A DNA stretch of 64,000 nt from a virus (Duplodnaviria; Caudoviricetes), in the IMG/VR virus record IMGVR_UViG_3300028364_000013; one strand, written 5' to 3'. Positions within the stretch are counted from its first letter, which is position 1. Each line of letters begins with the position of its first letter. A model generated the notes under the pieces. That model saw nothing but the letters and a program-made list of their open reading frames with translations, searched no databases and was not told the origin of the DNA. Made by a program: the position numbers and the translations under genes. Shown here piece by piece: positions 1 through 64,000 of this stretch.

Positions 1-2
1 AG

Positions 3-272
3 GGCTCAGCTAAACCAACTGCTGCAAAGCCAGTAGCAAAAAAACCAACTGTTGCAAAGAAGGTTGTTGCAAAGAAGCAGGATTCACCTATTAAAAAAGC
101 AGCATCACCCAAGATTGTAACTACCAGAAAACCAGCTGTTAAAAAAGTTGTAGAAGCGAAAAAGTCAGTTATCACAAAGAAACCAGTTGTTAAAAAGCAG
201 GATTCTCCAGTAAAAAAAACAGTCATAAAAAAAGCCGCCCCTAAGGCAGCTTCTAAAACTTCTAAGAAGTAA
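3..272 (+). CDS. C-terminus of Lys/Ala/Pro/Val-rich histone H1/HC2-like protein (5' truncated by window edge, not in ORF track)
   Basis: Frame 3 translates as GSAKPTAAKPVAKKPTVAKKVVAKKQDSPIKKAASPK...KKQDSPVKKTVIKKAAPKAASKTSKK then TAA at 270-272. Confidence 0.7.
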   Translation, partial: GSAKPTAAKPVAKKPTVAKKVVAKKQDSPIKKAASPKIVTTRKPAVKKVVEAKKSVITKKPVVKKQDSPVKKTVIKKAAPKAASKTSKK

Positions 273-464
273 TTATTTTTTAGAATGTTTCTCTAACAAG
301 TGAGCATTCAAAAGCATGACTGCTGAGCTATCATCTTCTGCAACTACTGTCCATGTTGGAGTTTTTACTGTAAATGGGTCCAATAGTTTTGGATTGCTGT
401 TTACAGATTCTTCTTTAGTGAAAAGTATATCCCCATTTCCACCTTCATATAAAACGTATTTCAT
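273..464 (-). CDS. hypothetical protein
   Basis: 63 aa ORF with TATTTATA motif upstream (480-487). Confidence 0.55.
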   Translation of the reverse strand: MKYVLYEGGNGDILFTKEESVNSNPKLLDPFTVKTPTWTVVAEDDSSAVMLLNAHLLEKHSKK

Positions 465-498
465 AGCTATTGATTTGTATATAAATAGATAATAAAAT

Positions 499-861
499 TT
501 ACCTTATAAAGAACTTCTGAGTATATAAACCTATTTTTAGGACATATATACCTTGTGGCAATCCTTCTGTGTAAACAACGTCTTCGTTTCCGTTTCTAAC
601 AATCTGCCCCATCATATTATACAGTTCGAAGTTAGAAGGACTTGATAGATAAATGTTATTGTCACCACTCTTAGAATATGTGTAAAATATTTGACTCTCA
701 TTTTGAATTGCTATCACGTCAAAAGTTTCTTTTTCTCCATCATAATCCACTTGAGAAAGTCTATAATAAGTGTATGATATAAATGGCTTCACATCTGTGT
801 ATTCATACCTAATTGTTGATGCGCTGTTTCCTGCGCCTTTAACAGTAGATAATGTATTCAT
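499..861 (-). CDS. T9SS type A C-terminal sorting domain protein lacking a signal peptide
   Basis: GAGNS..Y.YTD..P...YYRL.QVDYDG module followed by LYNMMGQIV...GLPQGIYVLKIG...KFFIR, typical of Bacteroidota T9SS cargo C-termini; in-frame TAA just upstream of the ATG. Confidence 0.7.
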   Translation of the reverse strand: MNTLSTVKGAGNSASTIRYEYTDVKPFISYTYYRLSQVDYDGEKETFDVIAIQNESQIFYTYSKSGDNNIYLSSPSNFELYNMMGQIVRNGNEDVVYTEGLPQGIYVLKIGLYTQKFFIR

Positions 862-866
862 TATTC

Positions 867-1136
867 TTAATTATGTTCGTGATTGTGTTGACACTTCTTG
901 TGGTGTCTATAGTCTTTGATTCCTATTACTAAAGTAAGTATCCCAATTACACCCCAAACTAAAGCAAAGAAAGGGCTGTGCATCACCTTTTCAATCCAAC
1001 TACTATGGTCGTGCTCATGAACGTGTTCTGTAGAGTAAGCAACCAAAAGCATTGATTGAATGAATTGAATTATATGAAACATTCCATGAAGAAAGTTTAA
1101 CACACCAACAGATATTAATATTAAAGAGCGTTTCAT
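867..1136 (-). CDS. small two-TM His-rich membrane protein
   Basis: two hydrophobic segments with HVHEHDH and HNHEHN tracts. Confidence 0.6.
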   Translation of the reverse strand: MKRSLILISVGVLNFLHGMFHIIQFIQSMLLVAYSTEHVHEHDHSSWIEKVMHSPFFALVWGVIGILTLVIGIKDYRHHKKCQHNHEHN

Positions 1137-1549
1137 TACTTAGTTTTTAAGGCGTTTTCTTGAATTATACCCATCAACAAAGAATTGTACAACTCTAATT
1201 CCTCATTCTTCTTAATCAATTTTACATTTACATCTATAATTGAATCACGAGCGTTCTCTGTAGTTTTTATGATTCCATCTCTGCTATCAGTAAATTCAAA
1301 TATAGAAAGAAGCGTATCTCCTACCTCATGCTTGTAGTTTGTGTAATAAAATACACTTCCAGAGTTAGTCTTTAACTTAACTCTATAAGGATAAATACTT
1401 TGCAGACAATCTGAACAATTTGATGACTCTACTGTCTTTTCAACTTGCTCAACCACAAGACTGTTCTCAATTGAAGCTTCTCCTTCTGGGCCACAAGATG
1501 TAAATAATATAGCCACTAATAATACTGATAATAATTTAAACTGTTTCAT
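1136..1549 (-). CDS. putative lipoprotein
   Basis: signal peptide with lipobox-like LFTSC. Confidence 0.6.
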   Translation of the reverse strand: MKQFKLLSVLLVAILFTSCGPEGEASIENSLVVEQVEKTVESSNCSDCLQSIYPYRVKLKTNSGSVFYYTNYKHEVGDTLLSIFEFTDSRDGIIKTTENARDSIIDVNVKLIKKNEELELYNSLLMGIIQENALKTK

Positions 1550-1611
1550 TTTCTGTTTTTAATATTGGCTCAGCATCTTCAAAGACTACCTCTACCTTGT
1601 TTATAATTGTG

Positions 1612-2538
1612 TTAATTAAAATCTTCTTGCAATTTCCATAGAGGACCAAAAGGGGTTGGAATTCTACTATAAGTAAACTCTTTATCTTTAGTAAATATTG
1701 GCGGAGCTATTATTGACCAACGACTTCTAATTACTTTACCAGATGGTCTTTTGTTTTCTGGAATATTTTTCAAGTCAATTATAGCTTCATAATTTTCTCT
1801 ACAAATAAACCCACCCCTTTTAAACCTTACTGGGTAATCATTCCAATTAACCCCTTTTTGAGTCATCATCATATCTTGCATTTCATTTGTAGATTTTTTG
1901 TGAAGCTCTTTGTGAGAAAATAATGACTGTGCTGCCATTGAAATTGAATTCCTTGTAGCGTCTTGTTGCCTCCAAACAAAACAATTATGAACTTCATATG
2001 GGTCAGAAAAACACATAACTCTTGCATCAAAAAATGCAAGATTTGAATTAATTGGCATATAATTTATAAACGAAGAAATATCATCTCTTACAACTTCTAA
2101 ATTTGTTCCAACTTCATAATGCTCTCCAATAGTTTTATCATTTTCCTGTACTATATTTGTTTCAGGACCACAAAAATATCTAAACATTCTAAGTTGATTA
2201 AACTTAGCTGAAGCCATAGAAGCAGAAATAGATACTATTTTTTGAACTTGATTTTTAAATAATGGTTGAGCACTATCAGAACCAACAGTAGTTATAAAAA
2301 TAGAAATTTCATCAGATTGAACGTAAGCAAACTTAGCGCCCTGAAGATTCTCACACAAAAACCTTGCTGTCTCATCCATATCAGATGAAAATGCCTCATC
2401 AAATGGCCTTTTTAAACCTTTAGTGTAAGTGTGAAATGCCTTTCCATCTAGTCGAATTACTAAATAACTCCTAGGTCCCAAATAAGACCTGCTACTAAAC
2501 TCATAATTTTTCATTCTATCCCCTAAATCATCTTTCAT
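1612..2538 (-). CDS. thg1: tRNA(His) guanylyltransferase Thg1-like protein
   Basis: RLDGKAFHTYT, YVQSDEIS, FDARV, WRQQDATRNSI motifs. Confidence 0.92.
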   Translation of the reverse strand: MKDDLGDRMKNYEFSSRSYLGPRSYLVIRLDGKAFHTYTKGLKRPFDEAFSSDMDETARFLCENLQGAKFAYVQSDEISIFITTVGSDSAQPLFKNQVQKIVSISASMASAKFNQLRMFRYFCGPETNIVQENDKTIGEHYEVGTNLEVVRDDISSFINYMPINSNLAFFDARVMCFSDPYEVHNCFVWRQQDATRNSISMAAQSLFSHKELHKKSTNEMQDMMMTQKGVNWNDYPVRFKRGGFICRENYEAIIDLKNIPENKRPSGKVIRSRWSIIAPPIFTKDKEFTYSRIPTPFGPLWKLQEDFN

Positions 2539-2557
2539 ATTTTATGTTTTTTTAATA

Positions 2558-2583
2558 TTATACGTAAATTAAAAATAAATGTT
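2558..2583 (-). promoter_or_regulatory. AACAT-N14-CGTATAA promoter-like motif upstream of thg1
   Basis: exact bipartite match, 14 nt spacer. Confidence 0.7.
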
Positions 2584-2648
2584 TCAACTTCATTGTAGAG
2601 AAAATGATGTATTTATAAAATTTTACATATTTATATAAAAACAAAAAT

Positions 2649-3452
2649 ATGAAACAATTAGAAGATGGTATTGAAAATCAGATAATAAAATTATACAAAG
2701 AAGGTATGAGTAATAAAAATCTATCAATTAAATTTAATTTACATAGAACTACGATTCAAAGATTGTTAAAAAAAGAAAAAATAAAATTACATAAAAGAAA
2801 AAGCGATTTAGTATGTAATAAAAGTTTCTTCATGTCTTATACAAAAGAAAGCTGTTACTGGGCTGGGTTTATATTAGCCGATGGATATATTAGAAAAAAC
2901 AGCAGTAATCTACACATTAAACTACATAAAAGAGATTCTAATCATCTAATTAATTTTTTGAGATGTTTGGATATATTGGAATCAGATATTTTAAACATGG
3001 TTAAATACAGAGAAAATGATAAAGAAAACTATTGTTATATAGATTTACATATTGATGAATTTATTATTGGATTGAGAGATTTGTTTTCAATAGTTAATAA
3101 AAAATCTTTAACTGCTAAAATAGATAATAAAATTCCAGAAAATATGCTAAAACATTTTATTAGAGGTTACTTTGATGGAGATGGGAGTATAAGTTCTGTG
3201 AGAAAAATATATCCTGTAATATCTTTTACTGGAACTCTGGAAGTTTTAAATAGTATTATTGATTTTTGTTCTAAAAACAAATTAAAAGAAAACCATAAAC
3301 CTAAAATTTATATTAGGTATCACAATATAGTGGGTTCATTCGCTTACTATGGTAAGGATTTTATAAAAAAATATTATAATTTATTATATGAAGATTCTAA
3401 TGAAAAAATTGAATTAAAAAGGAAAAAGGAAAAAATAATATCTTTTTTATAA
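2649..3452 (+). mobile_element. free-standing LAGLIDADG homing endonuclease with N-terminal HTH
   Basis: YWAGFILADGY and FIRGYFDGDGSI motifs; antisense to neighbours; TATTTATA at 2628-2635. Confidence 0.85.
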
Positions 3453-3520
3453 TAATAATTTACACCAATCACCCATTGTTTCAAATTTCATATTAATTCT
3501 TATTTTGTATAGTCAATTTG

Positions 3521-3546
3521 TTATACGCAATAAAAACAAAAATGTT
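3521..3546 (-). promoter_or_regulatory. AACAT-N14-CGTATAA motif pointing antisense into the LAGLIDADG gene
   Basis: exact match; only a 14-aa remnant ORF (MKFETMGDWCKLLL, 3447-3491) follows. Confidence 0.65.
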
Positions 3547-3548
3547 CT

Positions 3549-3581
3549 AAAAAAAACGCCCTCATTTCTGAAAGCGTTTTT
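3549..3581. terminator. intrinsic terminator-like hairpin
   Basis: AAAAACGC / GCGTTTTT inverted repeat with A and T tracts. Confidence 0.5.
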
Positions 3582-3652
3582 ATTTTTATTAAAATTAAGT
3601 AATTTATGTAGATGAATCAGCAATAACGCTTCCAGCTCCAAGATTAACAGAA

Positions 3653-4231
3653 TTAATATTTCCTTCTTGTTGCAGTAACAATTATTTCACCAAAAACTTT
3701 AGATAAATAATCACTTGAATTGTTGTTAACTAATTCTATATAAGCATTAAAAACAGCAGCAGCCTTTGTATCAAACGCATCTTTACCAATTCTTTTAGAA
3801 TCATATGCAGACTTTAATCCAGCTATTGTATCTGTTGCTTTTTCTGCCAAAGCATTAATACCATCAATATAACCTTTTATCTCGATATCTTGAAGGATGG
3901 TGTCATAAGAATCAGCAGCCTCTTTAGAGAGTTCTAAAATAGCATCTTTAGACACACTCTTTACTTCTGCAAAAGTAGCGTTTGTAGTTGTGTTAAACCC
4001 ACTTCTAATAAAGGCAACCTTTTCTCCAAATGGAGGCGTACTTCTCCATAGTGAAGCATATACTTCTCCTCCAGAGTTTAAAACTTCTTGTTTGTTTAGA
4101 ACTAAGTTTGGATTATTTATATCTTCTATAACAGTCCATACTCCAGGTTCTATGTTTAAGATTATATTTTCTCCTTTTTTATTAAGAGTTGAAATCTTCG
4201 ATATTCTTCTTGTTTTTATAGCTACTAACAT
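3653..4231 (-). CDS. hypothetical protein
   Basis: 192 aa ORF; TATTTATA upstream (4245-4252). Confidence 0.65.
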   Translation of the reverse strand: MLVAIKTRRISKISTLNKKGENIILNIEPGVWTVIEDINNPNLVLNKQEVLNSGGEVYASLWRSTPPFGEKVAFIRSGFNTTTNATFAEVKSVSKDAILELSKEAADSYDTILQDIEIKGYIDGINALAEKATDTIAGLKSAYDSKRIGKDAFDTKAAAVFNAYIELVNNNSSDYLSKVFGEIIVTATRRKY

Positions 4232-4265
4232 GATTTGTTTTTATTATAAATAAAAAACAAATTAA

Positions 4266-6182
4266 TTAAACTCTAACTATTACTAAACAAACATCATCAA
4301 CTTGTTCGTTCACCCCCATCCAAGCATCAAAGTTTTTTTCTAAAATTTCCTTTTGAACTTCTACTGGCTGGTCAATGTTTTTTTGTATTTCTTTTTTTAA
4401 GTTTGCTGTTTTATACTTCTTGTTTTTATCTCCACCAAACTGGTCAACATAACCATCACTCATAATATAAATACAATCACCCTCTTCTAATTGAAGTTTA
4501 TGGTTAGTATAGACAGAATCAATGTCTCCAATATAATTTTTATCAGACTTAACTTCTATTAAATCTCCACTTTTCTTAAAAAGATATAAAGAGTTAAATG
4601 CTCCAGAGTATTCTAACTCTTTTGTTTCTAAGTCAAGAGAACAAAGAGCTATGTCCATACCATTCTTTGTATCGTTGTCAGAGAATGCATCATAAACATA
4701 CTTGCTTAAGTGGTCTAAAATTTCAGAAGGTTTTGTCATCCCTTTGACTTTAACAGAATCATTTAGAGAATTGTTTCCAATCATACTCATCATTGCTCCT
4801 GGAACTCCGTGACCAGTACAATCTGCTGCAGTAAATAAAAATTTGTTTTCATTTTTATGGAACCAATAGAAATCTCCAGACACAATATCTTTTGGCTTAA
4901 ACAAAATGCTTGAGTTTTCATAAACATCTTTAATAGTCTCCTTTTTTCCAAAAATAGAATCCTGTATTATTTTAGCATAATTAATGCTATCTGTAATTTC
5001 TACTTGTTGGTGAGTTATTTCTTCTGTAAGTCTAATCTGCTTTTTTCTTGAACGCTGTACTAAAAACAACATCGAAAGGACTATAGCAGCAATAATTGCT
5101 GTTAAGAATATTGCAATGTTTCTTTTCTTAATTTCAGACTCCTTCAAAAGGTTTTCGGTATTAAGAATTTGAATCTCTTTTTCCTTTTCGTTTGTTCTAA
5201 ATTTAGTTTCTGCTTCCAGTATATCCTGGTCATTACCCTGCTTGTTTAAAGAGTCTGAAATAACCTGATACTTTTCAAAGAACTCTAAAGACTTTTTATA
5301 GTCTCCAGTTTTCTTATATAAATCATGAGCGTTATCAAATAAGTTTTGAGATAAAATAATATAATTAGCCTCCTTCTCTTTAGCTAAAGCAAGAGTTAAA
5401 TACTTTTCAGACTTACTGTAATCTTCAGTTAAATTATAGAAGTCTGAAAGCTCCATTTCTATATATGCAATTAACAAGAAGTATTCAATTTCTTTCGCCA
5501 ACTCATACGCTTTGAAAAAGTGTTTCTCAGCATTTTTATAGTCTTTTTTATTTTGATATACGAGACCTATATTATTGAAGATTTGAGCAGAAACTTTTTT
5601 GTTATCAGTTTTGTTCGACTTTTCTAAAGCTAAATAATAATTCTCAAGAGCCAATTCTAATTCTTCAATTTCAAGATACACATTTGCTAAAAATCTTAAC
5701 GAAGAACAAATCAACTCATCATCTCCCATGTTGTTAGAAATATCTAAAGAGTACTTTGCATAGTCAAGAGCTTTTACAAAATCTCCTTTGTGCTGAAATG
5801 TAATAGACAAAGAAATAAATAAATCATGCTTTTCTCTCTCTACATTTACTTCATTCTTAAGCAAATCTTGCGAGCTCATATATAACTCAACAGCTTTATC
5901 ATAAAGACCTAAGTCACTTTGTAGGTCAGCAAATTTATTTATAACACAAACTTCATCTTTTTTGTTACCACTGTTCTGAGCTAATTTAACCCCTAACTCG
6001 AAATATTCATAACCTAAATCAATATCTTTTTTAGAATAGGCAAAGTCTAAAATGCTCTTAACATTCTCAATCTTCTGAGAATAAGTAGTAGAACTATTCA
6101 AATCAGACTTCATTTCTTCTAAACCCTTTGAAAAGGTGATTATAGAAATAAAAACAAGCATTAATGTTAATAGAGTTTTCAT
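4266..6182 (-). CDS. membrane sensor: signal peptide, TPR repeats, TM helix, SpoIIE/PP2C phosphatase
   Basis: TPR-like helices; TM segment IAIFLTAIIAAIVLSMLFLV; PKDIVSGDFYW, DCTGHGVPGAMMS, SDGYVDQFGG, QVDDV motifs. Confidence 0.88.
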   Translation of the reverse strand: MKTLLTLMLVFISIITFSKGLEEMKSDLNSSTTYSQKIENVKSILDFAYSKKDIDLGYEYFELGVKLAQNSGNKKDEVCVINKFADLQSDLGLYDKAVELYMSSQDLLKNEVNVEREKHDLFISLSITFQHKGDFVKALDYAKYSLDISNNMGDDELICSSLRFLANVYLEIEELELALENYYLALEKSNKTDNKKVSAQIFNNIGLVYQNKKDYKNAEKHFFKAYELAKEIEYFLLIAYIEMELSDFYNLTEDYSKSEKYLTLALAKEKEANYIILSQNLFDNAHDLYKKTGDYKKSLEFFEKYQVISDSLNKQGNDQDILEAETKFRTNEKEKEIQILNTENLLKESEIKKRNIAIFLTAIIAAIVLSMLFLVQRSRKKQIRLTEEITHQQVEITDSINYAKIIQDSIFGKKETIKDVYENSSILFKPKDIVSGDFYWFHKNENKFLFTAADCTGHGVPGAMMSMIGNNSLNDSVKVKGMTKPSEILDHLSKYVYDAFSDNDTKNGMDIALCSLDLETKELEYSGAFNSLYLFKKSGDLIEVKSDKNYIGDIDSVYTNHKLQLEEGDCIYIMSDGYVDQFGGDKNKKYKTANLKKEIQKNIDQPVEVQKEILEKNFDAWMGVNEQVDDVCLVIVRV

Positions 6183-6208
6183 ATTATAAATTTATTGGTT
6201 CTATCTTG

Positions 6209-6234
6209 TTATACGCAATAAATTCAAAAATGTT
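6209..6234 (-). promoter_or_regulatory. AACAT-N14-CGTATAA motif
   Basis: exact match upstream of the TPR-SpoIIE gene. Confidence 0.7.
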
Positions 6235-6253
6235 CTATATAATCATAAATATC

Positions 6254-6850
6254 TTATTGAGCTACAATGAAATTTAATTCAAAATTCTCCTTCTCTACAT
6301 TGAATTTCTCAAGTTCAAATAATCTAAATCCGTTGATGCGGATGTCAGTAGGAAAGAAGCACTTCCAACCTTGACTCATACCTTTATGAATATAATAGAA
6401 GAACGCAATTTCTCTTTTTCCTTCCTCATTCTTATATCTAATTGCAGCAGTATCATTTGTCATGAAAACATGCTCACTAAATTTAAAGCCTGGCTTTTTA
6501 CCAATTGATTCAGTTGCTTTTTCTCTAAAGTTATCAATATCTAAAACATCATCAACTACATTCCATGTTTGACCAGTTATCTTGATTATCTCGAAACATC
6601 TAAATCCAAATATGTGATTATCTGTAGGAAAAAAATATTTCCAGTAATCCTCATCATATTAAAATAGAGCCAGAGCATCTTTTGTGCTTGTTTTATTGAA
6701 CCTTACAAAAGCTGAATGGTCAGACAGAGCATATCTACTTTTTATCGTGAAATCTTCTCCATTCACATTTCCTACTCTATTCTTTTTAGAGAAATTCTCA
6801 GCTACCTTCTGAATTCTCTTATCTAAATCTGTTGCTAATTTTTTCTGCAT
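6254..6850 (-). pseudogene. tandem two-domain hypothetical gene interrupted by a single in-frame TAA
   Basis: ORFs 6659-6850 and 6254-6463 share a frame; the only stop between them is TAA 6659-6661; halves align (ALF*Y...WKYFFPTD..I.GFRCFE vs AFFYY...WKCFFPTD..I.GFRLFE). Confidence 0.7.
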
Positions 6851-6851
6851 A

Positions 6852-7823
6852 TTACGTTAGTGGCAATTCTCTTCTTGCTCTTTTTATATTGTTTTTAATC
6901 ATAGGGACTCCAGACTGAACTGCTTCAAAGAAAGTTTCCTTATCTTCCAATACTGGCATAATTACATTATTGTAAATTGCTGCCTCTGCATTGAAAAACC
7001 AATATACACTCATAAGTGGAGATACGAATACATCCGCTTTCTTTTCATCTGGAAACATATGGTAATCACCAAACTCTCCTTCAGCTGCAGGAATTATTCT
7101 TGTTTGAACGTGAGACTTTCTATGTCCTGGTTGATTCCAGACATGTTCACAAGCCTGCTTGTACTGTTGGAAGCAATCCATGAAAGAAACAAGACTACAG
7201 CTTCCATAGAAACCTCCTTGCTTTGTTATCTGTGCCATATTCTCAAGAGCAAGATAATGACTTAACTTTTCTTCAGTCTCAGTTCCAAACCCAACACAAG
7301 ATAAAATCTTTGTTGGTACGTCAGCATTCTTAACAGCAGCTAACGTTAATGTATCTTCTAACATTGTTCCACTTCCATCTTCATTCCCTTTCATTATAGA
7401 ACTCATACCCGCTTCAACAAGAAGTATAGCATCTATCTCAAGATGCTTTATAAGCATATTAAGTGAATTAGAATATTCTTTCACACTCTGGTCTCTCTTA
7501 AACATCCATATTGGAACGTCTTGATTTCTTGCATCTCTAAACCAACTTGAAAGATATGCTTCTGGTAAATTTTCAGAAGGAGTTTTTAAATTCCCACTAA
7601 CTCCTACACAACCAAGTGCTATAGGAATTGTTTCAACATGTTGATTTATTTCCACCCAATTGGATTGGGTATAATTTGCCAAATGTAATCCCATTTTCAT
7701 TTTTTCAAGAGTAAAATAGATTGGAAGACTTGAAAACACATCAACTCCTCCTCCAGCTCCAAGTATTAATATATTTTTAGACTTTTGTAACTGCATCACT
7801 ACAGGAATAGGTAAATTCAACAT
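6852..7823 (-). CDS. DUF1152-like protein
   Basis: N-terminal ILILGAGGGVDVF, LIKHLEIDAILLV, GFGTE, VSPLMSVYWFF. Confidence 0.7.
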   Translation of the reverse strand: MLNLPIPVVMQLQKSKNILILGAGGGVDVFSSLPIYFTLEKMKMGLHLANYTQSNWVEINQHVETIPIALGCVGVSGNLKTPSENLPEAYLSSWFRDARNQDVPIWMFKRDQSVKEYSNSLNMLIKHLEIDAILLVEAGMSSIMKGNEDGSGTMLEDTLTLAAVKNADVPTKILSCVGFGTETEEKLSHYLALENMAQITKQGGFYGSCSLVSFMDCFQQYKQACEHVWNQPGHRKSHVQTRIIPAAEGEFGDYHMFPDEKKADVFVSPLMSVYWFFNAEAAIYNNVIMPVLEDKETFFEAVQSGVPMIKNNIKRARRELPLT

Positions 7824-7907
7824 AATAATTTATTTTATACAAAAATATTGATTTAATATCAATTTTCAAAATTTTAACATATTTATATATGTATTAAAAT
7901 ATGTATT

Positions 7908-8138
7908 ATGAAAAAAAGAAAACTAATATCTATAACTCTTGATGAGTCTACTATTAATATTTTAGAAATTTTATCAAAAAAAGAAAATATTAATAAGTCA
8001 AGATTTATAGAAAATCTGATTTTAAATAAAACGTCTTCTGATGAAAATTACATTTACGCTTCAAATTCTGCGGGGCCAATAGCAATTCCAATATCAGAAA
8101 TTATTAGCAAAGTAAAAAAGGCAATGAAAGATGAATAA
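7908..8138 (+). CDS. ribbon-helix-helix (CopG-like) DNA-binding protein
   Basis: ISITLDE...ENINKSRFIENLI; overlaps the start of the downstream nuclease gene. Confidence 0.7.
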   Translation: MKKRKLISITLDESTINILEILSKKENINKSRFIENLILNKTSSDENYIYASNSAGPIAIPISEIISKVKKAMKDE

Positions 8139-9255
8139 TTTTAAAAAAACAATAAAAGAAAAGATAGATTCTGGAAATCACCGATTTTTAACTAAAGAGA
8201 TTCAAAGAGATAATGAATTTTTAAAATTTATAAATTTAGAAACAAAGTTTTTAGATGAAAAATTATCTTATACTCCAACAATACAACAAAGAGTATGGCA
8301 TGTATATAATAATTCAACAAATATAAACACTTGTAGAGAGTGTGAAGGTGAAGTTAATTTTATAAAACTGTCAAGAGGATATTCATTAACATGTTCAATA
8401 ATTTGTAAAAATGGTCCAAAAACTCAAGAAAATATTAAAAATTCATTAATTGAAAAATATGGATTTGAAAATGTTGGGCAAATTCCAAAAGTGAAAGAGA
8501 AGATAAAAAACACATTAAACGAAAAATATGGAGTTAATAATGTTATGGATATTAATGATGTTAAAATTTCTCATAAAAAATCAATAAACAAATCAATATC
8601 AGAACGTGGAGAATCAATAATAAATAAGAGAATAGAAACAGTTATGTCTGAATTTGGAGTTGATAATATTTCAAAACTAAAATTAATTAAAAATAAAAAA
8701 TCAGATACTTGTTTTAAAAATTTTGGTGTTAATAATCCTATGCAAAATATAGATATTAAAAATAAGGTAAAATTAACTAATCAAGATAGATATGGAGGTA
8801 ATTCTCCAATGTGTAGCGATTTTGTTAAGAACAAATCAATTAAAACAAGTTTAGAAAAATATGGAGTTCCATATCCAATGCAAAATGAGCATGTTTTCAT
8901 GAATAATCAAAAAAGTAGATTCAAGAAAAAAGAGTACATATTTCCCTCTGGAAGAATTGAATTAATTCAAGGATATGAAAATAAATCTTTAGATTTATTG
9001 ATTTGCGAATATGAAGAAGAAGATATTGTTGTTAATGATTTAAAAATTATGAATTTAATAGGAGAAATATGGTATACAGATTCACTTGGAATTAATCGAA
9101 GATATTTTCCAGATATATACATCATATCTGAAAATAAAATAATAGAAGTTAAAAGCAGTTGGACTTACAAGATAGATGAAGAAATAAATAAACTAAAAAT
9201 GCAAGCAGTAATTGATGCCTGCATTAATTTTGAATTTAATATATTTGAGTCCTAA
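8131..9255 (+). mobile_element. putative homing endonuclease: Zn ribbon, KYGV.N repeats, PD-(D/E)xK-like C-terminus
   Basis: CRECEG/CSIIC; repeated KYG(V/F)xN units; RRYFPDIY...IIEVKS. Confidence 0.7.
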
Positions 9256-9282
9256 TGTTTATTTAGGTATCTGATTTTAAAT

Positions 9283-9675
9283 TTATAGACTAGCCTCATA
9301 ATTGATGTAATCTGAATTATTTTCAATTATTATAAGCTCAAATTGCAATCCATCAAATTCATTAATTAAATCATTTTCTAATTTAATAAATGCATCATTT
9401 AAAATTAAATACGAATCTTTATCATAACCCTCTGGAAGTGGTATTTTTACATATCCAGACAAAATTGTTTCAGACTCTGTAATTCTACAACAAGGAATTG
9501 TTATGTATTTTATTGGAAATACCTCTTTAATAAAAAATTCTATTTCATCAATATTATATCCATTTGAATTTTTAATACTAATACCAAAATTACCTTCAAA
9601 CATTGGCGAATATGCATTCACATTATTTTTACAGTAAACTATATTTTTAAATTCTTCTAAAGTTAATTGTTTCAT
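9283..9675 (-). CDS. hypothetical protein
   Basis: 130 aa ORF. Confidence 0.55.
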   Translation of the reverse strand: MKQLTLEEFKNIVYCKNNVNAYSPMFEGNFGISIKNSNGYNIDEIEFFIKEVFPIKYITIPCCRITESETILSGYVKIPLPEGYDKDSYLILNDAFIKLENDLINEFDGLQFELIIIENNSDYINYEASL

Positions 9676-9701
9676 ACATTTTAATTTAAATTCATGATTT
9701 T

Positions 9702-11189
9702 TTAATAAAATTCTTTTGATTCTATCATTTCAATTTTATATCCAAGAGTATCTTCTATTTTTTTTGATATAAACTTACTTCCTTCATTAAATTCAGGTGC
9801 TACTATACAACCTTCTTTTTCATCTAAAGCTATTAAATAAGTTAATAGCTGACTCACATCGTGTGGTGTACATCTTTGGTTTTTTAATTCCCAAGGACTC
9901 CCATCAACAAGGAAATCGACTTTTACACCTAATTTTTCTATAACAAACTCCTTTTCGATTTTCTTATTTCTATACAAAGATGTTGGAGAAGTCAATCTCT
10001 TTTCAACTACGTCTTGCAAAGTTTTTTCATTAACAAGATTTGATATATTTTTTTTCAAATAATCATTTCTCATTAAATTACTTTTGTATGGGTTTTTATA
10101 CTTATCTTCTTTTGAACTAATTACATCCCTACTACCATCTCCATTAGTTAAAAATAATATTATTTGTTTAATAATTTCACTAAAATCATCATTCTTTATA
10201 ATATCATTTTTTGTAGAAGTAGTTTTAAACCCTTCAAGCAAAACTAATTCACCCCTAATTTGATTATACCATGATTCACGGGTTCCATATAACCCAATTT
10301 CATCCAATTGATGGAATTTAATAATCCTATCATTCATTATTAAATCCAGGCCCGCTGACCTACTTGAAAATGCATAAACTTCATTAACAGTGTTTCCTCC
10401 TGACTTTATTTCATAATCTGATTTAATTAAACCTATCCTTTGGAATTCATCCTCTGTTTTTGGAGAATATCCAAAAACAAGTTCTACAATAGATTTATTA
10501 ACTCGAAATTTATGACGAACCAAAGGTTCGTTTATACCACCTCTCCATGGATTACAATAAAAAGGTCTAACTGATTCTGTATTTATTGAATTTATTATTT
10601 CTCCATCTAATATTGTATTTATTTTAATATTTAAACAATTCTTGTCAATCCATCTCCTATATCTTGACCCAAGTTGTTTAGATAATCTCTTCGTTTTTGC
10701 AAGGTGATTCCTTTTTGATATGTCTACAAAGTTATTATTTTCAACATTAATACAAATTTCAGTTCCACTATTAAATGTTTTATTTTCTAAATTATATACT
10801 GATAAATTAAAGCTGAAATCACAAATTCTAAATCCATTTTCACTTAAATGTTTGCTATCAAAATATTCCAACTCACCAAGGGTTGATATAGATTGTTTGA
10901 ATCCTAATCCATGTTCATTTAAACTGGATTTGGTTTGCTTTCCAGCTGGATTAAAACAAATTGGAATACTACTATATTTTATACCAGAAGCATCATCTTT
11001 AATGATAAGTTTATCACATTTTTCTGTATTATTATTAATAAAAAATAAAATTTCAACATTTACCCTATCATTTAATCTTGCTGCAATTGAATTATCTATA
11101 AGCTCTGAAAGGGCTTCATCAAATGAATATGTATTATTTCCAAGTTCTTGAAATATATTATCTGATGGAATTATTTGTATAGTTTCCAT
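9702..11189 (-). CDS. GHKL (MORC/HATPase_c_3-like) ATPase fused to a C-terminal PD-(D/E)xK nuclease-like domain
   Basis: EALSELIDNS, DDASGI, LNEHGLGFK, GTEI; C-terminal KVDFLVDG..WELK..DVSQLLTY. Confidence 0.75.
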   Translation of the reverse strand: METIQIIPSDNIFQELGNNTYSFDEALSELIDNSIAARLNDRVNVEILFFINNNTEKCDKLIIKDDASGIKYSSIPICFNPAGKQTKSSLNEHGLGFKQSISTLGELEYFDSKHLSENGFRICDFSFNLSVYNLENKTFNSGTEICINVENNNFVDISKRNHLAKTKRLSKQLGSRYRRWIDKNCLNIKINTILDGEIINSINTESVRPFYCNPWRGGINEPLVRHKFRVNKSIVELVFGYSPKTEDEFQRIGLIKSDYEIKSGGNTVNEVYAFSSRSAGLDLIMNDRIIKFHQLDEIGLYGTRESWYNQIRGELVLLEGFKTTSTKNDIIKNDDFSEIIKQIILFLTNGDGSRDVISSKEDKYKNPYKSNLMRNDYLKKNISNLVNEKTLQDVVEKRLTSPTSLYRNKKIEKEFVIEKLGVKVDFLVDGSPWELKNQRCTPHDVSQLLTYLIALDEKEGCIVAPEFNEGSKFISKKIEDTLGYKIEMIESKEFY

Positions 11190-11197
11190 ATAATAAT

Positions 11198-11815
11198 TTA
11201 AGATTTTAACATTATTTTTCTATCCTTCAATTCGAAGAAAGACCTTGCACAAGCTTTAACATCCGCAAGAGCATCGTGAGCTCCATCAAACCCTTCATCA
11301 AACAATTTGTTGTGAAGTTCATCAAGAGAAGGCCATTTATATGTCCCGTATCTAAAAGGTTTCATTTTGCAATAATTTGTTGACTCTTGCATTGTACACA
11401 TTTTTCTTGGCTCTTCCTTAAACTTAAGGTTTGTTCTAACCATCTCACATCCAATAATCATTTCATCAAATTTCATGTTGTGAGCAATCAGATAATCGCT
11501 ATTATCAACTTCTTTTACAAAATCCTTAATAAGCTTTTTTAACTCAACCCCTTCTTTCTCACATCTCTCAGTTGACATATTATTTTCAACAAAGAAATTA
11601 GGATTCTTGTTACCTTCTTTTGTAAGCTCTTCTACAGTAGGAATGGTCCAACCGTCTGGTTTAATTAGCTCGCATCGTTCGCTAATCATTTTACCTTTCT
11701 TATCGTATACCTGCCAAGCAAGTTGCGTTATTCTTGGCCAATTGTCTGTGTCTGTAACTGGAGCCTTCCAGTTTTTCGGGAGACCTGTTGTCTCTGTGTC
11801 AAAAAAAATGTACAT
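11198..11815 (-). CDS. DEDDh 3'-5' exonuclease (DnaQ-like)
   Basis: FFDTETTG, IAHNMKFD, HDALAD. Confidence 0.88.
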   Translation of the reverse strand: MYIFFDTETTGLPKNWKAPVTDTDNWPRITQLAWQVYDKKGKMISERCELIKPDGWTIPTVEELTKEGNKNPNFFVENNMSTERCEKEGVELKKLIKDFVKEVDNSDYLIAHNMKFDEMIIGCEMVRTNLKFKEEPRKMCTMQESTNYCKMKPFRYGTYKWPSLDELHNKLFDEGFDGAHDALADVKACARSFFELKDRKIMLKS

Positions 11816-11817
11816 AA

Positions 11818-12450
11818 TTATTGTTTTAGTTGTTCTCTTATTTTTATCGCTTCTTCGTAGTCTTCATTCACAAGCGCTTTCTCAAGCAGCTCATTAAGAT
11901 TTATCACTTCACTAACCACTGTTGGTTGTGAAAAACCTTTTCTTATTTCCAGATAATTTACGACCTCTTCAATCATTTCATTATCAAATCCAGTTAAGTC
12001 ATGCTGAACTAAATAGTCTGCATTCTTTTTTACCCATGAATTGAATTGTTCAGTTGACTCTGATTTTTCATCAGAATCTTTATCTTTAGATTTCTGCCAC
12101 CATTCTTTTTCAGATATATTATATCTATTTGGCTTGCTTTCTTTTTGATATATTTCTGAATAATAACCTGTTTTAGAATAAACACTTTCTAAGAAAGAAT
12201 GAATAAACTTAAAACCTCCATTTCCACCATACTTATCTACAACCTTGAATTCTGGGAAAAATGTTGCATTATAATTATCAAGCAAGAATTTCATTTCGTA
12301 TTCTTGCTCGTCTACGGTCATGACTATTTCTATTAAATCTTTTTTGTTATAATGACTCTTTTTGATACCAAGTATTCTGAATGAGACCTTTTTTCTATTT
12401 TCAGCCTCTTTAAACTTTCTTCTTTGTCCATGTTTTTGTATATTTGTCAT
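11818..12450 (-). CDS. hypothetical protein with C-terminal UVR (UvrB/C) motif
   Basis: LEKALVNEDYEEAIKIREQLK. Confidence 0.6.
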   Translation of the reverse strand: MTNIQKHGQRRKFKEAENRKKVSFRILGIKKSHYNKKDLIEIVMTVDEQEYEMKFLLDNYNATFFPEFKVVDKYGGNGGFKFIHSFLESVYSKTGYYSEIYQKESKPNRYNISEKEWWQKSKDKDSDEKSESTEQFNSWVKKNADYLVQHDLTGFDNEMIEEVVNYLEIRKGFSQPTVVSEVINLNELLEKALVNEDYEEAIKIREQLKQ

Positions 12451-12461
12451 ATCTCTTAATG

Positions 12462-12492
12462 CAAATGTAAAAAAAATTTATGGATTAGACAA
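12462..12492 (-). promoter_or_regulatory. Bacteroidota-type promoter (TTG-N20-TACATTTG)
   Basis: matches -33/-7 consensus TTTG / TAnnTTTG. Confidence 0.55.
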
Positions 12493-12516
12493 CATTTTAT
12501 TTTAAATTACGTATAA
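12491..12516 (+). promoter_or_regulatory. AACAT-N14-CGTATAA motif (plus strand) upstream of the clpB fragment
   Basis: exact match in plus orientation. Confidence 0.7.
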
Positions 12517-12535
12517 AAACTGCTAACACATATAT

Positions 12536-13114
12536 ATGAATCAGAATAACAACACACAACAAAGCGCTACACCAAACTTGGATAAATATGCCAGGAACTT
12601 AGTGAGAATGGCAAAAAATGGAAAACTTGACCCTATTATAGGTCGTGATGATGAGATTAGACGGATACTTCAAATACTTTCTCGAAGAACAAAGAACAAC
12701 CCTATTATTACAGGTGAATCTGGAGTAGGTAAGACAGCGGTTGTTGAAGGTATTGCTCATAGAATTGTCAGAGGCGACATTCCAGAGAACTTAAAGGACA
12801 TCATTATATATTAACTTGACCTTGGAGCTGTAATGGCTGGAGCAATGCACAAAGGAGAGTTTGAGCAAAGACTTAAAGGTGTAATCACAGAAGTTTCAAA
12901 TTCAAATGGAAGGTTCGTACTTTTCATTGATGAAATCCACACAATGGTTTCAGCTGGAGCTGGAGGCGGTGCTGTTGGAGCAGCTGACCTTGTTAAGCCA
13001 GCCCTTGCAAGAGGAGAGATGAGAACGATTGGAGCAACAACTCTTAATGAGTATCAGAAGTATATTGAGAACGATAAAGCTCTTGAGAGACGTTTTCCAA
13101 GAGTAATTTACTGA
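12536..13114 (+). pseudogene. clpB: truncated ClpB/ClpC-family AAA+ NBD1 fragment with an internal TAA
   Basis: [55 protein letters not shown]; in-frame TAA at 12812-12814; homology ends at TGA 13112-13114. Confidence 0.8.
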
Positions 13115-13251
13115 GACACACAGAAGAACATAATTACTCTCCTGACATCAACAAGAAATCCATCACTATCTGGAAGGTTTAGGTTAAACATATCCTCTGG
13201 TACTGGGAATCTGTTTCTTTGTCCTGTATCGAAAAAATTACTGGTCTCCAT
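13108..13251 (-). CDS. 47-aa ORF, probable truncated gene abutting the clpB fragment
   Basis: [22 protein letters not shown]...; TAATG coupling to the upstream gene. Confidence 0.45.
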
Positions 13252-13778
13252 TATTTCAATTTATAACCTTCGTACACCAAGAAAGAGTATTCAGTGTCGT
13301 CAACAAAAAGACCTTCGAATTCGTTTAGAAAATCCATATTTTCTTCACTTGCTTCAAAATTGTTTCCTTTTAAAAACTCTTCTGCTTCTTCTTCGTCACA
13401 ACCATAACCTGACACAAGACACAATAAATCATACTCTAAATCACTTATGTTTCCACTACTATGATTTCCACCATAGTCTTCAGTGCTTAATTGTAAACCC
13501 CAACTACCTTTGCAGACTTTTAATTTATCTAACGCAGCAGTAACAAGTGGTAAAAATGGATTCTTGGCTTTGATTGTTTCTACGTGTTTGGTGTTACCAT
13601 CAGCATCGCCAATCATGTAATAAACAGTAAATCTATAACTCCTCTTTACTACTTTTTTCTTTGGCACTTTAATAAGACCTAACGCTTTTTTATCGTCTTC
13701 CGTTAGCTTGGCCATCGCAGAATCAATAGCTGCTTGTTTTTCTTTTGTTGTCATAACTTTTTCTTTTTTATTCCCCAT
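13251..13778 (-). CDS. hypothetical protein
   Basis: 175 aa ORF; TAACTTCG -7-like box at 13793-13800. Confidence 0.65.
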   Translation of the reverse strand: MGNKKEKVMTTKEKQAAIDSAMAKLTEDDKKALGLIKVPKKKVVKRSYRFTVYYMIGDADGNTKHVETIKAKNPFLPLVTAALDKLKVCKGSWGLQLSTEDYGGNHSSGNISDLEYDLLCLVSGYGCDEEEAEEFLKGNNFEASEENMDFLNEFEGLFVDDTEYSFLVYEGYKLK

Positions 13779-13832
13779 TTATTATCATAAGGCGAAGTTA
13801 CAAAATTTTCTTCTATTTATAATAAAAAATAC

Positions 13833-14762
13833 ATGAAAAAATTAACAAAAAAAGAATTTATATCCAGAAGCAATGAAATACACAACAAATTTTATGACTA
13901 CCCTCTTATTGAATATAAAAACCAAAATACAAAAGTGATAATTATTTGCCCAGAACATGGAGAATTTGAACAGCGTCCAGACCATCACTTAGCAGGAAGG
14001 GGTTGTAAATTTTGCGCACAAAGCAATAAAAAAAATGATGATACCAGAAAACAACATGCTTCTAATTTTATAAAAAGAGCCACCAAAAAGTGGAATGGTA
14101 AATATGACTATTCCAAAATTGATTATACAACAGCAAGAAATAAAATAATAATTATTTGTCCAGAACATGGAGAACTCCTTCAATCTCCAGACACACACCT
14201 TAAACATGAATGCTTAAAGTGTTCTATAAAAAATCACCCAAACCATCAGAAAAGAACTACTGAAGAATTTATTATCAAAGCCAAAAATATTCATGGAGAT
14301 AGATATGATTATTCCAAAGTAGACTATAAAGGAAATAGAGATAAAGTAGAAATAATTTGCAAAGAGCATGGTTCATGGTGGCAGACTCCTTATAACCATT
14401 TACAAAATAGAGGCTGTAGATGTTGCACCAATAGGTCTAAAGGTGAAATAAAAGTAGAATCACTCCTGAAAGAAAGTGGTATAAATTTTATTAGAGAGAA
14501 AACTTTTGATGATTGTAGAAATCCAAAATCTGGAGCCAAGTTAAAATTCGACTTCTACATTCCAGAAAAAAACTTATGCATTGAATATGATGGTCGCCAA
14601 CATTTTGTCCCAGTTGAAATATGGGGTGGAGAATTAGCTTTAAAAGAAACTAAAAAACGTGATAAAATAAAAAATGGATATTGTCGCAAAAACAATATCC
14701 ATCTCATAAGAATATTCTACAAAGATAATATATCAAAGAAATTATTTTCCCTGTTCTCTTAG
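13833..14762 (+). mobile_element. putative homing endonuclease: DUF723-like Cys/His repeats plus Vsr/DUF559-like nuclease domain
   Basis: three YDYS...IICxEHG...Q.P..HL..C repeats; KFDFYIPEKNLCIEYDGRQH. Confidence 0.78.
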
Positions 14763-15236
14763 GTCGTTTCTTACTTTAGTAAGAACTTCTCCTAACCAAT
14801 TATCCCCTTGCCAATTAGCTTTGTCTTGAATCAATGGATTATCCGCTGACATACCTACACCCCACCGTTTATCATATGGACTCGCTTCGCAAAGCTCTTT
14901 ATCTCCAGTTGCCATAAGCTCTTCTTTCATCTCAGGGTTCTGAGAGAACTTTGCTACGTTAGCATCATAAACTACTTCTTTACACACAGCTACCCACTTG
15001 GTATCATCATAAGGAGTTACCTCTCTACCTAATTTCTTTTGCACTCTTGGATGGTCAGCTTTCATAATCTTTTCAGCAGTAACCTGGTCACCAAAAAGCA
15101 TAGCTTTCTTGTACATCATGTATTGTTCACAGTGCGTGAAGGTTATTCCATCAATAACGAACTTTGACTTAGCCCAATTTGACATTGTACCGCCCCAAAA
15201 GAAAGCGAACTCTTCTTTGTTTGTTTTTGTTTCCAT
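14742..15236 (-). CDS. NADAR family protein (YbiA-like)
   Basis: EQYMMYKKAMLFGD, KKLGREV, KFSQN, EASPYDKRWGVG, NWLGEVL. Confidence 0.9.
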   Translation of the reverse strand: METKTNKEEFAFFWGGTMSNWAKSKFVIDGITFTHCEQYMMYKKAMLFGDQVTAEKIMKADHPRVQKKLGREVTPYDDTKWVAVCKEVVYDANVAKFSQNPEMKEELMATGDKELCEASPYDKRWGVGMSADNPLIQDKANWQGDNWLGEVLTKVRNDLREQGK

Positions 15237-15322
15237 AATAAATATTTTATTTACAAATATAGATTTTTTAATTAAATTAAAAAAACTTTCATCTATTTAT
15301 TAGTATAACAAATGCTATACAA

Positions 15323-15469
15323 ATGAAAAATAAAGAAAAAGACGTAGTTTGGCCAATTAGAATGAAGCAAACTTTAAAAGATAAATTTAAAGCTCATTGT
15401 GACAAAAAAGGATACTCAATGAATAAAAGAATGAAGGTGTTAATTGAAAATGATATAAAAGATGCCTAA
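15323..15469 (+). CDS. 48-aa Arc/RHH-like DNA-binding protein (not in ORF track)
   Basis: MKNKEKDVVWPIRMKQTLKDKFKAHCDKKGYSMNKRMKVLIENDIKDA; overlaps ATG of 15462 ORF. Confidence 0.65.
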   Translation: MKNKEKDVVWPIRMKQTLKDKFKAHCDKKGYSMNKRMKVLIENDIKDA

Positions 15470-15920
15470 AAAATTAACAACTAAATCTTTTATAAAAAAG
15501 GCTAATAAAATTCATGGAGATAAATATGACTACTCATTAGTTAATTATATTACAAACAAACTAAAGGTTATAATTATTTGTCCAGAGCATGGAGAATTCG
15601 AACAACCTCCACATGGTCACTTAAAAGGATATGGATGCTATGAGTGTGGTAAGAAAATTAGCCGAAAAGTAACAACTTATGAATTTATTGAGAGGTCTAA
15701 AGAGATTCATAACAATAAATTTGATTATTCTTTAACTGAGCTCAATGGTGTTATGAATAAAGTTAAAATAATTTGTCCAAAACATGGAGTTTTTAATCAA
15801 GCTGCTTATGGACACCTCTCTGGTAGAGGTTGTAATACTTGTAAAAGTTCAAACGGAGAAGAAACAAAAAAATATGGATTAAAAAGAAAGATAGATAAAT
15901 TTTATAAAATTATTGAATGA
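15462..15920 (+). pseudogene. DUF723-like repeat endonuclease lacking its nuclease domain
   Basis: two IICPxHG repeats; homology stops at GCNTCKSSNGEE. Confidence 0.6.
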
Positions 15921-16611
15921 TTTTCAAATTCTTATTTTCATCAACCTCAAAAACAAATGGCTTATTTGTCATTTTATATCTATGATTTAAAACTGATACA
16001 TTAAAATAATGAATTTCATCTACAAGCTCATGTCCATATGCCTCGTGAATATGACCTGAAACAAAGCATATTGGCTTAATTTCTCTAACTTTTTCAAGTA
16101 GGTCGCTACAACCAGGAGTTGACCCATCCATGCACCTATCTAAAACACCTTGAACTGGGCCATGCGATATTATAATATCTGTCTCAGGCTCAATAAGTTC
16201 CCAATGTTTTTTAATATCTTCTCCACGCTCAGCATTGAATGCCCAATTATAAAAGAGGGGGGTCCAAGGGCTACCAAAAATCTTCAACCCTTCAATAATT
16301 ACTGTTTCGTCTTCAATATAAATTAACTCTTTTTCTTTGCTCAATGTCTTTGCATCTACTAATCCAGCCTCAATAGAAGTGCAGTGATTTCCTGCAATCC
16401 AAATTTTGTGCTTTATATTTGGAACTGATGCGTACCAATCAATAAAATTCAAAACACTCCGAATATTTTGGTGTGGGTTTTTATATGTACCTGCATCTCC
16501 AGCAAATATTGCTATGTCTATACCATCACTTGGTAATGTTAATTCCTGCTCTTTTCCGTGAGTGTCAGAAAATAACACAATCTTAATTGTTTTTTTTATC
16601 CCATTTTCCAT
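15910..16611 (-). CDS. calcineurin-like metallophosphoesterase (MPPED/239FB-like)
   Basis: FSDTHG, AGD, AGNH, ISHGP, SGHIHE. Confidence 0.85.
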   Translation of the reverse strand: MENGIKKTIKIVLFSDTHGKEQELTLPSDGIDIAIFAGDAGTYKNPHQNIRSVLNFIDWYASVPNIKHKIWIAGNHCTSIEAGLVDAKTLSKEKELIYIEDETVIIEGLKIFGSPWTPLFYNWAFNAERGEDIKKHWELIEPETDIIISHGPVQGVLDRCMDGSTPGCSDLLEKVREIKPICFVSGHIHEAYGHELVDEIHYFNVSVLNHRYKMTNKPFVFEVDENKNLKIIQ

Positions 16612-16682
16612 TAAACAAATTTACGATTTTTATTTGATAATTAAAAATTTTTATACTATTTATGAATATAAAAATAATCAAA

Positions 16683-17750
16683 ATGAGTAAACGTAAGAAA
16701 AACCTTCATAATATTTATATTTATACACTCAAAGAAAAAGGTGTAGATAAAATAAGGTATATAGGAAAAACTAATAATATAAAAAGAAGACTTCGTGAAC
16801 ACCTAATTGAATCTGTTAAATTAAATAAATCTCACAAACATAAGTGGATTAATTCTGTCTTAAAAAATAGTGGAGAAATAGAAATTAATGTTATTGAGAT
16901 TGTTAATTATAAAAATTGGGAAGAAAGAGAAGTCTATTGGATAAACAAAATTGGTATTTCTAATCTGACAAATTATATTATTGGAGGAAGTGGTGGCAGA
17001 CCTGTTATTGACTATATATCATATGATGATGCTAAAAAGTGGATTTTAGACAACAAAAAAGATGTTGATAAAAAATATAAATGGGATTATTTTTGTAAAG
17101 AAAATGAATTCCCTTATTTTTTACCAAAATGTCCAGAAAAAGTATATAAACAAGAATGGAAGGGGTATGGAGATTTTCTTGGAACTGGAAACAAATCAAA
17201 TAAAGCTATTTCTGAAAATTTTTTAGATTTCAAATCTTCTAAAAAAATAGTATCTAAATTTAATATCAACAATCAAAAAGAATGGATTGTTTTTTGTGCA
17301 TCTGGTAAAAAACCAAAAAACATACCTTCTAATCCTCAGAAAATATATAAAAAAGAATGGAGTGGCTATAAAAACTGGCTCTCAAGTGATAAGTTTTCAA
17401 ATAGAAATAAAATAACTTATGAAGAAGCTAAAAAAATTGCTCATTCTTTAAGATTAAATACATACAAAGAATGGGTGGAATATTTTAAAAACAATAAATT
17501 AGAAAAAATACCTTTTAATCCGCAAAGAACATATAAAGAAAATTGGGAAGGTTGGAAGGTTTGGCTTGGCTCAAAAAGTAGATATATGGATTATGAAAAA
17601 GCAAAAAATATATCACAAAAAATTAATTTAAAAAATAGAGAAGAATGGTTTAAGTATTTTGATGATAATAAATTAATAGACATCCCAAAACATCCACAGT
17701 CAGTTTATTTTGATAAATGGATTAGTTGGAAGGATTGGCTTGGAAAATGA
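16683..17750 (+). mobile_element. GIY-YIG endonuclease with C-terminal integrase-repeat-like units
   Basis: IYIYTL...RYIGKT...RRLREH; repeated YxxAK..EW..IPxNPxxxYKxxWxGWxxWLG; start moved to MSKRKK because TATTTAT overlaps the 16662 ATG. Confidence 0.78.
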
Positions 17751-17756
17751 TTAATT

Positions 17757-18227
17757 TTATGCTAAAAGATAATGCCCAGCTCCTGGTTTTATTTTCTCCA
17801 ATTGTCTATAGGCACTTGATGAAATGTGAATATACATTGGGTCACATGGAATCATTATTATATTCATTTCAGGAAACTGGTCCCAACAGAAATGACTGCT
17901 ATTATATTCATAATCGAAATCATGCCCATTTCTAAGGCCACGAATAACAACAACTCTTTTGCCAGTTTCTTCCATTTTTTCCCTGACATATTCTGTCAAG
18001 AAACCTTCATAACCCTCCACCGTTGCAGATGGCAATTGATTCCTTACAGTTTCAACTCTGCTATATTTATTAACATCTAAATAATTAGGTGTTTTATCTG
18101 GATTGACTCCAATAGCAATAATTACATTGCCTTCTCCAAAAATTCTCTCAGCTTTTTCTAAGATATTTTGATGCCCCACCGTAAATGGATTAAAGCTTCC
18201 TGGATATATTGCTATTGTGCCCTCCAT
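17757..18227 (-). CDS. coaD: phosphopantetheine adenylyltransferase
   Basis: IYPGSFNPFTVGH, IRGLRNGHDFDYE, HISSS; start trimmed to MEGTIAIY. Confidence 0.82.
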   Translation of the reverse strand: MEGTIAIYPGSFNPFTVGHQNILEKAERIFGEGNVIIAIGVNPDKTPNYLDVNKYSRVETVRNQLPSATVEGYEGFLTEYVREKMEETGKRVVVIRGLRNGHDFDYEYNSSHFCWDQFPEMNIIMIPCDPMYIHISSSAYRQLEKIKPGAGHYLLA

Positions 18228-18228
18228 C

Positions 18229-18978
18229 TTATTTCTTGTTCTTATTCTTTCCATAAAGAATTCCATCACAACAACCATAAGTTTTAGCTTCTTTGGCAGT
18301 CATCCAATGGTCACGGTCACAATCAGCATAAACTTTGTCATACTTTTGACCTGTGTGGTGAGCAATGATTTCATAAAGCTCAACTTTAAGCTTTTGAATT
18401 TCTCTTGCAGTGATTTCAATGTCAGAAGCTTGTCCTGATGCTCCACCAAGCGGTTGGTGCTGCATGAATCTTGCGTGAGGAAGTGAATATCTCTTTCCAG
18501 GTTCTCCAGCACACGCAAGAACGTAAGCCATTGAAGCTGCGATTCCAGTATTAACTGTTACGATGTCTGGTTCAACAAAATTCATTACATCATAAATCCC
18601 AAGACCAGCATACACGCTTCCTCCTGGAGAGTTTACATAAATTGTAATATCTTTTCTTGCATCAACTGATTCTAAGAACAATAGTTGAGCATTGATAATG
18701 TTAGCTACCATGTCATCAATTCCTGTTCCTAAGAAGATGATTCTGTCCATCATTAACCTTGAGAATACATCCATTGCTACAGCGTTCATTTGACGTTCCT
18801 CAATAATGTTAGGAGTCATGCTGGTAGGCATAATAATCCCACCTGGGAGGTTTGTAGCTTTAGAAGTAATTTCCAAAGGGTTCTTGTTAATGATTGTTGT
18901 GTACTTGTCAAAAGTAGTGCTTGATACACCATGGTCTCTTGCAAATAACTTAAAGTCTTTTAAATCTTTTTCGTTCAT
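18229..18978 (-). CDS. clpP: ATP-dependent Clp protease proteolytic subunit
   Basis: DVFSRLMMDRIIFL, YVNSPGGSV, GIAASM, FMQHQPLGG, DRDHWM. Confidence 0.95.
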   Translation of the reverse strand: MNEKDLKDFKLFARDHGVSSTTFDKYTTIINKNPLEITSKATNLPGGIIMPTSMTPNIIEERQMNAVAMDVFSRLMMDRIIFLGTGIDDMVANIINAQLLFLESVDARKDITIYVNSPGGSVYAGLGIYDVMNFVEPDIVTVNTGIAASMAYVLACAGEPGKRYSLPHARFMQHQPLGGASGQASDIEITAREIQKLKVELYEIIAHHTGQKYDKVYADCDRDHWMTAKEAKTYGCCDGILYGKNKNKK

Positions 18979-19005
18979 TTTGTCTATTTATTAATTATCT
19001 CTATG

Positions 19006-19037
19006 CAAATGTATCATTATTCAATGACACTTACAAA
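19006..19037 (-). promoter_or_regulatory. Bacteroidota-type promoter (TTTG-N20-TACATTTG) upstream of clpP
   Basis: both boxes match consensus. Confidence 0.6.
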
Positions 19038-19052
19038 TTTATTTATTAAAAA

Positions 19053-19775
19053 TTAAATTTTAGTAAAATTAGGTTCAGTATATCCAATTGACTTCATAAC
19101 TTTATTATCTTTATCTCTTTTAATAATCCAATATTCTCCTACTTTCTCATAATAGCAATCTATTACGCTACCCATCTTATTGGGATGTGTTCCAAGAATA
19201 TATGCCTCAACAGAATCTTTAGCTTCTTGCTCTGTTTTACAAAACTTTGAGAAATTTGAGTTCATTACTTCTTCAAAGTCTTCGTTAAACTTTTCTTTAA
19301 TTCCAGCAAAGTGAATTAAGTTTCCCATAACGACTCTCATATCAGCACACGCATCTCTAAACTCATCTAAGTCGCCTTCTTCTTTTTTGTTATCACTATT
19401 TTTAAGATTTAAAAGCGCTTCCTGAAATGTTTTTACTGATGTCGTTAAAAACTCTTTGAAGTCTATATATGAAGCAGCCTCTGCCGCTTCAGTCAACTCT
19501 TCTAAAACTAAACCAAGTGCAAGCTGTAACTTATCACTATCTGGAAATTGTGGTTTTTCAGGAGATTCTACCCCAGCCAATGTAAGCCAGTCTGAAATTC
19601 TTTTTTGTTCATTCATCTTCTTTTTTTTATAAATTTCTACTAATTCTGGGTCTAATTTAAACTCATTCCCTTCTAGCTCCACTATCAACATTCCATCTTG
19701 TTTTATGCTGACAACTTTAACACCCATAGATTGGTCACCAATATCACAAACCCAGTCTCCTTTTTTAAATTTCAT
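19053..19775 (-). CDS. MazG-like/PRA-PH family nucleotide pyrophosphohydrolase
   Basis: LVLEELTE, DEFRDACADM, EVMNSNFSKFC, KVMKSIGYTEP. Confidence 0.72.
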   Translation of the reverse strand: MKFKKGDWVCDIGDQSMGVKVVSIKQDGMLIVELEGNEFKLDPELVEIYKKKKMNEQKRISDWLTLAGVESPEKPQFPDSDKLQLALGLVLEELTEAAEAASYIDFKEFLTTSVKTFQEALLNLKNSDNKKEEGDLDEFRDACADMRVVMGNLIHFAGIKEKFNEDFEEVMNSNFSKFCKTEQEAKDSVEAYILGTHPNKMGSVIDCYYEKVGEYWIIKRDKDNKVMKSIGYTEPNFTKI

Positions 19776-20040
19776 TTTTTTCTAAATTGTAATTATTATG
19801 TTTTACATGAAACTTTGCTGCTTCATATTTCTTTAATTCGAGCCATTGGTCAAATGGAATTTTCAAAGTCTTAATCTTGCCTATGTCATTTCTATAGTCA
19901 TTCTTAAACATCATTTGAGCAACTCTCATGTCAACAAGAAAATCTAACTGAATGAAATTAAATGGCTCACTTTCTTTTTCAATTTTTTCTTTCCATTTTT
20001 CAACCTCTTTGTTGACTGGATTCATTTTCATATTTATCAT
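19765..20040 (-). CDS. hypothetical protein
   Basis: 91 aa coupled ORF. Confidence 0.55.
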   Translation of the reverse strand: MINMKMNPVNKEVEKWKEKIEKESEPFNFIQLDFLVDMRVAQMMFKNDYRNDIGKIKTLKIPFDQWLELKKYEAAKFHVKHNNYNLEKNEI

Positions 20041-20876
20041 ACTCCCATTTTTTCTTCTATTACAAAACTTGTCCCTTGAATTATCAAAGAAGTAGATGCC
20101 ATAGTTGGATTCATTTGATTGATTCTCTCAATTGTATCTTGACCATGATGATAAGTATACAAATTACTAAACTTATCTAACACTGGAACCAGCAAGTCGA
20201 AATGTGTATGTGGATTTTGCTCATGAACCAAAGATGTCATATCGTGAAATATAAACACATTTTCTGGTTTATCATAAACAAAAGAATAATCCTCTGGGCT
20301 CATTAGATTTATAATCGGAATGTTTATATCTCCACTATAAATTAAAACAGCATAATCATCTCCAGTAGAAAAATGAAAAAGCAGCCCTGAGTTAGGAAAA
20401 TTATCAACTGGCCAGTGGTTATTTGAAGTATCTATCTTTGTGATGCTAATAGCTTCATCTTCAATATAAACATTGTCTACATTAATTGTATACTGCTCTT
20501 CTGGGTGTCCAGTTATCTTAAGATATTGCTTTAAATAAACAGCAACAGCTGGAGAACACTCGATTGCTGTAACAAGATTATGAACATAATACCTATCATA
20601 AATTAATGTTGACAACCCTGAAATATGGTCAGAATGTGTATGAGTAATAAACACTCTATCTATCTCTTTGGTCATTTTCTTTTTTTTCAAATACACATAG
20701 GAAGTATATCCACAATCAATTAAAAATATTTTACCTAATTGTGTTTCAAAAATAGCGCTTGACTCACCTTCTTCTACATCAAAAGCTCCTCCAATTCCAA
20801 GGAACTTTATATCTAAAAGCTTCTTTCCTTTCGTTTTGTTTAAATAATAATCAGTTCCTTTTTTAATATCAAACAT
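20037..20876 (-). CDS. metallo-beta-lactamase fold hydrolase (RNase Z/BN-like)
   Basis: FLGIGGAF, LIDCG, THTHSDHISG, YSGD. Confidence 0.82.
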   Translation of the reverse strand: MFDIKKGTDYYLNKTKGKKLLDIKFLGIGGAFDVEEGESSAIFETQLGKIFLIDCGYTSYVYLKKKKMTKEIDRVFITHTHSDHISGLSTLIYDRYYVHNLVTAIECSPAVAVYLKQYLKITGHPEEQYTINVDNVYIEDEAISITKIDTSNNHWPVDNFPNSGLLFHFSTGDDYAVLIYSGDINIPIINLMSPEDYSFVYDKPENVFIFHDMTSLVHEQNPHTHFDLLVPVLDKFSNLYTYHHGQDTIERINQMNPTMASTSLIIQGTSFVIEEKMGV

Positions 20877-20897
20877 TTGTTTTTTTTTAATTCATAG

Positions 20898-20929
20898 CAA
20901 ATTTAATAATTAATTATTGATTTTGCAAA
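20898..20929 (-). promoter_or_regulatory. Bacteroidota-type promoter (TTTG-N20-TAAATTTG)
   Basis: both boxes match consensus. Confidence 0.6.
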
Positions 20930-20969
20930 AAATTTTATATTTATTAATATACTCACGAAAACCATATAA

Positions 20970-21881
20970 ATGAAAACCTTACAAACCAATATTACTTATA
21001 TATATAACCTATCAAGCTCTGATGAGCCAAATAATGTTAGATACATAGGGAAATCAGATACTCCAAATATAAGAATAAAAAAACATATACAAGAATCAAA
21101 GAGACTTAATTCAACCCACAAACACAGGTGGATTAATAAAAAGATTTCACAAGGATATGAAATTAAGATTAATATTTTAAAAATAGTAAACAAAATGTTT
21201 TGGAAAAATGCTGAAATATTTTTCATAAATTCATTTCAAGATTATGATTTAACAAACTTTGCAAAAGGAGGAAATGGTGGATGTCCAAGCAAGTACACCT
21301 ACTCATATAGTGATACTAAAAATTGGATTAAAAAAAATATAAACGCAAATAGCAGTAGAGAATGGTTTAAATTAACTAAAGAAAATAAAATACCCGACTT
21401 TATTCCAAATGCACCACAAGATGTTTACAATAAAGAGTGGATTAGTTGGAATGACTTTTTAGACTCTAATAACAAGAAACCATCAGATTATAAATATATT
21501 ACATTAAATGAATCTAAAAAATATGTTAATGAAAATTTTAAAGTTAAATCTAAATTAGAATGGAGAGACTTAGTTTTGAGTGGAAAAATACCAGAATCAA
21601 TACCAAGCAGACCAGAAAGATATTACAAAAATAGAGGTTGGACATCTTGGGGTGATTTTTTTGGAACTGATAATAAAGGAACTCATAACGTAGAATATCT
21701 AAATTATAATGATGCAAAAAAATATGTTCAAAACAATTTTAAAAATATAAAAACAGAAAAGCTTTGGAGAGAATTAGTCAAAAACAAATTAATACCAAGT
21801 TTTATCCCAGGAACACCGCAGAGATATTACAATAAAAAGGGGTGGATTAATTGGTATGATTGGTTTGGAAAATCATTCTGA
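20970..21881 (+). mobile_element. GIY-YIG endonuclease with integrase-repeat-like units (paralogue of 16683 gene)
   Basis: YIYNLS...RYIGKS...IKKHIQES...HKHRWI; three EW..IPxxPxxxY..W..W.D repeats. Confidence 0.78.
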
Positions 21882-22029
21882 CCACCATTTTATTTTTGGC
21901 CTTATGTGTAATCTATGATGATTAATAGAGCTCAAAACTCTTATGAAATGACTAAGTTTATATTTTGGATTACCACTATATTTAACTTTATACTCTTCAT
22001 ATAAATCTGAAAGACTTTTTTTCATAATA

Positions 22030-23244
22030 TTATACCTTATCTACCAAAAACAACCCAAGTTTCTTCATCCCCAACTCTAAATCCTCTTTCAAAGTGCTGA
22101 ACATCACTTCGTTTTCTGGATTTCCTTTAATTGTATGTTTAGAATACAAGCTATTAATAAATTTACAATGGTCAACAAGACCTAAGAACAAAATATTAGG
22201 CTGAAGGTTAATCATTGATTTCATATACTTAAACTGAAGGTCAGTACTGTTAAATGTGTCTGTCTTCATTCCTCGAACTCCTGCAGAAGTTAATCGTGCA
22301 AGTGTGTATGATAAATAAAGCCCTGGAGAATTCTTTGGATTATCAAGCATCTTCATGTTAATATTCTTATCCTTGGTTGGGTCAATTTTAATAATAAACC
22401 CAGCAAGCACATTGTACACAAGCTCCCAATCATTATTAAACTTCTCAAGACAATCTTCTATGATGTCTGAAAAATAAATAACATTCCCATCTCGACTGGA
22501 CATTTTTGCTCCAGTAACTTTAACAAGACCAAGACCAATGTGATTTGTGGTTGGATGAAACTTCTTAAGAGTTCCAAAATGATTATTTTGCTCATGACCA
22601 GTTAAATACAAAGTAGGGGCATTAAGCTTTTTGGCCAATGCCATATCTTGATAGAAGTAACTTGTTGAGCCATCGCTCTTAACTCCTACAATCTTTTCCT
22701 CTCCAGTATCAAATACCTTGGTTCCTTCATATTTACCTTCTCCGCCCTTCAATAGGTCTCCAGTATATTTCATGTTAGATGCATAGAATACATCGCTTAC
22801 ATCAAGACCAAATGTCTCACAGTACGTTTCATACATATTATACGCTTCATGCTTCTCAACTTTACCTTCAAGCGTATCTCCAAGAATAGAAATAAACTTC
22901 TCGCCAACTTCCATATTTTGAAATGTCTTAGCAAGAATAAAATTGGACATGTGACCAACGTGAAGATGTTTATTTAGATTTGGACTGAATCCATCAACGT
23001 ATTTATATTGACTAAATTTCTCAAAGCATTCTGAAATATCAAAGTTCTTTGGCACCAGAATGTTTGTGTAAGGTTTTGAGTCCTCCAATCGAAAACCCCA
23101 AGAATTAGCCCATTCAACTATTTCTTGACTTGCTTCTCCATATACACATAATCCAAATGAACCATCTTTGGATGGAGTAGTTCGAATATCATTTATGTTA
23201 ATCTTTTTCATATTATTTATCTCTTTCGTGAATTGGTATTTCAC
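22030..23244 (-). CDS. argS: short arginyl-tRNA synthetase-like protein
   Basis: FSPNLNKHLHVGH, KSDGSTSYFYQD, TGHEQNNHF, GAKMSSRDGN, YLSYTLARL. Confidence 0.8.
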   Translation of the reverse strand: MKYQFTKEINNMKKININDIRTTPSKDGSFGLCVYGEASQEIVEWANSWGFRLEDSKPYTNILVPKNFDISECFEKFSQYKYVDGFSPNLNKHLHVGHMSNFILAKTFQNMEVGEKFISILGDTLEGKVEKHEAYNMYETYCETFGLDVSDVFYASNMKYTGDLLKGGEGKYEGTKVFDTGEEKIVGVKSDGSTSYFYQDMALAKKLNAPTLYLTGHEQNNHFGTLKKFHPTTNHIGLGLVKVTGAKMSSRDGNVIYFSDIIEDCLEKFNNDWELVYNVLAGFIIKIDPTKDKNINMKMLDNPKNSPGLYLSYTLARLTSAGVRGMKTDTFNSTDLQFKYMKSMINLQPNILFLGLVDHCKFINSLYSKHTIKGNPENEVMFSTLKEDLELGMKKLGLFLVDKV

Positions 23245-23842
23245 CTAAATTTAACTTATCATTTTGAGCTAATTCTATTAAATACTTAGATTGCTCCTCA
23301 TACATTCCCATGCACTTGGTTCCATACTGCTTTGGGTATTCATAATCCTCTTCAAATCTTGGGTAGAAATTCAAAGCTGTTCCTATTGTCATGTGAAGAC
23401 CAAAGTAAGGCCTTGCATTCAATCCAAGCTCCTCTCTAATTGATTGCAACTCATCCCTATATTCATAAGGAACAGTTAGCCACCAGTTAAGATAGTCATG
23501 TTTTCTATTCTTAATTCCCAAGAATGGGTCAACGTGAACAACGACATCAATTCTTTTTCCATCCCACTTCTTCTTAACTTTCTCCCAGTCTCCATTCATA
23601 TCAGAAGCTCTATCATTTACAAAAGTGACATGAGCATCTCTTAAAGGGCTCTGAAGAGGAAGGTTGTAGCGTTTCTTGATGAACCAAGCGTAATAATCTG
23701 AAATACCTTTCTCATTCATACCAAGGTCTGGCTCAAGCATAACCATGGCAGTCTTCTTCCACTCACCTTGCCTTGATTGCTTGGATGTCATCTCCTTTGG
23801 GTCGAATAATATTGTACCTGTTATTTTAATTACGTTTTCCAT
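23213..23842 (-). CDS. putative 2H phosphoesterase
   Basis: two HxT motifs: DAHVTFV and GLHMTIG. Confidence 0.6.
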   Translation of the reverse strand: MENVIKITGTILFDPKEMTSKQSRQGEWKKTAMVMLEPDLGMNEKGISDYYAWFIKKRYNLPLQSPLRDAHVTFVNDRASDMNGDWEKVKKKWDGKRIDVVVHVDPFLGIKNRKHDYLNWWLTVPYEYRDELQSIREELGLNARPYFGLHMTIGTALNFYPRFEEDYEYPKQYGTKCMGMYEEQSKYLIELAQNDKLNLGEIPIHERDK

Positions 23843-23874
23843 TTCTGAAATATAAATATTTAATTTTTAAAAAC

Positions 23875-23902
23875 AAAAAAGGGCCCGATTTACGAGCCCT
23901 TT
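23875..23902 (-). terminator. intrinsic terminator
   Basis: GGGCUCG-UAAAU-CGGGCCC followed by U6. Confidence 0.7.
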
Positions 23903-23933
23903 ATATACCTTGAATCCAGTGGGTAGAGATATG

Positions 23934-24425
23934 TTAGACTTTCTTGTGAATTGTCCAGATACCTCTACCTTCTGTATTAAAAGTGGTATAATCACTCTCA
24001 TATTTTAAAATTATTCCAGTTTTAAGAGTAAAGCTCATTGTGAAATCTTCTCCTGTTACTGTAAAAACAGCGCAATCAGCAACTGGAGCAACTTCTATGT
24101 TTTTTACAACTGTTGTGTCGCCATTGAATACCATTTCGCCTCCAATATATTCTGGAGTATCAAATATAATACAACTTAACCCAGCAATCTTCCTTCCATT
24201 AGAAAGGGTTACAGTTTCATCATCTGTACAAACCCTTGTTTCAATATCGTACCCTGAAATGTCGCAAGCCCCTACTAAGTAAGGTAGCGTTCCTTCTGAA
24301 GTATAAGTATCAGTACCAGTTGATTGATATACTGTCCAAGTTATTGTTGAATCTGTTTTAGATGCGCTTTGAGCATCAGTGTTTGCTGACATAATCAGCG
24401 CAAGCAATAGTAAAAGTGTTTTCAT
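23934..24425 (-). CDS. secreted hypothetical protein
   Basis: signal peptide MKTLLLLLALIMSANTDAQ. Confidence 0.65.
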   Translation of the reverse strand: MKTLLLLLALIMSANTDAQSASKTDSTITWTVYQSTGTDTYTSEGTLPYLVGACDISGYDIETRVCTDDETVTLSNGRKIAGLSCIIFDTPEYIGGEMVFNGDTTVVKNIEVAPVADCAVFTVTGEDFTMSFTLKTGIILKYESDYTTFNTEGRGIWTIHKKV

Positions 24426-24427
24426 AA

Positions 24428-24835
24428 TTATTTTGTTAGAATTGCGTCAGCCTTAGTTTTTACAACATTCATATCAGCGTTCAACCCTTTGAACCCTCCC
24501 ATGATTCTTCCGATGTGGTTTGCACCACCATCAACAAGTTCTTTAAGTTTCTCATCAATTTCAGCATCAGACATTTGCTTTGGCAAGATAGAATCAATGA
24601 AAGCAATCTCCACATCAGTAAGAGAAGGGTTTCCAGTCTTATCAATAGCTTCACTGTTCTTCTTAAGCATTTTTTTAAGCTCCTTAGATACCTCATCATC
24701 AGAAATATTCTTAGGGTCTTTCGACTCTCTTTCAATTTCACCTTTGATAGTTCCGATTACATTCTTCAAATCAAGCTCCTTAGCTTTGTAAGCGTCAGTG
24801 AATGCTGTTTTGACCTGTTCAATTAAAGTTGACAT
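24428..24835 (-). CDS. yqeY: GatB/YqeY domain protein
   Basis: AFTDAYKAKE, ILPKQMSDAEI, GRIMG, ADM. Confidence 0.8.
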   Translation of the reverse strand: MSTLIEQVKTAFTDAYKAKELDLKNVIGTIKGEIERESKDPKNISDDEVSKELKKMLKKNSEAIDKTGNPSLTDVEIAFIDSILPKQMSDAEIDEKLKELVDGGANHIGRIMGGFKGLNADMNVVKTKADAILTK

Positions 24836-24853
24836 ATTTTTTATTATTTAAGG

Positions 24854-24884
24854 CGAAGTTAAAACAAAAATGTTAACCCGCAAA
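24854..24884 (-). promoter_or_regulatory. Bacteroidota-type promoter (TTTG-N19-TAACTTCG)
   Basis: -33 exact, -7 with TTCG variant. Confidence 0.55.
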
Positions 24885-24901
24885 ATTTATTTATAATTAT
24901 T

Positions 24902-26005
24902 TTATTTAAGCTCTAAGGCTATGTTGGCAATCTTTCTAACTTGAGAGCTATTAAGACCATCAACTTCTTTTTTCAACCTTTTAATAAGGTCTGGATATTG
25001 ATGCTCCAGTTCTTCATAAGAAAGCTCACCCTCTGGATAAATCATTTCTGATATTGAATCCTCTTCTTCTTCCCAGACAGCAATGTCTCCATTACTTATG
25101 AACATAAGGTCTCTTTTGTCAAGTGGCTCATTCAAAATGTGCTTCTTAAAATACTTGAAGAACCTATCTCCAGATACAGCAAAAAGAGTGTCATACTTCT
25201 CTGAAAGTCCACCCATCTTAACATTGTAGTGTGTTTGAATCCTGGCTTCTTTAAGAGCTTTTCCTCCTTTCGATATTGTCGAGTTCTTAATAACTTTATA
25301 GTGAGTCATCATATCAATGCCTTCACTTTCAATTATATTTCCAACTGCAGTAAGCAAAATATTAACCCTACCAACAGCAAGCTTGTGGTCAGGTCGAAGC
25401 CTTACTATGAATTCATCATGACTAATGAAAACAAAATCATCCTCTTCAAAATCATGACCTTCAATTAACGCATCAACAATTTTTACAATGTTGCTATGCT
25501 GTCTTCTTTGAAGTCTCTTAGGATTTGTGTTTCCAAACACATATTGTCTAAATGACTTTGACTTAGAAAGAGTTGGATGCACGTCCATTTGCAAGCAAAA
25601 ATCTTCCCAAGAACTTCCAAGAACTCCAAAAGAGTCAAATGTTTTAAGGGCGCTGTAGTTTGCTGACTTGAAATCTATAGAAATCAAATATGTATCATCA
25701 TTATTTTTAATTACATCCTTTGTTCTTAATTTATCTGACATCTCCCAGTTCATAAGATTTTTATGAGGCTCAGAGTTGATGATGAAGTTTTTAAGAAGAG
25801 GCAAAGCATAGTCAAGCTTGTAAGACTTTGCGCTTTTATACCCAAGCTCTTCAACATCTCTCTCATATTGCTCAAACTCTTTTACAAGAAGACCAACCCC
25901 AGCATAAAAAGGAGATTTCATCATCGTATCTAAGTAATACTGATAATACTCCTCCACTGGGAAGTTAACTTTAAATAATTTCTGAAATTCTGCTATATCT
26001 TTCAT
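24902..26005 (-). CDS. hypothetical protein, possible divergent polymerase palm
   Basis: ISIDFKSANY and ISHDEFIV resemble polymerase motifs A and C. Confidence 0.5.
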   Translation of the reverse strand: MKDIAEFQKLFKVNFPVEEYYQYYLDTMMKSPFYAGVGLLVKEFEQYERDVEELGYKSAKSYKLDYALPLLKNFIINSEPHKNLMNWEMSDKLRTKDVIKNNDDTYLISIDFKSANYSALKTFDSFGVLGSSWEDFCLQMDVHPTLSKSKSFRQYVFGNTNPKRLQRRQHSNIVKIVDALIEGHDFEEDDFVFISHDEFIVRLRPDHKLAVGRVNILLTAVGNIIESEGIDMMTHYKVIKNSTISKGGKALKEARIQTHYNVKMGGLSEKYDTLFAVSGDRFFKYFKKHILNEPLDKRDLMFISNGDIAVWEEEEDSISEMIYPEGELSYEELEHQYPDLIKRLKKEVDGLNSSQVRKIANIALELK

Positions 26006-26310
26006 TATGCGTCTATTGCTTCTTTTGCTCCTTCTGGAACATTGTTTTCAATCTCAACAACTATCTTTCTAAATAAAGCTGAGTCATGGTCTCTACTTGA
26101 CTCAATATCTTTAGATTCTATAATTCTGTTTTGCCCACCGAACCATTGGAAAATTGTATTCTCTTCAGTTCCATAACAATCCAATCCTTAACTCAAGATT
26201 CTTTGCCTTGTAGGCATCAGTAAATGCTGTTTTGATTTTTTCAATTAAAGTTGACATATTTTTATTATTTAGTAGCGAAGTTAAAACAAAATTGTTAACT
26301 TGCAAAATTT
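26005..26310 (-). pseudogene. duplicated yqeY promoter and 5' end fused out of frame to a gene remnant
   Basis: MSTLIEKIKTAFTDAYKAKNLEL from 26257 stops early (TGA); a second frame reads GLDCYGTEENTIFQWFGG...AKEAIDA* coupled (TAATG) to the 26005 gene. Confidence 0.7.
26276..26306 (-). promoter_or_regulatory. Bacteroidota-type promoter, duplicate of 24854-24884
   Basis: TTTG-N19-TAACTTCG. Confidence 0.55.
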
Positions 26311-26328
26311 ATTTTTAATTCTGAATTT

Positions 26329-27858
26329 TTATAAATTTTTTAATAAAAATTCTTTTTTAGAAAGCTTTGCATTTATTTCACTCTCAATCTCTGCCTCAAG
26401 GTTCTCAATAAGTTCTCCAATATTAGGAATCTTAATTTTTATATCATTCAATCCATTCAACTCTTCAACTTCTGGAATTCCATTTACTCTTGATGATGAA
26501 ATAATATCCTCTGATGGATTGAACCCGTAACTTCGAAGCTCTGTTATCAGCTGAGTCAAATTAACTCTATCATCTTCATTACTCTGAATTACATTTGGAA
26601 TAATTATATAAGCATATGGCTTATTGAATAGGTGTAAGTCATCTGGAGTTATAATTCCCTCCTGTAGTTTTTGTCTATCGTCTTTATCAAGGCGTGCGGC
26701 TCTACCAAAAGTTTGAAGGAACTTGCTTTTATTTAAAGTTCTTAATGGCATAATTCCAGTGAAGCCATTAATAGATATTCCTTCAGCCATTGTATCGTAA
26801 TGAAGAACAATTATTTTCTTTGATTTATTGTTTTCATCCTTCTTTAAATTCTTTAAAAAGGTTTGTCTCCTAAATTTTTCTCCATTAATATCATTTCCTA
26901 TTTCTTCGTGTGATGCAATGGAATAAATGTCAACCCCATCCTGTCTAAGCATTTTGTATTCTTTGCTTGCAATAAACTTTTTAATATCTCCAGTACCTTT
27001 CACAGAAATTAAAATCTTTGGACTTAATTTATCGCCAATAGCAGCTCCGTGTTGATTAAAAGACTCATAGATAATCTTGCTAATGCTTTTATCATAATCC
27101 ATGCTATTATAAACATCATCTGTCTTAACGATATGCAATCGAGGACGTATCATTTTTCCAAGCGCAATGGCCTCTCGTGGAATCATTTGATAAAGTATGT
27201 TTCCATACAATTTTGCATTATTCATACCACGACCACTATCAGAAGGGGTATTGATTAAAGTTGCTGTAAAGAAATAACAACGAGAAGAAGACATTGTGTG
27301 CAAAATATCATGAAACTGTTCCTGAACAAGGTAATGAGCCTCATCATTAAGGATAATTGATATTGGTTGCTTATAAAGCTGTTGTCTAGCCATTTCAATT
27401 TTATCAGCAGAATTATATGTCGAAAACATAATCAAGGGAAGTTCCTGTTCCTTGGATTTTTTCATCATATCCTTGATACCATCAACTGATGTTCCAGAGC
27501 CTATTTCTGAAAAAGGAATATCGTGACCATCAACATTAGCCTCCACTCTCATTGCTTCAAGTTCGGATTCTTCTGTCTTTCCACCTGAGTGTACAAAGGA
27601 ATATCTTGCTTCGATTCCATAGTGAACAAGAAATCCATACACCTCTTTAAGAAGTTGGTATGTTAAAAGAATTCTTGGCGCATTGATTACATACATTCTA
27701 AACTGGTCTGGGTTCATCGCAATGTCATTTGCAATAATTGCAGCCTGGCAAAATGTCTTTCCCGTGCCTGTCGGAAGACATATAATTCCCTTGTAATTGT
27801 AAAAAGTAGTTGTAACCGAATCCTTTTGGTAAGGATATAGCCTGTCTAATACATTCAT
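26329..27858 (-). CDS. superfamily 2 helicase (type III/ISP restriction-like)
   Basis: LPTGTGKT, NDEAHY, FTAT, MAEGISI, QTFGRAAR. Confidence 0.85.
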   Translation of the reverse strand: MNVLDRLYPYQKDSVTTTFYNYKGIICLPTGTGKTFCQAAIIANDIAMNPDQFRMYVINAPRILLTYQLLKEVYGFLVHYGIEARYSFVHSGGKTEESELEAMRVEANVDGHDIPFSEIGSGTSVDGIKDMMKKSKEQELPLIMFSTYNSADKIEMARQQLYKQPISIILNDEAHYLVQEQFHDILHTMSSSRCYFFTATLINTPSDSGRGMNNAKLYGNILYQMIPREAIALGKMIRPRLHIVKTDDVYNSMDYDKSISKIIYESFNQHGAAIGDKLSPKILISVKGTGDIKKFIASKEYKMLRQDGVDIYSIASHEEIGNDINGEKFRRQTFLKNLKKDENNKSKKIIVLHYDTMAEGISINGFTGIMPLRTLNKSKFLQTFGRAARLDKDDRQKLQEGIITPDDLHLFNKPYAYIIIPNVIQSNEDDRVNLTQLITELRSYGFNPSEDIISSSRVNGIPEVEELNGLNDIKIKIPNIGELIENLEAEIESEINAKLSKKEFLLKNL

Positions 27859-27863
27859 GATTT

Positions 27864-28451
27864 TTATATTTCTTTAACAATTTCTCTAACTTTATTCCAG
27901 AATGGCATATTATTATCTACCATTGACTTAAGTTGCTTATATCCAACACATCGAACTTTGCTCTTAAACATCTCCTGGTCTGTGTAAAAGTGAAGACCCT
28001 CAGCGGTTGTAAACACAAAGTGACGATAATTCTTTGGATTATCATTGTCTGATACAACGTTGTGTGCGAGCATTCCATCTGAGAATAGATTGGATAGGTG
28101 GTCAATGTTTGAGGTCAGCAGAGACTGTGTATTGGCTCTGAATTTAATTTGAACCACACATGGTTCCATCTTAATATTAACTCCAATTCCATCAACTCCA
28201 TTATCATTTGATTGAACTGGCGAATAGTTATATACTCCAAGTCTGCTATCAACTGGATGAAGTGCAAGAAGAAGTTCAATGAAAAATTCAAACCCATCTC
28301 CAAGGTACATATTTGATTCATATCTTGCTGGGTCAATTAAAGAATGCTCTTCAAGTCTTTTCATAAAAGCAGACATTCTATTGACACCTTCAAATAGGCC
28401 AGCAAGGTCGTGAGACTTTGTTTGGAATTGATGTTGCAGATTGATTTTCAT
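27864..28451 (-). CDS. Mrr-like PD-(D/E)xK nuclease candidate
   Basis: GDGFEFF, DNGVDGIG...VVQIKFR (QxK variant), FVFTTA. Confidence 0.6.
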   Translation of the reverse strand: MKINLQHQFQTKSHDLAGLFEGVNRMSAFMKRLEEHSLIDPARYESNMYLGDGFEFFIELLLALHPVDSRLGVYNYSPVQSNDNGVDGIGVNIKMEPCVVQIKFRANTQSLLTSNIDHLSNLFSDGMLAHNVVSDNDNPKNYRHFVFTTAEGLHFYTDQEMFKSKVRCVGYKQLKSMVDNNMPFWNKVREIVKEI

Positions 28452-28475
28452 AATTTTCTTATTGGTTCTAACTTG

Positions 28476-28501
28476 TTATACGCAGATAATAAAAAAATGT
28501 T
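28476..28501 (-). promoter_or_regulatory. AACAT-N14-CGTATAA motif
   Basis: exact match upstream of the nuclease-helicase pair. Confidence 0.7.
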
Positions 28502-28714
28502 TCACACCCAGACAGGACTTTCAACTTCAAATCCTAATAATTCAATATCAAATGACTTCTGAGTTCTTTGCTCCAGCGGCAAACAGTTCCATTCTTTGAT
28601 TAAGTCTCTTGAGTGACAATATCTCTCAAAGTCTGTCATTGACATATATTCATGGTACGACAAGAAGTGTCCTGCCATCTCAATCATATCCTCTTGTGCC
28701 AATTTAATCTCCAT
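28502..28714 (-). CDS. hypothetical protein
   Basis: 70 aa ORF directly after a promoter motif. Confidence 0.6.
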   Translation of the reverse strand: MEIKLAQEDMIEMAGHFLSYHEYMSMTDFERYCHSRDLIKEWNCLPLEQRTQKSFDIELLGFEVESPVWV

Positions 28715-28720
28715 AATTTA

Positions 28721-28746
28721 TTATACGAAGAAATTAAATAAATGTT
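28721..28746 (-). promoter_or_regulatory. AACAT-N14-CGTATAA motif
   Basis: exact match. Confidence 0.7.
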
Positions 28747-28757
28747 TCAAATATGCA

Positions 28758-28787
28758 AAAAAGTCAAACTGTGGAGCTTGACTTTTT
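28758..28787. terminator. terminator hairpin, copy 1 of an exact 30-bp direct repeat
   Basis: AAAAAGTCAAACTGTGGAGCTTGACTTTTT. Confidence 0.7.
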
Positions 28788-28811
28788 GTTAAATTAAGAA
28801 TTTTGGACGGA

Positions 28812-29348
28812 TTATTTTTTTATCATAAGGACTTGATTATGTTCATATGAGGAGTCAAAGTTATCTGGGCCAAAAATATGGAAATTATCTTTAAAATTAT
28901 CAAATGCATTTGAATATAATTTCATTCTTCTTGGCTCTGCTGAAAACATTATCCTATCTTCATTGTGTTTTTCTGAGAAATAATTAATAAGCCAAACTAG
29001 GTGGGATAAAATAGCAAATTGTTCATGCACTCCAGTTATCTGACTAAAGGCTACGCTGTTGTTTGGATTCTCATCTGAACTATAAAAGTTTACTGCATAA
29101 AAACCTATTATGCCATCATCACTTAATGACTCCGCTGATGCCTCTATTACATCTTGATTTTTTGTTTTTACTTTTGTCTGCTTAAGGGATAAATAATATA
29201 CATTTCCATTTTCTGTTTTAAAACCATATTGAAATTCTGACCCCATATCAAATTCCTCAAAAAAAGGTGGTTCTGTTGCTGTGGTAACAGTTTCAGTGAA
29301 CAAGAGTTCACTTAATAATTTTCTCACTTCTTCTCTTATATTTTTCAT
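28812..29348 (-). CDS. hypothetical protein
   Basis: 178 aa ORF. Confidence 0.65.
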   Translation of the reverse strand: MKNIREEVRKLLSELLFTETVTTATEPPFFEEFDMGSEFQYGFKTENGNVYYLSLKQTKVKTKNQDVIEASAESLSDDGIIGFYAVNFYSSDENPNNSVAFSQITGVHEQFAILSHLVWLINYFSEKHNEDRIMFSAEPRRMKLYSNAFDNFKDNFHIFGPDNFDSSYEHNQVLMIKK

Positions 29349-29351
29349 AAT

Positions 29352-29849
29352 TTACAAATTTAAAACTGATGTTGAACCTGTTTTTTGTGTTTTAAAACTT
29401 GAGCTCTCTTTTATAAAGTCTCTATTTTTTTTCCAAAAAGATAGATTATTCAATTTATCATTTGCTCCTCCCCAAATATAATCGTACTTATCTTTAAAAT
29501 ATCCTCTTTCAAATTGGATGAACTTTGACCCTAGTCCAATTCTCTGAAAGTCTGGGTGGATGCAGAATAAAGCGCCATGAAGACCTTTTTTTCCCTCATA
29601 ATAAGCAGCCTCATCCTCAAGCCATGCATGGCAAATATTAGACTCACAAAGAGAGTGAAAGCCAACTCTATTTCCGTCAACAAGCATAACAAGGTCATCT
29701 TCATCAAATCCGTGATTTAATATTGAATCAGCTACAAATTCTAAAGATAAAAAACTATCAAATGGTTTAAATGTTCTTAGAATTAATCTCGCAACTCCAA
29801 ACCTATCTTTGTTTGTTGCTTTTCTTATTGTATATTCAAATGGTTCCAT
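29352..29849 (-). CDS. GNAT-family acetyltransferase
   Basis: FCIHPDFQRIGLGS acetyl-CoA binding motif. Confidence 0.72.
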   Translation of the reverse strand: MEPFEYTIRKATNKDRFGVARLILRTFKPFDSFLSLEFVADSILNHGFDEDDLVMLVDGNRVGFHSLCESNICHAWLEDEAAYYEGKKGLHGALFCIHPDFQRIGLGSKFIQFERGYFKDKYDYIWGGANDKLNNLSFWKKNRDFIKESSSFKTQKTGSTSVLNL

Positions 29850-29922
29850 TGACTATAAATAGATTTATTTTAAAACTTTTTCTGAGTGTAAATTGGTGAG
29901 ATTTAAGATGGTGCTTAAAAAT

Positions 29923-29952
29923 AAAAAGTCAAACTGTGGAGCTTGACTTTTT
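29923..29952. terminator. terminator hairpin, copy 2 of the exact 30-bp direct repeat
   Basis: identical to 28758-28787. Confidence 0.7.
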
Positions 29953-29982
29953 TAAATTAGAATTATGTTGTTTTATGAATTT

Positions 29983-30300
29983 TCAACCATTAAAAGAATA
30001 CAACTTACAATTATTTAAGTCTAATAAATCATTAGACTTATTTTTATCTCCATCAGTTCTGAAATATTTATTATCTACAAGAATAACCTCTGTTCCATCA
30101 CTTGTCATCATTTCAAATTCAACAGCATCTTTACTGTTTTTCAACTCATTAATTACATCAATAAGTTCTTGTTTTTCTCTAACTTTATAATGCATTTTAC
30201 CAGTTCCGTCTGATAAAACAGCGTTTTCATCATAAACTCCAATTTGTTCAATAATGCCATCTTCATTTAAGATTGTGCATTTAAAAATTAACCTTTCCAT
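29983..30300 (-). CDS. DUF3892-like protein
   Basis: N-terminal IEQIGV and C-terminal YFRTDGD....DLLDL..C. Confidence 0.5.
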   Translation of the reverse strand: MERLIFKCTILNEDGIIEQIGVYDENAVLSDGTGKMHYKVREKQELIDVINELKNSKDAVEFEMMTSDGTEVILVDNKYFRTDGDKNKSNDLLDLNNCKLYSFNG

Positions 30301-30322
30301 GTTTTATATTTTTTTATATATG

Positions 30323-30353
30323 CAAATGTAAAGCTATTTTGTTTATCCTGCAA
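30323..30353 (-). promoter_or_regulatory. Bacteroidota-type promoter (TTG-N20-TACATTTG)
   Basis: consensus match. Confidence 0.5.
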
Positions 30354-30401
30354 TTAAATCATTAATTATTTTTTTAATGTCTTTATTTTTATAGGAAATT
30401 C

Positions 30402-31307
30402 TTAATAGTTGGATGTTCTAAACATATTATTCATATTAATCAAAGTTCTATTTGACTCAGGAAGAGTATCAAAATAATTTTTTATTTTTTTTGAATAATT
30501 ACATAAATCAATAATGAAAAAAGACATAATTATATTTGAAAATTCGAGGGCAAACCTTGTTATTTTATCATCGTCATTAGAAATATTATAAATATCTACA
30601 AATTGAATTGACGACAAATAAGTTGGATGAGTACATGTGGAGAGGTAAGTGTAAAATTTGCTAAGTCCAGAAAAATTAACACCAGACCTTTCAAATAATT
30701 CTTGCCATCCAACTTTTTTTGCTGAATCAGAATTTATTACAACTTTCCAGTTATTTTTATCAACATTTCTTAAAACATCTTGTGACTTTGTTGTTAATAA
30801 ATTAAAAAAACTGTTTAAGGTTATTTGTGATTTTATGTTTTCTATTTCCAACCTTTCCGTTTCCTTTTTTTCTATATTTTCTTGAGTTGTTGCTGAATAT
30901 GTTTGTCTATTTTTCAATCCAGACATTTTCCAAACAAGATATTTAAGCTCTTTTTCTTCTTCTGAATTTTGCTGAATCATAATGTTATTAAAATTACAAA
31001 AGGATTCAAATTGAGCTCTAACTAAACTCCAAGTAGAAAATGGGTCTGTCATTGTGAGTTTAGCATAATCACACTCGTAGTCAAAATTATTAGCTGAATT
31101 CATTATAGAAATTGATTTAAGGGTAGATATTTTAAAAGTATTAAACACATCTCTATCTAAATCGGAAAAATCATTATTATCAATACAATTAAAAATTGCA
31201 ATAGATGTGTTAGTTATCAACTTATTAGATTTTAGTTGCCTTTCTATTGTTTGTGGGTTTTGTAATTTTAATAGTTCATTTTGTGTTTTTAATGATGGAT
31301 TTTGCAT
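30402..31307 (-). CDS. hypothetical helical protein (DUF5677-like)
   Basis: LVRAQFES, YTYLSTCTHP; very AT-rich. Confidence 0.45.
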   Translation of the reverse strand: MQNPSLKTQNELLKLQNPQTIERQLKSNKLITNTSIAIFNCIDNNDFSDLDRDVFNTFKISTLKSISIMNSANNFDYECDYAKLTMTDPFSTWSLVRAQFESFCNFNNIMIQQNSEEEKELKYLVWKMSGLKNRQTYSATTQENIEKKETERLEIENIKSQITLNSFFNLLTTKSQDVLRNVDKNNWKVVINSDSAKKVGWQELFERSGVNFSGLSKFYTYLSTCTHPTYLSSIQFVDIYNISNDDDKITRFALEFSNIIMSFFIIDLCNYSKKIKNYFDTLPESNRTLINMNNMFRTSNY

Positions 31308-31562
31308 ATTCTAAATTTATAATTTTTTGTCTCAATTAAATATACGCAAATTTAACACTTTTGTTTCAAAAAAACCAAATCTTTTTTAAATAAAAAATTT
31401 CCAACACAAATTAATGCATTGGAAATAAGTGTTTTAAAGAATATTATTTTTCTTTAGTCTATGAATTGTTTGTTAAATCTGAAATCTATCATTTATTTTT
31501 AAAATTTTTGTAAAAACTTTCCATATTCAAATAAAGAGCATCAGTGAAAATATGAGGCTCTA

Positions 31563-32009
31563 TTAAAAATTTAGGTATTTTTTTTCTCTACAAGAACAGA
31601 ATTTATTTTTAATACATTCACCGATAAGCCATTTAATTAACTTAATTCTTATTTTAAAGTTCATTTCTTTTTTGTTAAAAATAACAATCGTAGAAAAATC
31701 AAAAGTGCTTTTGTCTTCTGTATTAATTGGCTTATTAAGTACAAGTGTAACCATTTTACCTTCTTCTCCTTTAAAAAACTGAGTAAATACTTTGAAGTAA
31801 TATTTATTATTAGAATATTTTATTCCATTTTTGTTGTTATCAGCATAATACCAAATAACTTTTGTTTTAGCATTCACTAAATCATCACCTTCAAATTCAT
31901 AGTCTCTTATTGATATTTTATTTGTTAAGTATTCAACAAGTTTAAAAAATAACCAACTAATCAACATAGGAAATAATATTTTTGCGATTAACCATTCAAA
32001 TTGTTCCAT
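31563..32009 (-). CDS. membrane-anchored hypothetical protein
   Basis: N-terminal hydrophobic helix. Confidence 0.55.
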   Translation of the reverse strand: MEQFEWLIAKILFPMLISWLFFKLVEYLTNKISIRDYEFEGDDLVNAKTKVIWYYADNNKNGIKYSNNKYYFKVFTQFFKGEEGKMVTLVLNKPINTEDKSTFDFSTIVIFNKKEMNFKIRIKLIKWLIGECIKNKFCSCREKKYLNF

Positions 32010-32010
32010 T

Positions 32011-33552
32011 TTACTTATTTAAAATTAATTCTTTCTCTTCTTCTGTTAATTCAAAATACTCAAACAACATCTCATTATTCCATTCTCTATCAAAAGGAAC
32101 CATTGGAATAAATTTTGTTGTAGCTCCAGTTGTATGATGAGTTTTCTTTCTCAAACTAAGCATAAAATTACAAAATTTTGTATTCATGTAGGAAAGTAAG
32201 CTTTTAGCCTCCTCTTCTGAATTTACATAAAAACAAATATATGAACCACTATAAGCCTCGCTTGGATAGCCAATAAACTTATTTCCAAACCCATCTCCTC
32301 CTTTACCGCTTGCCTCAGTAACAATTACTTTGTAAGAATCAATGACTGGTTGATTTTTAATTAAAGTTCTGTCTACAAACTTTTCAAATCCTTTTGATTT
32401 TGAAACATAACACTTTATGAAGTTTTCGTTTTCTTTAATATTTGATAATTTTTTGTCATTCGTTCTAATATTTAGGAAAACCTTTCCCTCAGGAAGATAT
32501 AGGTTATATAAACTTTCATATTTTACAAGTTTTTTAATAATAGCGTGAAATATAGGTTCAACAAAAATATCAAACTCATTTAATTTACATTCAACTCCAT
32601 TATACTTAGTTAATCCATTATGATTTTTATCAATCAAAAAATATTGAATTCCTCCCCTAATATCCACATGTTTTCCAAACACTTCTTGTGAATCATTCCA
32701 ATGCTTAATAGATTTAATATCAGTTTTATTAAGCATCATTTTTCTAAATTTAGACAACCCCATTCCACCAGTCATCCAACGAGAAGGGTGAATAGAAATA
32801 AGTTTATCAGAAATCTTAAGAGCCTTTTCAATAAATGTGTGATAAAGTGGTTTCATTATATTATTACCCTCAATAAGCTCTTGATATGGTGGGTTTTGGA
32901 TTACATAGTCATATTTTTCAACACCCCAAACTTCTTTTGAATGTTCGTCAAATTCATCTAACAAAAATGAGCCATTAAATATATTCAACTCATAAATATC
33001 TTGTGGGTCCAAAGCTGCGAGAATCAAAAAAGCATTCTTAGCCTGCAGTTCTGCCATGTGAATCATATTTTCTACAATATGAGTATAACGTTCTTCCTCA
33101 TTTGTAAACACTTCAGAAAGGCCATTCATGAGACGCTCAATAATGACAGCAGGAAAATTGCCAGCTCCAGCGCAAGAATCCAAAAACTTTAAATTCGGAT
33201 TTGACCAATCTTCAGCGGGAATTAAATCCAACATTTCTGAAATTGTCCAATACTTTGTAAAAACTTCACCATACTGCTTCTGTTCTCTATCACCAACTTC
33301 CACATATGACCTTAACATAGAAACAACTTCTTTAATGTGCTCAGTCTTTGTTACATCATTATCGCCAACAATGCCTTTAATCTTAAGAAACATGTCTCTA
33401 TCCTTATCTAATATAGATAAAATTGCCATCCTCTTCTTATCAGTGTCAAGATTCTCAAGCGCTTCTCTAATATCTTGGTCAATCCCTGCGACTTCATCAA
33501 TCATCATTGCATCAATCAATTCCTCAAACTGATTCTTTCTAACTGTTGTCAT
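32011..33552 (-). CDS. Eco57I-like N6-adenine DNA methyltransferase with C-terminal TRD-like region
   Basis: GEVFT, FLDSCAGAGNF, QNPPY, LISIHPSRW. Confidence 0.85.
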   Translation of the reverse strand: MTTVRKNQFEELIDAMMIDEVAGIDQDIREALENLDTDKKRMAILSILDKDRDMFLKIKGIVGDNDVTKTEHIKEVVSMLRSYVEVGDREQKQYGEVFTKYWTISEMLDLIPAEDWSNPNLKFLDSCAGAGNFPAVIIERLMNGLSEVFTNEEERYTHIVENMIHMAELQAKNAFLILAALDPQDIYELNIFNGSFLLDEFDEHSKEVWGVEKYDYVIQNPPYQELIEGNNIMKPLYHTFIEKALKISDKLISIHPSRWMTGGMGLSKFRKMMLNKTDIKSIKHWNDSQEVFGKHVDIRGGIQYFLIDKNHNGLTKYNGVECKLNEFDIFVEPIFHAIIKKLVKYESLYNLYLPEGKVFLNIRTNDKKLSNIKENENFIKCYVSKSKGFEKFVDRTLIKNQPVIDSYKVIVTEASGKGGDGFGNKFIGYPSEAYSGSYICFYVNSEEEAKSLLSYMNTKFCNFMLSLRKKTHHTTGATTKFIPMVPFDREWNNEMLFEYFELTEEEKELILNK

Positions 33553-33579
33553 AACATATGTTTTATTGGTTCTATCTTA

Positions 33580-33605
33580 TTATACGCAAATATATAGATA
33601 ATGTT
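33580..33605 (-). promoter_or_regulatory. AACAT-N14-CGTATAA motif
   Basis: exact match upstream of the methyltransferase. Confidence 0.7.
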
Positions 33606-33792
33606 TCATCAATCATAAAAGTTATTCAATATTAATATAATTATTTTTACAATCAAATTAACCCTCGAATTCCAATCTTTCTTTTTATTTTCTTTTTTCA
33701 TCTCTTTGTTTTTATATATTGGGCTTAATAAAAAAAACCACTATTATAAGTCAAGTATTTTGTTTTTCTTAAGCAAATTCTTACATTTCTAC

Positions 33793-33954
33793 ATGAGCAC
33801 AAAAAAGACATATAAGAGCATCAGCATCGTACTGGAGCCACAAATTCTAAAAAAACTTGAGGAAGGAAACTATAATAAATCCAAGCTAATTGACTCACTT
33901 CTAAGTGATTATTTTAGTAGTGAGGATAAATCTTCAGAAAAAAAGTCGTGTTGA
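33793..33954 (+). CDS. RHH-like DNA-binding protein
   Basis: MSTKKTYKSISIVLEPQILKKLEEGNYNKSKLIDSLL; start trimmed from 33706. Confidence 0.6.
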   Translation: MSTKKTYKSISIVLEPQILKKLEEGNYNKSKLIDSLLSDYFSSEDKSSEKKSC

Positions 33955-34001
33955 CACGGTTTTTACTTTTTTATTCCTATTTATAATAAAACACACAAAC
34001 A

Positions 34002-34172
34002 ATGGGAAGAAAAAAAATAGACACAGAAGATAAAAAACAGAAATTATCAGTAACCATATCTCTTGAGAATGCTCTTAATTTCGATGAGCATGAAATCAAA
34101 AATAAATCTAAATTAATTAACTGTCTCCTGATGGAGCATTTCGGATTAAATAAAGGGGATGGTGTCAAATGA
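34002..34172 (+). CDS. 56-aa RHH-like DNA-binding protein (not in ORF track)
   Basis: MGRKKIDTEDKKQKLSVTISLENA...KNKSKLINCLL; ATGA overlap with the nuclease gene. Confidence 0.6.
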   Translation: MGRKKIDTEDKKQKLSVTISLENALNFDEHEIKNKSKLINCLLMEHFGLNKGDGVK

Positions 34173-35116
34173 TTATTACAAAAAATGTTAAAATAAAAAC
34201 AATAGGAAAATCAATTAAGTATTATAAAGATTTAGGGTATCCTGCTGAACATAAAAAAACAATAACCATAGATATTAAAGACTTAACTCTTGGTAGTGAC
34301 ATTTTAATAGAAGCTGCATGCGATTATTGTGGTGATTTAAAAGAACTTTCATACAATAGATATAATAATAGTTTAAAGACTTTGAATCTATTCAGCTGCT
34401 TGAATTGTAGGAAATTTAAAATAGAAGAAATATGCTTAGATAAATATGGAGTTAAAAATGTATCTCAAATAAACGAGGTTAAAATAAAAAAGGAAAATAC
34501 ATGTATGAAAAATTACTCTGTAAAGAATCCATCTCATTCTAAAGAAATTTTAAATAAAATAGGAGACTCATTAGAGAAAAAATTAGGAGTTAGACATGCT
34601 CTGCAAGATAAAAATATACTTAAAAAAGCACAATCAAAAACAGAAGAAAAATATGGAGTTAAACACGCTCTTAAAAATCCTCAACTATTAGAAAAAAGCA
34701 AGCAAACTTGCTTAAAAAATAATGGAGTAGAATTTTGTATGCAATCAGATGTTTTTACAAATAAAGCAAAAAACACAAGAATTGAAAATGGTACGCAAAT
34801 TCCTGATGAATTAGTTGACAAATGGGAATTATATAAAAGAAAAGTTAGAAACGAAACTAATAAGTATAAAAAATCTCTTTTTAAAGAATGGGATGGATAT
34901 GATTTTTATGATAATGAATACATAAAAGATAATTTAGATAACTTTAAACCAAGAAATCCAAACTACCCCTCAATAGACCACAAAATAAGCGTAAGCTATG
35001 GGTTTTTAAATGATATATCAGAAAAAACTATAGGAAATATAGAAAATCTATGTATTACAAAAACAATGATAAATTGTTCAAAAAAAGAACTAAACTATAA
35101 TGAGTTTATTTTATAA
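34169..35116 (+). mobile_element. putative homing endonuclease: Zn ribbon, KYGV.N repeats, HNH-like C-terminus
   Basis: CDYCG/CLNCR; KYGVKN/KYGVKH repeats; SIDHKIS...NIENLCIT...INCSK. Confidence 0.65.
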
Positions 35117-36348
35117 CACTCCTTTCTAATTTTAATCAACATATTATTTATCAACTCTCTATCAATTTCATTAGGTAAATCAGAATTTACAAATAAATCA
35201 TCTATAATTAAAAGTTCTTTCTCAGCCCATTCAATTATATCTTGAAGGTTCTCTTCCCCTCTTCTTATTGATTTAAGATATTCTGCATCTGGTCTTCTAA
35301 TAACAAACTCTTTTCTTTCTGCTATTTCACGAGACATTCTAATAAGTCTAACTAAATGCATTATATTTTTAGAATCAATTTTCTGATTATGCCCTTTATT
35401 ATCAACATACCTTTGTTCATTCCTATTATTAATCCAATCTATGTATGACTTATAATCTTTACAATGTTGAGAATATCCATCTTTATTAAAGATTATATTA
35501 CAAATTGCTTCTTCTCCTTTTGGAATTGATGAAAGTCTAAGTTGGTTTGATACTCCTGCATTGTCAGATTCACCAACTTTTTGAATTCCTTTATACCCTA
35601 ATCCAACAGCATTACCCTTTTGTTTATAAATTAATTTATTGTGTTCCTTATTAGATTCTGATTCATCAATAGAAAAACAATTGGAGGCTATAGAATCAAA
35701 AAACAACGCATAAACATCACGAGCATTAGACACATTAACAACACCACAAAATTTTTGAACATCACTGTTATATCCATTATTTACAAACCAAGTATTCAAA
35801 GGTATTGTTTTTTGACCATTAATCACATAACAGAAATCAAATATATCTTTTCGAGTTACTTTATCTTTTTCCCAATTTTGTTTTTTATCAAGCCCTTTTG
35901 CTTTTTTACATTGAGCTACAGCATATCCTGCAAAACTATTTTTACACATCTTTGTAACAAAGTCTTCCTTTTTATTTAAAATAACATCAAAAATAGGGTG
36001 CTTATAAATTACACAGTCTTCAGGTGAAAACAAAATAGATAAAGTTGTTGGATTAGCTTTTTGCAAAAGCTGTAAAAATCTTTTAACTTCATAAAACACA
36101 GCGTCATCTTTTTCTTTATCTCCAAAGTCTGATTTACCCTTTTTTTCGTCTATTTGTTCAATATAATTGAATCCGAAAATATCTTCTTTTGATTGTAAAA
36201 ATACTCCAGCAATATCTAAATCTGAAGTCGGAAGATTTGTTCCATATGCTTGAGAACCAACAACAACTATAAATAAAGGTATTGCTCCATTACATTTTGA
36301 ATTAATTAAGTCAAAATATTTATTTTTAATTACTTCCTTATCTTTCAT
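35095..36348 (-). CDS. DNA polymerase beta-superfamily nucleotidyltransferase (RlaP-like)
   Basis: VGSQAYGTNLPTSDLD, YEVKRFLQLL..ANP, KNIMHLVRL. Confidence 0.82.
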   Translation of the reverse strand: MKDKEVIKNKYFDLINSKCNGAIPLFIVVVGSQAYGTNLPTSDLDIAGVFLQSKEDIFGFNYIEQIDEKKGKSDFGDKEKDDAVFYEVKRFLQLLQKANPTTLSILFSPEDCVIYKHPIFDVILNKKEDFVTKMCKNSFAGYAVAQCKKAKGLDKKQNWEKDKVTRKDIFDFCYVINGQKTIPLNTWFVNNGYNSDVQKFCGVVNVSNARDVYALFFDSIASNCFSIDESESNKEHNKLIYKQKGNAVGLGYKGIQKVGESDNAGVSNQLRLSSIPKGEEAICNIIFNKDGYSQHCKDYKSYIDWINNRNEQRYVDNKGHNQKIDSKNIMHLVRLIRMSREIAERKEFVIRRPDAEYLKSIRRGEENLQDIIEWAEKELLIIDDLFVNSDLPNEIDRELINNMLIKIRKECYKINSL

Positions 36349-36449
36349 AGTGCTTGCTCTTTTAGGAAATGATAAAACTCAAGGGCTTTTTGCTCCTTGA
36401 GTTTCATCTCTTTTTCTTTATCTTTTAAATCTTTTTCAATATCAGTCAT
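36345..36449 (-). CDS. 34-aa ORF coupled to the nucleotidyltransferase
   Basis: MTDIEKDLKDKEKEMKLKEQKALEFYHFLKEQAL; follows promoter motif; ATGA overlap. Confidence 0.45.
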   Translation of the reverse strand: MTDIEKDLKDKEKEMKLKEQKALEFYHFLKEQAL

Positions 36450-36455
36450 AGTAAC

Positions 36456-36481
36456 TTATACGAAATTGATTATAAAATGTT
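36456..36481 (-). promoter_or_regulatory. AACAT-N14-CGTATAA motif
   Basis: exact match. Confidence 0.7.
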
Positions 36482-37906
36482 CTAATTATCAAGACCTTTT
36501 TCATGCATGTCGTCTCCTTCTCCCAAACCTATGTCTTCATTGAAGCCTTCGTTTGACCTTAAAGGCGCCTCGTCACAATCCTCTTCTATGCAATAATCTT
36601 CACTATCATCATAATTGTTAGGAACAAGACCCATTTTTTTAGATGAATCTTCACCCTTAAGTTGTCCGCTTTGTAAATAACGAGCATTTGTAATTGTCTT
36701 AACAGTTGTAAGCTCATCTTCAAGTTCTTCTAAAATCCAATTAGCATCATACTTAGTGATGTCAAGAGTTTCTATTTTACGCATAATTTGCTTAGTGTAA
36801 ATGTAAACGTGAGAACCAGTCAACTTAGAGTCATAGAAAAAGTCTACAACTTTTTTGTCAGTGAACTTAGATGTTGCTGGATGATTCTTTCCAAAACCAA
36901 AGTTACTTCTAAGAGATTTCAAAATAATATTTCTAATGTTATCTTGAGTGATTGTTTCGAATGACATAATCTTATCAAAACGACCAGGCCTTTGAGCTGC
37001 AAGGTCAAGAAGGTCAATAGAGTTTGTTGTTGCAATAATTCCAACACCAGCAGAAATCTTATCTGTACCATCAAGGGCATCTAAGAATGTTCCAAGAGAC
37101 CTTGAAACTCCACCCTTAGTTCTTGAACCAAGTGAAAGGTCAATATCATCAAAGATAATAAGCGAAGGCGCAAGTAATTCTGCAAGCTCTACCTTTTCTT
37201 TAAGAGCATCACAAACCACAGTCTTAATAATTGTAACTCCACCATCTTTAAGGATGTTAGAAATAGCAAGAGTAGACTCTGTTTTACCTGTTCCTGGTGT
37301 TCCAGCAAAAAGGTATCTCATTATTTCACCTTTCTTTTCATAAAGACCAGTGAACAATTGAAGGTCTTGCATTGTTTTTTCTGGAAGGTATATGTCTCCA
37401 TAATCTCTTCTCTCAAGAGTTCTTTTTTCCCAAGCCAAAGCATCTGGAGGCATTGTGAAGTAAGACCCTTTAAGGTTTGAATGCGCAATAGCACTATAGA
37501 TTATTTTCTTATAAAGAAACTCAGAACTTACATAAGAAGACTTGTTTGATGTAAATGAAACTTCACTCACCCAATTGTTATCAATTTGGTATCTTGACAA
37601 AACTAAAAGAAGAGTAAGGTCTTCTGATGAGCTTTTATATCCAAGATTGACTTTAAAGTTCAAACCTCCAGAAGCTCTTTCTGGAAGGTTTTCGCAGAAT
37701 GAATTGGAACCATTTACGAAACCATTTACGAACAATCCTTGTTCCTTCTGCATTTTAGGTTTATCATTCAATACATTAAAGTAATCAAACAATATTTTCA
37801 TCAAAGGAGAATTAATTCTCTCACCATGCGATACTCTCGCAATGTACTCATTTTTCACTTCAACCAAAGTGTCTTTCTTCAGTTGTTCAAAATTTAACTT
37901 TTCCAT
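36482..37906 (-). CDS. AAA+ ATPase with acidic tail
   Basis: GTPGTGKT, IIFDDID, ATTN, RPGRFD. Confidence 0.85.
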   Translation of the reverse strand: MEKLNFEQLKKDTLVEVKNEYIARVSHGERINSPLMKILFDYFNVLNDKPKMQKEQGLFVNGFVNGSNSFCENLPERASGGLNFKVNLGYKSSSEDLTLLLVLSRYQIDNNWVSEVSFTSNKSSYVSSEFLYKKIIYSAIAHSNLKGSYFTMPPDALAWEKRTLERRDYGDIYLPEKTMQDLQLFTGLYEKKGEIMRYLFAGTPGTGKTESTLAISNILKDGGVTIIKTVVCDALKEKVELAELLAPSLIIFDDIDLSLGSRTKGGVSRSLGTFLDALDGTDKISAGVGIIATTNSIDLLDLAAQRPGRFDKIMSFETITQDNIRNIILKSLRSNFGFGKNHPATSKFTDKKVVDFFYDSKLTGSHVYIYTKQIMRKIETLDITKYDANWILEELEDELTTVKTITNARYLQSGQLKGEDSSKKMGLVPNNYDDSEDYCIEEDCDEAPLRSNEGFNEDIGLGEGDDMHEKGLDN

Positions 37907-37973
37907 TATGTTATTTATTTTAGTTGTCTGTTAATTTAGAAGGTCTCTTCAATTCCCTTTCTAAATTTATAAT

Positions 37974-38369
37974 TTATAAAATTTCAGTCTTAGATGTTTC
38001 CATGTCCAGATTCATTCTATATGATTTTGTCTTTCCATTTCTGCTTTTCAGAACCTTGAGTGTAAAGTTATTCCTTTTTCTCCAGAACAGCAAAAAATTT
38101 ATCACTTTTTTCCAAAAACTTTTCTTTTCTCTCTTAATTCCTAATACAAAAGTTGATTCTTCTACCAACTTAGAAGATACCTCCATCATTTCTGCCATTG
38201 TAGTGTTAGCAAGCATCTTTGCTTCTTTTTCAGCTTGTTTTGGGTCTTTAATTGCTGTTACTAAAGGTGCCCCAGAAGTGTTTACAATTATTTTAGTAAA
38301 CATGCTCATAAAGCTAATGTCTCTTAATGTTTTTGTCAATCCCTCTTGATTGTTCTTGATGAAGTCCAT
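37974..38369 (-). CDS. hypothetical protein
   Basis: start trimmed to MDFIKNN; LKVLKSRNG weakly recalls a DnaB-type C-terminal motif. Confidence 0.5.
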   Translation of the reverse strand: MDFIKNNQEGLTKTLRDISFMSMFTKIIVNTSGAPLVTAIKDPKQAEKEAKMLANTTMAEMMEVSSKLVEESTFVLGIKREKKSFWKKVINFLLFWRKRNNFTLKVLKSRNGKTKSYRMNLDMETSKTEIL

Positions 38370-38754
38370 TACACCAAGCAATATATTACAAGGAAAAGGT
38401 TGTCCATCATGTAAACTTTCTAAAGGAGAAAGATTAGTAGAAACATGTCTTAATAAAAATAACATAAAACACAAAAAACAACATAGATTTACAGGTTGTA
38501 AAAATATTTTACCATTACCATTTGATTTCTACTTACCAAAACACAATATATGCATAGAATTCAATGGAAGACATCACTACGAATCAGTAGCTGCTTTTGG
38601 AGGTAACAAATCTTTCAATGCTATTAAGGTAAATGATGAAATAAAAAAAGAATATTGTATTAAAAATAATATTAAACTACTTTCAATTCCATACTATAAA
38701 ATAAAAAACATTGATTCATTAATAAATCACTTTTTATTTGCCAATACCACGTAA
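38350..38754 (+). pseudogene. Vsr/DUF559-like endonuclease domain lacking its N-terminal repeats
   Basis: GCPSCKLSKGE...PFDFYLPKHNICIEFNGRHHY, same family as the C-terminus of 13833-14762. Confidence 0.6.
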
Positions 38755-40439
38755 TTATTTTCCCATATTACTAAGCCACAATTACTTTTTTGAATTACTG
38801 ATTGTGTTGAGATTAAATCAAAACATAAACTTCCTATTTTTTCAAAATCATTAGTGCGATATATATCTATTCTACCATCTTCTGGAGAAAATATCATTCC
38901 CTCAGTTTCATAATTGCCATTGTTATCAACATTTGGAACATAGGCAAAATTCCTCATGCCATCAATATCCAGTTGAGACACCTTAATATTCATTCCATCA
39001 ATCTTAAAGAATTTTTGCTTAATATTTTTCTTGTCTTCATACTGAAGTATACCAACGTTTTTACTTTGATAAATCCCTTTAAGCTTAACTGGAGATTGTA
39101 CAATTGAAGCGTCTTTACCAGAATTGTAGAATAGATTCTGCTTACCAGATGAATTGTGAATGAATCCATTGTGGTTTGTAAAGCTCCTTCCAAAAACAGA
39201 AGAAGTTTTCATAACAATCATTCCTGGACCAATTTCATCCAAAAATAGCTTATACATATCATCCTCTCCTATTACAATAAGAATGTTTCCCATTTGAGTT
39301 ATAATATGCTTGTCTGGAAATGTGAAATTATTCATCTTTTCAAACTTGCCACCACTTTTACATCTCCAAAGCTCACTACCTTTCTTTGCAAGAACCTCGC
39401 TGTTACCAATGAATACTTTATCCCAATCACTCTTGTTAATTCTATGTCTAAGATTAATAAATCCTTTATTTCTTGTATCATATACAATAAATTCAGACTT
39501 AGTTTCAATAAGACCTTGCTTTTCTAAGAAATGGATGTTAACTATTTGCTCACCTTGAATTACCATTGTAATTATAAGCTCATCCTGCTCATAACTCTTA
39601 ACAAGGCTTGGCTTAGCTAAAGGGCTAACAGCAACAATGTCACCATCTACTCCAGATAAAGTTAATATAAACCTTTCTCCATCAATATACATCCTCTTAA
39701 ACTGGGCCATAAAATTAGAATCCTGAATTGGCTCATAGCACTTAGGGGTCTTGATGTCGCTTCCAACAAATACTGGAAGCTTGTTTATCATTCTATCTGA
39801 CAACTTTTTGTATGTGTTATGCATTCCTTTAAAAGGGTGCAAAAATGCAAGCATATTAAATGACAGCACAGAAAGAGCAAAGAAATCACTATCTTTACCT
39901 ACCTTGCCTCCATAATAGTAATCTCTAATATCTTCAAGAAGTCTATCAGAGTGTAGTGAACCTGGAGTTTGATATGAATCTGTATCAATGAATTTAACAA
40001 CACCTCTGTCATTTACAAGGATGTTATAAGGATTAAGGTCTCCTATAACTACATTCTCTCTGTGAGCATAGTTTACAGCTGAAATTAATTTCTCAATAAT
40101 CTTCATCTTAACCTTTTTGTCTATACCATGATTACTGCAAAATTTCTTGCTGTAAATACTTGATAAAGGGAAAAATTCCTGCTGATTTATATAAGCCATT
40201 GTATATCCAATAACAAAACCTTTATCATCATATAAAAGCTCAATAGGAGCCACAAAGTAATTTGGGTCAAGACTACTCAGGAATCTAAATTTACTTGGGT
40301 CTATTGGTTTAATTCCAGCATGATAAATCTTAGCAACTGTATTTGGGTCTATTTCATAAACAACACCTTCACCACCTTGGTTAATTTCACGCTCGGTCCT
40401 GATTTGTATCTTACCCCTCTTTGTTACTGCTGTTATCAT
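38727..40439 (-). CDS. Ser/Thr protein kinase (TerY-P type)
   Basis: QGGEGVVY, VAKIY, GDLNPYNILV, FIDTDS, DFFALSV. Confidence 0.85.
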   Translation of the reverse strand: MITAVTKRGKIQIRTEREINQGGEGVVYEIDPNTVAKIYHAGIKPIDPSKFRFLSSLDPNYFVAPIELLYDDKGFVIGYTMAYINQQEFFPLSSIYSKKFCSNHGIDKKVKMKIIEKLISAVNYAHRENVVIGDLNPYNILVNDRGVVKFIDTDSYQTPGSLHSDRLLEDIRDYYYGGKVGKDSDFFALSVLSFNMLAFLHPFKGMHNTYKKLSDRMINKLPVFVGSDIKTPKCYEPIQDSNFMAQFKRMYIDGERFILTLSGVDGDIVAVSPLAKPSLVKSYEQDELIITMVIQGEQIVNIHFLEKQGLIETKSEFIVYDTRNKGFINLRHRINKSDWDKVFIGNSEVLAKKGSELWRCKSGGKFEKMNNFTFPDKHIITQMGNILIVIGEDDMYKLFLDEIGPGMIVMKTSSVFGRSFTNHNGFIHNSSGKQNLFYNSGKDASIVQSPVKLKGIYQSKNVGILQYEDKKNIKQKFFKIDGMNIKVSQLDIDGMRNFAYVPNVDNNGNYETEGMIFSPEDGRIDIYRTNDFEKIGSLCFDLISTQSVIQKSNCGLVIWENNYVVLANKK

Positions 40440-41220
40440 CTTCTTCAGAATTAGGTATTATTAATCTTATTATGCTAATGTCATCTTTGTGAGTTGTCTT
40501 GTACTTAGAGCCAAGCACATTAACTTTCTTTGATAACATTATTTTGTTGTCTACCCAATTTTGGTCCACAAGCAAAAAAGTCAATGGGTCAACTTCTCCA
40601 ATCGGAGTGTTGAATGTTAACAGTCCATCTGTGGAAATACTGATGTCTTTTGGATTGTCATGTCTTGTTAAAGTTACGAACCTTTCAAACCATACATCGA
40701 AACCAGAAGGTTGAAGTCCGAGGTCTACAATATCGTATGCAATGTAATTTGGCATATCTCTATATCTAATTGGGTCAGCTAATTTAAACCTTTCATTCTC
40801 CAGGATTGTGAACTCTCCATCATGACAAATTATTCCATCACCAATTGTCATCGTCAGACACTCACCATGAACTTTATCATAAATAATCATCATGAAGGTG
40901 GCGAGCATGTCGTGGTCAAGCAATTCAAGAGTTACTTTTGATTGGAAAAGTTTTCTTACAAACTTTCTCATAAAGTCTTTCGACTTATCTTCTATGGTAT
41001 CTCCAGACATAGCACCTTCTCTAATAATCTGTTTAAATATCTTTCCAAACAATGAAGATGCGAAGTGTGAATCATTTCCACCACTGCAACCATCAAATAC
41101 TGCTCCTATAAAATACCTACCTGCGTCTTCAGTAGACAAGAAGTCTTCGCAAAACACTGGATGGTCACTTCCTTTTCTTATAACTGTTTGCACTTTCATT
41201 CTTCTTCGTTTAGTACCCAC
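40411..41220 (-). CDS. PP2C-like phosphatase (TerY-P type)
   Basis: CEDF, AVFDGCSGG, IGDG, STDGL, HKDDISI. Confidence 0.8.
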   Translation of the reverse strand: MGTKRRRMKVQTVIRKGSDHPVFCEDFLSTEDAGRYFIGAVFDGCSGGNDSHFASSLFGKIFKQIIREGAMSGDTIEDKSKDFMRKFVRKLFQSKVTLELLDHDMLATFMMIIYDKVHGECLTMTIGDGIICHDGEFTILENERFKLADPIRYRDMPNYIAYDIVDLGLQPSGFDVWFERFVTLTRHDNPKDISISTDGLLTFNTPIGEVDPLTFLLVDQNWVDNKIMLSKKVNVLGSKYKTTHKDDISIIRLIIPNSEEDDNSSNKEG

Positions 41221-41402
41221 TGAAGGGTTTCAATTTCTTTTTTGAGAATTTCATACTCTGATTCTATTTTTAGAAAATCAGATTCATTAATGCGACCACC
41301 AGTTTGCTTCTCATTAATCATAGAATAATAAGACTCTTCTGCTGCAAACACTTCTGGTTCAAGTGCATCAATTTTGTTTTGTATTTCTTGCTTATTTCTC
41401 AT
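41196..41402 (-). CDS. small coiled-coil hypothetical protein
   Basis: 68 aa ORF overlapping the PP2C start. Confidence 0.55.
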   Translation of the reverse strand: MRNKQEIQNKIDALEPEVFAAEESYYSMINEKQTGGRINESDFLKIESEYEILKKEIETLQWVLNEEE

Positions 41403-41405
41403 AAT

Positions 41406-41434
41406 AAAAAAGGGACCCCAGAAGGAGTCCCTTT
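41406..41434 (-). terminator. intrinsic terminator-like hairpin
   Basis: GGGACUCC-UUCU-GGGGUCCC followed by U6. Confidence 0.65.
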
Positions 41435-41460
41435 CACCTTCTTAATGTATAAAAGTTATC

Positions 41461-42195
41461 TTAGAAGTTTACAACAGAAATTGCATTTCCGTTTCCACTT
41501 GCATTAGAAACTGAAGAAGAGATGAAGTTTATCATCTTTTTTATCTCGTCTGCCGTGTTGTCGATTGTAACTACGTTATCACCAAACCCCATATCTAAAG
41601 CAGCTTTCTTAAAAGTAGCCTCTTCAGATTTGTTGATTCCGAACAACATTGTTTCAAAAGATGCAAAGTTTCTTTCTTCAGTCAATAAGTCAACAATAAC
41701 TTTCTTAACATCAGCAGCAGTTCCTTTGTCTGGGCAGTTGTCATCACCATCGGTCATAACAAACACAAGAGTTTTGCAATTTACACCAGCATTCTCAAGA
41801 CCTTCTCTATAATTAAGAGCGTTATCAAGAGCTACCTTAGTTCCACCAAACAATGCAGTGCTTCCACCGACATATTTACCGAAATCAATAACTCCAACAC
41901 TTTTAATTGGTTGGTATCCTGAAATTGTTTCTATGTTGTGATTGAATACAACTACAGATACAAATATTTTACTTGCTGAGTGTGAAGTTTGCATTCTTGA
42001 TACAAATTCATTAAACCCTGCATTCAATTCAGCTACATATCCTCCTACTGAAGAAGATACATCTACTACGAATTGAACATTTATTGTGTCCTCTACATCT
42101 ACATCATCTGGGTTAAAATCCCCAAATCCATAGTTGAAATCCACATTTTCTAATCCGCTTTCGGATTTTTCTTGACTTGTCGTTGACGTGTCCAT
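41461..42195 (-). CDS. von Willebrand factor A (TerY-like) protein
   Basis: MIDAS DVSSSV, GGSTAL, MTDGDDN. Confidence 0.85.
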   Translation of the reverse strand: MDTSTTSQEKSESGLENVDFNYGFGDFNPDDVDVEDTINVQFVVDVSSSVGGYVAELNAGFNEFVSRMQTSHSASKIFVSVVVFNHNIETISGYQPIKSVGVIDFGKYVGGSTALFGGTKVALDNALNYREGLENAGVNCKTLVFVMTDGDDNCPDKGTAADVKKVIVDLLTEERNFASFETMLFGINKSEEATFKKAALDMGFGDNVVTIDNTADEIKKMINFISSSVSNASGNGNAISVVNF

Positions 42196-42218
42196 AATAT
42201 ATGATTTTATTTGTGTTT

Positions 42219-42247
42219 AAAAAAGCCAGAGACCAATTGCCTCTGGC
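42219..42247 (-). terminator. terminator-like hairpin
   Basis: GCCAGAG/CUCUGGC stem followed by U6. Confidence 0.55.
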
Positions 42248-42258
42248 AATAAGTTTTC

Positions 42259-43104
42259 TTATGCTGGTTGACCAGCTGTTGAGTTAGAAGCAACCCCTTC
42301 TGCAACAGTTGTTGAGAATCGAACTCCAATCTTAGCTGCAGCATCATAGATAGGCTGAGCTAACTCATCAAACGTAGGAGTAGTTCCTGGTCCGTTTGGT
42401 CCACCTCCAACTGGAGACATCGTATCTTCAAGTACAACAACTTTTTTAGCTACATCTGGAGCCTTGTCAACTAATTGCTTCAAAGTGTTAGCAACACAGT
42501 GAGACTTAGCTTGTCCAGTCAAGTAAATTACATCATACTTCTCAAGAGTCTTTTGAAGACCTAAGTTGTATTGAGTAGCTGGCACATTTTTAATTGGCAC
42601 CTGCGCTTCGAATGCTCCAAAGTGCTCAGAAAAAGGATTTGCCCCCTTTGATACATATTGAACAAAGTGACCTTGTGATGCCCATGATAAAACAGCGTCA
42701 TTAACTTTTGGGTCTAATTGATTTCCCCAAGTTCCAATAACACAGTGTACTGGCCAAATTACGTGTGGGAATGAATTTGTAGCCTCAAGGTCTTGCAAAT
42801 ACTTAAGTGCCGTCTGAGGCTTAACTGCGCTCCAGGTTCCGTTCTCTACATCTGCAGCTGTAATAACTGAAAATGGGTTAGGGTGATTTCCATCTTTGTC
42901 AAACCAAAAATTTGGATGAGCGATGTCCATCATTTGATGACTGTCAAGTGTACAACCAATAAAGTTGATGTCCTCTTTGTTGTCAACAATGAATTTAGAT
43001 AATCTTTCATTATCCTCTACTGCTCCATCAACGAATAAAGAACCCTTTGGGTCACAAAAATCGTTCTGAGCATCAATAATAAGTAATGCTACTTTCTTTT
43101 TCAT
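42259..43104 (-). CDS. nicotinamidase/isochorismatase-family cysteine hydrolase
   Basis: IIDAQNDFC, LDSH...H, WPVHC, GQAKSHCV. Confidence 0.85.
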   Translation of the reverse strand: MKKKVALLIIDAQNDFCDPKGSLFVDGAVEDNERLSKFIVDNKEDINFIGCTLDSHQMMDIAHPNFWFDKDGNHPNPFSVITAADVENGTWSAVKPQTALKYLQDLEATNSFPHVIWPVHCVIGTWGNQLDPKVNDAVLSWASQGHFVQYVSKGANPFSEHFGAFEAQVPIKNVPATQYNLGLQKTLEKYDVIYLTGQAKSHCVANTLKQLVDKAPDVAKKVVVLEDTMSPVGGGPNGPGTTPTFDELAQPIYDAAAKIGVRFSTTVAEGVASNSTAGQPA

Positions 43105-43126
43105 AATTGTTTATTTTATATTAATA

Positions 43127-43158
43127 CAAATTTACTTCTTTATTTAACTTCATCCAAA
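43127..43158 (-). promoter_or_regulatory. Bacteroidota-type promoter (TTTG-N20-TAAATTTG) upstream of the nicotinamidase
   Basis: both boxes match; -33 box lies inside the dnaJ 3' end. Confidence 0.55.
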
Positions 43159-44231
43159 TTTTTCTTCAAATCTCTTAATTGTTCGATAAGGTGAATTTCA
43201 TCTTCAGAATATTCTTCTTGAATAATAAGGTCAAGCTCTACCATGTAATTTCCAAAAGCTCCTTCTGGGGCTGCAGATACACTAAAGTTCTTGCCCAAAT
43301 TCAACATTGGCATTCCATAACCTTTTAGTCTGAATACTTTGCGATTTTGAGTTCCAGGCTTAATTACAAGGTTTGTAACTTTGCCATGAATAGTTGGAAT
43401 CTCCATCTTTGTTCCTAATGCAAGGTCTTCAAAACTAACTTTATGTCTATAAACTAAGTCTTTTCCAAATCTCTCAAATTTATCATGAGCAATTTCCTGA
43501 ATAGTAAAAATAGCATCACCTCTCATTCCTCCTGGATATACTGAATAATGACCCTTTTGCTCTGTCATAAGACTCTCTCCATTTTGAACTCCTCTTGGAA
43601 ACGTTATGATAGCATTTTCAGTTTCAATTACAGTACCTTGTCCTTTGCAGTCCGAGCAGTTTTCGTCAATTATAACTTTTGCACCTTGGCACACATTGCA
43701 GGTAACTATATCTTGTCTTGTAAACGCCCCCATATTTTGAACTACAGCTCTATGCCCAGTTCCTCCACATGTAGTGCAAGAATGATAAGCAGTACCACCC
43801 TTAGCTCTGGTTCCATGACAACTTCCACAAACCTTTTTAACATTAAAAGGAACCTCTTTTGTACATCCAGTGTAACACTCTTCAAGAGTAAGCGCTATTT
43901 TTATAACAACATTATGACCCCTTTGTCTCATCATCTCCTGCTCTCTCCTAAGCTCTTCAAACATTTCTCTGGCAGAACTTCCAAATCCTCCTCCAAAACC
44001 TTGTTTGCTTGCGCCTTCCCAGTTGTGACCATACTGGTCATATAATTTTCTTTTCTCTGGGTCGCTAAGAACATCGTTTGCTTGGTTTAGTTCTTTAAAC
44101 TTTTCCTCTGCATCTGAGTCTCTAGGATTAACGTCTGGATGATACTTCTTAGCAAGTTTTCTGAATGCTTTTTTGATGTCAGCATCAGCAGCGCTTTTTT
44201 GAAGCCCTAATATTTCGTAATAATCTCTCAT
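43140..44231 (-). CDS. dnaJ: DnaJ chaperone
   Basis: J domain HPD; four CxxCxGxG-like Zn repeats; C-terminal peptide-binding domain. Confidence 0.93.
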
Positions 44232-46171
44232 TATAATCTTGGGTCAATTTCTCGTTCGTTTCTTTCTTCAATTACCATCTCACCAAAAGCTTGCACATAA
44301 TGCGCATTTTCTTTGCTGATTTTGTTATATGGAATTTCAAGCAATCTTTTTCCTATTTCCCACTCGTTAACAGATGTTTCCAATTTTCTGAACACTTTTT
44401 TTCTGTTAATAAGCTTTTCAAGTTTTGTGGACATCAAGTAATCTGGTCCATAAATAATTGTCAAGTATCTTGGGTTTCTAACCTTCATTGCAGGAACTAC
44501 ACCTTTAACATAAACAGTCAATGGCTTAAGCATTATTCCCTCCATTTCTTCATCAATGGTAGTCGTATCATAAAACGCTTTAAGCTTCTTAAGGTCTTCT
44601 TCACTCTCAAGGTCAACAACAATATAGTTATCGCTATTTATGGCTTTGTAGATGTCTTCATTTGAAGCGTCAAAGAATAATTTCTCTGCTCCACCTGTGA
44701 ACACTTGCTTTAAGATAGAGAAAGGCTTAAAGTGAACTTCTCCTTCAGAACCGTAAAGCTCAATCTGACGAGAGTAAATCTTAATCATTGCATCAAAATC
44801 ATCTATGCTATCAAATTCTCTGATGTAATCTTTTATTGCTCTAAACGTTCTTTCGTTGTTAGAACCAACCTGATTGATTATATCTTTTCTTGATGTCTTG
44901 TGAGATATTGTTTCAAAATCACAATCTTTATAAGGGCCGTTAACAATTTCGTTAAGAGCTTCTTCAAAACCGTTTTCTTTAAGGAATTCTATCTCACTGG
45001 TAACAGCTTTGTCAACAGTTACAAAATTTCTTTCAATCAACCCTTTTCCAATTGAAGACCAAGGAAGAAGTTCTGCATCCAATATAAGAAGCTCAGTTTT
45101 ACCTTCAAATGCTTCTTTTATAAATGGAATCTCATAAAGAGGCTTGTACGCTTCAGTAAGGTCAAGATTCTCTGGCTTAACCATATAACCCTGTCTTGTT
45201 GTAGTATAATTCTTGCTTGAGTCTTTAAAAAGGTAGATATTAGCTCTTGAACCCATGTATTTAGGTTGTGCTATAATCTTGGTAACTCCATTTTTTCTGA
45301 AATATTCCACCCCTTTATCAAGAGACTCTAATTCACTTTCTTGAAGGTAAATATCTTTATTCTCGTCTCTAACAATGTTTTTATCCGCAGGACATATTGT
45401 TCCAGACACAAAGTTTACACTCTGCTCTGAAGCGTGGAAAATCCTCCCCCTCTCTTTGCCTTCCAGGTTATCCATAGAGATTCTTGGAGGAGGAGTAAAG
45501 AAGAAATCATTTAACTCTTTCTTAACAATGTTTTCATTTGTTGCAGGAGTTTTTCTTGAGATATTTCTACCAAACGGGTTGATAATAATAGAACTCAAGT
45601 GCCCACCGCTAACTGCACCGCTATCAAGGTTTACTTTGTTTGCTTTAATTGCAATCCCTCTTGTTGAAACGTGTCCAAACAAATGGTAAGGCAAAGAACG
45701 ACTTGCTTGCTTTCTAAAGAATCCGAAAAACTTAGACTTTGCAGCCAAGTAATCTTGCGGAGTATCAAACTCTGCTTGCTTAGGGTACACAATCGTTCTC
45801 TGATTTCTTTCTGAAACAGAGCCAAGTTTACCAAGGTACTTCTGGTCACAAGGAGCATGAGTAACAATAAAGTGGTCAGACTTCAAAAATGGCTTCATAA
45901 CTTCGTAGATGTCAAAAAACTTTTGCTTAAGCTCTTCGTCTGCTTCGAAAGTTTTAATGCTATCAAAGTAAGTGTCCATCACATCTTGTGGTGGCAAATC
46001 CTTGGCAGCCATATCATTCTTAAGAAATCTGTATACGAAATTCTCATGATTACCTCTAACCATGTAGAACATATCCATGTTATTGTGAATTAACTCAATA
46101 ACAGAACGAACATCATAACCTTTGTCTATAACGTCTCCACATAAAATGATGCGTTTTTCTTTTTTTTCCAT
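44231..46171 (-). CDS. pnkp: Pnkp C-terminal part: remainder of phosphoesterase plus adenylyltransferase/ligase domain
   Basis: GDVIDKG, GNHE, THAP, GH; [37 protein letters not shown]. Confidence 0.85.
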
Positions 46172-46195
46172 ATTTATTAATGTAACTTATAACAG

Positions 46196-46221
46196 TTATA
46201 CGCAAATTTAATAAAAATGTT
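46196..46221 (-). promoter_or_regulatory. AACAT-N14-CGTATAA motif serving the Pnkp C-terminal gene
   Basis: exact match 24 nt upstream of ATG 46171. Confidence 0.72.
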
Positions 46222-46228
46222 TCAAAAT

Positions 46229-47263
46229 ATGGGAAAAAAATGGACAAATAATGATTTTATTTTTTTAAAAGAAAATTATCCAAAAAAAGGCGCTCAGTAT
46301 TGCTCTGAAAAATTAAATAGAACTGTGCAGTCCATTCAAACTATGACTAATAAATTAAATATTAAATTATCTAAAGAAATTAAATCAAAAATACTAAAAC
46401 AAAGTCATATAAAAAAGTTTGACGAATACAAAATTAATCCACAACAATTTATACAAATAAACACCCCTGAAGTTGCATACTTTCTTGGATTTATTTGGGC
46501 AGATGGTAGTGTTTGCAAAAAAACGTACAAAATCACTTTGGAAATAATAAAAGATGATTTAGATACTATTTTACCTAATCTTAATAAACTTGGAGAGTGG
46601 AATATGTATGAAAGAGATAGGAATGATTGGAAGGCTCAAAAATCAATATCAACAAGTAATTATCACATACACTCTTTTTTATCTGAAAATGATTATTTAA
46701 TAAAATCTACAGCATCACCAGATAAAATTATTTCTAAAATTCCAAAAGAATTAAAACATTATTTTTTTAGAGGCTTAATTGATGGAGATGGACACTGGCA
46801 AAACAAAGGTGGAAATTATTATTTTTGCATAGCAGGTACTAACGAACAAAATTGGAATTCTTTTGAATTGATGTTAAAAGAAATAAAAATATCTAACTAT
46901 AAAAAAGAATTGCAAATAAACAAAAAAGGTGGTGGCTCTATTTTAAAAATAACCAACAAAAAAGATATTGCTAAACTTGGTGATTATATTTATAAAAACT
47001 ACGAAAATTACCAAATAGGATTGCCAAGAAAATATGAAATTTATAAATCTATAAAAGAAAAATCTTCAGTTAACAGACATTTAACAAAAGAACAGAGAAA
47101 AATTGCAAGAGAAAAAAACTTAGGAACAAAAAACCCAAACTACAAGCATGTTGATATTAATAAGATAAAAGAGTTAAGGAAAAATGATTATTCTCTTAAA
47201 AAAATAGCCATTGAATTAGGTGTTAGCACTACTATTGTTTCAGATAGATTAAAAAATAAATAA
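46229..47263 (+). mobile_element. LAGLIDADG homing endonuclease inserted antisense within pnkp
   Basis: AYFLGFIWADGSV and FFRGLIDGDGH; start likely MGKKW at 46229 (track gives 46217). Confidence 0.85.
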
Positions 47264-47268
47264 TTTAT

Positions 47269-47520
47269 TTAGTAATCATAATCATCTGGATAATGATAAC
47301 CCTCTCTATTACAATTTTCACAATGCAGAGTTCCGTCATCTCCACTATTTATGTGCTCATCATTTTTAAAATGTTCTTGATAATATGAATGTGTATCTAA
47401 TTTTGTTTTCTCTTTATCAGAACTCCACCCACAAGATTCATGATTATCAGAGAAAGGTTTATCACACAAGTCTGTCACTGAAAATTGTTTTTTACACACA
47501 CAACACAACACTATGTCCAT
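47269..47520 (-). CDS. small Cys/His-rich hypothetical protein inside the pnkp interruption
   Basis: CCVC...C...C...HCENC. Confidence 0.5.
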   Translation of the reverse strand: MDIVLCCVCKKQFSVTDLCDKPFSDNHESCGWSSDKEKTKLDTHSYYQEHFKNDEHINSGDDGTLHCENCNREGYHYPDDYDY

Positions 47521-47579
47521 TACAACAAGAGCGCATTGTTATACCATTATCATCAGATTTATATAAACTTTTATTCACA

Positions 47580-48350
47580 TTAACCATCGTCTTTATGTCC
47601 TAATATTTTCTTATTTTCTTTATCAATTACAAACCCATTCTTTTCAAGAAGAGCAACAAATTCATCATAACACCCGTGGATGTCACCAATTGTTACGTAA
47701 TCAAAACCAGAAGGAAGAATACATTCTTGGTATTTATCGTAATCAATTATATCAATACTGTAATCATCAAGGTTATGAGATTTAATCTTTGTAATGTTGT
47801 TAAAAGTCTTTTTACTTACTTCTGACATTACACTTTCTCTCATGTATTTGATTTGACGAGAAGTAACAGCTTTGCTTTCCTCATCCTGAGAAAGGAACTC
47901 GTAGTATGGTTGTCTTCCTTTGTAGTCAAACATTACTACAGCAATGTTGTAGTTATTATCGTCAGCAATTCTTTTAATAGAATCTCTAAAATCTTTACTA
48001 AGACCAGTTGAGTCAACGACAACGAAATCAGCGTTAACTGGGTATGAAGTAAGAGCTCTCACTCTTGCATCAAGAAGTTCGAACGCTGGCTTACTTGCGT
48101 AAAGCATTTTTGCATCTTTCTTTGAAAGAGTTTGGTCTCCAAGAATTTCTCTACGAATTTCATCAGAAGCAATGTGATGAATTTTCACATCACCCTTAGC
48201 TTTTAATTCTGGAATTAATTTGTTTTCAGTAAAGTAAGTTTTACCACATCCAGAAGGCCCAATCAAAAAAACGATTGTATTCATTCTCAATTCAATCTGA
48301 GTAATATCAGACTTAGTTTTCGCTTTTATTTTAAGAGTTTCTTCTTGCAT
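47580..48350 (-). CDS. pnkp: Pnkp N-terminal part: polynucleotide kinase plus first phosphoesterase motif
   Basis: IGPSGCGKT, SDEIR, VVDSTGL; C-terminal IGDIHGCYDEF. Confidence 0.85.
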   Translation of the reverse strand: MQEETLKIKAKTKSDITQIELRMNTIVFLIGPSGCGKTYFTENKLIPELKAKGDVKIHHIASDEIRREILGDQTLSKKDAKMLYASKPAFELLDARVRALTSYPVNADFVVVDSTGLSKDFRDSIKRIADDNNYNIAVVMFDYKGRQPYYEFLSQDEESKAVTSRQIKYMRESVMSEVSKKTFNNITKIKSHNLDDYSIDIIDYDKYQECILPSGFDYVTIGDIHGCYDEFVALLEKNGFVIDKENKKILGHKDDG

Positions 48351-48356
48351 ATTATA

Positions 48357-48382
48357 TTATACGTTATTTTTTAAAAAATGTT
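48357..48382 (-). promoter_or_regulatory. AACAT-N14-CGTATAA motif
   Basis: exact match upstream of Pnkp-N. Confidence 0.7.
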
Positions 48383-48392
48383 TTCTGTTTTG

Positions 48393-49703
48393 TTACTTAA
48401 ATTTTACAATAAATCCTTGACTTGGTGTTACACCGTCAACAACATCTCCAATTCCAAACCATTCAGCTAACTCAATTCTGTTATTTGGCATTTCAAGAAC
48501 ATCGTTCATAAAATCCTCAAATTCTTCTCTTGTTGGCTCCCAATCATGGTCATCATGACGCATTCCTTCCATAAAGTAGTTATCATTAAATCTTGCATCT
48601 GGAGTTGTAACAATAAGAGTGCTAACGTTGCATCCAAGAATGTCATTCATTAACAACTTAGCATCTTCAATTGGCATGTGCTCAATAACCTCAGTGCAAA
48701 CAACATCAAGTTTTTTTTCTTCATCATAATTGTGATGCTCTGTTTTCATAAACCCCTTGACAGACTCAAAGAAATGAACATTCTTCATGCTCTTTTGCTT
48801 AACTCTCTTTTCGGCCTTAGCTCTCTCAACTGGGTCAATGTCCACAGCAAAATAATCTTTGTCCTTCATGAATCTATTGAACCTGGTGATGTACTTTCCT
48901 TCGCCACAACCAACATCAAGAATGTTGTTATTGAATTCAAGCCTATCTTGTATTGCCATTTGTCTGGCTTGCCATGTGTTACCAAGAGTCATAGTGATTT
49001 CATTCTTTCTATTTTTAGAAAGCTCTTCCTGCAGACCTCTGAATAACTTAAAGTTTTCAAGAAATCTAATCTTAAATAAGTATCTCACAAAGTAAGGAGC
49101 ATCCAAAATATTCATACACCTAATGTATTTAGACGCACTCTCTTCACTCACAAACATTGGTTCATTATTCACAATCGCTTGGAAGATAGAAAATAGACTT
49201 GCGAAATTTAATAATTCGTAAATAGATTTTTTAGTAGTGATTGTGATTTTATAGTTTTTTCCAGAAATTAATTCAGAATTAACCTCAAACCCTGGAAAGT
49301 AATCTTGAAATGCACTTATGTATCTTTCGTTTTTAACATATATCATGTTAATGAAAAATGTGCTCTCAAGTCCACCTTCATCTTTTTTATCTCCATCTGG
49401 AGCAGTGTATTCATCACTTTTAAATGCTGAACGAAACATTTCATCAATTGCGCTAACAACAAATGAAGCAGAATTATATCTACTTGTATTAAGGTATTCA
49501 AACGTTTCTCCTTCATAAGATGGGAATGAAACTTCATCACTACCATCTTTAAAGTAGATATTAAAACTTTGTTCATTGCCTTTGGTGAAAAACCCAAACA
49601 CAACTCCTTGTTTAATATTCTTTGCTACCAACCCTGTTCCAGGATTCTTTTTTATGATAAAGGAAAAATCCTTATTATCACTTTTCAATTGAACTATGCT
49701 CAT
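48393..49703 (-). CDS. hen1: Hen1 3'-terminal RNA ribose 2'-O-methyltransferase
   Basis: ILDVGCGEGK, TEVIEHM, TTPD..FN, MRHDDHDWEPTREEF; adjacent to pnkp. Confidence 0.85.
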   Translation of the reverse strand: MSIVQLKSDNKDFSFIIKKNPGTGLVAKNIKQGVVFGFFTKGNEQSFNIYFKDGSDEVSFPSYEGETFEYLNTSRYNSASFVVSAIDEMFRSAFKSDEYTAPDGDKKDEGGLESTFFINMIYVKNERYISAFQDYFPGFEVNSELISGKNYKITITTKKSIYELLNFASLFSIFQAIVNNEPMFVSEESASKYIRCMNILDAPYFVRYLFKIRFLENFKLFRGLQEELSKNRKNEITMTLGNTWQARQMAIQDRLEFNNNILDVGCGEGKYITRFNRFMKDKDYFAVDIDPVERAKAEKRVKQKSMKNVHFFESVKGFMKTEHHNYDEEKKLDVVCTEVIEHMPIEDAKLLMNDILGCNVSTLIVTTPDARFNDNYFMEGMRHDDHDWEPTREEFEDFMNDVLEMPNNRIELAEWFGIGDVVDGVTPSQGFIVKFK

Positions 49704-49915
49704 CAGCTATTGTTTTTTGTACATTTATCATATTCTACCATTACTCTATCATGTTCATCATTAATAAAGTCAGTGAAATACTTAATCTTCTGTGTAGGAG
49801 ATAGATTTTTTGATTTGTCCTTATGCTTATGGTTAACAATCTTTATTGCCTCTTTAAAAGCAACAATGCTTGCCATAGCAGTGTCTAACATGTAATCTTT
49901 TGATATATCGTCCAT
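49703..49915 (-). CDS. hypothetical protein
   Basis: 70 aa ORF coupled to hen1. Confidence 0.55.
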   Translation of the reverse strand: MDDISKDYMLDTAMASIVAFKEAIKIVNHKHKDKSKNLSPTQKIKYFTDFINDEHDRVMVEYDKCTKNNS

Positions 49916-49937
49916 AAAAATCTCGTATAGTAGTTAG

Positions 49938-49963
49938 TTATACGATATTTTTTATAAAATGTT
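49938..49963 (-). promoter_or_regulatory. AACAT-N14-CGTATAA motif
   Basis: exact match heading the hen1 unit. Confidence 0.7.
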
Positions 49964-49971
49964 CTTAAAAT

Positions 49972-50448
49972 TTAACAAGAACTGCAAGAACCATCATCAC
50001 AATCTGCATCTCCACCATTTCCAATGTTTTTTTGGATTAATTTGTTAATGTTTTGATTGATGTGGTTTTTTCCAAACTTCTTATCTAACTCTTCAGAAAG
50101 AATCTCGTGTGCTAACTTCTTTCTTGGTGCCAATCCAAACTCTACAGCAATCACCTTCTTAGCGTCATCAATTGCATTGTTAAATATGTCGTTAGCAACT
50201 TGTCTTGATTCTTTTTTTGCAAGAGCATCGTGTAGAGCAATCATGTCTTCATCATCTTCTAAAATTGCTTTTAGGTTGTCCCAGTTTAAAACTGCATACT
50301 TGATGAAACCTTTTTGAATTACTTTCTTTAGACCTTCTGCTCTTTCAATTCTTTCTCCTTCATCTTCTGGAGCTAACAATTGTGGTTGAACAAAATATTC
50401 TTGAATGAAACCTCTAAGGTCTTCATTAATTGTCATGTCTTCTTTCAT
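49972..50448 (-). CDS. hypothetical protein with C-terminal CDDGSCSSC
   Basis: 158 aa ORF. Confidence 0.6.
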   Translation of the reverse strand: MKEDMTINEDLRGFIQEYFVQPQLLAPEDEGERIERAEGLKKVIQKGFIKYAVLNWDNLKAILEDDEDMIALHDALAKKESRQVANDIFNNAIDDAKKVIAVEFGLAPRKKLAHEILSEELDKKFGKNHINQNINKLIQKNIGNGGDADCDDGSCSSC

Positions 50449-50451
50449 AAT

Positions 50452-51165
50452 TTATCTATTTGATTTATCAGGGTTTTGTGGAGTTGTCTTATTTATAATT
50501 CTTGCAACATTACCCTTAAGTTCCTCTTTGTCGTATTTGTCAATGAGGTGTTCATGTAAAATCTCATGTTCTTTTTTGACTCTTTCTCCATAGTTTTCAT
50601 TACCCATTAGTGGTATAAACACCTTTTGAAGAATCCTTGCTATATTGTAGGCATCATCATCTCCTCTGTGTGGTGTCCCTTCAAATTCTAACCCAAGATG
50701 GTCTAAAGCTTGTCCAACACCAAGGTCTGTACCTATTCCATAGGCAATACTAAACAAAGGCTTCATGTTTATGTGAGTTCTACCAAATGGATACTTTACA
50801 CCCTTTGCTTCACAATCTCTTTCGAACTGCTTTCTATCATATTCACCCCAACTCATCCATATCCTATCGCTGGACTTAAATTTATCTTTAAGAATATTAC
50901 AAGCTTCTTCAAAACTAACACCATGCTCTTCGAGATACTCATCTGTAAGCGTAGTTAATTCGTTACAAAACTTTGATACAGTTGAATATTCTGGTTTAAC
51001 TATGATTGTATCCTTGAGTCTAATTTCTTTTGTCTTGTAATCAACAGCAGAAATTCCAATCTCAATTATCTCACTCTTCATCCCCTCTGGAGTTGGATGG
51101 TCCCAACAGGTAGCTTCCACATCAATCAACAGAACTACATCTCTTTTCATTTTTCTTCTTCCCAT
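50452..51165 (-). CDS. DEDDh exonuclease (ERI-1/KapD-like)
   Basis: IDVEATC, EIIEIG, SWGEYD, HRGDDDA. Confidence 0.87.
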   Translation of the reverse strand: MGRRKMKRDVVLLIDVEATCWDHPTPEGMKSEIIEIGISAVDYKTKEIRLKDTIIVKPEYSTVSKFCNELTTLTDEYLEEHGVSFEEACNILKDKFKSSDRIWMSWGEYDRKQFERDCEAKGVKYPFGRTHINMKPLFSIAYGIGTDLGVGQALDHLGLEFEGTPHRGDDDAYNIARILQKVFIPLMGNENYGERVKKEHEILHEHLIDKYDKEELKGNVARIINKTTPQNPDKSNR

Positions 51166-51166
51166 T

Positions 51167-51709
51167 TTAATTTCTTTTTATATATTCTGGTGGAACTTCA
51201 TCAGTCAGATAAACACCATTTTCAGAAATGTAAATTTTATGACCATCAGCTCTAAATCTCATGGCTTCAACTTCAAGAATTTCAAACTCACCCCTTCTTG
51301 AACCTACTTTTGCAGCAGTTTCTTTATCAATACTCAAGTGAACGTGATGCCTATTCATTTTCTTCAACCCCTCTTTCATTATTGCATCAATAACTCCCAC
51401 TGGAGCTCCATGATAAAGTGTTACTGGAGGCATAATTTCTGAAAGCTCCAAGTCAACTTTAACTGAGTGACCTTGGTTTGCTCTTATGCTACAAAAATCT
51501 CCACTCAAAGAAAATCTTTGTTTCTCATTATTTTGAACCACGTATTTAAGCTCATTAAAGTCGAACAATAAATTGCTACTCGCCTTTTCAATTAACTCTC
51601 TAACATCTGTCCAACCACTTGAGTTAAGCTTAATTCCAATGTCTTCTGGTTTGTGTCTCAACCAATATGACAATGCTTTGCTTATTTTTTTTTCTCTACT
51701 CTTTTCCAT
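51167..51709 (-). CDS. kptA: RNA 2'-phosphotransferase (Tpt1/KptA)
   Basis: SYWLRH, KQRF, IRANQGHS, LYHG, RHHVHLS. Confidence 0.92.
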   Translation of the reverse strand: MEKSREKKISKALSYWLRHKPEDIGIKLNSSGWTDVRELIEKASSNLLFDFNELKYVVQNNEKQRFSLSGDFCSIRANQGHSVKVDLELSEIMPPVTLYHGAPVGVIDAIMKEGLKKMNRHHVHLSIDKETAAKVGSRRGEFEILEVEAMRFRADGHKIYISENGVYLTDEVPPEYIKRN

Positions 51710-52244
51710 CTAATTTTTTAATTACATCATTAATAATAAAATCTAAACTTTCTTTACCAATTCCATTTACAGATGTAAAATCAATATTGTTAGATTTCAA
51801 GAAATCTTTTACATTATTATCAACCTCTTTTGCTCCATCAATATCTTGATACCTTCCCTCTTGCTCGTAAGCAACAGTCGTATCTCTTTCAATGAAGTAC
51901 GTCATGTTATCATATTTATTGAATTCCTTCATAATAATAGTTCTTAATTCGTCACAACCAGAAGTGTCATATATACTTGAAAGCACAAATGGAGAATCTG
52001 TAACAATTACATCAACCTCATCTTTCATTGTAAAAAGTTGATACTGTTGTTTTCCAAATATATAAATTTGACTCTGGACCGCTTTCATCGAGCCTTCTCT
52101 AAGTTTCTTTTTGATATACTCTGGAGAAATTTCAGCTGATATAAACTTTCTCTTTAATTCTACAAACACTTCTGATGTTAAAATTGACTTCCCAACTCCT
52201 GGGCCTCCAATTAGGTTTACTACGATACATTGTTCTTTATACAT
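51696..52244 (-). CDS. P-loop kinase/ATPase (AAA_28/NadR-like)
   Basis: GGPGVGKS, IVTDSP, YEQEGR. Confidence 0.72.
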   Translation of the reverse strand: MYKEQCIVVNLIGGPGVGKSILTSEVFVELKRKFISAEISPEYIKKKLREGSMKAVQSQIYIFGKQQYQLFTMKDEVDVIVTDSPFVLSSIYDTSGCDELRTIIMKEFNKYDNMTYFIERDTTVAYEQEGRYQDIDGAKEVDNNVKDFLKSNNIDFTSVNGIGKESLDFIINDVIKKLDGKE

Positions 52245-52260
52245 ATTTTATCTACAAATA

Positions 52261-52287
52261 AAAAGAGCCCATATTAGAAGGCTCTTT
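52261..52287 (-). terminator. terminator-like hairpin
   Basis: AAAGAGCC / GGCTCTTT. Confidence 0.6.
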
Positions 52288-52356
52288 GTGGTTATTAATT
52301 TACTCTTCTGGAGCAAATGTAGTGAAAATATTTTATGTGACAAACACAAATGTGCT

Positions 52357-52764
52357 TCAATTCTTTTTATCAAGTTCTTTTTTTAATTTTTCAGCTCTTT
52401 CATAATTCTCTTCAGCAACTGCTTTGTTTAATTCCTTTTTCAACCATTCAGCGCTGTCCTTGAAGTTTTCTAAATTTAGAGACTTAATTTCTTCTATGTT
52501 TGTGTCTGGAAAAACTCCAGATATAGAATCTCTATCTTTAAGCTCTATTAGAAGATAATGCTCTCCATCTCTCATGTTTAGTTTTTCATTTACACTTACC
52601 CAATCCATATTGGTTGTAAACAAAACGCCATACTCATTTACTCTTTCTGCTTTTTCAGCAATCTCATTAGAGATGTGAGCTTGTTTAACAGCAACATAGC
52701 TATTCGTCAACTTTTTATTATCTCCACCTTGAAATAATAATAGATATGTTTTTAAATTGCTCAT
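52357..52764 (-). CDS. hypothetical protein with C-terminal UVR motif
   Basis: LNKAVAEENYERAEKLKKELD. Confidence 0.62.
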   Translation of the reverse strand: MSNLKTYLLLFQGGDNKKLTNSYVAVKQAHISNEIAEKAERVNEYGVLFTTNMDWVSVNEKLNMRDGEHYLLIELKDRDSISGVFPDTNIEEIKSLNLENFKDSAEWLKKELNKAVAEENYERAEKLKKELDKKN

Positions 52765-53273
52765 ATTGAAACCTCCTGTTTTACTGATAGGTTCTGATTG
52801 CTAAAAACTCTTTGACCAGTAACTTCAACAATAACTTCTTTTTCTATAATTTCTGGAATTGTTATGTCTTGATTAATATCATCCAACTCAACTTCCAGAG
52901 TTACCAATTTAACATCATGGTACTCATCAACCTCCCACTTCAAACCACCATGCTCATAAACGTATCTTGTTTTGATGATGTAAGTATGGTCTTCGTGGCA
53001 CATGTCTCTGAATTTCTCTTGAGTAATTTCTTTCTCAATTTCTTCAAACACTCCTGGAGATAAAACTTTCTTTACACATTGAATGTAGTGTCTTTCAACT
53101 TCTGGCTCCGAACCTTTTGTATTGAATTTCTCAGACATACGAAACCTGGTAATTACACCTTTGACATCAACATAGATTTGATGTATGAGATGCTTCTCAA
53201 TTTCTTTCCTATTAAAATTTGGAACATTCTTTAACAAGAACTTCCTTTCTATTTCTAAATTGTCTTTATTCAT
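52761..53273 (-). CDS. CYTH (triphosphate tunnel) domain protein
   Basis: EIERKFL, EIEKEI, IKTRY, WEVDEY, LEVEL. Confidence 0.85.
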   Translation of the reverse strand: MNKDNLEIERKFLLKNVPNFNRKEIEKHLIHQIYVDVKGVITRFRMSEKFNTKGSEPEVERHYIQCVKKVLSPGVFEEIEKEITQEKFRDMCHEDHTYIIKTRYVYEHGGLKWEVDEYHDVKLVTLEVELDDINQDITIPEIIEKEVIVEVTGQRVFSNQNLSVKQEVSI

Positions 53274-53275
53274 AA

Positions 53276-54754
53276 TTAATTAAATTCGTTTTCAACTGGC
53301 GTTTTAGTGTAATCATAAACTTCGCCAAGCGTTTTTCTCATGTCACCTATATTCAAAACCACATCATTTGTTGTAAATTCACAAGGATGTTTATATCCAG
53401 CAGCATGTGTTACTTGAATTATATCTTTCTTTAAGGTATTAATAAAATTTCCAACTCTATCACCCTTCTCGCTAACATTAACCCCTTTTTCCAACCACCA
53501 CTTATGAGTTGCAATCCCAGCTGGACAATTTCCAGTATGACATATTTGCGCTTGAATGCATCCTGCCGAAATCATTACTTCTCTCGCAATGTTGATAACA
53601 TCAGCTCCCATTGCAAATGCTTTAGCAGCTCTTGTTGGATGCCCCAATTTTCCGCTGGCAATCCAAACCATATTATCCATTGCTCCTCTGAGTTGAAATA
53701 TCTTATAGACAGATGTGAATGCATCATCCAAAGGAAGACTCATGTTATCTGCAAACGCTGCAGGAGCAGCTCCAGTTCCACCCTCTCCGCCATCAATTGT
53801 TATAAAATCTGGACCGACACCTCTTGTCATTTTCTGAGCAAGCTCATGCCAAAATTCTAATTTACCGACAGCGGACTTGATTCCAACTGGCAGCCCTGTT
53901 AGCCTCGCAATGTCTTCAATTAAAGCAATCAGCTCATCAACATTTGAAAACGCACTGTGGTATGCGGGGGAATTAACATCTTTCCCCTTTTCAATACCTC
54001 TTATGTCTGCTATTTCTTTTGTTACCTTCTTCCCTGGCAACATTCCACCTTTTCCTGGCTTCGCACCTTGAGATAATTTAATCTCAATCATTTTGATGTT
54101 CTTGCCCGTGTCTATAAGGTGCAGTAATTTATCCATGCTAAATTGTCTGTTCCCATCCCTATCTGTAGTGCCGCATCCAAAATACCCAGTTCCAAAGTGA
54201 AATACAACATCTGCACCTCCTTTGTGATATTTAGAATATCCACCTTCGCCAGTATTGTGATAAGAATTTGATTTATATGCCCCTCTGTTATTTGCTTCAG
54301 TTGCTCTTTTGCCAAGAGAACCATAACTCATCGCTGAGATATTAATTACCGAATTAGGTCTGTATGGCTTTTCTCTTCTCATCCCAATTGTCTTAGCACA
54401 AGGAAGTACGTCTGGAGCAATTGCGTTAATTGTGTTGTTAATGTTCGTTGGAAACGCATTTGTTTTAATAAAGAAGTTTCCACTTTTATCGAAGTCCATG
54501 TCGGAACCAAATCCAGTCAGATTGTTCTGCTTCTTTGCGCTTGCATAAATATAGTTTCTCCAAACCCTATTAAAAGGTCCCTCCTCTCTATTGTTAGCAA
54601 CCCAGTACTGTCGAAGTTCTGGTCCAATCTTCTCAAGGAAATACCTTAACCTCCCAATCAATGGGAAATTGCTTTTGATTGTATGTTTTCTATTAAAGGT
54701 GTCGTAAACCACCAGCAACAATAACAATCCCAATATAGTGTATAATATGTTCAT
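53276..54754 (-). CDS. FMN-binding glutamate synthase family protein (single-domain)
   Basis: ISAMSYGSL, NTGEGG, IKLSQGAKPGKGG, DGGEGGTGAAP, CIQAQICHTGNCPAGIAT. Confidence 0.9.
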   Translation of the reverse strand: MNILYTILGLLLLLVVYDTFNRKHTIKSNFPLIGRLRYFLEKIGPELRQYWVANNREEGPFNRVWRNYIYASAKKQNNLTGFGSDMDFDKSGNFFIKTNAFPTNINNTINAIAPDVLPCAKTIGMRREKPYRPNSVINISAMSYGSLGKRATEANNRGAYKSNSYHNTGEGGYSKYHKGGADVVFHFGTGYFGCGTTDRDGNRQFSMDKLLHLIDTGKNIKMIEIKLSQGAKPGKGGMLPGKKVTKEIADIRGIEKGKDVNSPAYHSAFSNVDELIALIEDIARLTGLPVGIKSAVGKLEFWHELAQKMTRGVGPDFITIDGGEGGTGAAPAAFADNMSLPLDDAFTSVYKIFQLRGAMDNMVWIASGKLGHPTRAAKAFAMGADVINIAREVMISAGCIQAQICHTGNCPAGIATHKWWLEKGVNVSEKGDRVGNFINTLKKDIIQVTHAAGYKHPCEFTTNDVVLNIGDMRKTLGEVYDYTKTPVENEFN

Positions 54755-54801
54755 AAAAAACCCGTTTTCATTAGTTATACGAAAACGGGTCTATAAATGT
54801 T
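54755..54801 (-). promoter_or_regulatory. AACAT-N15-CGTATAA promoter overlapping a terminator hairpin
   Basis: CCCGTTTTC/GAAAACGGG stem plus U6 with the CGTATAA box inside. Confidence 0.6.
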
Positions 54802-54810
54802 CTATTAAAT

Positions 54811-56352
54811 CTACGCTAATTCCTTAATTTTATTAAGTAGAGCTTCAATTCTTGCTTTAGTTTCTTTAGAACCAATTACATACATTACATCTGGCAGTTG
54901 TGGGCCAGAGGCACCTCCACAAATAGCCACTCTAAGCATTGGCATTATTTTACCAACACCAATGTTCATATTACCAGAGATGTGCTCAAGTTCATACCTA
55001 ATGTTCTTGGGTATCCAGTCGTATTCCTCGAAATTACTCATGAAGTCATCAGCTGCAAATACATTCATAACCTTTATAAACTCTTCAACGTTCTTCATCT
55101 TGATTTCACCTTCAAGAGTAGGAGTATTATAAATGTAGCTCAAGCTATCTTTTAGTTCGTGAGAAAATTCAACACGCTCAACAGCCATACTTGCAATTAA
55201 ATCAAGTTTGTCATGGTCCATAGACAAAAGGAAGTCTTCTGGCATATCAGTCATTTCCGACAGAATAGAGTCAGCATCCCTCGACCTTAAGTAATGAGAA
55301 TTGAAGTTCATCAATTTCTTCTTATCGAACATTGCACCAGCCTTATTAACACTTTCAAGACTAAATAAATCAATCATTTCTTTGATTGACATTATTTCTA
55401 CATTGTTCTTAGGATTCCAGCCAAGAAGAACTAAGAAGTTTAAAAGAGCATCTGGCTCGTAACCTTCATGCTTAAACCCAGTTACATGAGCTTTTTTGTC
55501 CTCATGAGTGATATAGTCCCAAGTCAACGGGAAAATAGGGTAGCCATACTTATCTCCATGTCTCTTGCTTAATTTCTTTCCATCATCTCCAAGAAGAAGT
55601 GGTAAGTGAGCAAAAATAGGAGCATCCCATCCAAAAGCTCTATAAATAAGAACATGAAGTGGCGTAGCAGATAACCACTCTTCACCACGAATAACATGAC
55701 TAATTTCCATTAACTTATCATCAACAATATTTGCAAGATGATAAGTAGGGAGTCCGTCAGAAGATTTCCAGATAACTTTGTCATCAAGGTCTTTCGTATT
55801 GAACTTAACCCATCCTCTAACTTCATCATGAAACTTAATATCTTCAGCTCTTGGCATTTTAAACCTAATTGTATACGCTTCTCCAGCATCAATCTTAGCT
55901 TTAGCATCACTGGCAGACATTGTTAGTGAGTTTTTCATTCTTTCTCTAACAACGCCAGTGTAACCACCTTTAACTCCAGCAGCCTCAAAGTCATCTCGCA
56001 TCTTTGTCAAGTCTTCTTTTGTATCAAATGCATAATAAGCATTTCCAGACTCAACAAGCATTTCAACATGCTCTTTGTAAATATCTTTTCTTTCAGATTG
56101 GATGTATGGCCCATGGTCACCACCTATGCCGTAACCTTCGTCTGGACTTATTCCAAGCCACTTAAGAGAGTCTGTTACATAATCAATTGCTCCATCAACC
56201 TCTCTGCTTGAGTCGGTATCTTCAATCCTTAAAATAAAATCGCCCCCATGCTTCTTGGCAAAGAGGTAATTAAATAAAGCAGTTCTCACGCCACCTATAT
56301 GCAAAGGTCCCGTGGGACTTGGTGCAAATCTTACTCTTATTTTCTTATCCAT
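54811..56352 (-). CDS. gltX: glutamyl-tRNA synthetase
   Basis: RFAPSPTGPLHIGG, LRIEDTD, HVIRGEEW, KLSKRHG. Confidence 0.95.
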   Translation of the reverse strand: MDKKIRVRFAPSPTGPLHIGGVRTALFNYLFAKKHGGDFILRIEDTDSSREVDGAIDYVTDSLKWLGISPDEGYGIGGDHGPYIQSERKDIYKEHVEMLVESGNAYYAFDTKEDLTKMRDDFEAAGVKGGYTGVVRERMKNSLTMSASDAKAKIDAGEAYTIRFKMPRAEDIKFHDEVRGWVKFNTKDLDDKVIWKSSDGLPTYHLANIVDDKLMEISHVIRGEEWLSATPLHVLIYRAFGWDAPIFAHLPLLLGDDGKKLSKRHGDKYGYPIFPLTWDYITHEDKKAHVTGFKHEGYEPDALLNFLVLLGWNPKNNVEIMSIKEMIDLFSLESVNKAGAMFDKKKLMNFNSHYLRSRDADSILSEMTDMPEDFLLSMDHDKLDLIASMAVERVEFSHELKDSLSYIYNTPTLEGEIKMKNVEEFIKVMNVFAADDFMSNFEEYDWIPKNIRYELEHISGNMNIGVGKIMPMLRVAICGGASGPQLPDVMYVIGSKETKARIEALLNKIKELA

Positions 56353-56358
56353 AATTTA

Positions 56359-56384
56359 TTATACGATATTTTGATTAAAATGTT
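56359..56384 (-). promoter_or_regulatory. AACAT-N14-CGTATAA motif
   Basis: exact match upstream of gltX. Confidence 0.7.
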
Positions 56385-56791
56385 CTTGTAGAACCTGAAA
56401 AACTATTGAATATTCTCTTTCTCTCCATGAAATTCTCAAAGTACTCTTTAGATTCCTTAAATCCCATGCCAGTATTTTCCTTTACAAACTTAACCGCTGC
56501 AAGTTTAGATTTGCCACCATCAGATAGCCTAACCATGTTTCTTTCTAAGAATTTTCTGTCGCTGTCGTCTCTTATATCCAATTTCTTAACTCCAGCAGCA
56601 ACAAGATGAGGTTTTGAAGAAGGGAAAGCAGTCGCATACATTTCTTCAAGAATATCATGCTGCTCCTTTGTTACTTGGTGATTTGTTTTAAACCTTCTCC
56701 ACTCAACTCCGTTTTTCAAAACCAATCTCTTATATTTCTTTTTTCCAGTGAAGATAACTTCTCCAGATTCTATTTTTTCTGTTAATACCAT
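56375..56791 (-). CDS. protein with ribosomal bL12 C-terminal-like motif
   Basis: KLAAVKFVKENTGMGFKESKEYFE resembles KIAVIKVVRxxTGLGLKEAKDLVE. Confidence 0.5.
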   Translation of the reverse strand: MVLTEKIESGEVIFTGKKKYKRLVLKNGVEWRRFKTNHQVTKEQHDILEEMYATAFPSSKPHLVAAGVKKLDIRDDSDRKFLERNMVRLSDGGKSKLAAVKFVKENTGMGFKESKEYFENFMERKRIFNSFSGSTRTF

Positions 56792-57135
56792 TACTTATGT
56801 TTTAAAGTTATTTCACCTTGCTTAATCTCAATGATTACAGCTATCGTGTTTAATGTGTTTGTGGGTGTCCAATCAATTCCTCTAAGAACTTTTTCTCTTT
56901 CAGCTCCTTCAAGACCAGGAAGTGTCTGTTCCATATACTCTTCTGGAGTCAGCTTTTTTACAAACTTCTTATTGAATTCAGCCTTAGTCATACCATAATG
57001 ATAATAACCATTCTCATCAACAATATCAGTCCTATCTCCGTTAGTAGGAGGTATGGCCATCATATTAGTTCTAACCAACTCTTGGCCTCCAACAGTATAG
57101 CTATCTCTTATATTTAATGTCCACTTATTCTTCAT
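56791..57135 (-). CDS. hypothetical protein
   Basis: 114 aa coupled ORF. Confidence 0.55.
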   Translation of the reverse strand: MKNKWTLNIRDSYTVGGQELVRTNMMAIPPTNGDRTDIVDENGYYHYGMTKAEFNKKFVKKLTPEEYMEQTLPGLEGAEREKVLRGIDWTPTNTLNTIAVIIEIKQGEITLKHK

Positions 57136-57625
57136 ACTTCTTTAAATCTGTCAATAATCTAAGCTTGCCAACAACTGGCTCACAATCTTCAACGTAATTA
57201 GGACCAACTGCAATGCAGGTAAAATTCTCTCCCTCTAACCCATAAAGACCAGCGTCCTTTATCAAAGAAACATTAAGACCAGCCTCTTTAGCTTGGTTAT
57301 ATACTTTTAGAAGTTGACCTTCATTTTTTACTTTCTTGGCAATCTTTGTAAACTTACCCTTCATCCATTGCCTTTCTTCATGCGTACCTTCAAAAGAAAA
57401 AGTTCCAGCAATACCTTCTTCATCACTATTACCTGGAGCACCAGGACAAGTTCCTGTTTTTTCTCTAAAAGTCATTTTATCAAAAAACACTTTTAAGCAT
57501 GCATGAGCAGCTTGTGCCGCAACCTTTCCTGCATTCATTGGAAGGTCTGTTCTTACGATTATATATTGCTTAACCTGCTTTTCCATCTTCAATTCTTTTG
57601 TTAACAACTTTCTCCCACTTAACAT
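57125..57625 (-). CDS. pth2: peptidyl-tRNA hydrolase II (Pth2 type)
   Basis: KQYIIVRTDLPMNAGKVAAQAAHA, KDAG, TCIAVGP; true start probably MEKQVKQ. Confidence 0.88.
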   Translation of the reverse strand: MLSGRKLLTKELKMEKQVKQYIIVRTDLPMNAGKVAAQAAHACLKVFFDKMTFREKTGTCPGAPGNSDEEGIAGTFSFEGTHEERQWMKGKFTKIAKKVKNEGQLLKVYNQAKEAGLNVSLIKDAGLYGLEGENFTCIAVGPNYVEDCEPVVGKLRLLTDLKKYEE

Positions 57626-58091
57626 TCTTTACAGCAATCTTATCAACCACTTCCGATTCTTTAATACCATAATAACTTGCCAGGCTCAACACTTTTGAAA
57701 TGCATGTGTTGAATTGGTAAATCAACTCTGGATGATTCTTTTCGAACCTATAACAAATACCTCCAACATATTTATTAACCTTGATTAATAAGTTCTCTGG
57801 GCGAGTGCCATCTGGCTTGTGAGAACCATCTCTAAATTCATCTTTGAAATGGTCGTAGTCAAGCTCGTAAGTGTCAGCAAAAGAAAGCAAGCACTGAATT
57901 GTGTCTGCAGCCTCTTCTTTGATTTCCTCAAGAATCTCATCTGGAGTTAGATTTGTCGCTTTTCTTCCAAGCTTCATATTGACAGCACGAGAAAACTCTC
58001 CTGCCTCTTCAAAAAACTTACACAACCTAAGTTCTGAAGTTGCTGGGTCAAGAGCGTTAATTCTTTGAATATCTTTATAAACTTCTTTCAT
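57570..58091 (-). CDS. MazG-like nucleotide pyrophosphohydrolase
   Basis: KFFEEAGEF, EEAADTIQC. Confidence 0.7.
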   Translation of the reverse strand: MKEVYKDIQRINALDPATSELRLCKFFEEAGEFSRAVNMKLGRKATNLTPDEILEEIKEEAADTIQCLLSFADTYELDYDHFKDEFRDGSHKPDGTRPENLLIKVNKYVGGICYRFEKNHPELIYQFNTCISKVLSLASYYGIKESEVVDKIAVKNVKWEKVVNKRIEDGKAG

Positions 58092-58599
58092 TATTTTTGT
58101 TTAATGCGTATTTTTCTCTAAATTTCCAAACCGTCTCCTGCGCTCTATACAAAGCAACGCTTAATTCAGTCATTTCCTCAATGGTTTCAACCATATAAGC
58201 ATTTGGAAGGTCTAATTGTTTGAAATGTGCCAAAACAAGAGCTCTTGCTCTAATAGATTCCTTTGCAGCAACTTCATTGTCCATTAACTCTGGAGAAAGT
58301 TCTTTTTCAATCAAAAAGATAAAGTCTCTTGAACTATTGAACTTCATTGCTTGAGCAATTGAGAATCCAGTCTCAGCTAAACTACCAGTACCATAAGTTT
58401 CTCCTAACACTGGAAAAAGTACTATCTGGTCTGTAGCAAGATGCTCTGCTTCAATATCAGCAAGCTCTGGCTTCCAATCATCAACTTGAGGATTGAAAAA
58501 CTCAATATTTTCTTTTTCATATGCAGGAATTAACACCTCCTTTCTAAATGTAGAATTCCCACATGTACCAAACATTCCTATTACTAGCTTCTTTTTCAT
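58075..58599 (-). CDS. nucleoside 2-deoxyribosyltransferase-like protein
   Basis: FGTCGNSTFR, FFNPQVDDW, GSLAETG. Confidence 0.62.
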   Translation of the reverse strand: MKKKLVIGMFGTCGNSTFRKEVLIPAYEKENIEFFNPQVDDWKPELADIEAEHLATDQIVLFPVLGETYGTGSLAETGFSIAQAMKFNSSRDFIFLIEKELSPELMDNEVAAKESIRARALVLAHFKQLDLPNAYMVETIEEMTELSVALYRAQETVWKFREKYALNKNNERSL

Positions 58600-58602
58600 A
58601 TC

Positions 58603-60000
58603 TTATAATTTACCTGGTGTTCTTGGGAAAAGAGTCACATCTTTTATGTTCTTCATACCCGTTGCAAATTGAACCAATCTTTCAAACCCTAATCCGAAAC
58701 CAGAGTGAGGTGCTGAGCCAAATCGTCTTGTATCAAGATACCAACTCATTTCTTCATGAGATATTCCAAATGCAGTCATTTTATCTTCAAGCACACCAAG
58801 TCTTTCTTCTCTCTGACTTCCGCCAACTATTTCTCCAATTCCAGGAAAAAGAATATCCATTGCAGCAACAGTTTTTCCATCTTCGTTATCACGCATATAG
58901 AATGCTTTGATTTCTTTTGGATAATCTGTAACAATTACTGGAACCCCTTTGAAGTGTTTCTCAACAAGATACCTTTCATGCTCTGACTGGAAATCCATTC
59001 CCCAATCTTCTACTGGGAATTCAAATTTACCTTTCTTTGCTGGCTTTGAGTTCTTAAGAATATCAAAAGCTTCAGTATATGTAACTCTTTCAAACTTGGT
59101 AATAGCTACATCTTCGAGCTTATCTCTAAGAGGAATACTTCTATCCTCTTTTTTCATGTTCTTTTCCTCTTCTTGAATATACTCATCAAGATAATCAATT
59201 TCAGCAGAACACTTCTGCAAAACATATCCTATAACATTTCTAAGATATGCTTCAGCAAGCATTGCTGTATAGTCAAGGTCGGCAAATGAAATCTCTGGCT
59301 CAATCATCCAGAACTCAGCAAGATGTCTTGATGTCTGACTTTTCTCTGCCCTAAATGTTGGACCGAATGTATAAACTCTACCAAGCCCAAGAGCTGCAGT
59401 TTCAGCTTCAAGTTGTCCAGACACAGTTAGACCCGCATCCTTTCCAAAAAACTCAATAGCCTCATCTACTCTAAACATTTCTCCAGCTCCTTCACAATCA
59501 CTTCCGCTTATAATAGGTGTATCAACCTGAATGAAACCTCCTCTATCGAAAAACTCGTGAGTCGCCATCTTAAGTTGGTGTCTTATTCTGAATATTGCTT
59601 GAAATAACTTTGTTCTTGTTCTTAGATGTGGATGAGCTCTAAAAAACTCCATCGAGTGTCTTTTTGGTTGCATTGGATAATCTTCTCCAGCTGCCCCTAT
59701 CAACTCTACAAATGCAGCATCAAAATCAACAGCTTGTTCTGAACCTTTTGATTCAACAGCTGCTCCAACAACTCTAATTGACGCTCCAGATGAAAATCTA
59801 GTTAAGTCAATTCCAAGTTCAGCACTAACAACCACTTGTAGGTTTTCAAACGTAGAGCCATCATAAAATACAATAAAAGAAACATTCTTGCTACCTCTTA
59901 TCGTTCTTATCCATCCAAATAATTCTACTTCTTCTCCAAATTTAATTAGAGGCATCTGCTCTGATGCTGTCAATATTGAAAATACACTTGCTCGTTTCAT
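58603..60000 (-). CDS. asnS: asparaginyl-tRNA synthetase
   Basis: GWIRTIR, LTVSGQLEAE, FGPTFRAE...RHLAEFWMIEPE, IVGGSQRE, GFGLGFERL; start trimmed to MKRAS. Confidence 0.92.
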   Translation of the reverse strand: MKRASVFSILTASEQMPLIKFGEEVELFGWIRTIRGSKNVSFIVFYDGSTFENLQVVVSAELGIDLTRFSSGASIRVVGAAVESKGSEQAVDFDAAFVELIGAAGEDYPMQPKRHSMEFFRAHPHLRTRTKLFQAIFRIRHQLKMATHEFFDRGGFIQVDTPIISGSDCEGAGEMFRVDEAIEFFGKDAGLTVSGQLEAETAALGLGRVYTFGPTFRAEKSQTSRHLAEFWMIEPEISFADLDYTAMLAEAYLRNVIGYVLQKCSAEIDYLDEYIQEEEKNMKKEDRSIPLRDKLEDVAITKFERVTYTEAFDILKNSKPAKKGKFEFPVEDWGMDFQSEHERYLVEKHFKGVPVIVTDYPKEIKAFYMRDNEDGKTVAAMDILFPGIGEIVGGSQREERLGVLEDKMTAFGISHEEMSWYLDTRRFGSAPHSGFGLGFERLVQFATGMKNIKDVTLFPRTPGKL

Positions 60001-60029
60001 AATTTTTTTTATATTCTGTCCACAATACA

Positions 60030-60055
60030 TTATACGCAAAATATGAGCAAATGTT
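60030..60055 (-). promoter_or_regulatory. AACAT-N14-CGTATAA motif
   Basis: exact match upstream of asnS. Confidence 0.7.
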
Positions 60056-60246
60056 TACTTGTTAGCCTTTTTTATTTTCTCAATGAAAATTTTATTAATT
60101 TTTGATGGCGACTTTCCACCTGGATAATCTTCCATAAAGTGATGATTTCTAACAAAGTGTTCAGCACCCCAAGGATAAGTATCAACTACTCCTATGTACC
60201 TTCCTTGTTCGTACCATTGCCCTTTTGTGTAAATGTCATTTTCCAT
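60055..60246 (-). CDS. hypothetical protein
   Basis: 63 aa coupled ORF. Confidence 0.5.
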   Translation of the reverse strand: MENDIYTKGQWYEQGRYIGVVDTYPWGAEHFVRNHHFMEDYPGGKSPSKINKIFIEKIKKANK

Positions 60247-61216
60247 CTCTTGATTCTTTGTTGAGTTTATATAAATCTTCCGCTAAGGTATGAATTTTTT
60301 CTGACCAAGTAATCTTTTCTCTCCAAGGAATTGCATTTAATCCATAATATGCTCCTGCAATCTGTCCATAGACAGCTCCAGTTGTATCTGTGTCATCTCC
60401 AAGAGAAACAACTTTTTTAAGACCTTCTTTGTATGAATCAGTATTCAAAAAAGCCCAAAGAGCAGCTTCCAATGTGAGCACACAATATCCATCACCACTA
60501 ATTTTGTCTGATAAATAACCAGAATACTTCATCTCCTTGATGTCTTCTATTTTTCCATTATTATGACAACCATACTTGGAATACATCTCTTGATAATAAT
60601 TCTTTCCATTTTCATCGAAAAGATATTCAAATTTCAAAATTCTCGTCTTATCTCTTTCTCCAGAAAGTATTTTGTCAATAATTGCCCCCATAAGCATGGT
60701 GCATTCTATTGATTGACTCGATGGGTGTGTCATTCTTGATTGCTCAGCGCATGATGCCAGGACCGAATTTACATTACCATGAAGAATCATTGGAATGGCT
60801 CCCATTCTCATAAGAACCCCATTTCCTGCAGCTTGAGTGTCTTTTACATATTCTCTACCTTGAGTCATGTTAAACCACCCAAGAGCTTTCCTTGTTGCTC
60901 CTCCAATGTCGAAGCACTCTCCAGTAACAGAATTATACCCTTGTTGCCACCAGTTGATGTATTTCTTCATCTGGTCACGAGGGTCCCAACCTTTCTCAAC
61001 TAATGATTCTGCAAGACAAAGAGCCATTGACGTGTCATCAGTCCAATCTCCTGGTTGAAGCTTAAACGGTCCGCCTCCAACAATTTCATCTGGCAGCTCG
61101 TTTTCATCTGGCATTTGATTTCTACCTCTAAATTCGTATGTGGTTCCATAGGCATCGCCTACAGCAAGACCAACCAAGCAGCCCATTACCATATCTTTCT
61201 TTCTATCTTCTGTCAT
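60236..61216 (-). CDS. ADP-ribosylglycohydrolase (DraG/ARH family)
   Basis: GLAVGDAYG, WTDDTSM, GNGVLMR, GDDTDTTGAVYG. Confidence 0.92.
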   Translation of the reverse strand: MTEDRKKDMVMGCLVGLAVGDAYGTTYEFRGRNQMPDENELPDEIVGGGPFKLQPGDWTDDTSMALCLAESLVEKGWDPRDQMKKYINWWQQGYNSVTGECFDIGGATRKALGWFNMTQGREYVKDTQAAGNGVLMRMGAIPMILHGNVNSVLASCAEQSRMTHPSSQSIECTMLMGAIIDKILSGERDKTRILKFEYLFDENGKNYYQEMYSKYGCHNNGKIEDIKEMKYSGYLSDKISGDGYCVLTLEAALWAFLNTDSYKEGLKKVVSLGDDTDTTGAVYGQIAGAYYGLNAIPWREKITWSEKIHTLAEDLYKLNKESRDGK

Positions 61217-61222
61217 ATTGTT

Positions 61223-61429
61223 TTATTTTGATAGCTTGCAGTCTTCTAAATCCTTCACCTCTCCATAATAAGTTTTTCTGTATTCATGTAAAGTTTTTAT
61301 TGGAAATAAACCGAAAAAAAACACCTTAATTCTTACTACTGGGACTTTTAATCTTCCCATTTTTTTATGGTATCTATTTTCGTATTTAGTTTTTCTTTTT
61401 ATTTTTAAAAACATATTTTTATTTTTCAA
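61223..61429 (-). CDS. hypothetical basic protein
   Basis: 68 aa ORF. Confidence 0.5.
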   Translation of the reverse strand: MKNKNMFLKIKRKTKYENRYHKKMGRLKVPVVRIKVFFFGLFPIKTLHEYRKTYYGEVKDLEDCKLSK

Positions 61430-61742
61430 GCGCTTTATGAGCTGACTCTAAATTATCAATTTTAACCCAAGATGTAGCAACAAAACAATTCACACACCTA
61501 TGGTCTCTGAAGAGTCTACCCCAAGTATACTCCATATTACCACCTCTTGCTTTTCGAGCATCAAGGTCAACAAAAGAATATGTTTTATTGTCTTTATTTA
61601 GTTGAAGCCGCTCTCCATCATCAACTCTATCTATGATAAATGGAACATATCCCATATTAAATTCAGCAACATCCACTACTTCGTCATCTTCAAAATCTTG
61701 AAGGAACTTATCAAAAAAATCTTTATTACGCTTCGGGGTCAT
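61419..61742 (-). CDS. hypothetical protein
   Basis: 107 aa coupled ORF. Confidence 0.55.
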   Translation of the reverse strand: MTPKRNKDFFDKFLQDFEDDEVVDVAEFNMGYVPFIIDRVDDGERLQLNKDNKTYSFVDLDARKARGGNMEYTWGRLFRDHRCVNCFVATSWVKIDNLESAHKALEK

Positions 61743-62055
61743 ATAATGTATATTTAGCAGTTAATTCTTCTCCAGCCTCAATGCCTCTTAGGGTCTCAAA
61801 GAAGATATATTTTTCTTCGTGGATTACAACGCAATTTGGGCCCTTAGAGTTGTGGTTGAAAAATCCTCCAATTGGAAGCCTTATTAGACCGTCTTCAAAA
61901 ATAGGGTCATCTGTCACAACATGCGTCATCCACCTTGTTCCCTTTAAAATTGCTATGTTTGCAAACAAGCCCAACTCGCTCCTGCCAGTTATGTCACTTA
62001 AATATTTGCTTTCTCTAATTCCAACTTCTGGAGGTAATGGTCTGTAATGGCTCAT
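61726..62055 (-). CDS. SET domain protein (lysine methyltransferase-like)
   Basis: GLFA..I.KG, FFNHNSKGPNC, IEAGEELTAKY. Confidence 0.8.
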   Translation of the reverse strand: MSHYRPLPPEVGIRESKYLSDITGRSELGLFANIAILKGTRWMTHVVTDDPIFEDGLIRLPIGGFFNHNSKGPNCVVIHEEKYIFFETLRGIEAGEELTAKYTLYDPEA

Positions 62056-62058
62056 AAT

Positions 62059-62388
62059 TTATTTTCTAATTCCTAAGCGCAAATTTAATACATATTCATG
62101 AGAACTCAAAATTCTTGACTCACAAACTTTATTTGAAATAAGAGTTGTTTGTCCTTGGAATCTGGAAGCTATGAATTTTCTTTGCTCTTCAAGCATTGTG
62201 TTAACTTCCTCAACTGTGTAAGAAGTTCTGTTCATAAATAACATAACCTCTGCTCTTTCGTTCTCTGTTAGAGAGCCCCAGGACTTCGGATTGCATACTT
62301 TCTCCCATTCTAAATTCATAATTTTTGTTTTAACTCTTTTCAAAAACTCTATTGCATTCTTCTCTTTTAATTGAGAACACAAAATCAC
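62059..62388 (-). CDS. hypothetical protein
   Basis: 109 aa ORF, start uncertain. Confidence 0.5.
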   Translation of the reverse strand: MILCSQLKEKNAIEFLKRVKTKIMNLEWEKVCNPKSWGSLTENERAEVMLFMNRTSYTVEEVNTMLEEQRKFIASRFQGQTTLISNKVCESRILSSHEYVLNLRLGIRK

Positions 62389-62551
62389 TATTCAAATCTT
62401 TGCAAAATAATACTTCACCAAAATCGTTCTTAATTTCCACGTTCCACTTGCTTATTATATCAAAACCAATATAGTCTTCTCCAGTATTTGGAAATGTTAT
62501 TATTACTTTATCTTCCAATGTTTTTGTTCTTGGTATTCCACATTTATCCAA
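62330..62551 (-). CDS. hypothetical protein
   Basis: 73 aa ORF in the operon. Confidence 0.45.
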   Translation of the reverse strand: MDKCGIPRTKTLEDKVIITFPNTGEDYIGFDIISKWNVEIKNDFGEVLFCKDLNSDFVFSIKREECNRVFEKS

Positions 62552-62730
62552 CCACCTTCTCCAGTTTTACTGCTAAACCAATCATTAGCTCTCTTTCTAC
62601 ATAAAAAACTACTCATAGACCTCTTACCTGTCACAGTATCTCCACTACCATCATCTTTTTCCTCTTCACCAACTCCAACATATTTATCTATATAAATCTG
62701 GTATCTCTCTTCTGTAGTCAACTCAATCAT
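62503..62730 (-). CDS. hypothetical protein
   Basis: 75 aa coupled ORF. Confidence 0.5.
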   Translation of the reverse strand: MIELTTEERYQIYIDKYVGVGEEEKDDGSGDTVTGKRSMSSFLCRKRANDWFSSKTGEGGWINVEYQEQKHWKIK

Positions 62731-63146
62731 ATTTCTCTTTTATTAATTTCGTGCTGAATTCTGCTTGCTTCTTCATACTCCTCTTTTTCAATTGCGCTAT
62801 CAAGGTCGCATACAAGAGCAGTGTCAGACATGCTATCATATTTGCTTCTCGGCATTGCGTTAACTATGGTTATTGGGTCTATGTAGTGAGCCCATCCATT
62901 TTCAAATTTGTGAAGCGGAAGACTGACTGGTTTTCCTTTCTCCAACAGATAAGTAAATGAATCAGTCGGCTCAAAATAAGCACAACCGTTTGCTATTCCA
63001 ATGAATATCATTTTCTCACCAACATAGGCACCATCGTAATCAAGGCCGCCCATAAACATGACTTGGTTAATCTTAACCACTGGTTCAATCCTGGTAACTA
63101 TATCACCAGGCTTGAAATCATAAATTGATTTTGGTTCTTGTTTCAT
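62727..63146 (-). CDS. hypothetical protein with C-terminal UVR motif
   Basis: LDSAIEKEEYEEASRIQHEIN. Confidence 0.6.
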   Translation of the reverse strand: MKQEPKSIYDFKPGDIVTRIEPVVKINQVMFMGGLDYDGAYVGEKMIFIGIANGCAYFEPTDSFTYLLEKGKPVSLPLHKFENGWAHYIDPITIVNAMPRSKYDSMSDTALVCDLDSAIEKEEYEEASRIQHEINKREI

Positions 63147-63210
63147 AAAATATCTTTTTATAAATATAGAAATTCAATGGCACTAAATCAAAATTATTTC
63201 AATTTGTTAT

Positions 63211-63879
63211 TTATTTTTCATATGACTTGAGCCATTTTCTAATAGCATTATCAGACACGCCATACTTTCTGCCAGTGGCAGAATACCCTAATTCGTCTAT
63301 TTCCTGTTTAAGTTGTGCAAACGGAGGTCGTTTAACTATTCTTTTTTTAAAATCAGATTTTTCCCTAATACTTGGGTCTTTTTTTTGTTTTGGTTTTGCA
63401 TTATGTTTACCGCAGTGAGTTGGAAGTGTTGCATTACAATTTGCGCAAACAATTCTGAGATTTTCAAGTCGATTATCATTATAGACCCCATTGATATGGT
63501 CGATAATTAAACTCATCTTCTTTCCCATCCAAATCTCGCCCTGGCCACAACCTGACATCTCGCATTTTTTTTCCTTTAAGCCCTCTTCATATAATCTCTT
63601 TTTTAAATGAGTCCTTCCATATGTTGAATCTTCGATAAGTATTTCTGAAAGAGGTTTCTTTCTTCTTAAAGCATTAGCGCCTAATGACCTTTTATATATT
63701 TCATCTCTTGTCTCAAAATGAGATGTATCAATACAGTGCATTTTTACATATTTGTGAAATACTTTATAGTTTCCACCTGCAGCTCTTAAATCTAAGTTTT
63801 TTAGCGCCCCTTTTATTGACCTTGCACTCTTTATTGCTTTCTCAAAATTTTCTTTTGAGTATCTTTCTTGTCTATTCAT
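63211..63879 (-). mobile_element. HNH endonuclease with C-terminal HTH, downstream of the tRNA
   Basis: IIDHINGVYNDNRLENLRIVCANCN; ATGRKYGVSDNAIRKW. Confidence 0.85.
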
Positions 63880-63900
63880 ATTTATAAATAGACAATAAAA

Positions 63901-63940
63901 AAGGAAACACTATTGTTCGAACCTAATAACGTGTTTCCTT
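63901..63940. terminator. hairpin between the tRNA and the HNH gene
   Basis: AAGGAAACAC / GTGTTTCCTT inverted repeat. Confidence 0.55.
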
Positions 63941-63944
63941 CTTG

Positions 63945-64000
63945 CTGCTCAGGAAGGCTTCGAACCTCCAAAAACTCCACATTCAAAGTGTGGCGACTTT
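63945..64000 (-). tRNA. trnQ: tRNA-Gln(UUG), 5' part cut by window edge, CCA not encoded
   Basis: anticodon arm CCACA-CTTTGAA-TGTGG, T arm GGAGG-TTCGAAG-CCTTC, acceptor 3' strand CTGAGCA-G. Confidence 0.85.

Follow-up and report, generated by a model that had tools for sequence, protein, structure and literature searches.

How can a phage keep an RNA repair enzyme when its gene is broken within a catalytic domain? The question is raised by pnkp in a large uncultured lake phage, where it is present as two separate genes, Pnkp-N and Pnkp-C, with a 1408-nt AT-rich insert between them. The window analysed here is a 64,000-nt metagenome assembly (IMGVR_UViG_3300028364_000013). An earlier sequence-only reading had proposed that insertion of an endonuclease gene splits pnkp, that the C half has its own promoter and ATG, and that the metal site is rebuilt in trans. 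This interpretation is supported by the intact alleles, the absence of any intron signature, the conserved promoter and ATG, the invariant residues, the low dN/dS, and the controls of the heterodimer model, and the two pieces still look functional.

Organization of the split locus

The two genes were found exactly where they had been placed (Table 1). Pnkp-N, with its kinase (P-loop kinase match AAA_33, 6e-09) and GDIHG motif, ends in a TAA stop codon at 47580-47582, and Pnkp-C carries GDVIDKG, GNHE, H105, and G166-H167 together with the ligase (PNKP_ligase, 9e-31). The metal ligands of Pnkp-N are D223 and H225, within GDIHG, and the phosphatase residues of Pnkp-C are D13, D16, N41, H42, H105, and H167. 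The two pieces divide a single PHROG profile, phrog_246, between them, the N piece aligning with positions 5-203 and the C piece with 202-404. Similarly, residues 220-244 of Pnkp-N match positions 16-40 of the 4J6O chain, and the A2 profile of Pnkp-C matches positions 59-236. The claim that the phosphoesterase is split through its active site holds in that the break lies inside the domain, but no motif is cut. Instead, the insert interrupts the variable loop that connects motif I (GDxHG) to motif II (GDxxDKG), leaving the ligands partitioned and no fold residues missing.

Table 1. Features of the split pnkp locus, in coordinates of the window
Feature	Position	Strand	Description
Pnkp-C	44231..46171	-	646 aa; remaining phosphatase fold and ligase domain (KYMGS)
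Right co-converted flank	46103..46171	-	Pnkp-C head, residues 1-23
ATATTTATTA	46170..46179	+	overlaps Pnkp-C ATG; candidate endonuclease promoter element
Inserted cassette	46172..47579	.	1408 nt, GC 0.26; missing from intact alleles L001, L009, L010, L011
Putative promoter motif, Pnkp-C	46196..46221	-	exact AACAT-N14-CGTATAA, 24 nt before Pnkp-C ATG
LAGLIDADG homing endonuclease	46229..47263	+	free-standing, two-motif, antisense to pnkp; 344 aa from MGKKW start
83-aa Cys-rich ORF	47269..47520	-	doubtful gene; variable passenger region
Pnkp-N	47580..48350	-	256 aa; polynucleotide kinase and first strand and helix of phosphatase fold
Left co-converted flank	47583..47636	-	N-half tail, residues ~239-256, ...IDKENKKILGHKDDG; common to split alleles, unlike closest intact allele
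Putative promoter motif, Pnkp-N	48357..48382	-	ATG 6 nt after motif
Hen1	48393..49703	-	436 aa; N-terminal Pnkp-binding domain and 2'-O-methyltransferase; PF22032 Hen1_N 1.3e-67 and methyltransferase families
Putative promoter motif, 70-aa ORF and Hen1	49938..49963	-	exact AACAT-N14-CGTATAA match

The insert, estimated earlier at about 1.4 kb, has a lower GC than its flanks (~0.35). As proposed, it holds an opposite-strand LAGLIDADG endonuclease (PF14528, 1.5e-09; phrog_4645, 2.6e-25; HTH at the C-terminus). Its ORF can also be read from 46217 (46217-47263(+)), but the conserved MGKKW ATG at 46229 is probably the start. At this site L002, L004, and L005 have orthologues that are 100% (nt), 71% (aa), and 68% (aa) identical, respectively, and dN/dS is 0.20-0.27. 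The small Cys-rich ORF noticed in the same reading does exist. However, it is doubtful as a gene because it is frameshifted at 47488 in the two nearest cassette copies (L002 and a contig of run X3) and missing from the remaining cassettes, where unrelated small ORFs occupy the same place. It matched nothing in Pfam or PHROG, its Atlas model has a pLDDT of 0.38, and it probably does not belong to the system.

The gene-start motif AACAT-N14-CGTATAA, a putative promoter, occurs in 13 exact copies in the window against 0.38 expected, a count reached by none of 100 shuffles, and 12 of these copies precede a start codon, on the strand that encodes the backbone genes. The same motif class precedes Hen1, Pnkp-N, and Pnkp-C. 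Owing to the short distance between motif and ATG, the Pnkp-N mRNA is probably leaderless; the intact L001 allele has an identical layout (motif 2865-2890, ATG 2897). The exact copy reported upstream of the Pnkp-C ATG was located; the AACAT of this copy shares nucleotides with the first in-frame ATG of the opposite-strand endonuclease ORF. Among the split loci, this copy is exact in L002, L003, and L005, carries one mismatch each in L004 and L006, and is lost in L008. The plus-strand motif said to overlap the Pnkp-C ATG was also recovered, and ATATTTATWA is present 12 times against 2.4 expected. The element is intact in the four loci that still have the endonuclease and altered in the endonuclease-less L003 and L006; it is plausible that this plus-strand TATTTATT motif acts as the endonuclease promoter.

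Relatives and mobility of the cassette

Uninterrupted pnkp alleles of 890-907 aa, with up to 89% identity, exist in close relatives, including L001, whereas at least seven other metagenomic loci have the same break with conserved tails and start region. Of the 28 best-matching C-half clusters, nine are 646-653 aa long, and nine N-half clusters (239-264 aa) stop at the same place. Insert length varies among loci from 0.5 to 2.9 kb, and nothing beyond the 5' end of the endonuclease, the promoter, and the leader is shared. In L003, L006, and L008 the endonuclease has been lost while the break and the intact halves are retained, and in L003 the promoter and a piece of the 5' end of the endonuclease gene survive. 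The C half in L005 and the Hen1 and N half in L007 lie on different contigs from the same two samples and likely belong to one genome.

On the pnkp tree, split alleles are scattered among intact ones, and the split state requires seven changes that are forced by well-supported branches. Four split/intact sister pairs share 73-86% identity overall, but the value falls to 17-60% in the ~120 nt around the junction, and in this region the split alleles are most similar to one another. The inserts of the window and L002 differ at 2 of 1408 positions, yet their distal pnkp has a dS of 0.36-0.99, which indicates that the cassette moves by homing. At the level of sequence comparison, the cassette has thus been shown to have spread by homing among the pnkp alleles of related phages, and the endonuclease would be expected to cleave the intact ones.

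Selection and the predicted complex

No variation was seen at the kinase, phosphatase, or GNHE/GH residues across 44-45 sequences, with all split forms included. In Pnkp-N the invariant residues comprise G36, K37, D63, R66, R122, D223, and H225 (45 sequences), and the phosphatase residues invariant in all split alleles are D223 and H225 of the N half and D13, N41, H42, E43, H105, and H167 of the C half. The dN/dS is about 0.1 overall and 0.04-0.17 in every domain; these pairwise values mix the time before and after the split, and where the cassette arrived recently, as in the window itself, they tell little of selection on the split form. Within the phosphatase, the 38-codon stub on Pnkp-N has a dN/dS of 0.03-0.05 (three pairs) and the C-part 0.04-0.17. 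The junction tails give 0.04 at a dS of 1.6 between split alleles, in contrast to 0.47 for the same loop between intact alleles, and the junction regions of L003 and L004, separated by a dS of 1.6, have both kept their frames. Terminal branches are somewhat longer in split alleles than in their intact sisters (0.067 vs 0.046, 0.057 vs 0.045, and 0.25 vs 0.18), which could reflect mild relaxation.

Structure prediction of the heterodimer, which the sequence-only reading had suggested, rebuilt the phosphatase fold and passed its controls: the Pnkp-N/Pnkp-C model scored 0.94 and the best of three controls 0.00. That mark was attained in 58 of 80 solved complexes and in 2 of 110 mismatched pairs, counts that apply only roughly because alignments made for this analysis were used. 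At least 98% of contacts recur between runs, the partner pLDDT is at least 89, and residues 218-221 of Pnkp-N are paired in the model with residues 7-10 and 192-196 of Pnkp-C. As the single-chain phosphatase domain is already solved (4J6O), the model may pass because the predictor already knew this structure; it shows that the two halves fit the known fold, and does not by itself imply binding.

Origin of the split and alternative explanations

We consider it probable that a homing cassette together with a split enzyme explains the locus. A free-standing LAGLIDADG cassette lies in the loop that joins metallophosphoesterase motifs I and II. With it come the stop codon that terminates Pnkp-N, the endonuclease gene in antisense orientation, one copy of the gene-start motif that is standard in this phage, and a short leader whose ATG would let translation restart six residues before motif II. 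The outcome would be two separately translated genes of one promoter class, one encoding the kinase plus the start of the phosphatase (first strand and helix), the other the remainder of the phosphatase and the ligase. Their products most likely reassemble non-covalently through fragment complementation of the phosphatase beta-sandwich, in which case both chains would contribute to the binuclear metal site (D223 and H225 of N; D13, N41, H105, and H167 of C). Such an assembly may provide phosphatase activity in trans as well as Hen1-dependent ligation. The cassette homes between pnkp alleles, taking along ~50-100 nt of flank per side, and the split outlasts the loss of the endonuclease.

A dead phosphatase, leaving Pnkp-N as a free kinase and Pnkp-C as a Hen1-dependent ligase with 3'-end healing performed by another enzyme or unneeded, is in our view unlikely. 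The kinase domain of bacterial Pnkp is autonomous and the ligase-Hen1(N) pair forms a separate heterodimer (PMC3675462), separate proteins for kinase-phosphatase and ligase occur naturally (Pnkp1-Rnl-Hen1, PMC4411300), and the L005/L007 halves are not adjacent. However, the invariance of the phosphatase residues on both pieces, the low dN/dS of the stub and of the C-part, and the greater constraint on the tails than on the loop they replaced are unexpected for a dead domain. Inactivation is the default picture for a gene interrupted by a selfish element, and the slightly longer terminal branches would fit two decaying remnants of a pseudogene. This is highly improbable, as at least eight split loci with 58-92% aa identity have kept both ORFs at full length, with a common stop and start and every catalytic residue in place, at a dN/dS of ~0.1; moreover, the L003/L004 junction has diverged without frame loss, and the halves persist in lineages without the endonuclease.

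Self-splicing introns bearing LAGLIDADG or GIY-YIG genes are frequent interruptions of phage genes, and removal of the insert after transcription or translation, by a group I/II intron, a split intein, or ribosomal bypass, would yield a single Pnkp chain. 'Fractured genes' with split inteins flanking an endonuclease gene are also known (PMC2677866). Nevertheless, such removal is hardly tenable here: a scan of both strands of 45900-47900 gave no Rfam family, introns included, at gathering score, the only match at E up to 10 being a snoRNA (E 0.96). The inserts vary in size and share few parts, the halves lie on separate contigs in one phage, the endonuclease is on the opposite strand, and a dedicated promoter and ATG are conserved. 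The tails past the native fold (~14 and 6 residues) are too short for intein halves and lack terminal motifs. Finally, the metagenomic origin of the window and the low GC of the insert could point to a chimeric contig with foreign DNA placed in pnkp. This artefact, which the earlier reading had named as a danger, is refuted by the same layout from independent samples and assemblers in L002 (JGI) and L004 (Logan), by a 5976-nt contig of run X3 that crosses both junctions at ~94% identity, and by a 661-nt contig of run X4 that crosses the right junction with zero differences.

Comparison with known systems

The split pnkp is a new, well-populated example of the 'genes in pieces' kind described for nrdA-a/mobE/nrdA-b of Aeromonas phage Aeh1 (Crona et al. 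2011, PMC3045599). Both have a free-standing homing endonuclease gene within a phage enzyme gene, short insertion-made tails at the new C and N termini, and no RNA or protein splicing; the two separately translated polypeptides with a shared active site, for which function has been demonstrated in Aeh1, we infer here. In contrast to the HNH-type, same-strand mobE, the endonuclease here is an antisense LAGLIDADG protein, the target is an RNA repair enzyme, and the break is within a single beta-sandwich domain. The tails are mostly old loop with 4-6 new residues, the insert edge carries a putative promoter of the phage's own class, and many alleles are available with the insert, without it, and with the endonuclease later lost. 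The 'fractured genes' of environmental phage-like DNA (Dassa et al. 2009) also have a free-standing endonuclease gene between two gene pieces, but they restore one chain by split-intein trans-splicing, and intein blocks are absent here.

Among the RNA repair enzymes, Capnocytophaga gingivalis has Pnkp-Hen1 in a three-protein version, the Pnkp1-Rnl-Hen1 heterohexamer (Wang et al. 2015, PMC4411300; PDB 4XRP/4XRU), and this Rnl is what the ligase part of Pnkp-C resembles most (4XRP_B, 4.9e-54). The division in that complex falls between phosphatase and ligase, with the domains whole and no mobile element, whereas in the phage the phosphatase itself is divided, most of it remaining in one chain with the ligase. 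With the single-chain bacterial Pnkp of Clostridium thermocellum and Anabaena (PMC3675462), the phage enzyme shares the order of kinase, binuclear metallophosphoesterase, and ligase, the adjacent Hen1, and the match of the phosphatase part to 4J6O. Its metal ligands correspond to those of CthPnkp, but are distributed over two polypeptides, with the equivalents of Asp187 and His189 on one and those of Asp233, Asn263, His323, and His376 on the other.

Pnkp in two pieces

The RNA-repair enzyme Pnkp is not encoded as one polypeptide in this lake phage: Pnkp-N ends at a stop codon (47580-47582), and 1408 nt further on Pnkp-C opens with a new ATG (46171). The other sequence hallmarks of a Pnkp-Hen1 system are present, namely the kinase, the metallophosphoesterase, the ligase domain, and an adjacent Hen1 with a Pnkp-binding N domain and a methyltransferase. 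Pnkp-N consists of a P-loop kinase (AAA_33, 6e-09; phrog_505 polynucleotide kinase, 1.8e-09) followed by ...VTIGDIHGCYDEF..., and it terminates 14 residues past the helix after GDIHG. Pnkp-C carries GDVIDKG, GNHE, H105, G166-H167, and a C-terminal PNKP_ligase domain (PF16542, 9e-31). The ligase part (44231-45451), whose KxxG lysine motif reads KYMGS in the alignment with 4XRP_B, is much nearer to the Capnocytophaga Rnl of the Pnkp1-Rnl-Hen1 system, which it matches at 4.9e-54 (4XRP_B), than to the C. thermocellum Pnkp ligase domain, matched at 1.5e-19.

All motifs of the binuclear metallophosphoesterases (GDxHG, GDxxD(R/K)G, GNH(D/E), H, and GH) are present and invariant, distributed over the two ORFs. 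A single PHROG profile is matched by the N piece at positions 5-203 and by the C piece at 202-404, and the C. thermocellum phosphatase domain (4J6O) is matched at chain positions 16-40 by N and 59-236 by C. When the pieces are aligned with 14 uninterrupted homologues, the break proves to lie in the variable loop that separates motif I (GDxHG) from motif II (GDxxDKG), and the fold is complete across both pieces, with no part missing. The anatomy described in the sequence-only reading of this DNA is borne out by ORFs, motifs, and domain matches. Its statement that the gene is split through the phosphoesterase active site holds for the ligand set, which is partitioned over two chains, but no motif is cut. 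In the solved structure, the first Mn2+ is bound by Asp187 and His189 of motif I and by Asp233, and the second metal site comprises Asp233, Asn263, His323, and His376 (PMC3675462). From this assignment and the position of the break, it follows that the equivalents of Asp187 and His189 lie on one chain and the remaining ligands on the other.

The backbone genes of the pnkp stretch are all on the minus strand, and the split pnkp sits among the RNA-repair genes for Tpt1, an RNase T-type exonuclease, and Hen1. The window also encodes aminoacyl-tRNA synthetases and other traits of very large phages; no tRNA genes were found in it. The public runs in which the stretch occurs are metagenomes of lakes and salt lakes. 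No deposited phage is closely related to the window: a megablast search with the region matched none of 50,697 phage records, and tblastn against phage records returned only distant Pnkp-like genes of jumbo phages (28-31% identity).

Features of the split pnkp region and related elements of the window
Feature	Coordinates	Strand	Details
Tpt1	51167-51709	-	9.5e-47
RNase T-type exonuclease	50452-51165	-	
158-aa ORF, then 70-aa ORF	between RNase T-type exonuclease and Hen1	-	
AACAT-N14-CGTATAA	49938-49963		before small ORF preceding Hen1
Hen1	48393-49703	-	PF22032 Hen1_N, 1.3e-67; methyltransferase families
AACAT-N14-CGTATAA	48357-48382		before Pnkp-N
Pnkp-N	47580-48350	-	256 aa
Insert	46172-47579		1408 nt
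LAGLIDADG ORF	46229-47263	+	PF14528, 1.5e-09; phrog_4645, 2.6e-25; C-terminal helix-turn-helix
AACAT-N14-CGTATAA	46196-46221		24 nt before Pnkp-C ATG
Pnkp-C	44231-46171	-	646 aa
DnaJ	43140-44231	-	
RlaP nucleotidyltransferase	35095-36348		8 kb from split pnkp
tRNA synthetases, glutamyl- and Asp/Asn/Lys-type	54811-56352 and 58603-60039		
Other homing-type nuclease ORFs	2649-3452, 8131-9255, 13833-14762, 15462-15920, 16662-17750, 34169-35116	+	

Intact and split alleles

The nearest relatives of the C half in a large protein collection are uninterrupted Pnkp proteins of 898-907 aa (83-89% identity). Nine of the 28 closest clusters are C halves of 646-653 aa with the same start, and nine N-half clusters (239-264 aa) share the stop position of Pnkp-N. 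Eleven related loci comprise intact, split, and separated alleles.

State of pnkp in the eleven metagenomic loci
Locus	pnkp	At or near the break
L001, L009, L010, L011	intact, same gene neighbourhood	nothing
L002	split	1.4-kb insert as in the window
L003	split	2.9 kb of small ORFs, without endonuclease
L004	split	orthologous antisense endonuclease, 71% aa
L005	C half only (6001-7941)	orthologous endonuclease, 68% aa; N half absent within 6 kb upstream
L006	C half	more than 4 kb of small ORFs upstream
L007	N half only (3321-4052), paired with Hen1	C half absent within 8 kb downstream
L008	split	510-nt insert, two small ORFs

Every split allele has the N-tail IDKENKKI(I/L)G(H/Y)K and the C-head MQKKEK or MEKKEK. 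Promoter, leader, and ATG are likewise common to the split alleles, except that L008 lacks the promoter. L003 retains, beside the promoter, the opening bases of the endonuclease gene that it has lost. Eight small ORFs lie between the halves there (3146-6000), one of them with a GmrSD_N-like domain, so that the break seems to serve as a landing pad on which accessory genes settle. One JGI sample and one Logan run are the common source of L005 and L007, which are on different contigs, and tblastn confirmed that the respective halves are missing. One phage appears to keep its pnkp halves far apart, and the gene order suggests a rearrangement with its breakpoint at the split site.

Several comparisons bear on the mobility of the cassette. 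A pnkp tree built from the C half, with the junction region left out, intersperses split with intact alleles and needs seven state changes, forced by well-supported branches; uninterrupted close relatives (the four intact loci) and a patchy insert are what is expected of genes in pieces. Over the gene, four split/intact sister pairs share 73-86% identity, but in the ~120 nt at the break they share 17-60%; split alleles with 67-71% identity elsewhere reach 71-97% in these ~120 nt. Between the window and L002, the insert shows 2 differences in 1408 positions (99.9% identity) and the endonuclease genes are nucleotide-identical, while the flanks are 80-90% identical, climbing towards the junction, and distal pnkp has diverged to a dS of 0.36-0.99. 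The replaced C-half flank spans ~23 codons in the window and ~36 in L002. This identity pattern is the one that homing with co-conversion of flanks would be expected to leave, and these alignments are evidence of a mobile cassette.

The insert and its signals

The insert is AT-rich (GC 0.26 versus about 0.35) and places a free-standing homing-endonuclease ORF between the gene pieces. The two LAGLIDADG motifs of the ORF, ...GFIWADGSV... and ...GLIDGDGHW..., each with its conserved acidic residue, are kept in four orthologues, and the family is under purifying selection (dN/dS 0.20-0.27). Its start is probably at 46229 rather than 46217, because orthologues in other loci begin at MGKKW. A cmscan of 45900-47900 on both strands found no Rfam family at gathering score; with E up to 10, the single match was a snoRNA (E 0.96), with no group I intron core. 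The tails at the break are too short for intein halves, so that, as in other genes in pieces, neither an intron nor an intein is apparent. The 83-aa Cys-rich ORF, noted inside the insert in the sequence-only reading, was discarded as part of the mechanism, since it matches no Pfam or PHROG family, its atlas neighbours are all nameless, and its model has a pLDDT of 0.38. Whether it is open is decided by an A-run at 47488. The window has six A at this point, while L002 and a contig of run X3 (an independent public run) have five, a one-base change that breaks the ORF in the two nearest cassette copies. Other cassettes have unrelated small ORFs in its place.

The motif AACAT-N14-CGTATAA occurs in 13 exact copies in 64 kb against 0.38 expected, a number reached in 0 of 100 shuffles, and 12 of the 13 lie on the coding strand of backbone genes before the start codon. 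Its position and recurrence argue for a promoter; as copies precede each of them, Pnkp-N, Pnkp-C, and Hen1 would be under the same signal class. At four of the 13 sites (48357-48382 before Pnkp-N, 56359-56384, 28721-28746, and 36456-36481) the ATG stands exactly 6 nt past CGTATAA, which suggests leaderless mRNAs there and a likeness of the motif to a -10-like element. At the sites 6209-6234, 28476-28501, and 33580-33605 the leader follows a common pattern, caag-W-tagaaccaataa. As to an intergenic ancestor of the cassette, the leaders of other motif copies in the window show no similarity. Plus-strand ORFs at 2649, 34169, and 46217 lie head-to-head with the motif of the next backbone gene. In 44000-50200, a scan for sigma-70-type promoters was uninformative (24 sites versus 26.4 in shuffles), and terminator-like sites numbered 4 versus 2.0 in shuffles, none of them at the junctions. 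The sequence ATATTTATWA is enriched (12 copies versus 2.4 in shuffles) and could possibly serve as an endonuclease promoter, with inconsistent placement before genes.

Selection on the two halves and their possible assembly

With all split forms in the alignments, every catalytic residue of the kinase and the phosphatase is still invariant, the kinase residues being G36, K37, D63, R66, and R122. Kinase, both phosphatase parts, and ligase evolve at a dN/dS of 0.04-0.17, in split/split and split/intact pairs alike. Between L003 and L004, two old split alleles, the junction tails show a dS of 1.6 and a dN/dS of 0.04, compared with 0.47 for the homologous loop between intact alleles; the split state is therefore old and the tails are more constrained than the ancestral loop. 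These constrained tails recall the split NrdA of phage Aeh1, in which the tails are essential (PMC3045599). Lineages without the endonuclease retain both halves. Terminal branches of split lineages are slightly longer than those of their intact sisters, a slight excess that may reflect some relaxation of selection.

A heterodimer had been proposed from the sequence, and a complex model of Pnkp-N with Pnkp-C residues 1-240 scored 0.94, while the best of three controls scored 0.00. Of 80 solved complexes 58 attain this mark, and of 110 mismatched pairs 2 do; these counts apply only roughly to the present model, because it was run with custom alignments. Contacts agreed to at least 98% between runs, partner pLDDT was at least 89, and N-half strand 218-221 pairs with C-half residues 7-10 and 192-196. 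The model indicates that the pieces fit the known fold, which is not the same as binding, and its pass may merely echo the solved structure of the single-chain domain. The evidence for a working split enzyme, from conservation and modelling, is indirect and consistent.

Discussion

We tentatively propose, at slightly less than an even chance, that the insert is a self-rescuing gene-splitting module, beyond a merely tolerated endonuclease gene. The travelling conserved unit would consist of the endonuclease 5' end, the phage promoter, the leader, the ATG, and both short tails, and the tails would have been turned into assembly elements that keep the two fragments of the phosphatase in one complex. 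Such a break, after it has been installed, would be permanent and survive loss of the endonuclease; other small genes (0.5 to 2.9 kb or more) would use it as a landing pad, and the two pnkp halves could move apart in the genome.

The most serious alternative is that the phosphatase is dead and that kinase and ligase act independently, which would leave both the invariant ligands on the two chains and the constrained tails unexplained. That the halves are non-functional remains of a pseudogene is contradicted by at least eight intact, diverged copies. Restoration of one chain by splicing or trans-splicing is contradicted as well, by the negative Rfam result, by inserts that vary between loci, by halves found apart, and by the conserved promoter and ATG. 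An assembly error at the junctions, which the sequence-only reading had named as fatal to its account, is excluded as the source of the split, since independent assemblies cross the junctions.

The split pnkp is of the same kind as nrdA-a/mobE/nrdA-b of Aeh1. However, Aeh1 is a single example, whereas pnkp comes with unusually rich natural variation, a whole allele population comprising intact, recently invaded, and anciently split alleles, alleles that lost the endonuclease, and halves that moved apart, from which the life cycle of the element and its cost-reducing features can be read in natural data. If the self-rescuing module is real, it would amount to a natural, repeatedly sampled fragment-complementation experiment on a binuclear metallophosphoesterase. 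The split pnkp would be the second well-documented enzyme type cut in two by a homing endonuclease with its active site rebuilt from both products. In full-text literature searches covering a part of the journals, neither a split Pnkp nor an endonuclease inside pnkp turned up; within that coverage, this is the first such case for Pnkp-Hen1 RNA repair. Beside single-chain Pnkp-Hen1 and Pnkp1-Rnl-Hen1, it would represent a third repair architecture, (N-C-Hen1)2, and it would offer enzymology a ready-made split metallophosphoesterase. A notable feature would be a mobile cassette bearing signals and tails that neutralise its own damage.

Eight plus-strand ORFs of at least 120 aa in the window do not merely overlap a minus-strand gene. 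One is without a family (20970-21881) and seven are homing-type nucleases, all antisense to the backbone: two LAGLIDADG (including the one in pnkp), two DUF7487/TnsA-like, two DUF723, and one GIY-YIG. As every family-assigned ORF of this set is a homing-type nuclease, the genome is generally rich in homing elements. In L004, a 444-aa ORF (7944-9278) with a J domain and the homing-nuclease-type domain DUF723 directly precedes a complete DnaJ gene (9259-10359), and it is possibly a second gene of the block remodelled by a mobile nuclease.
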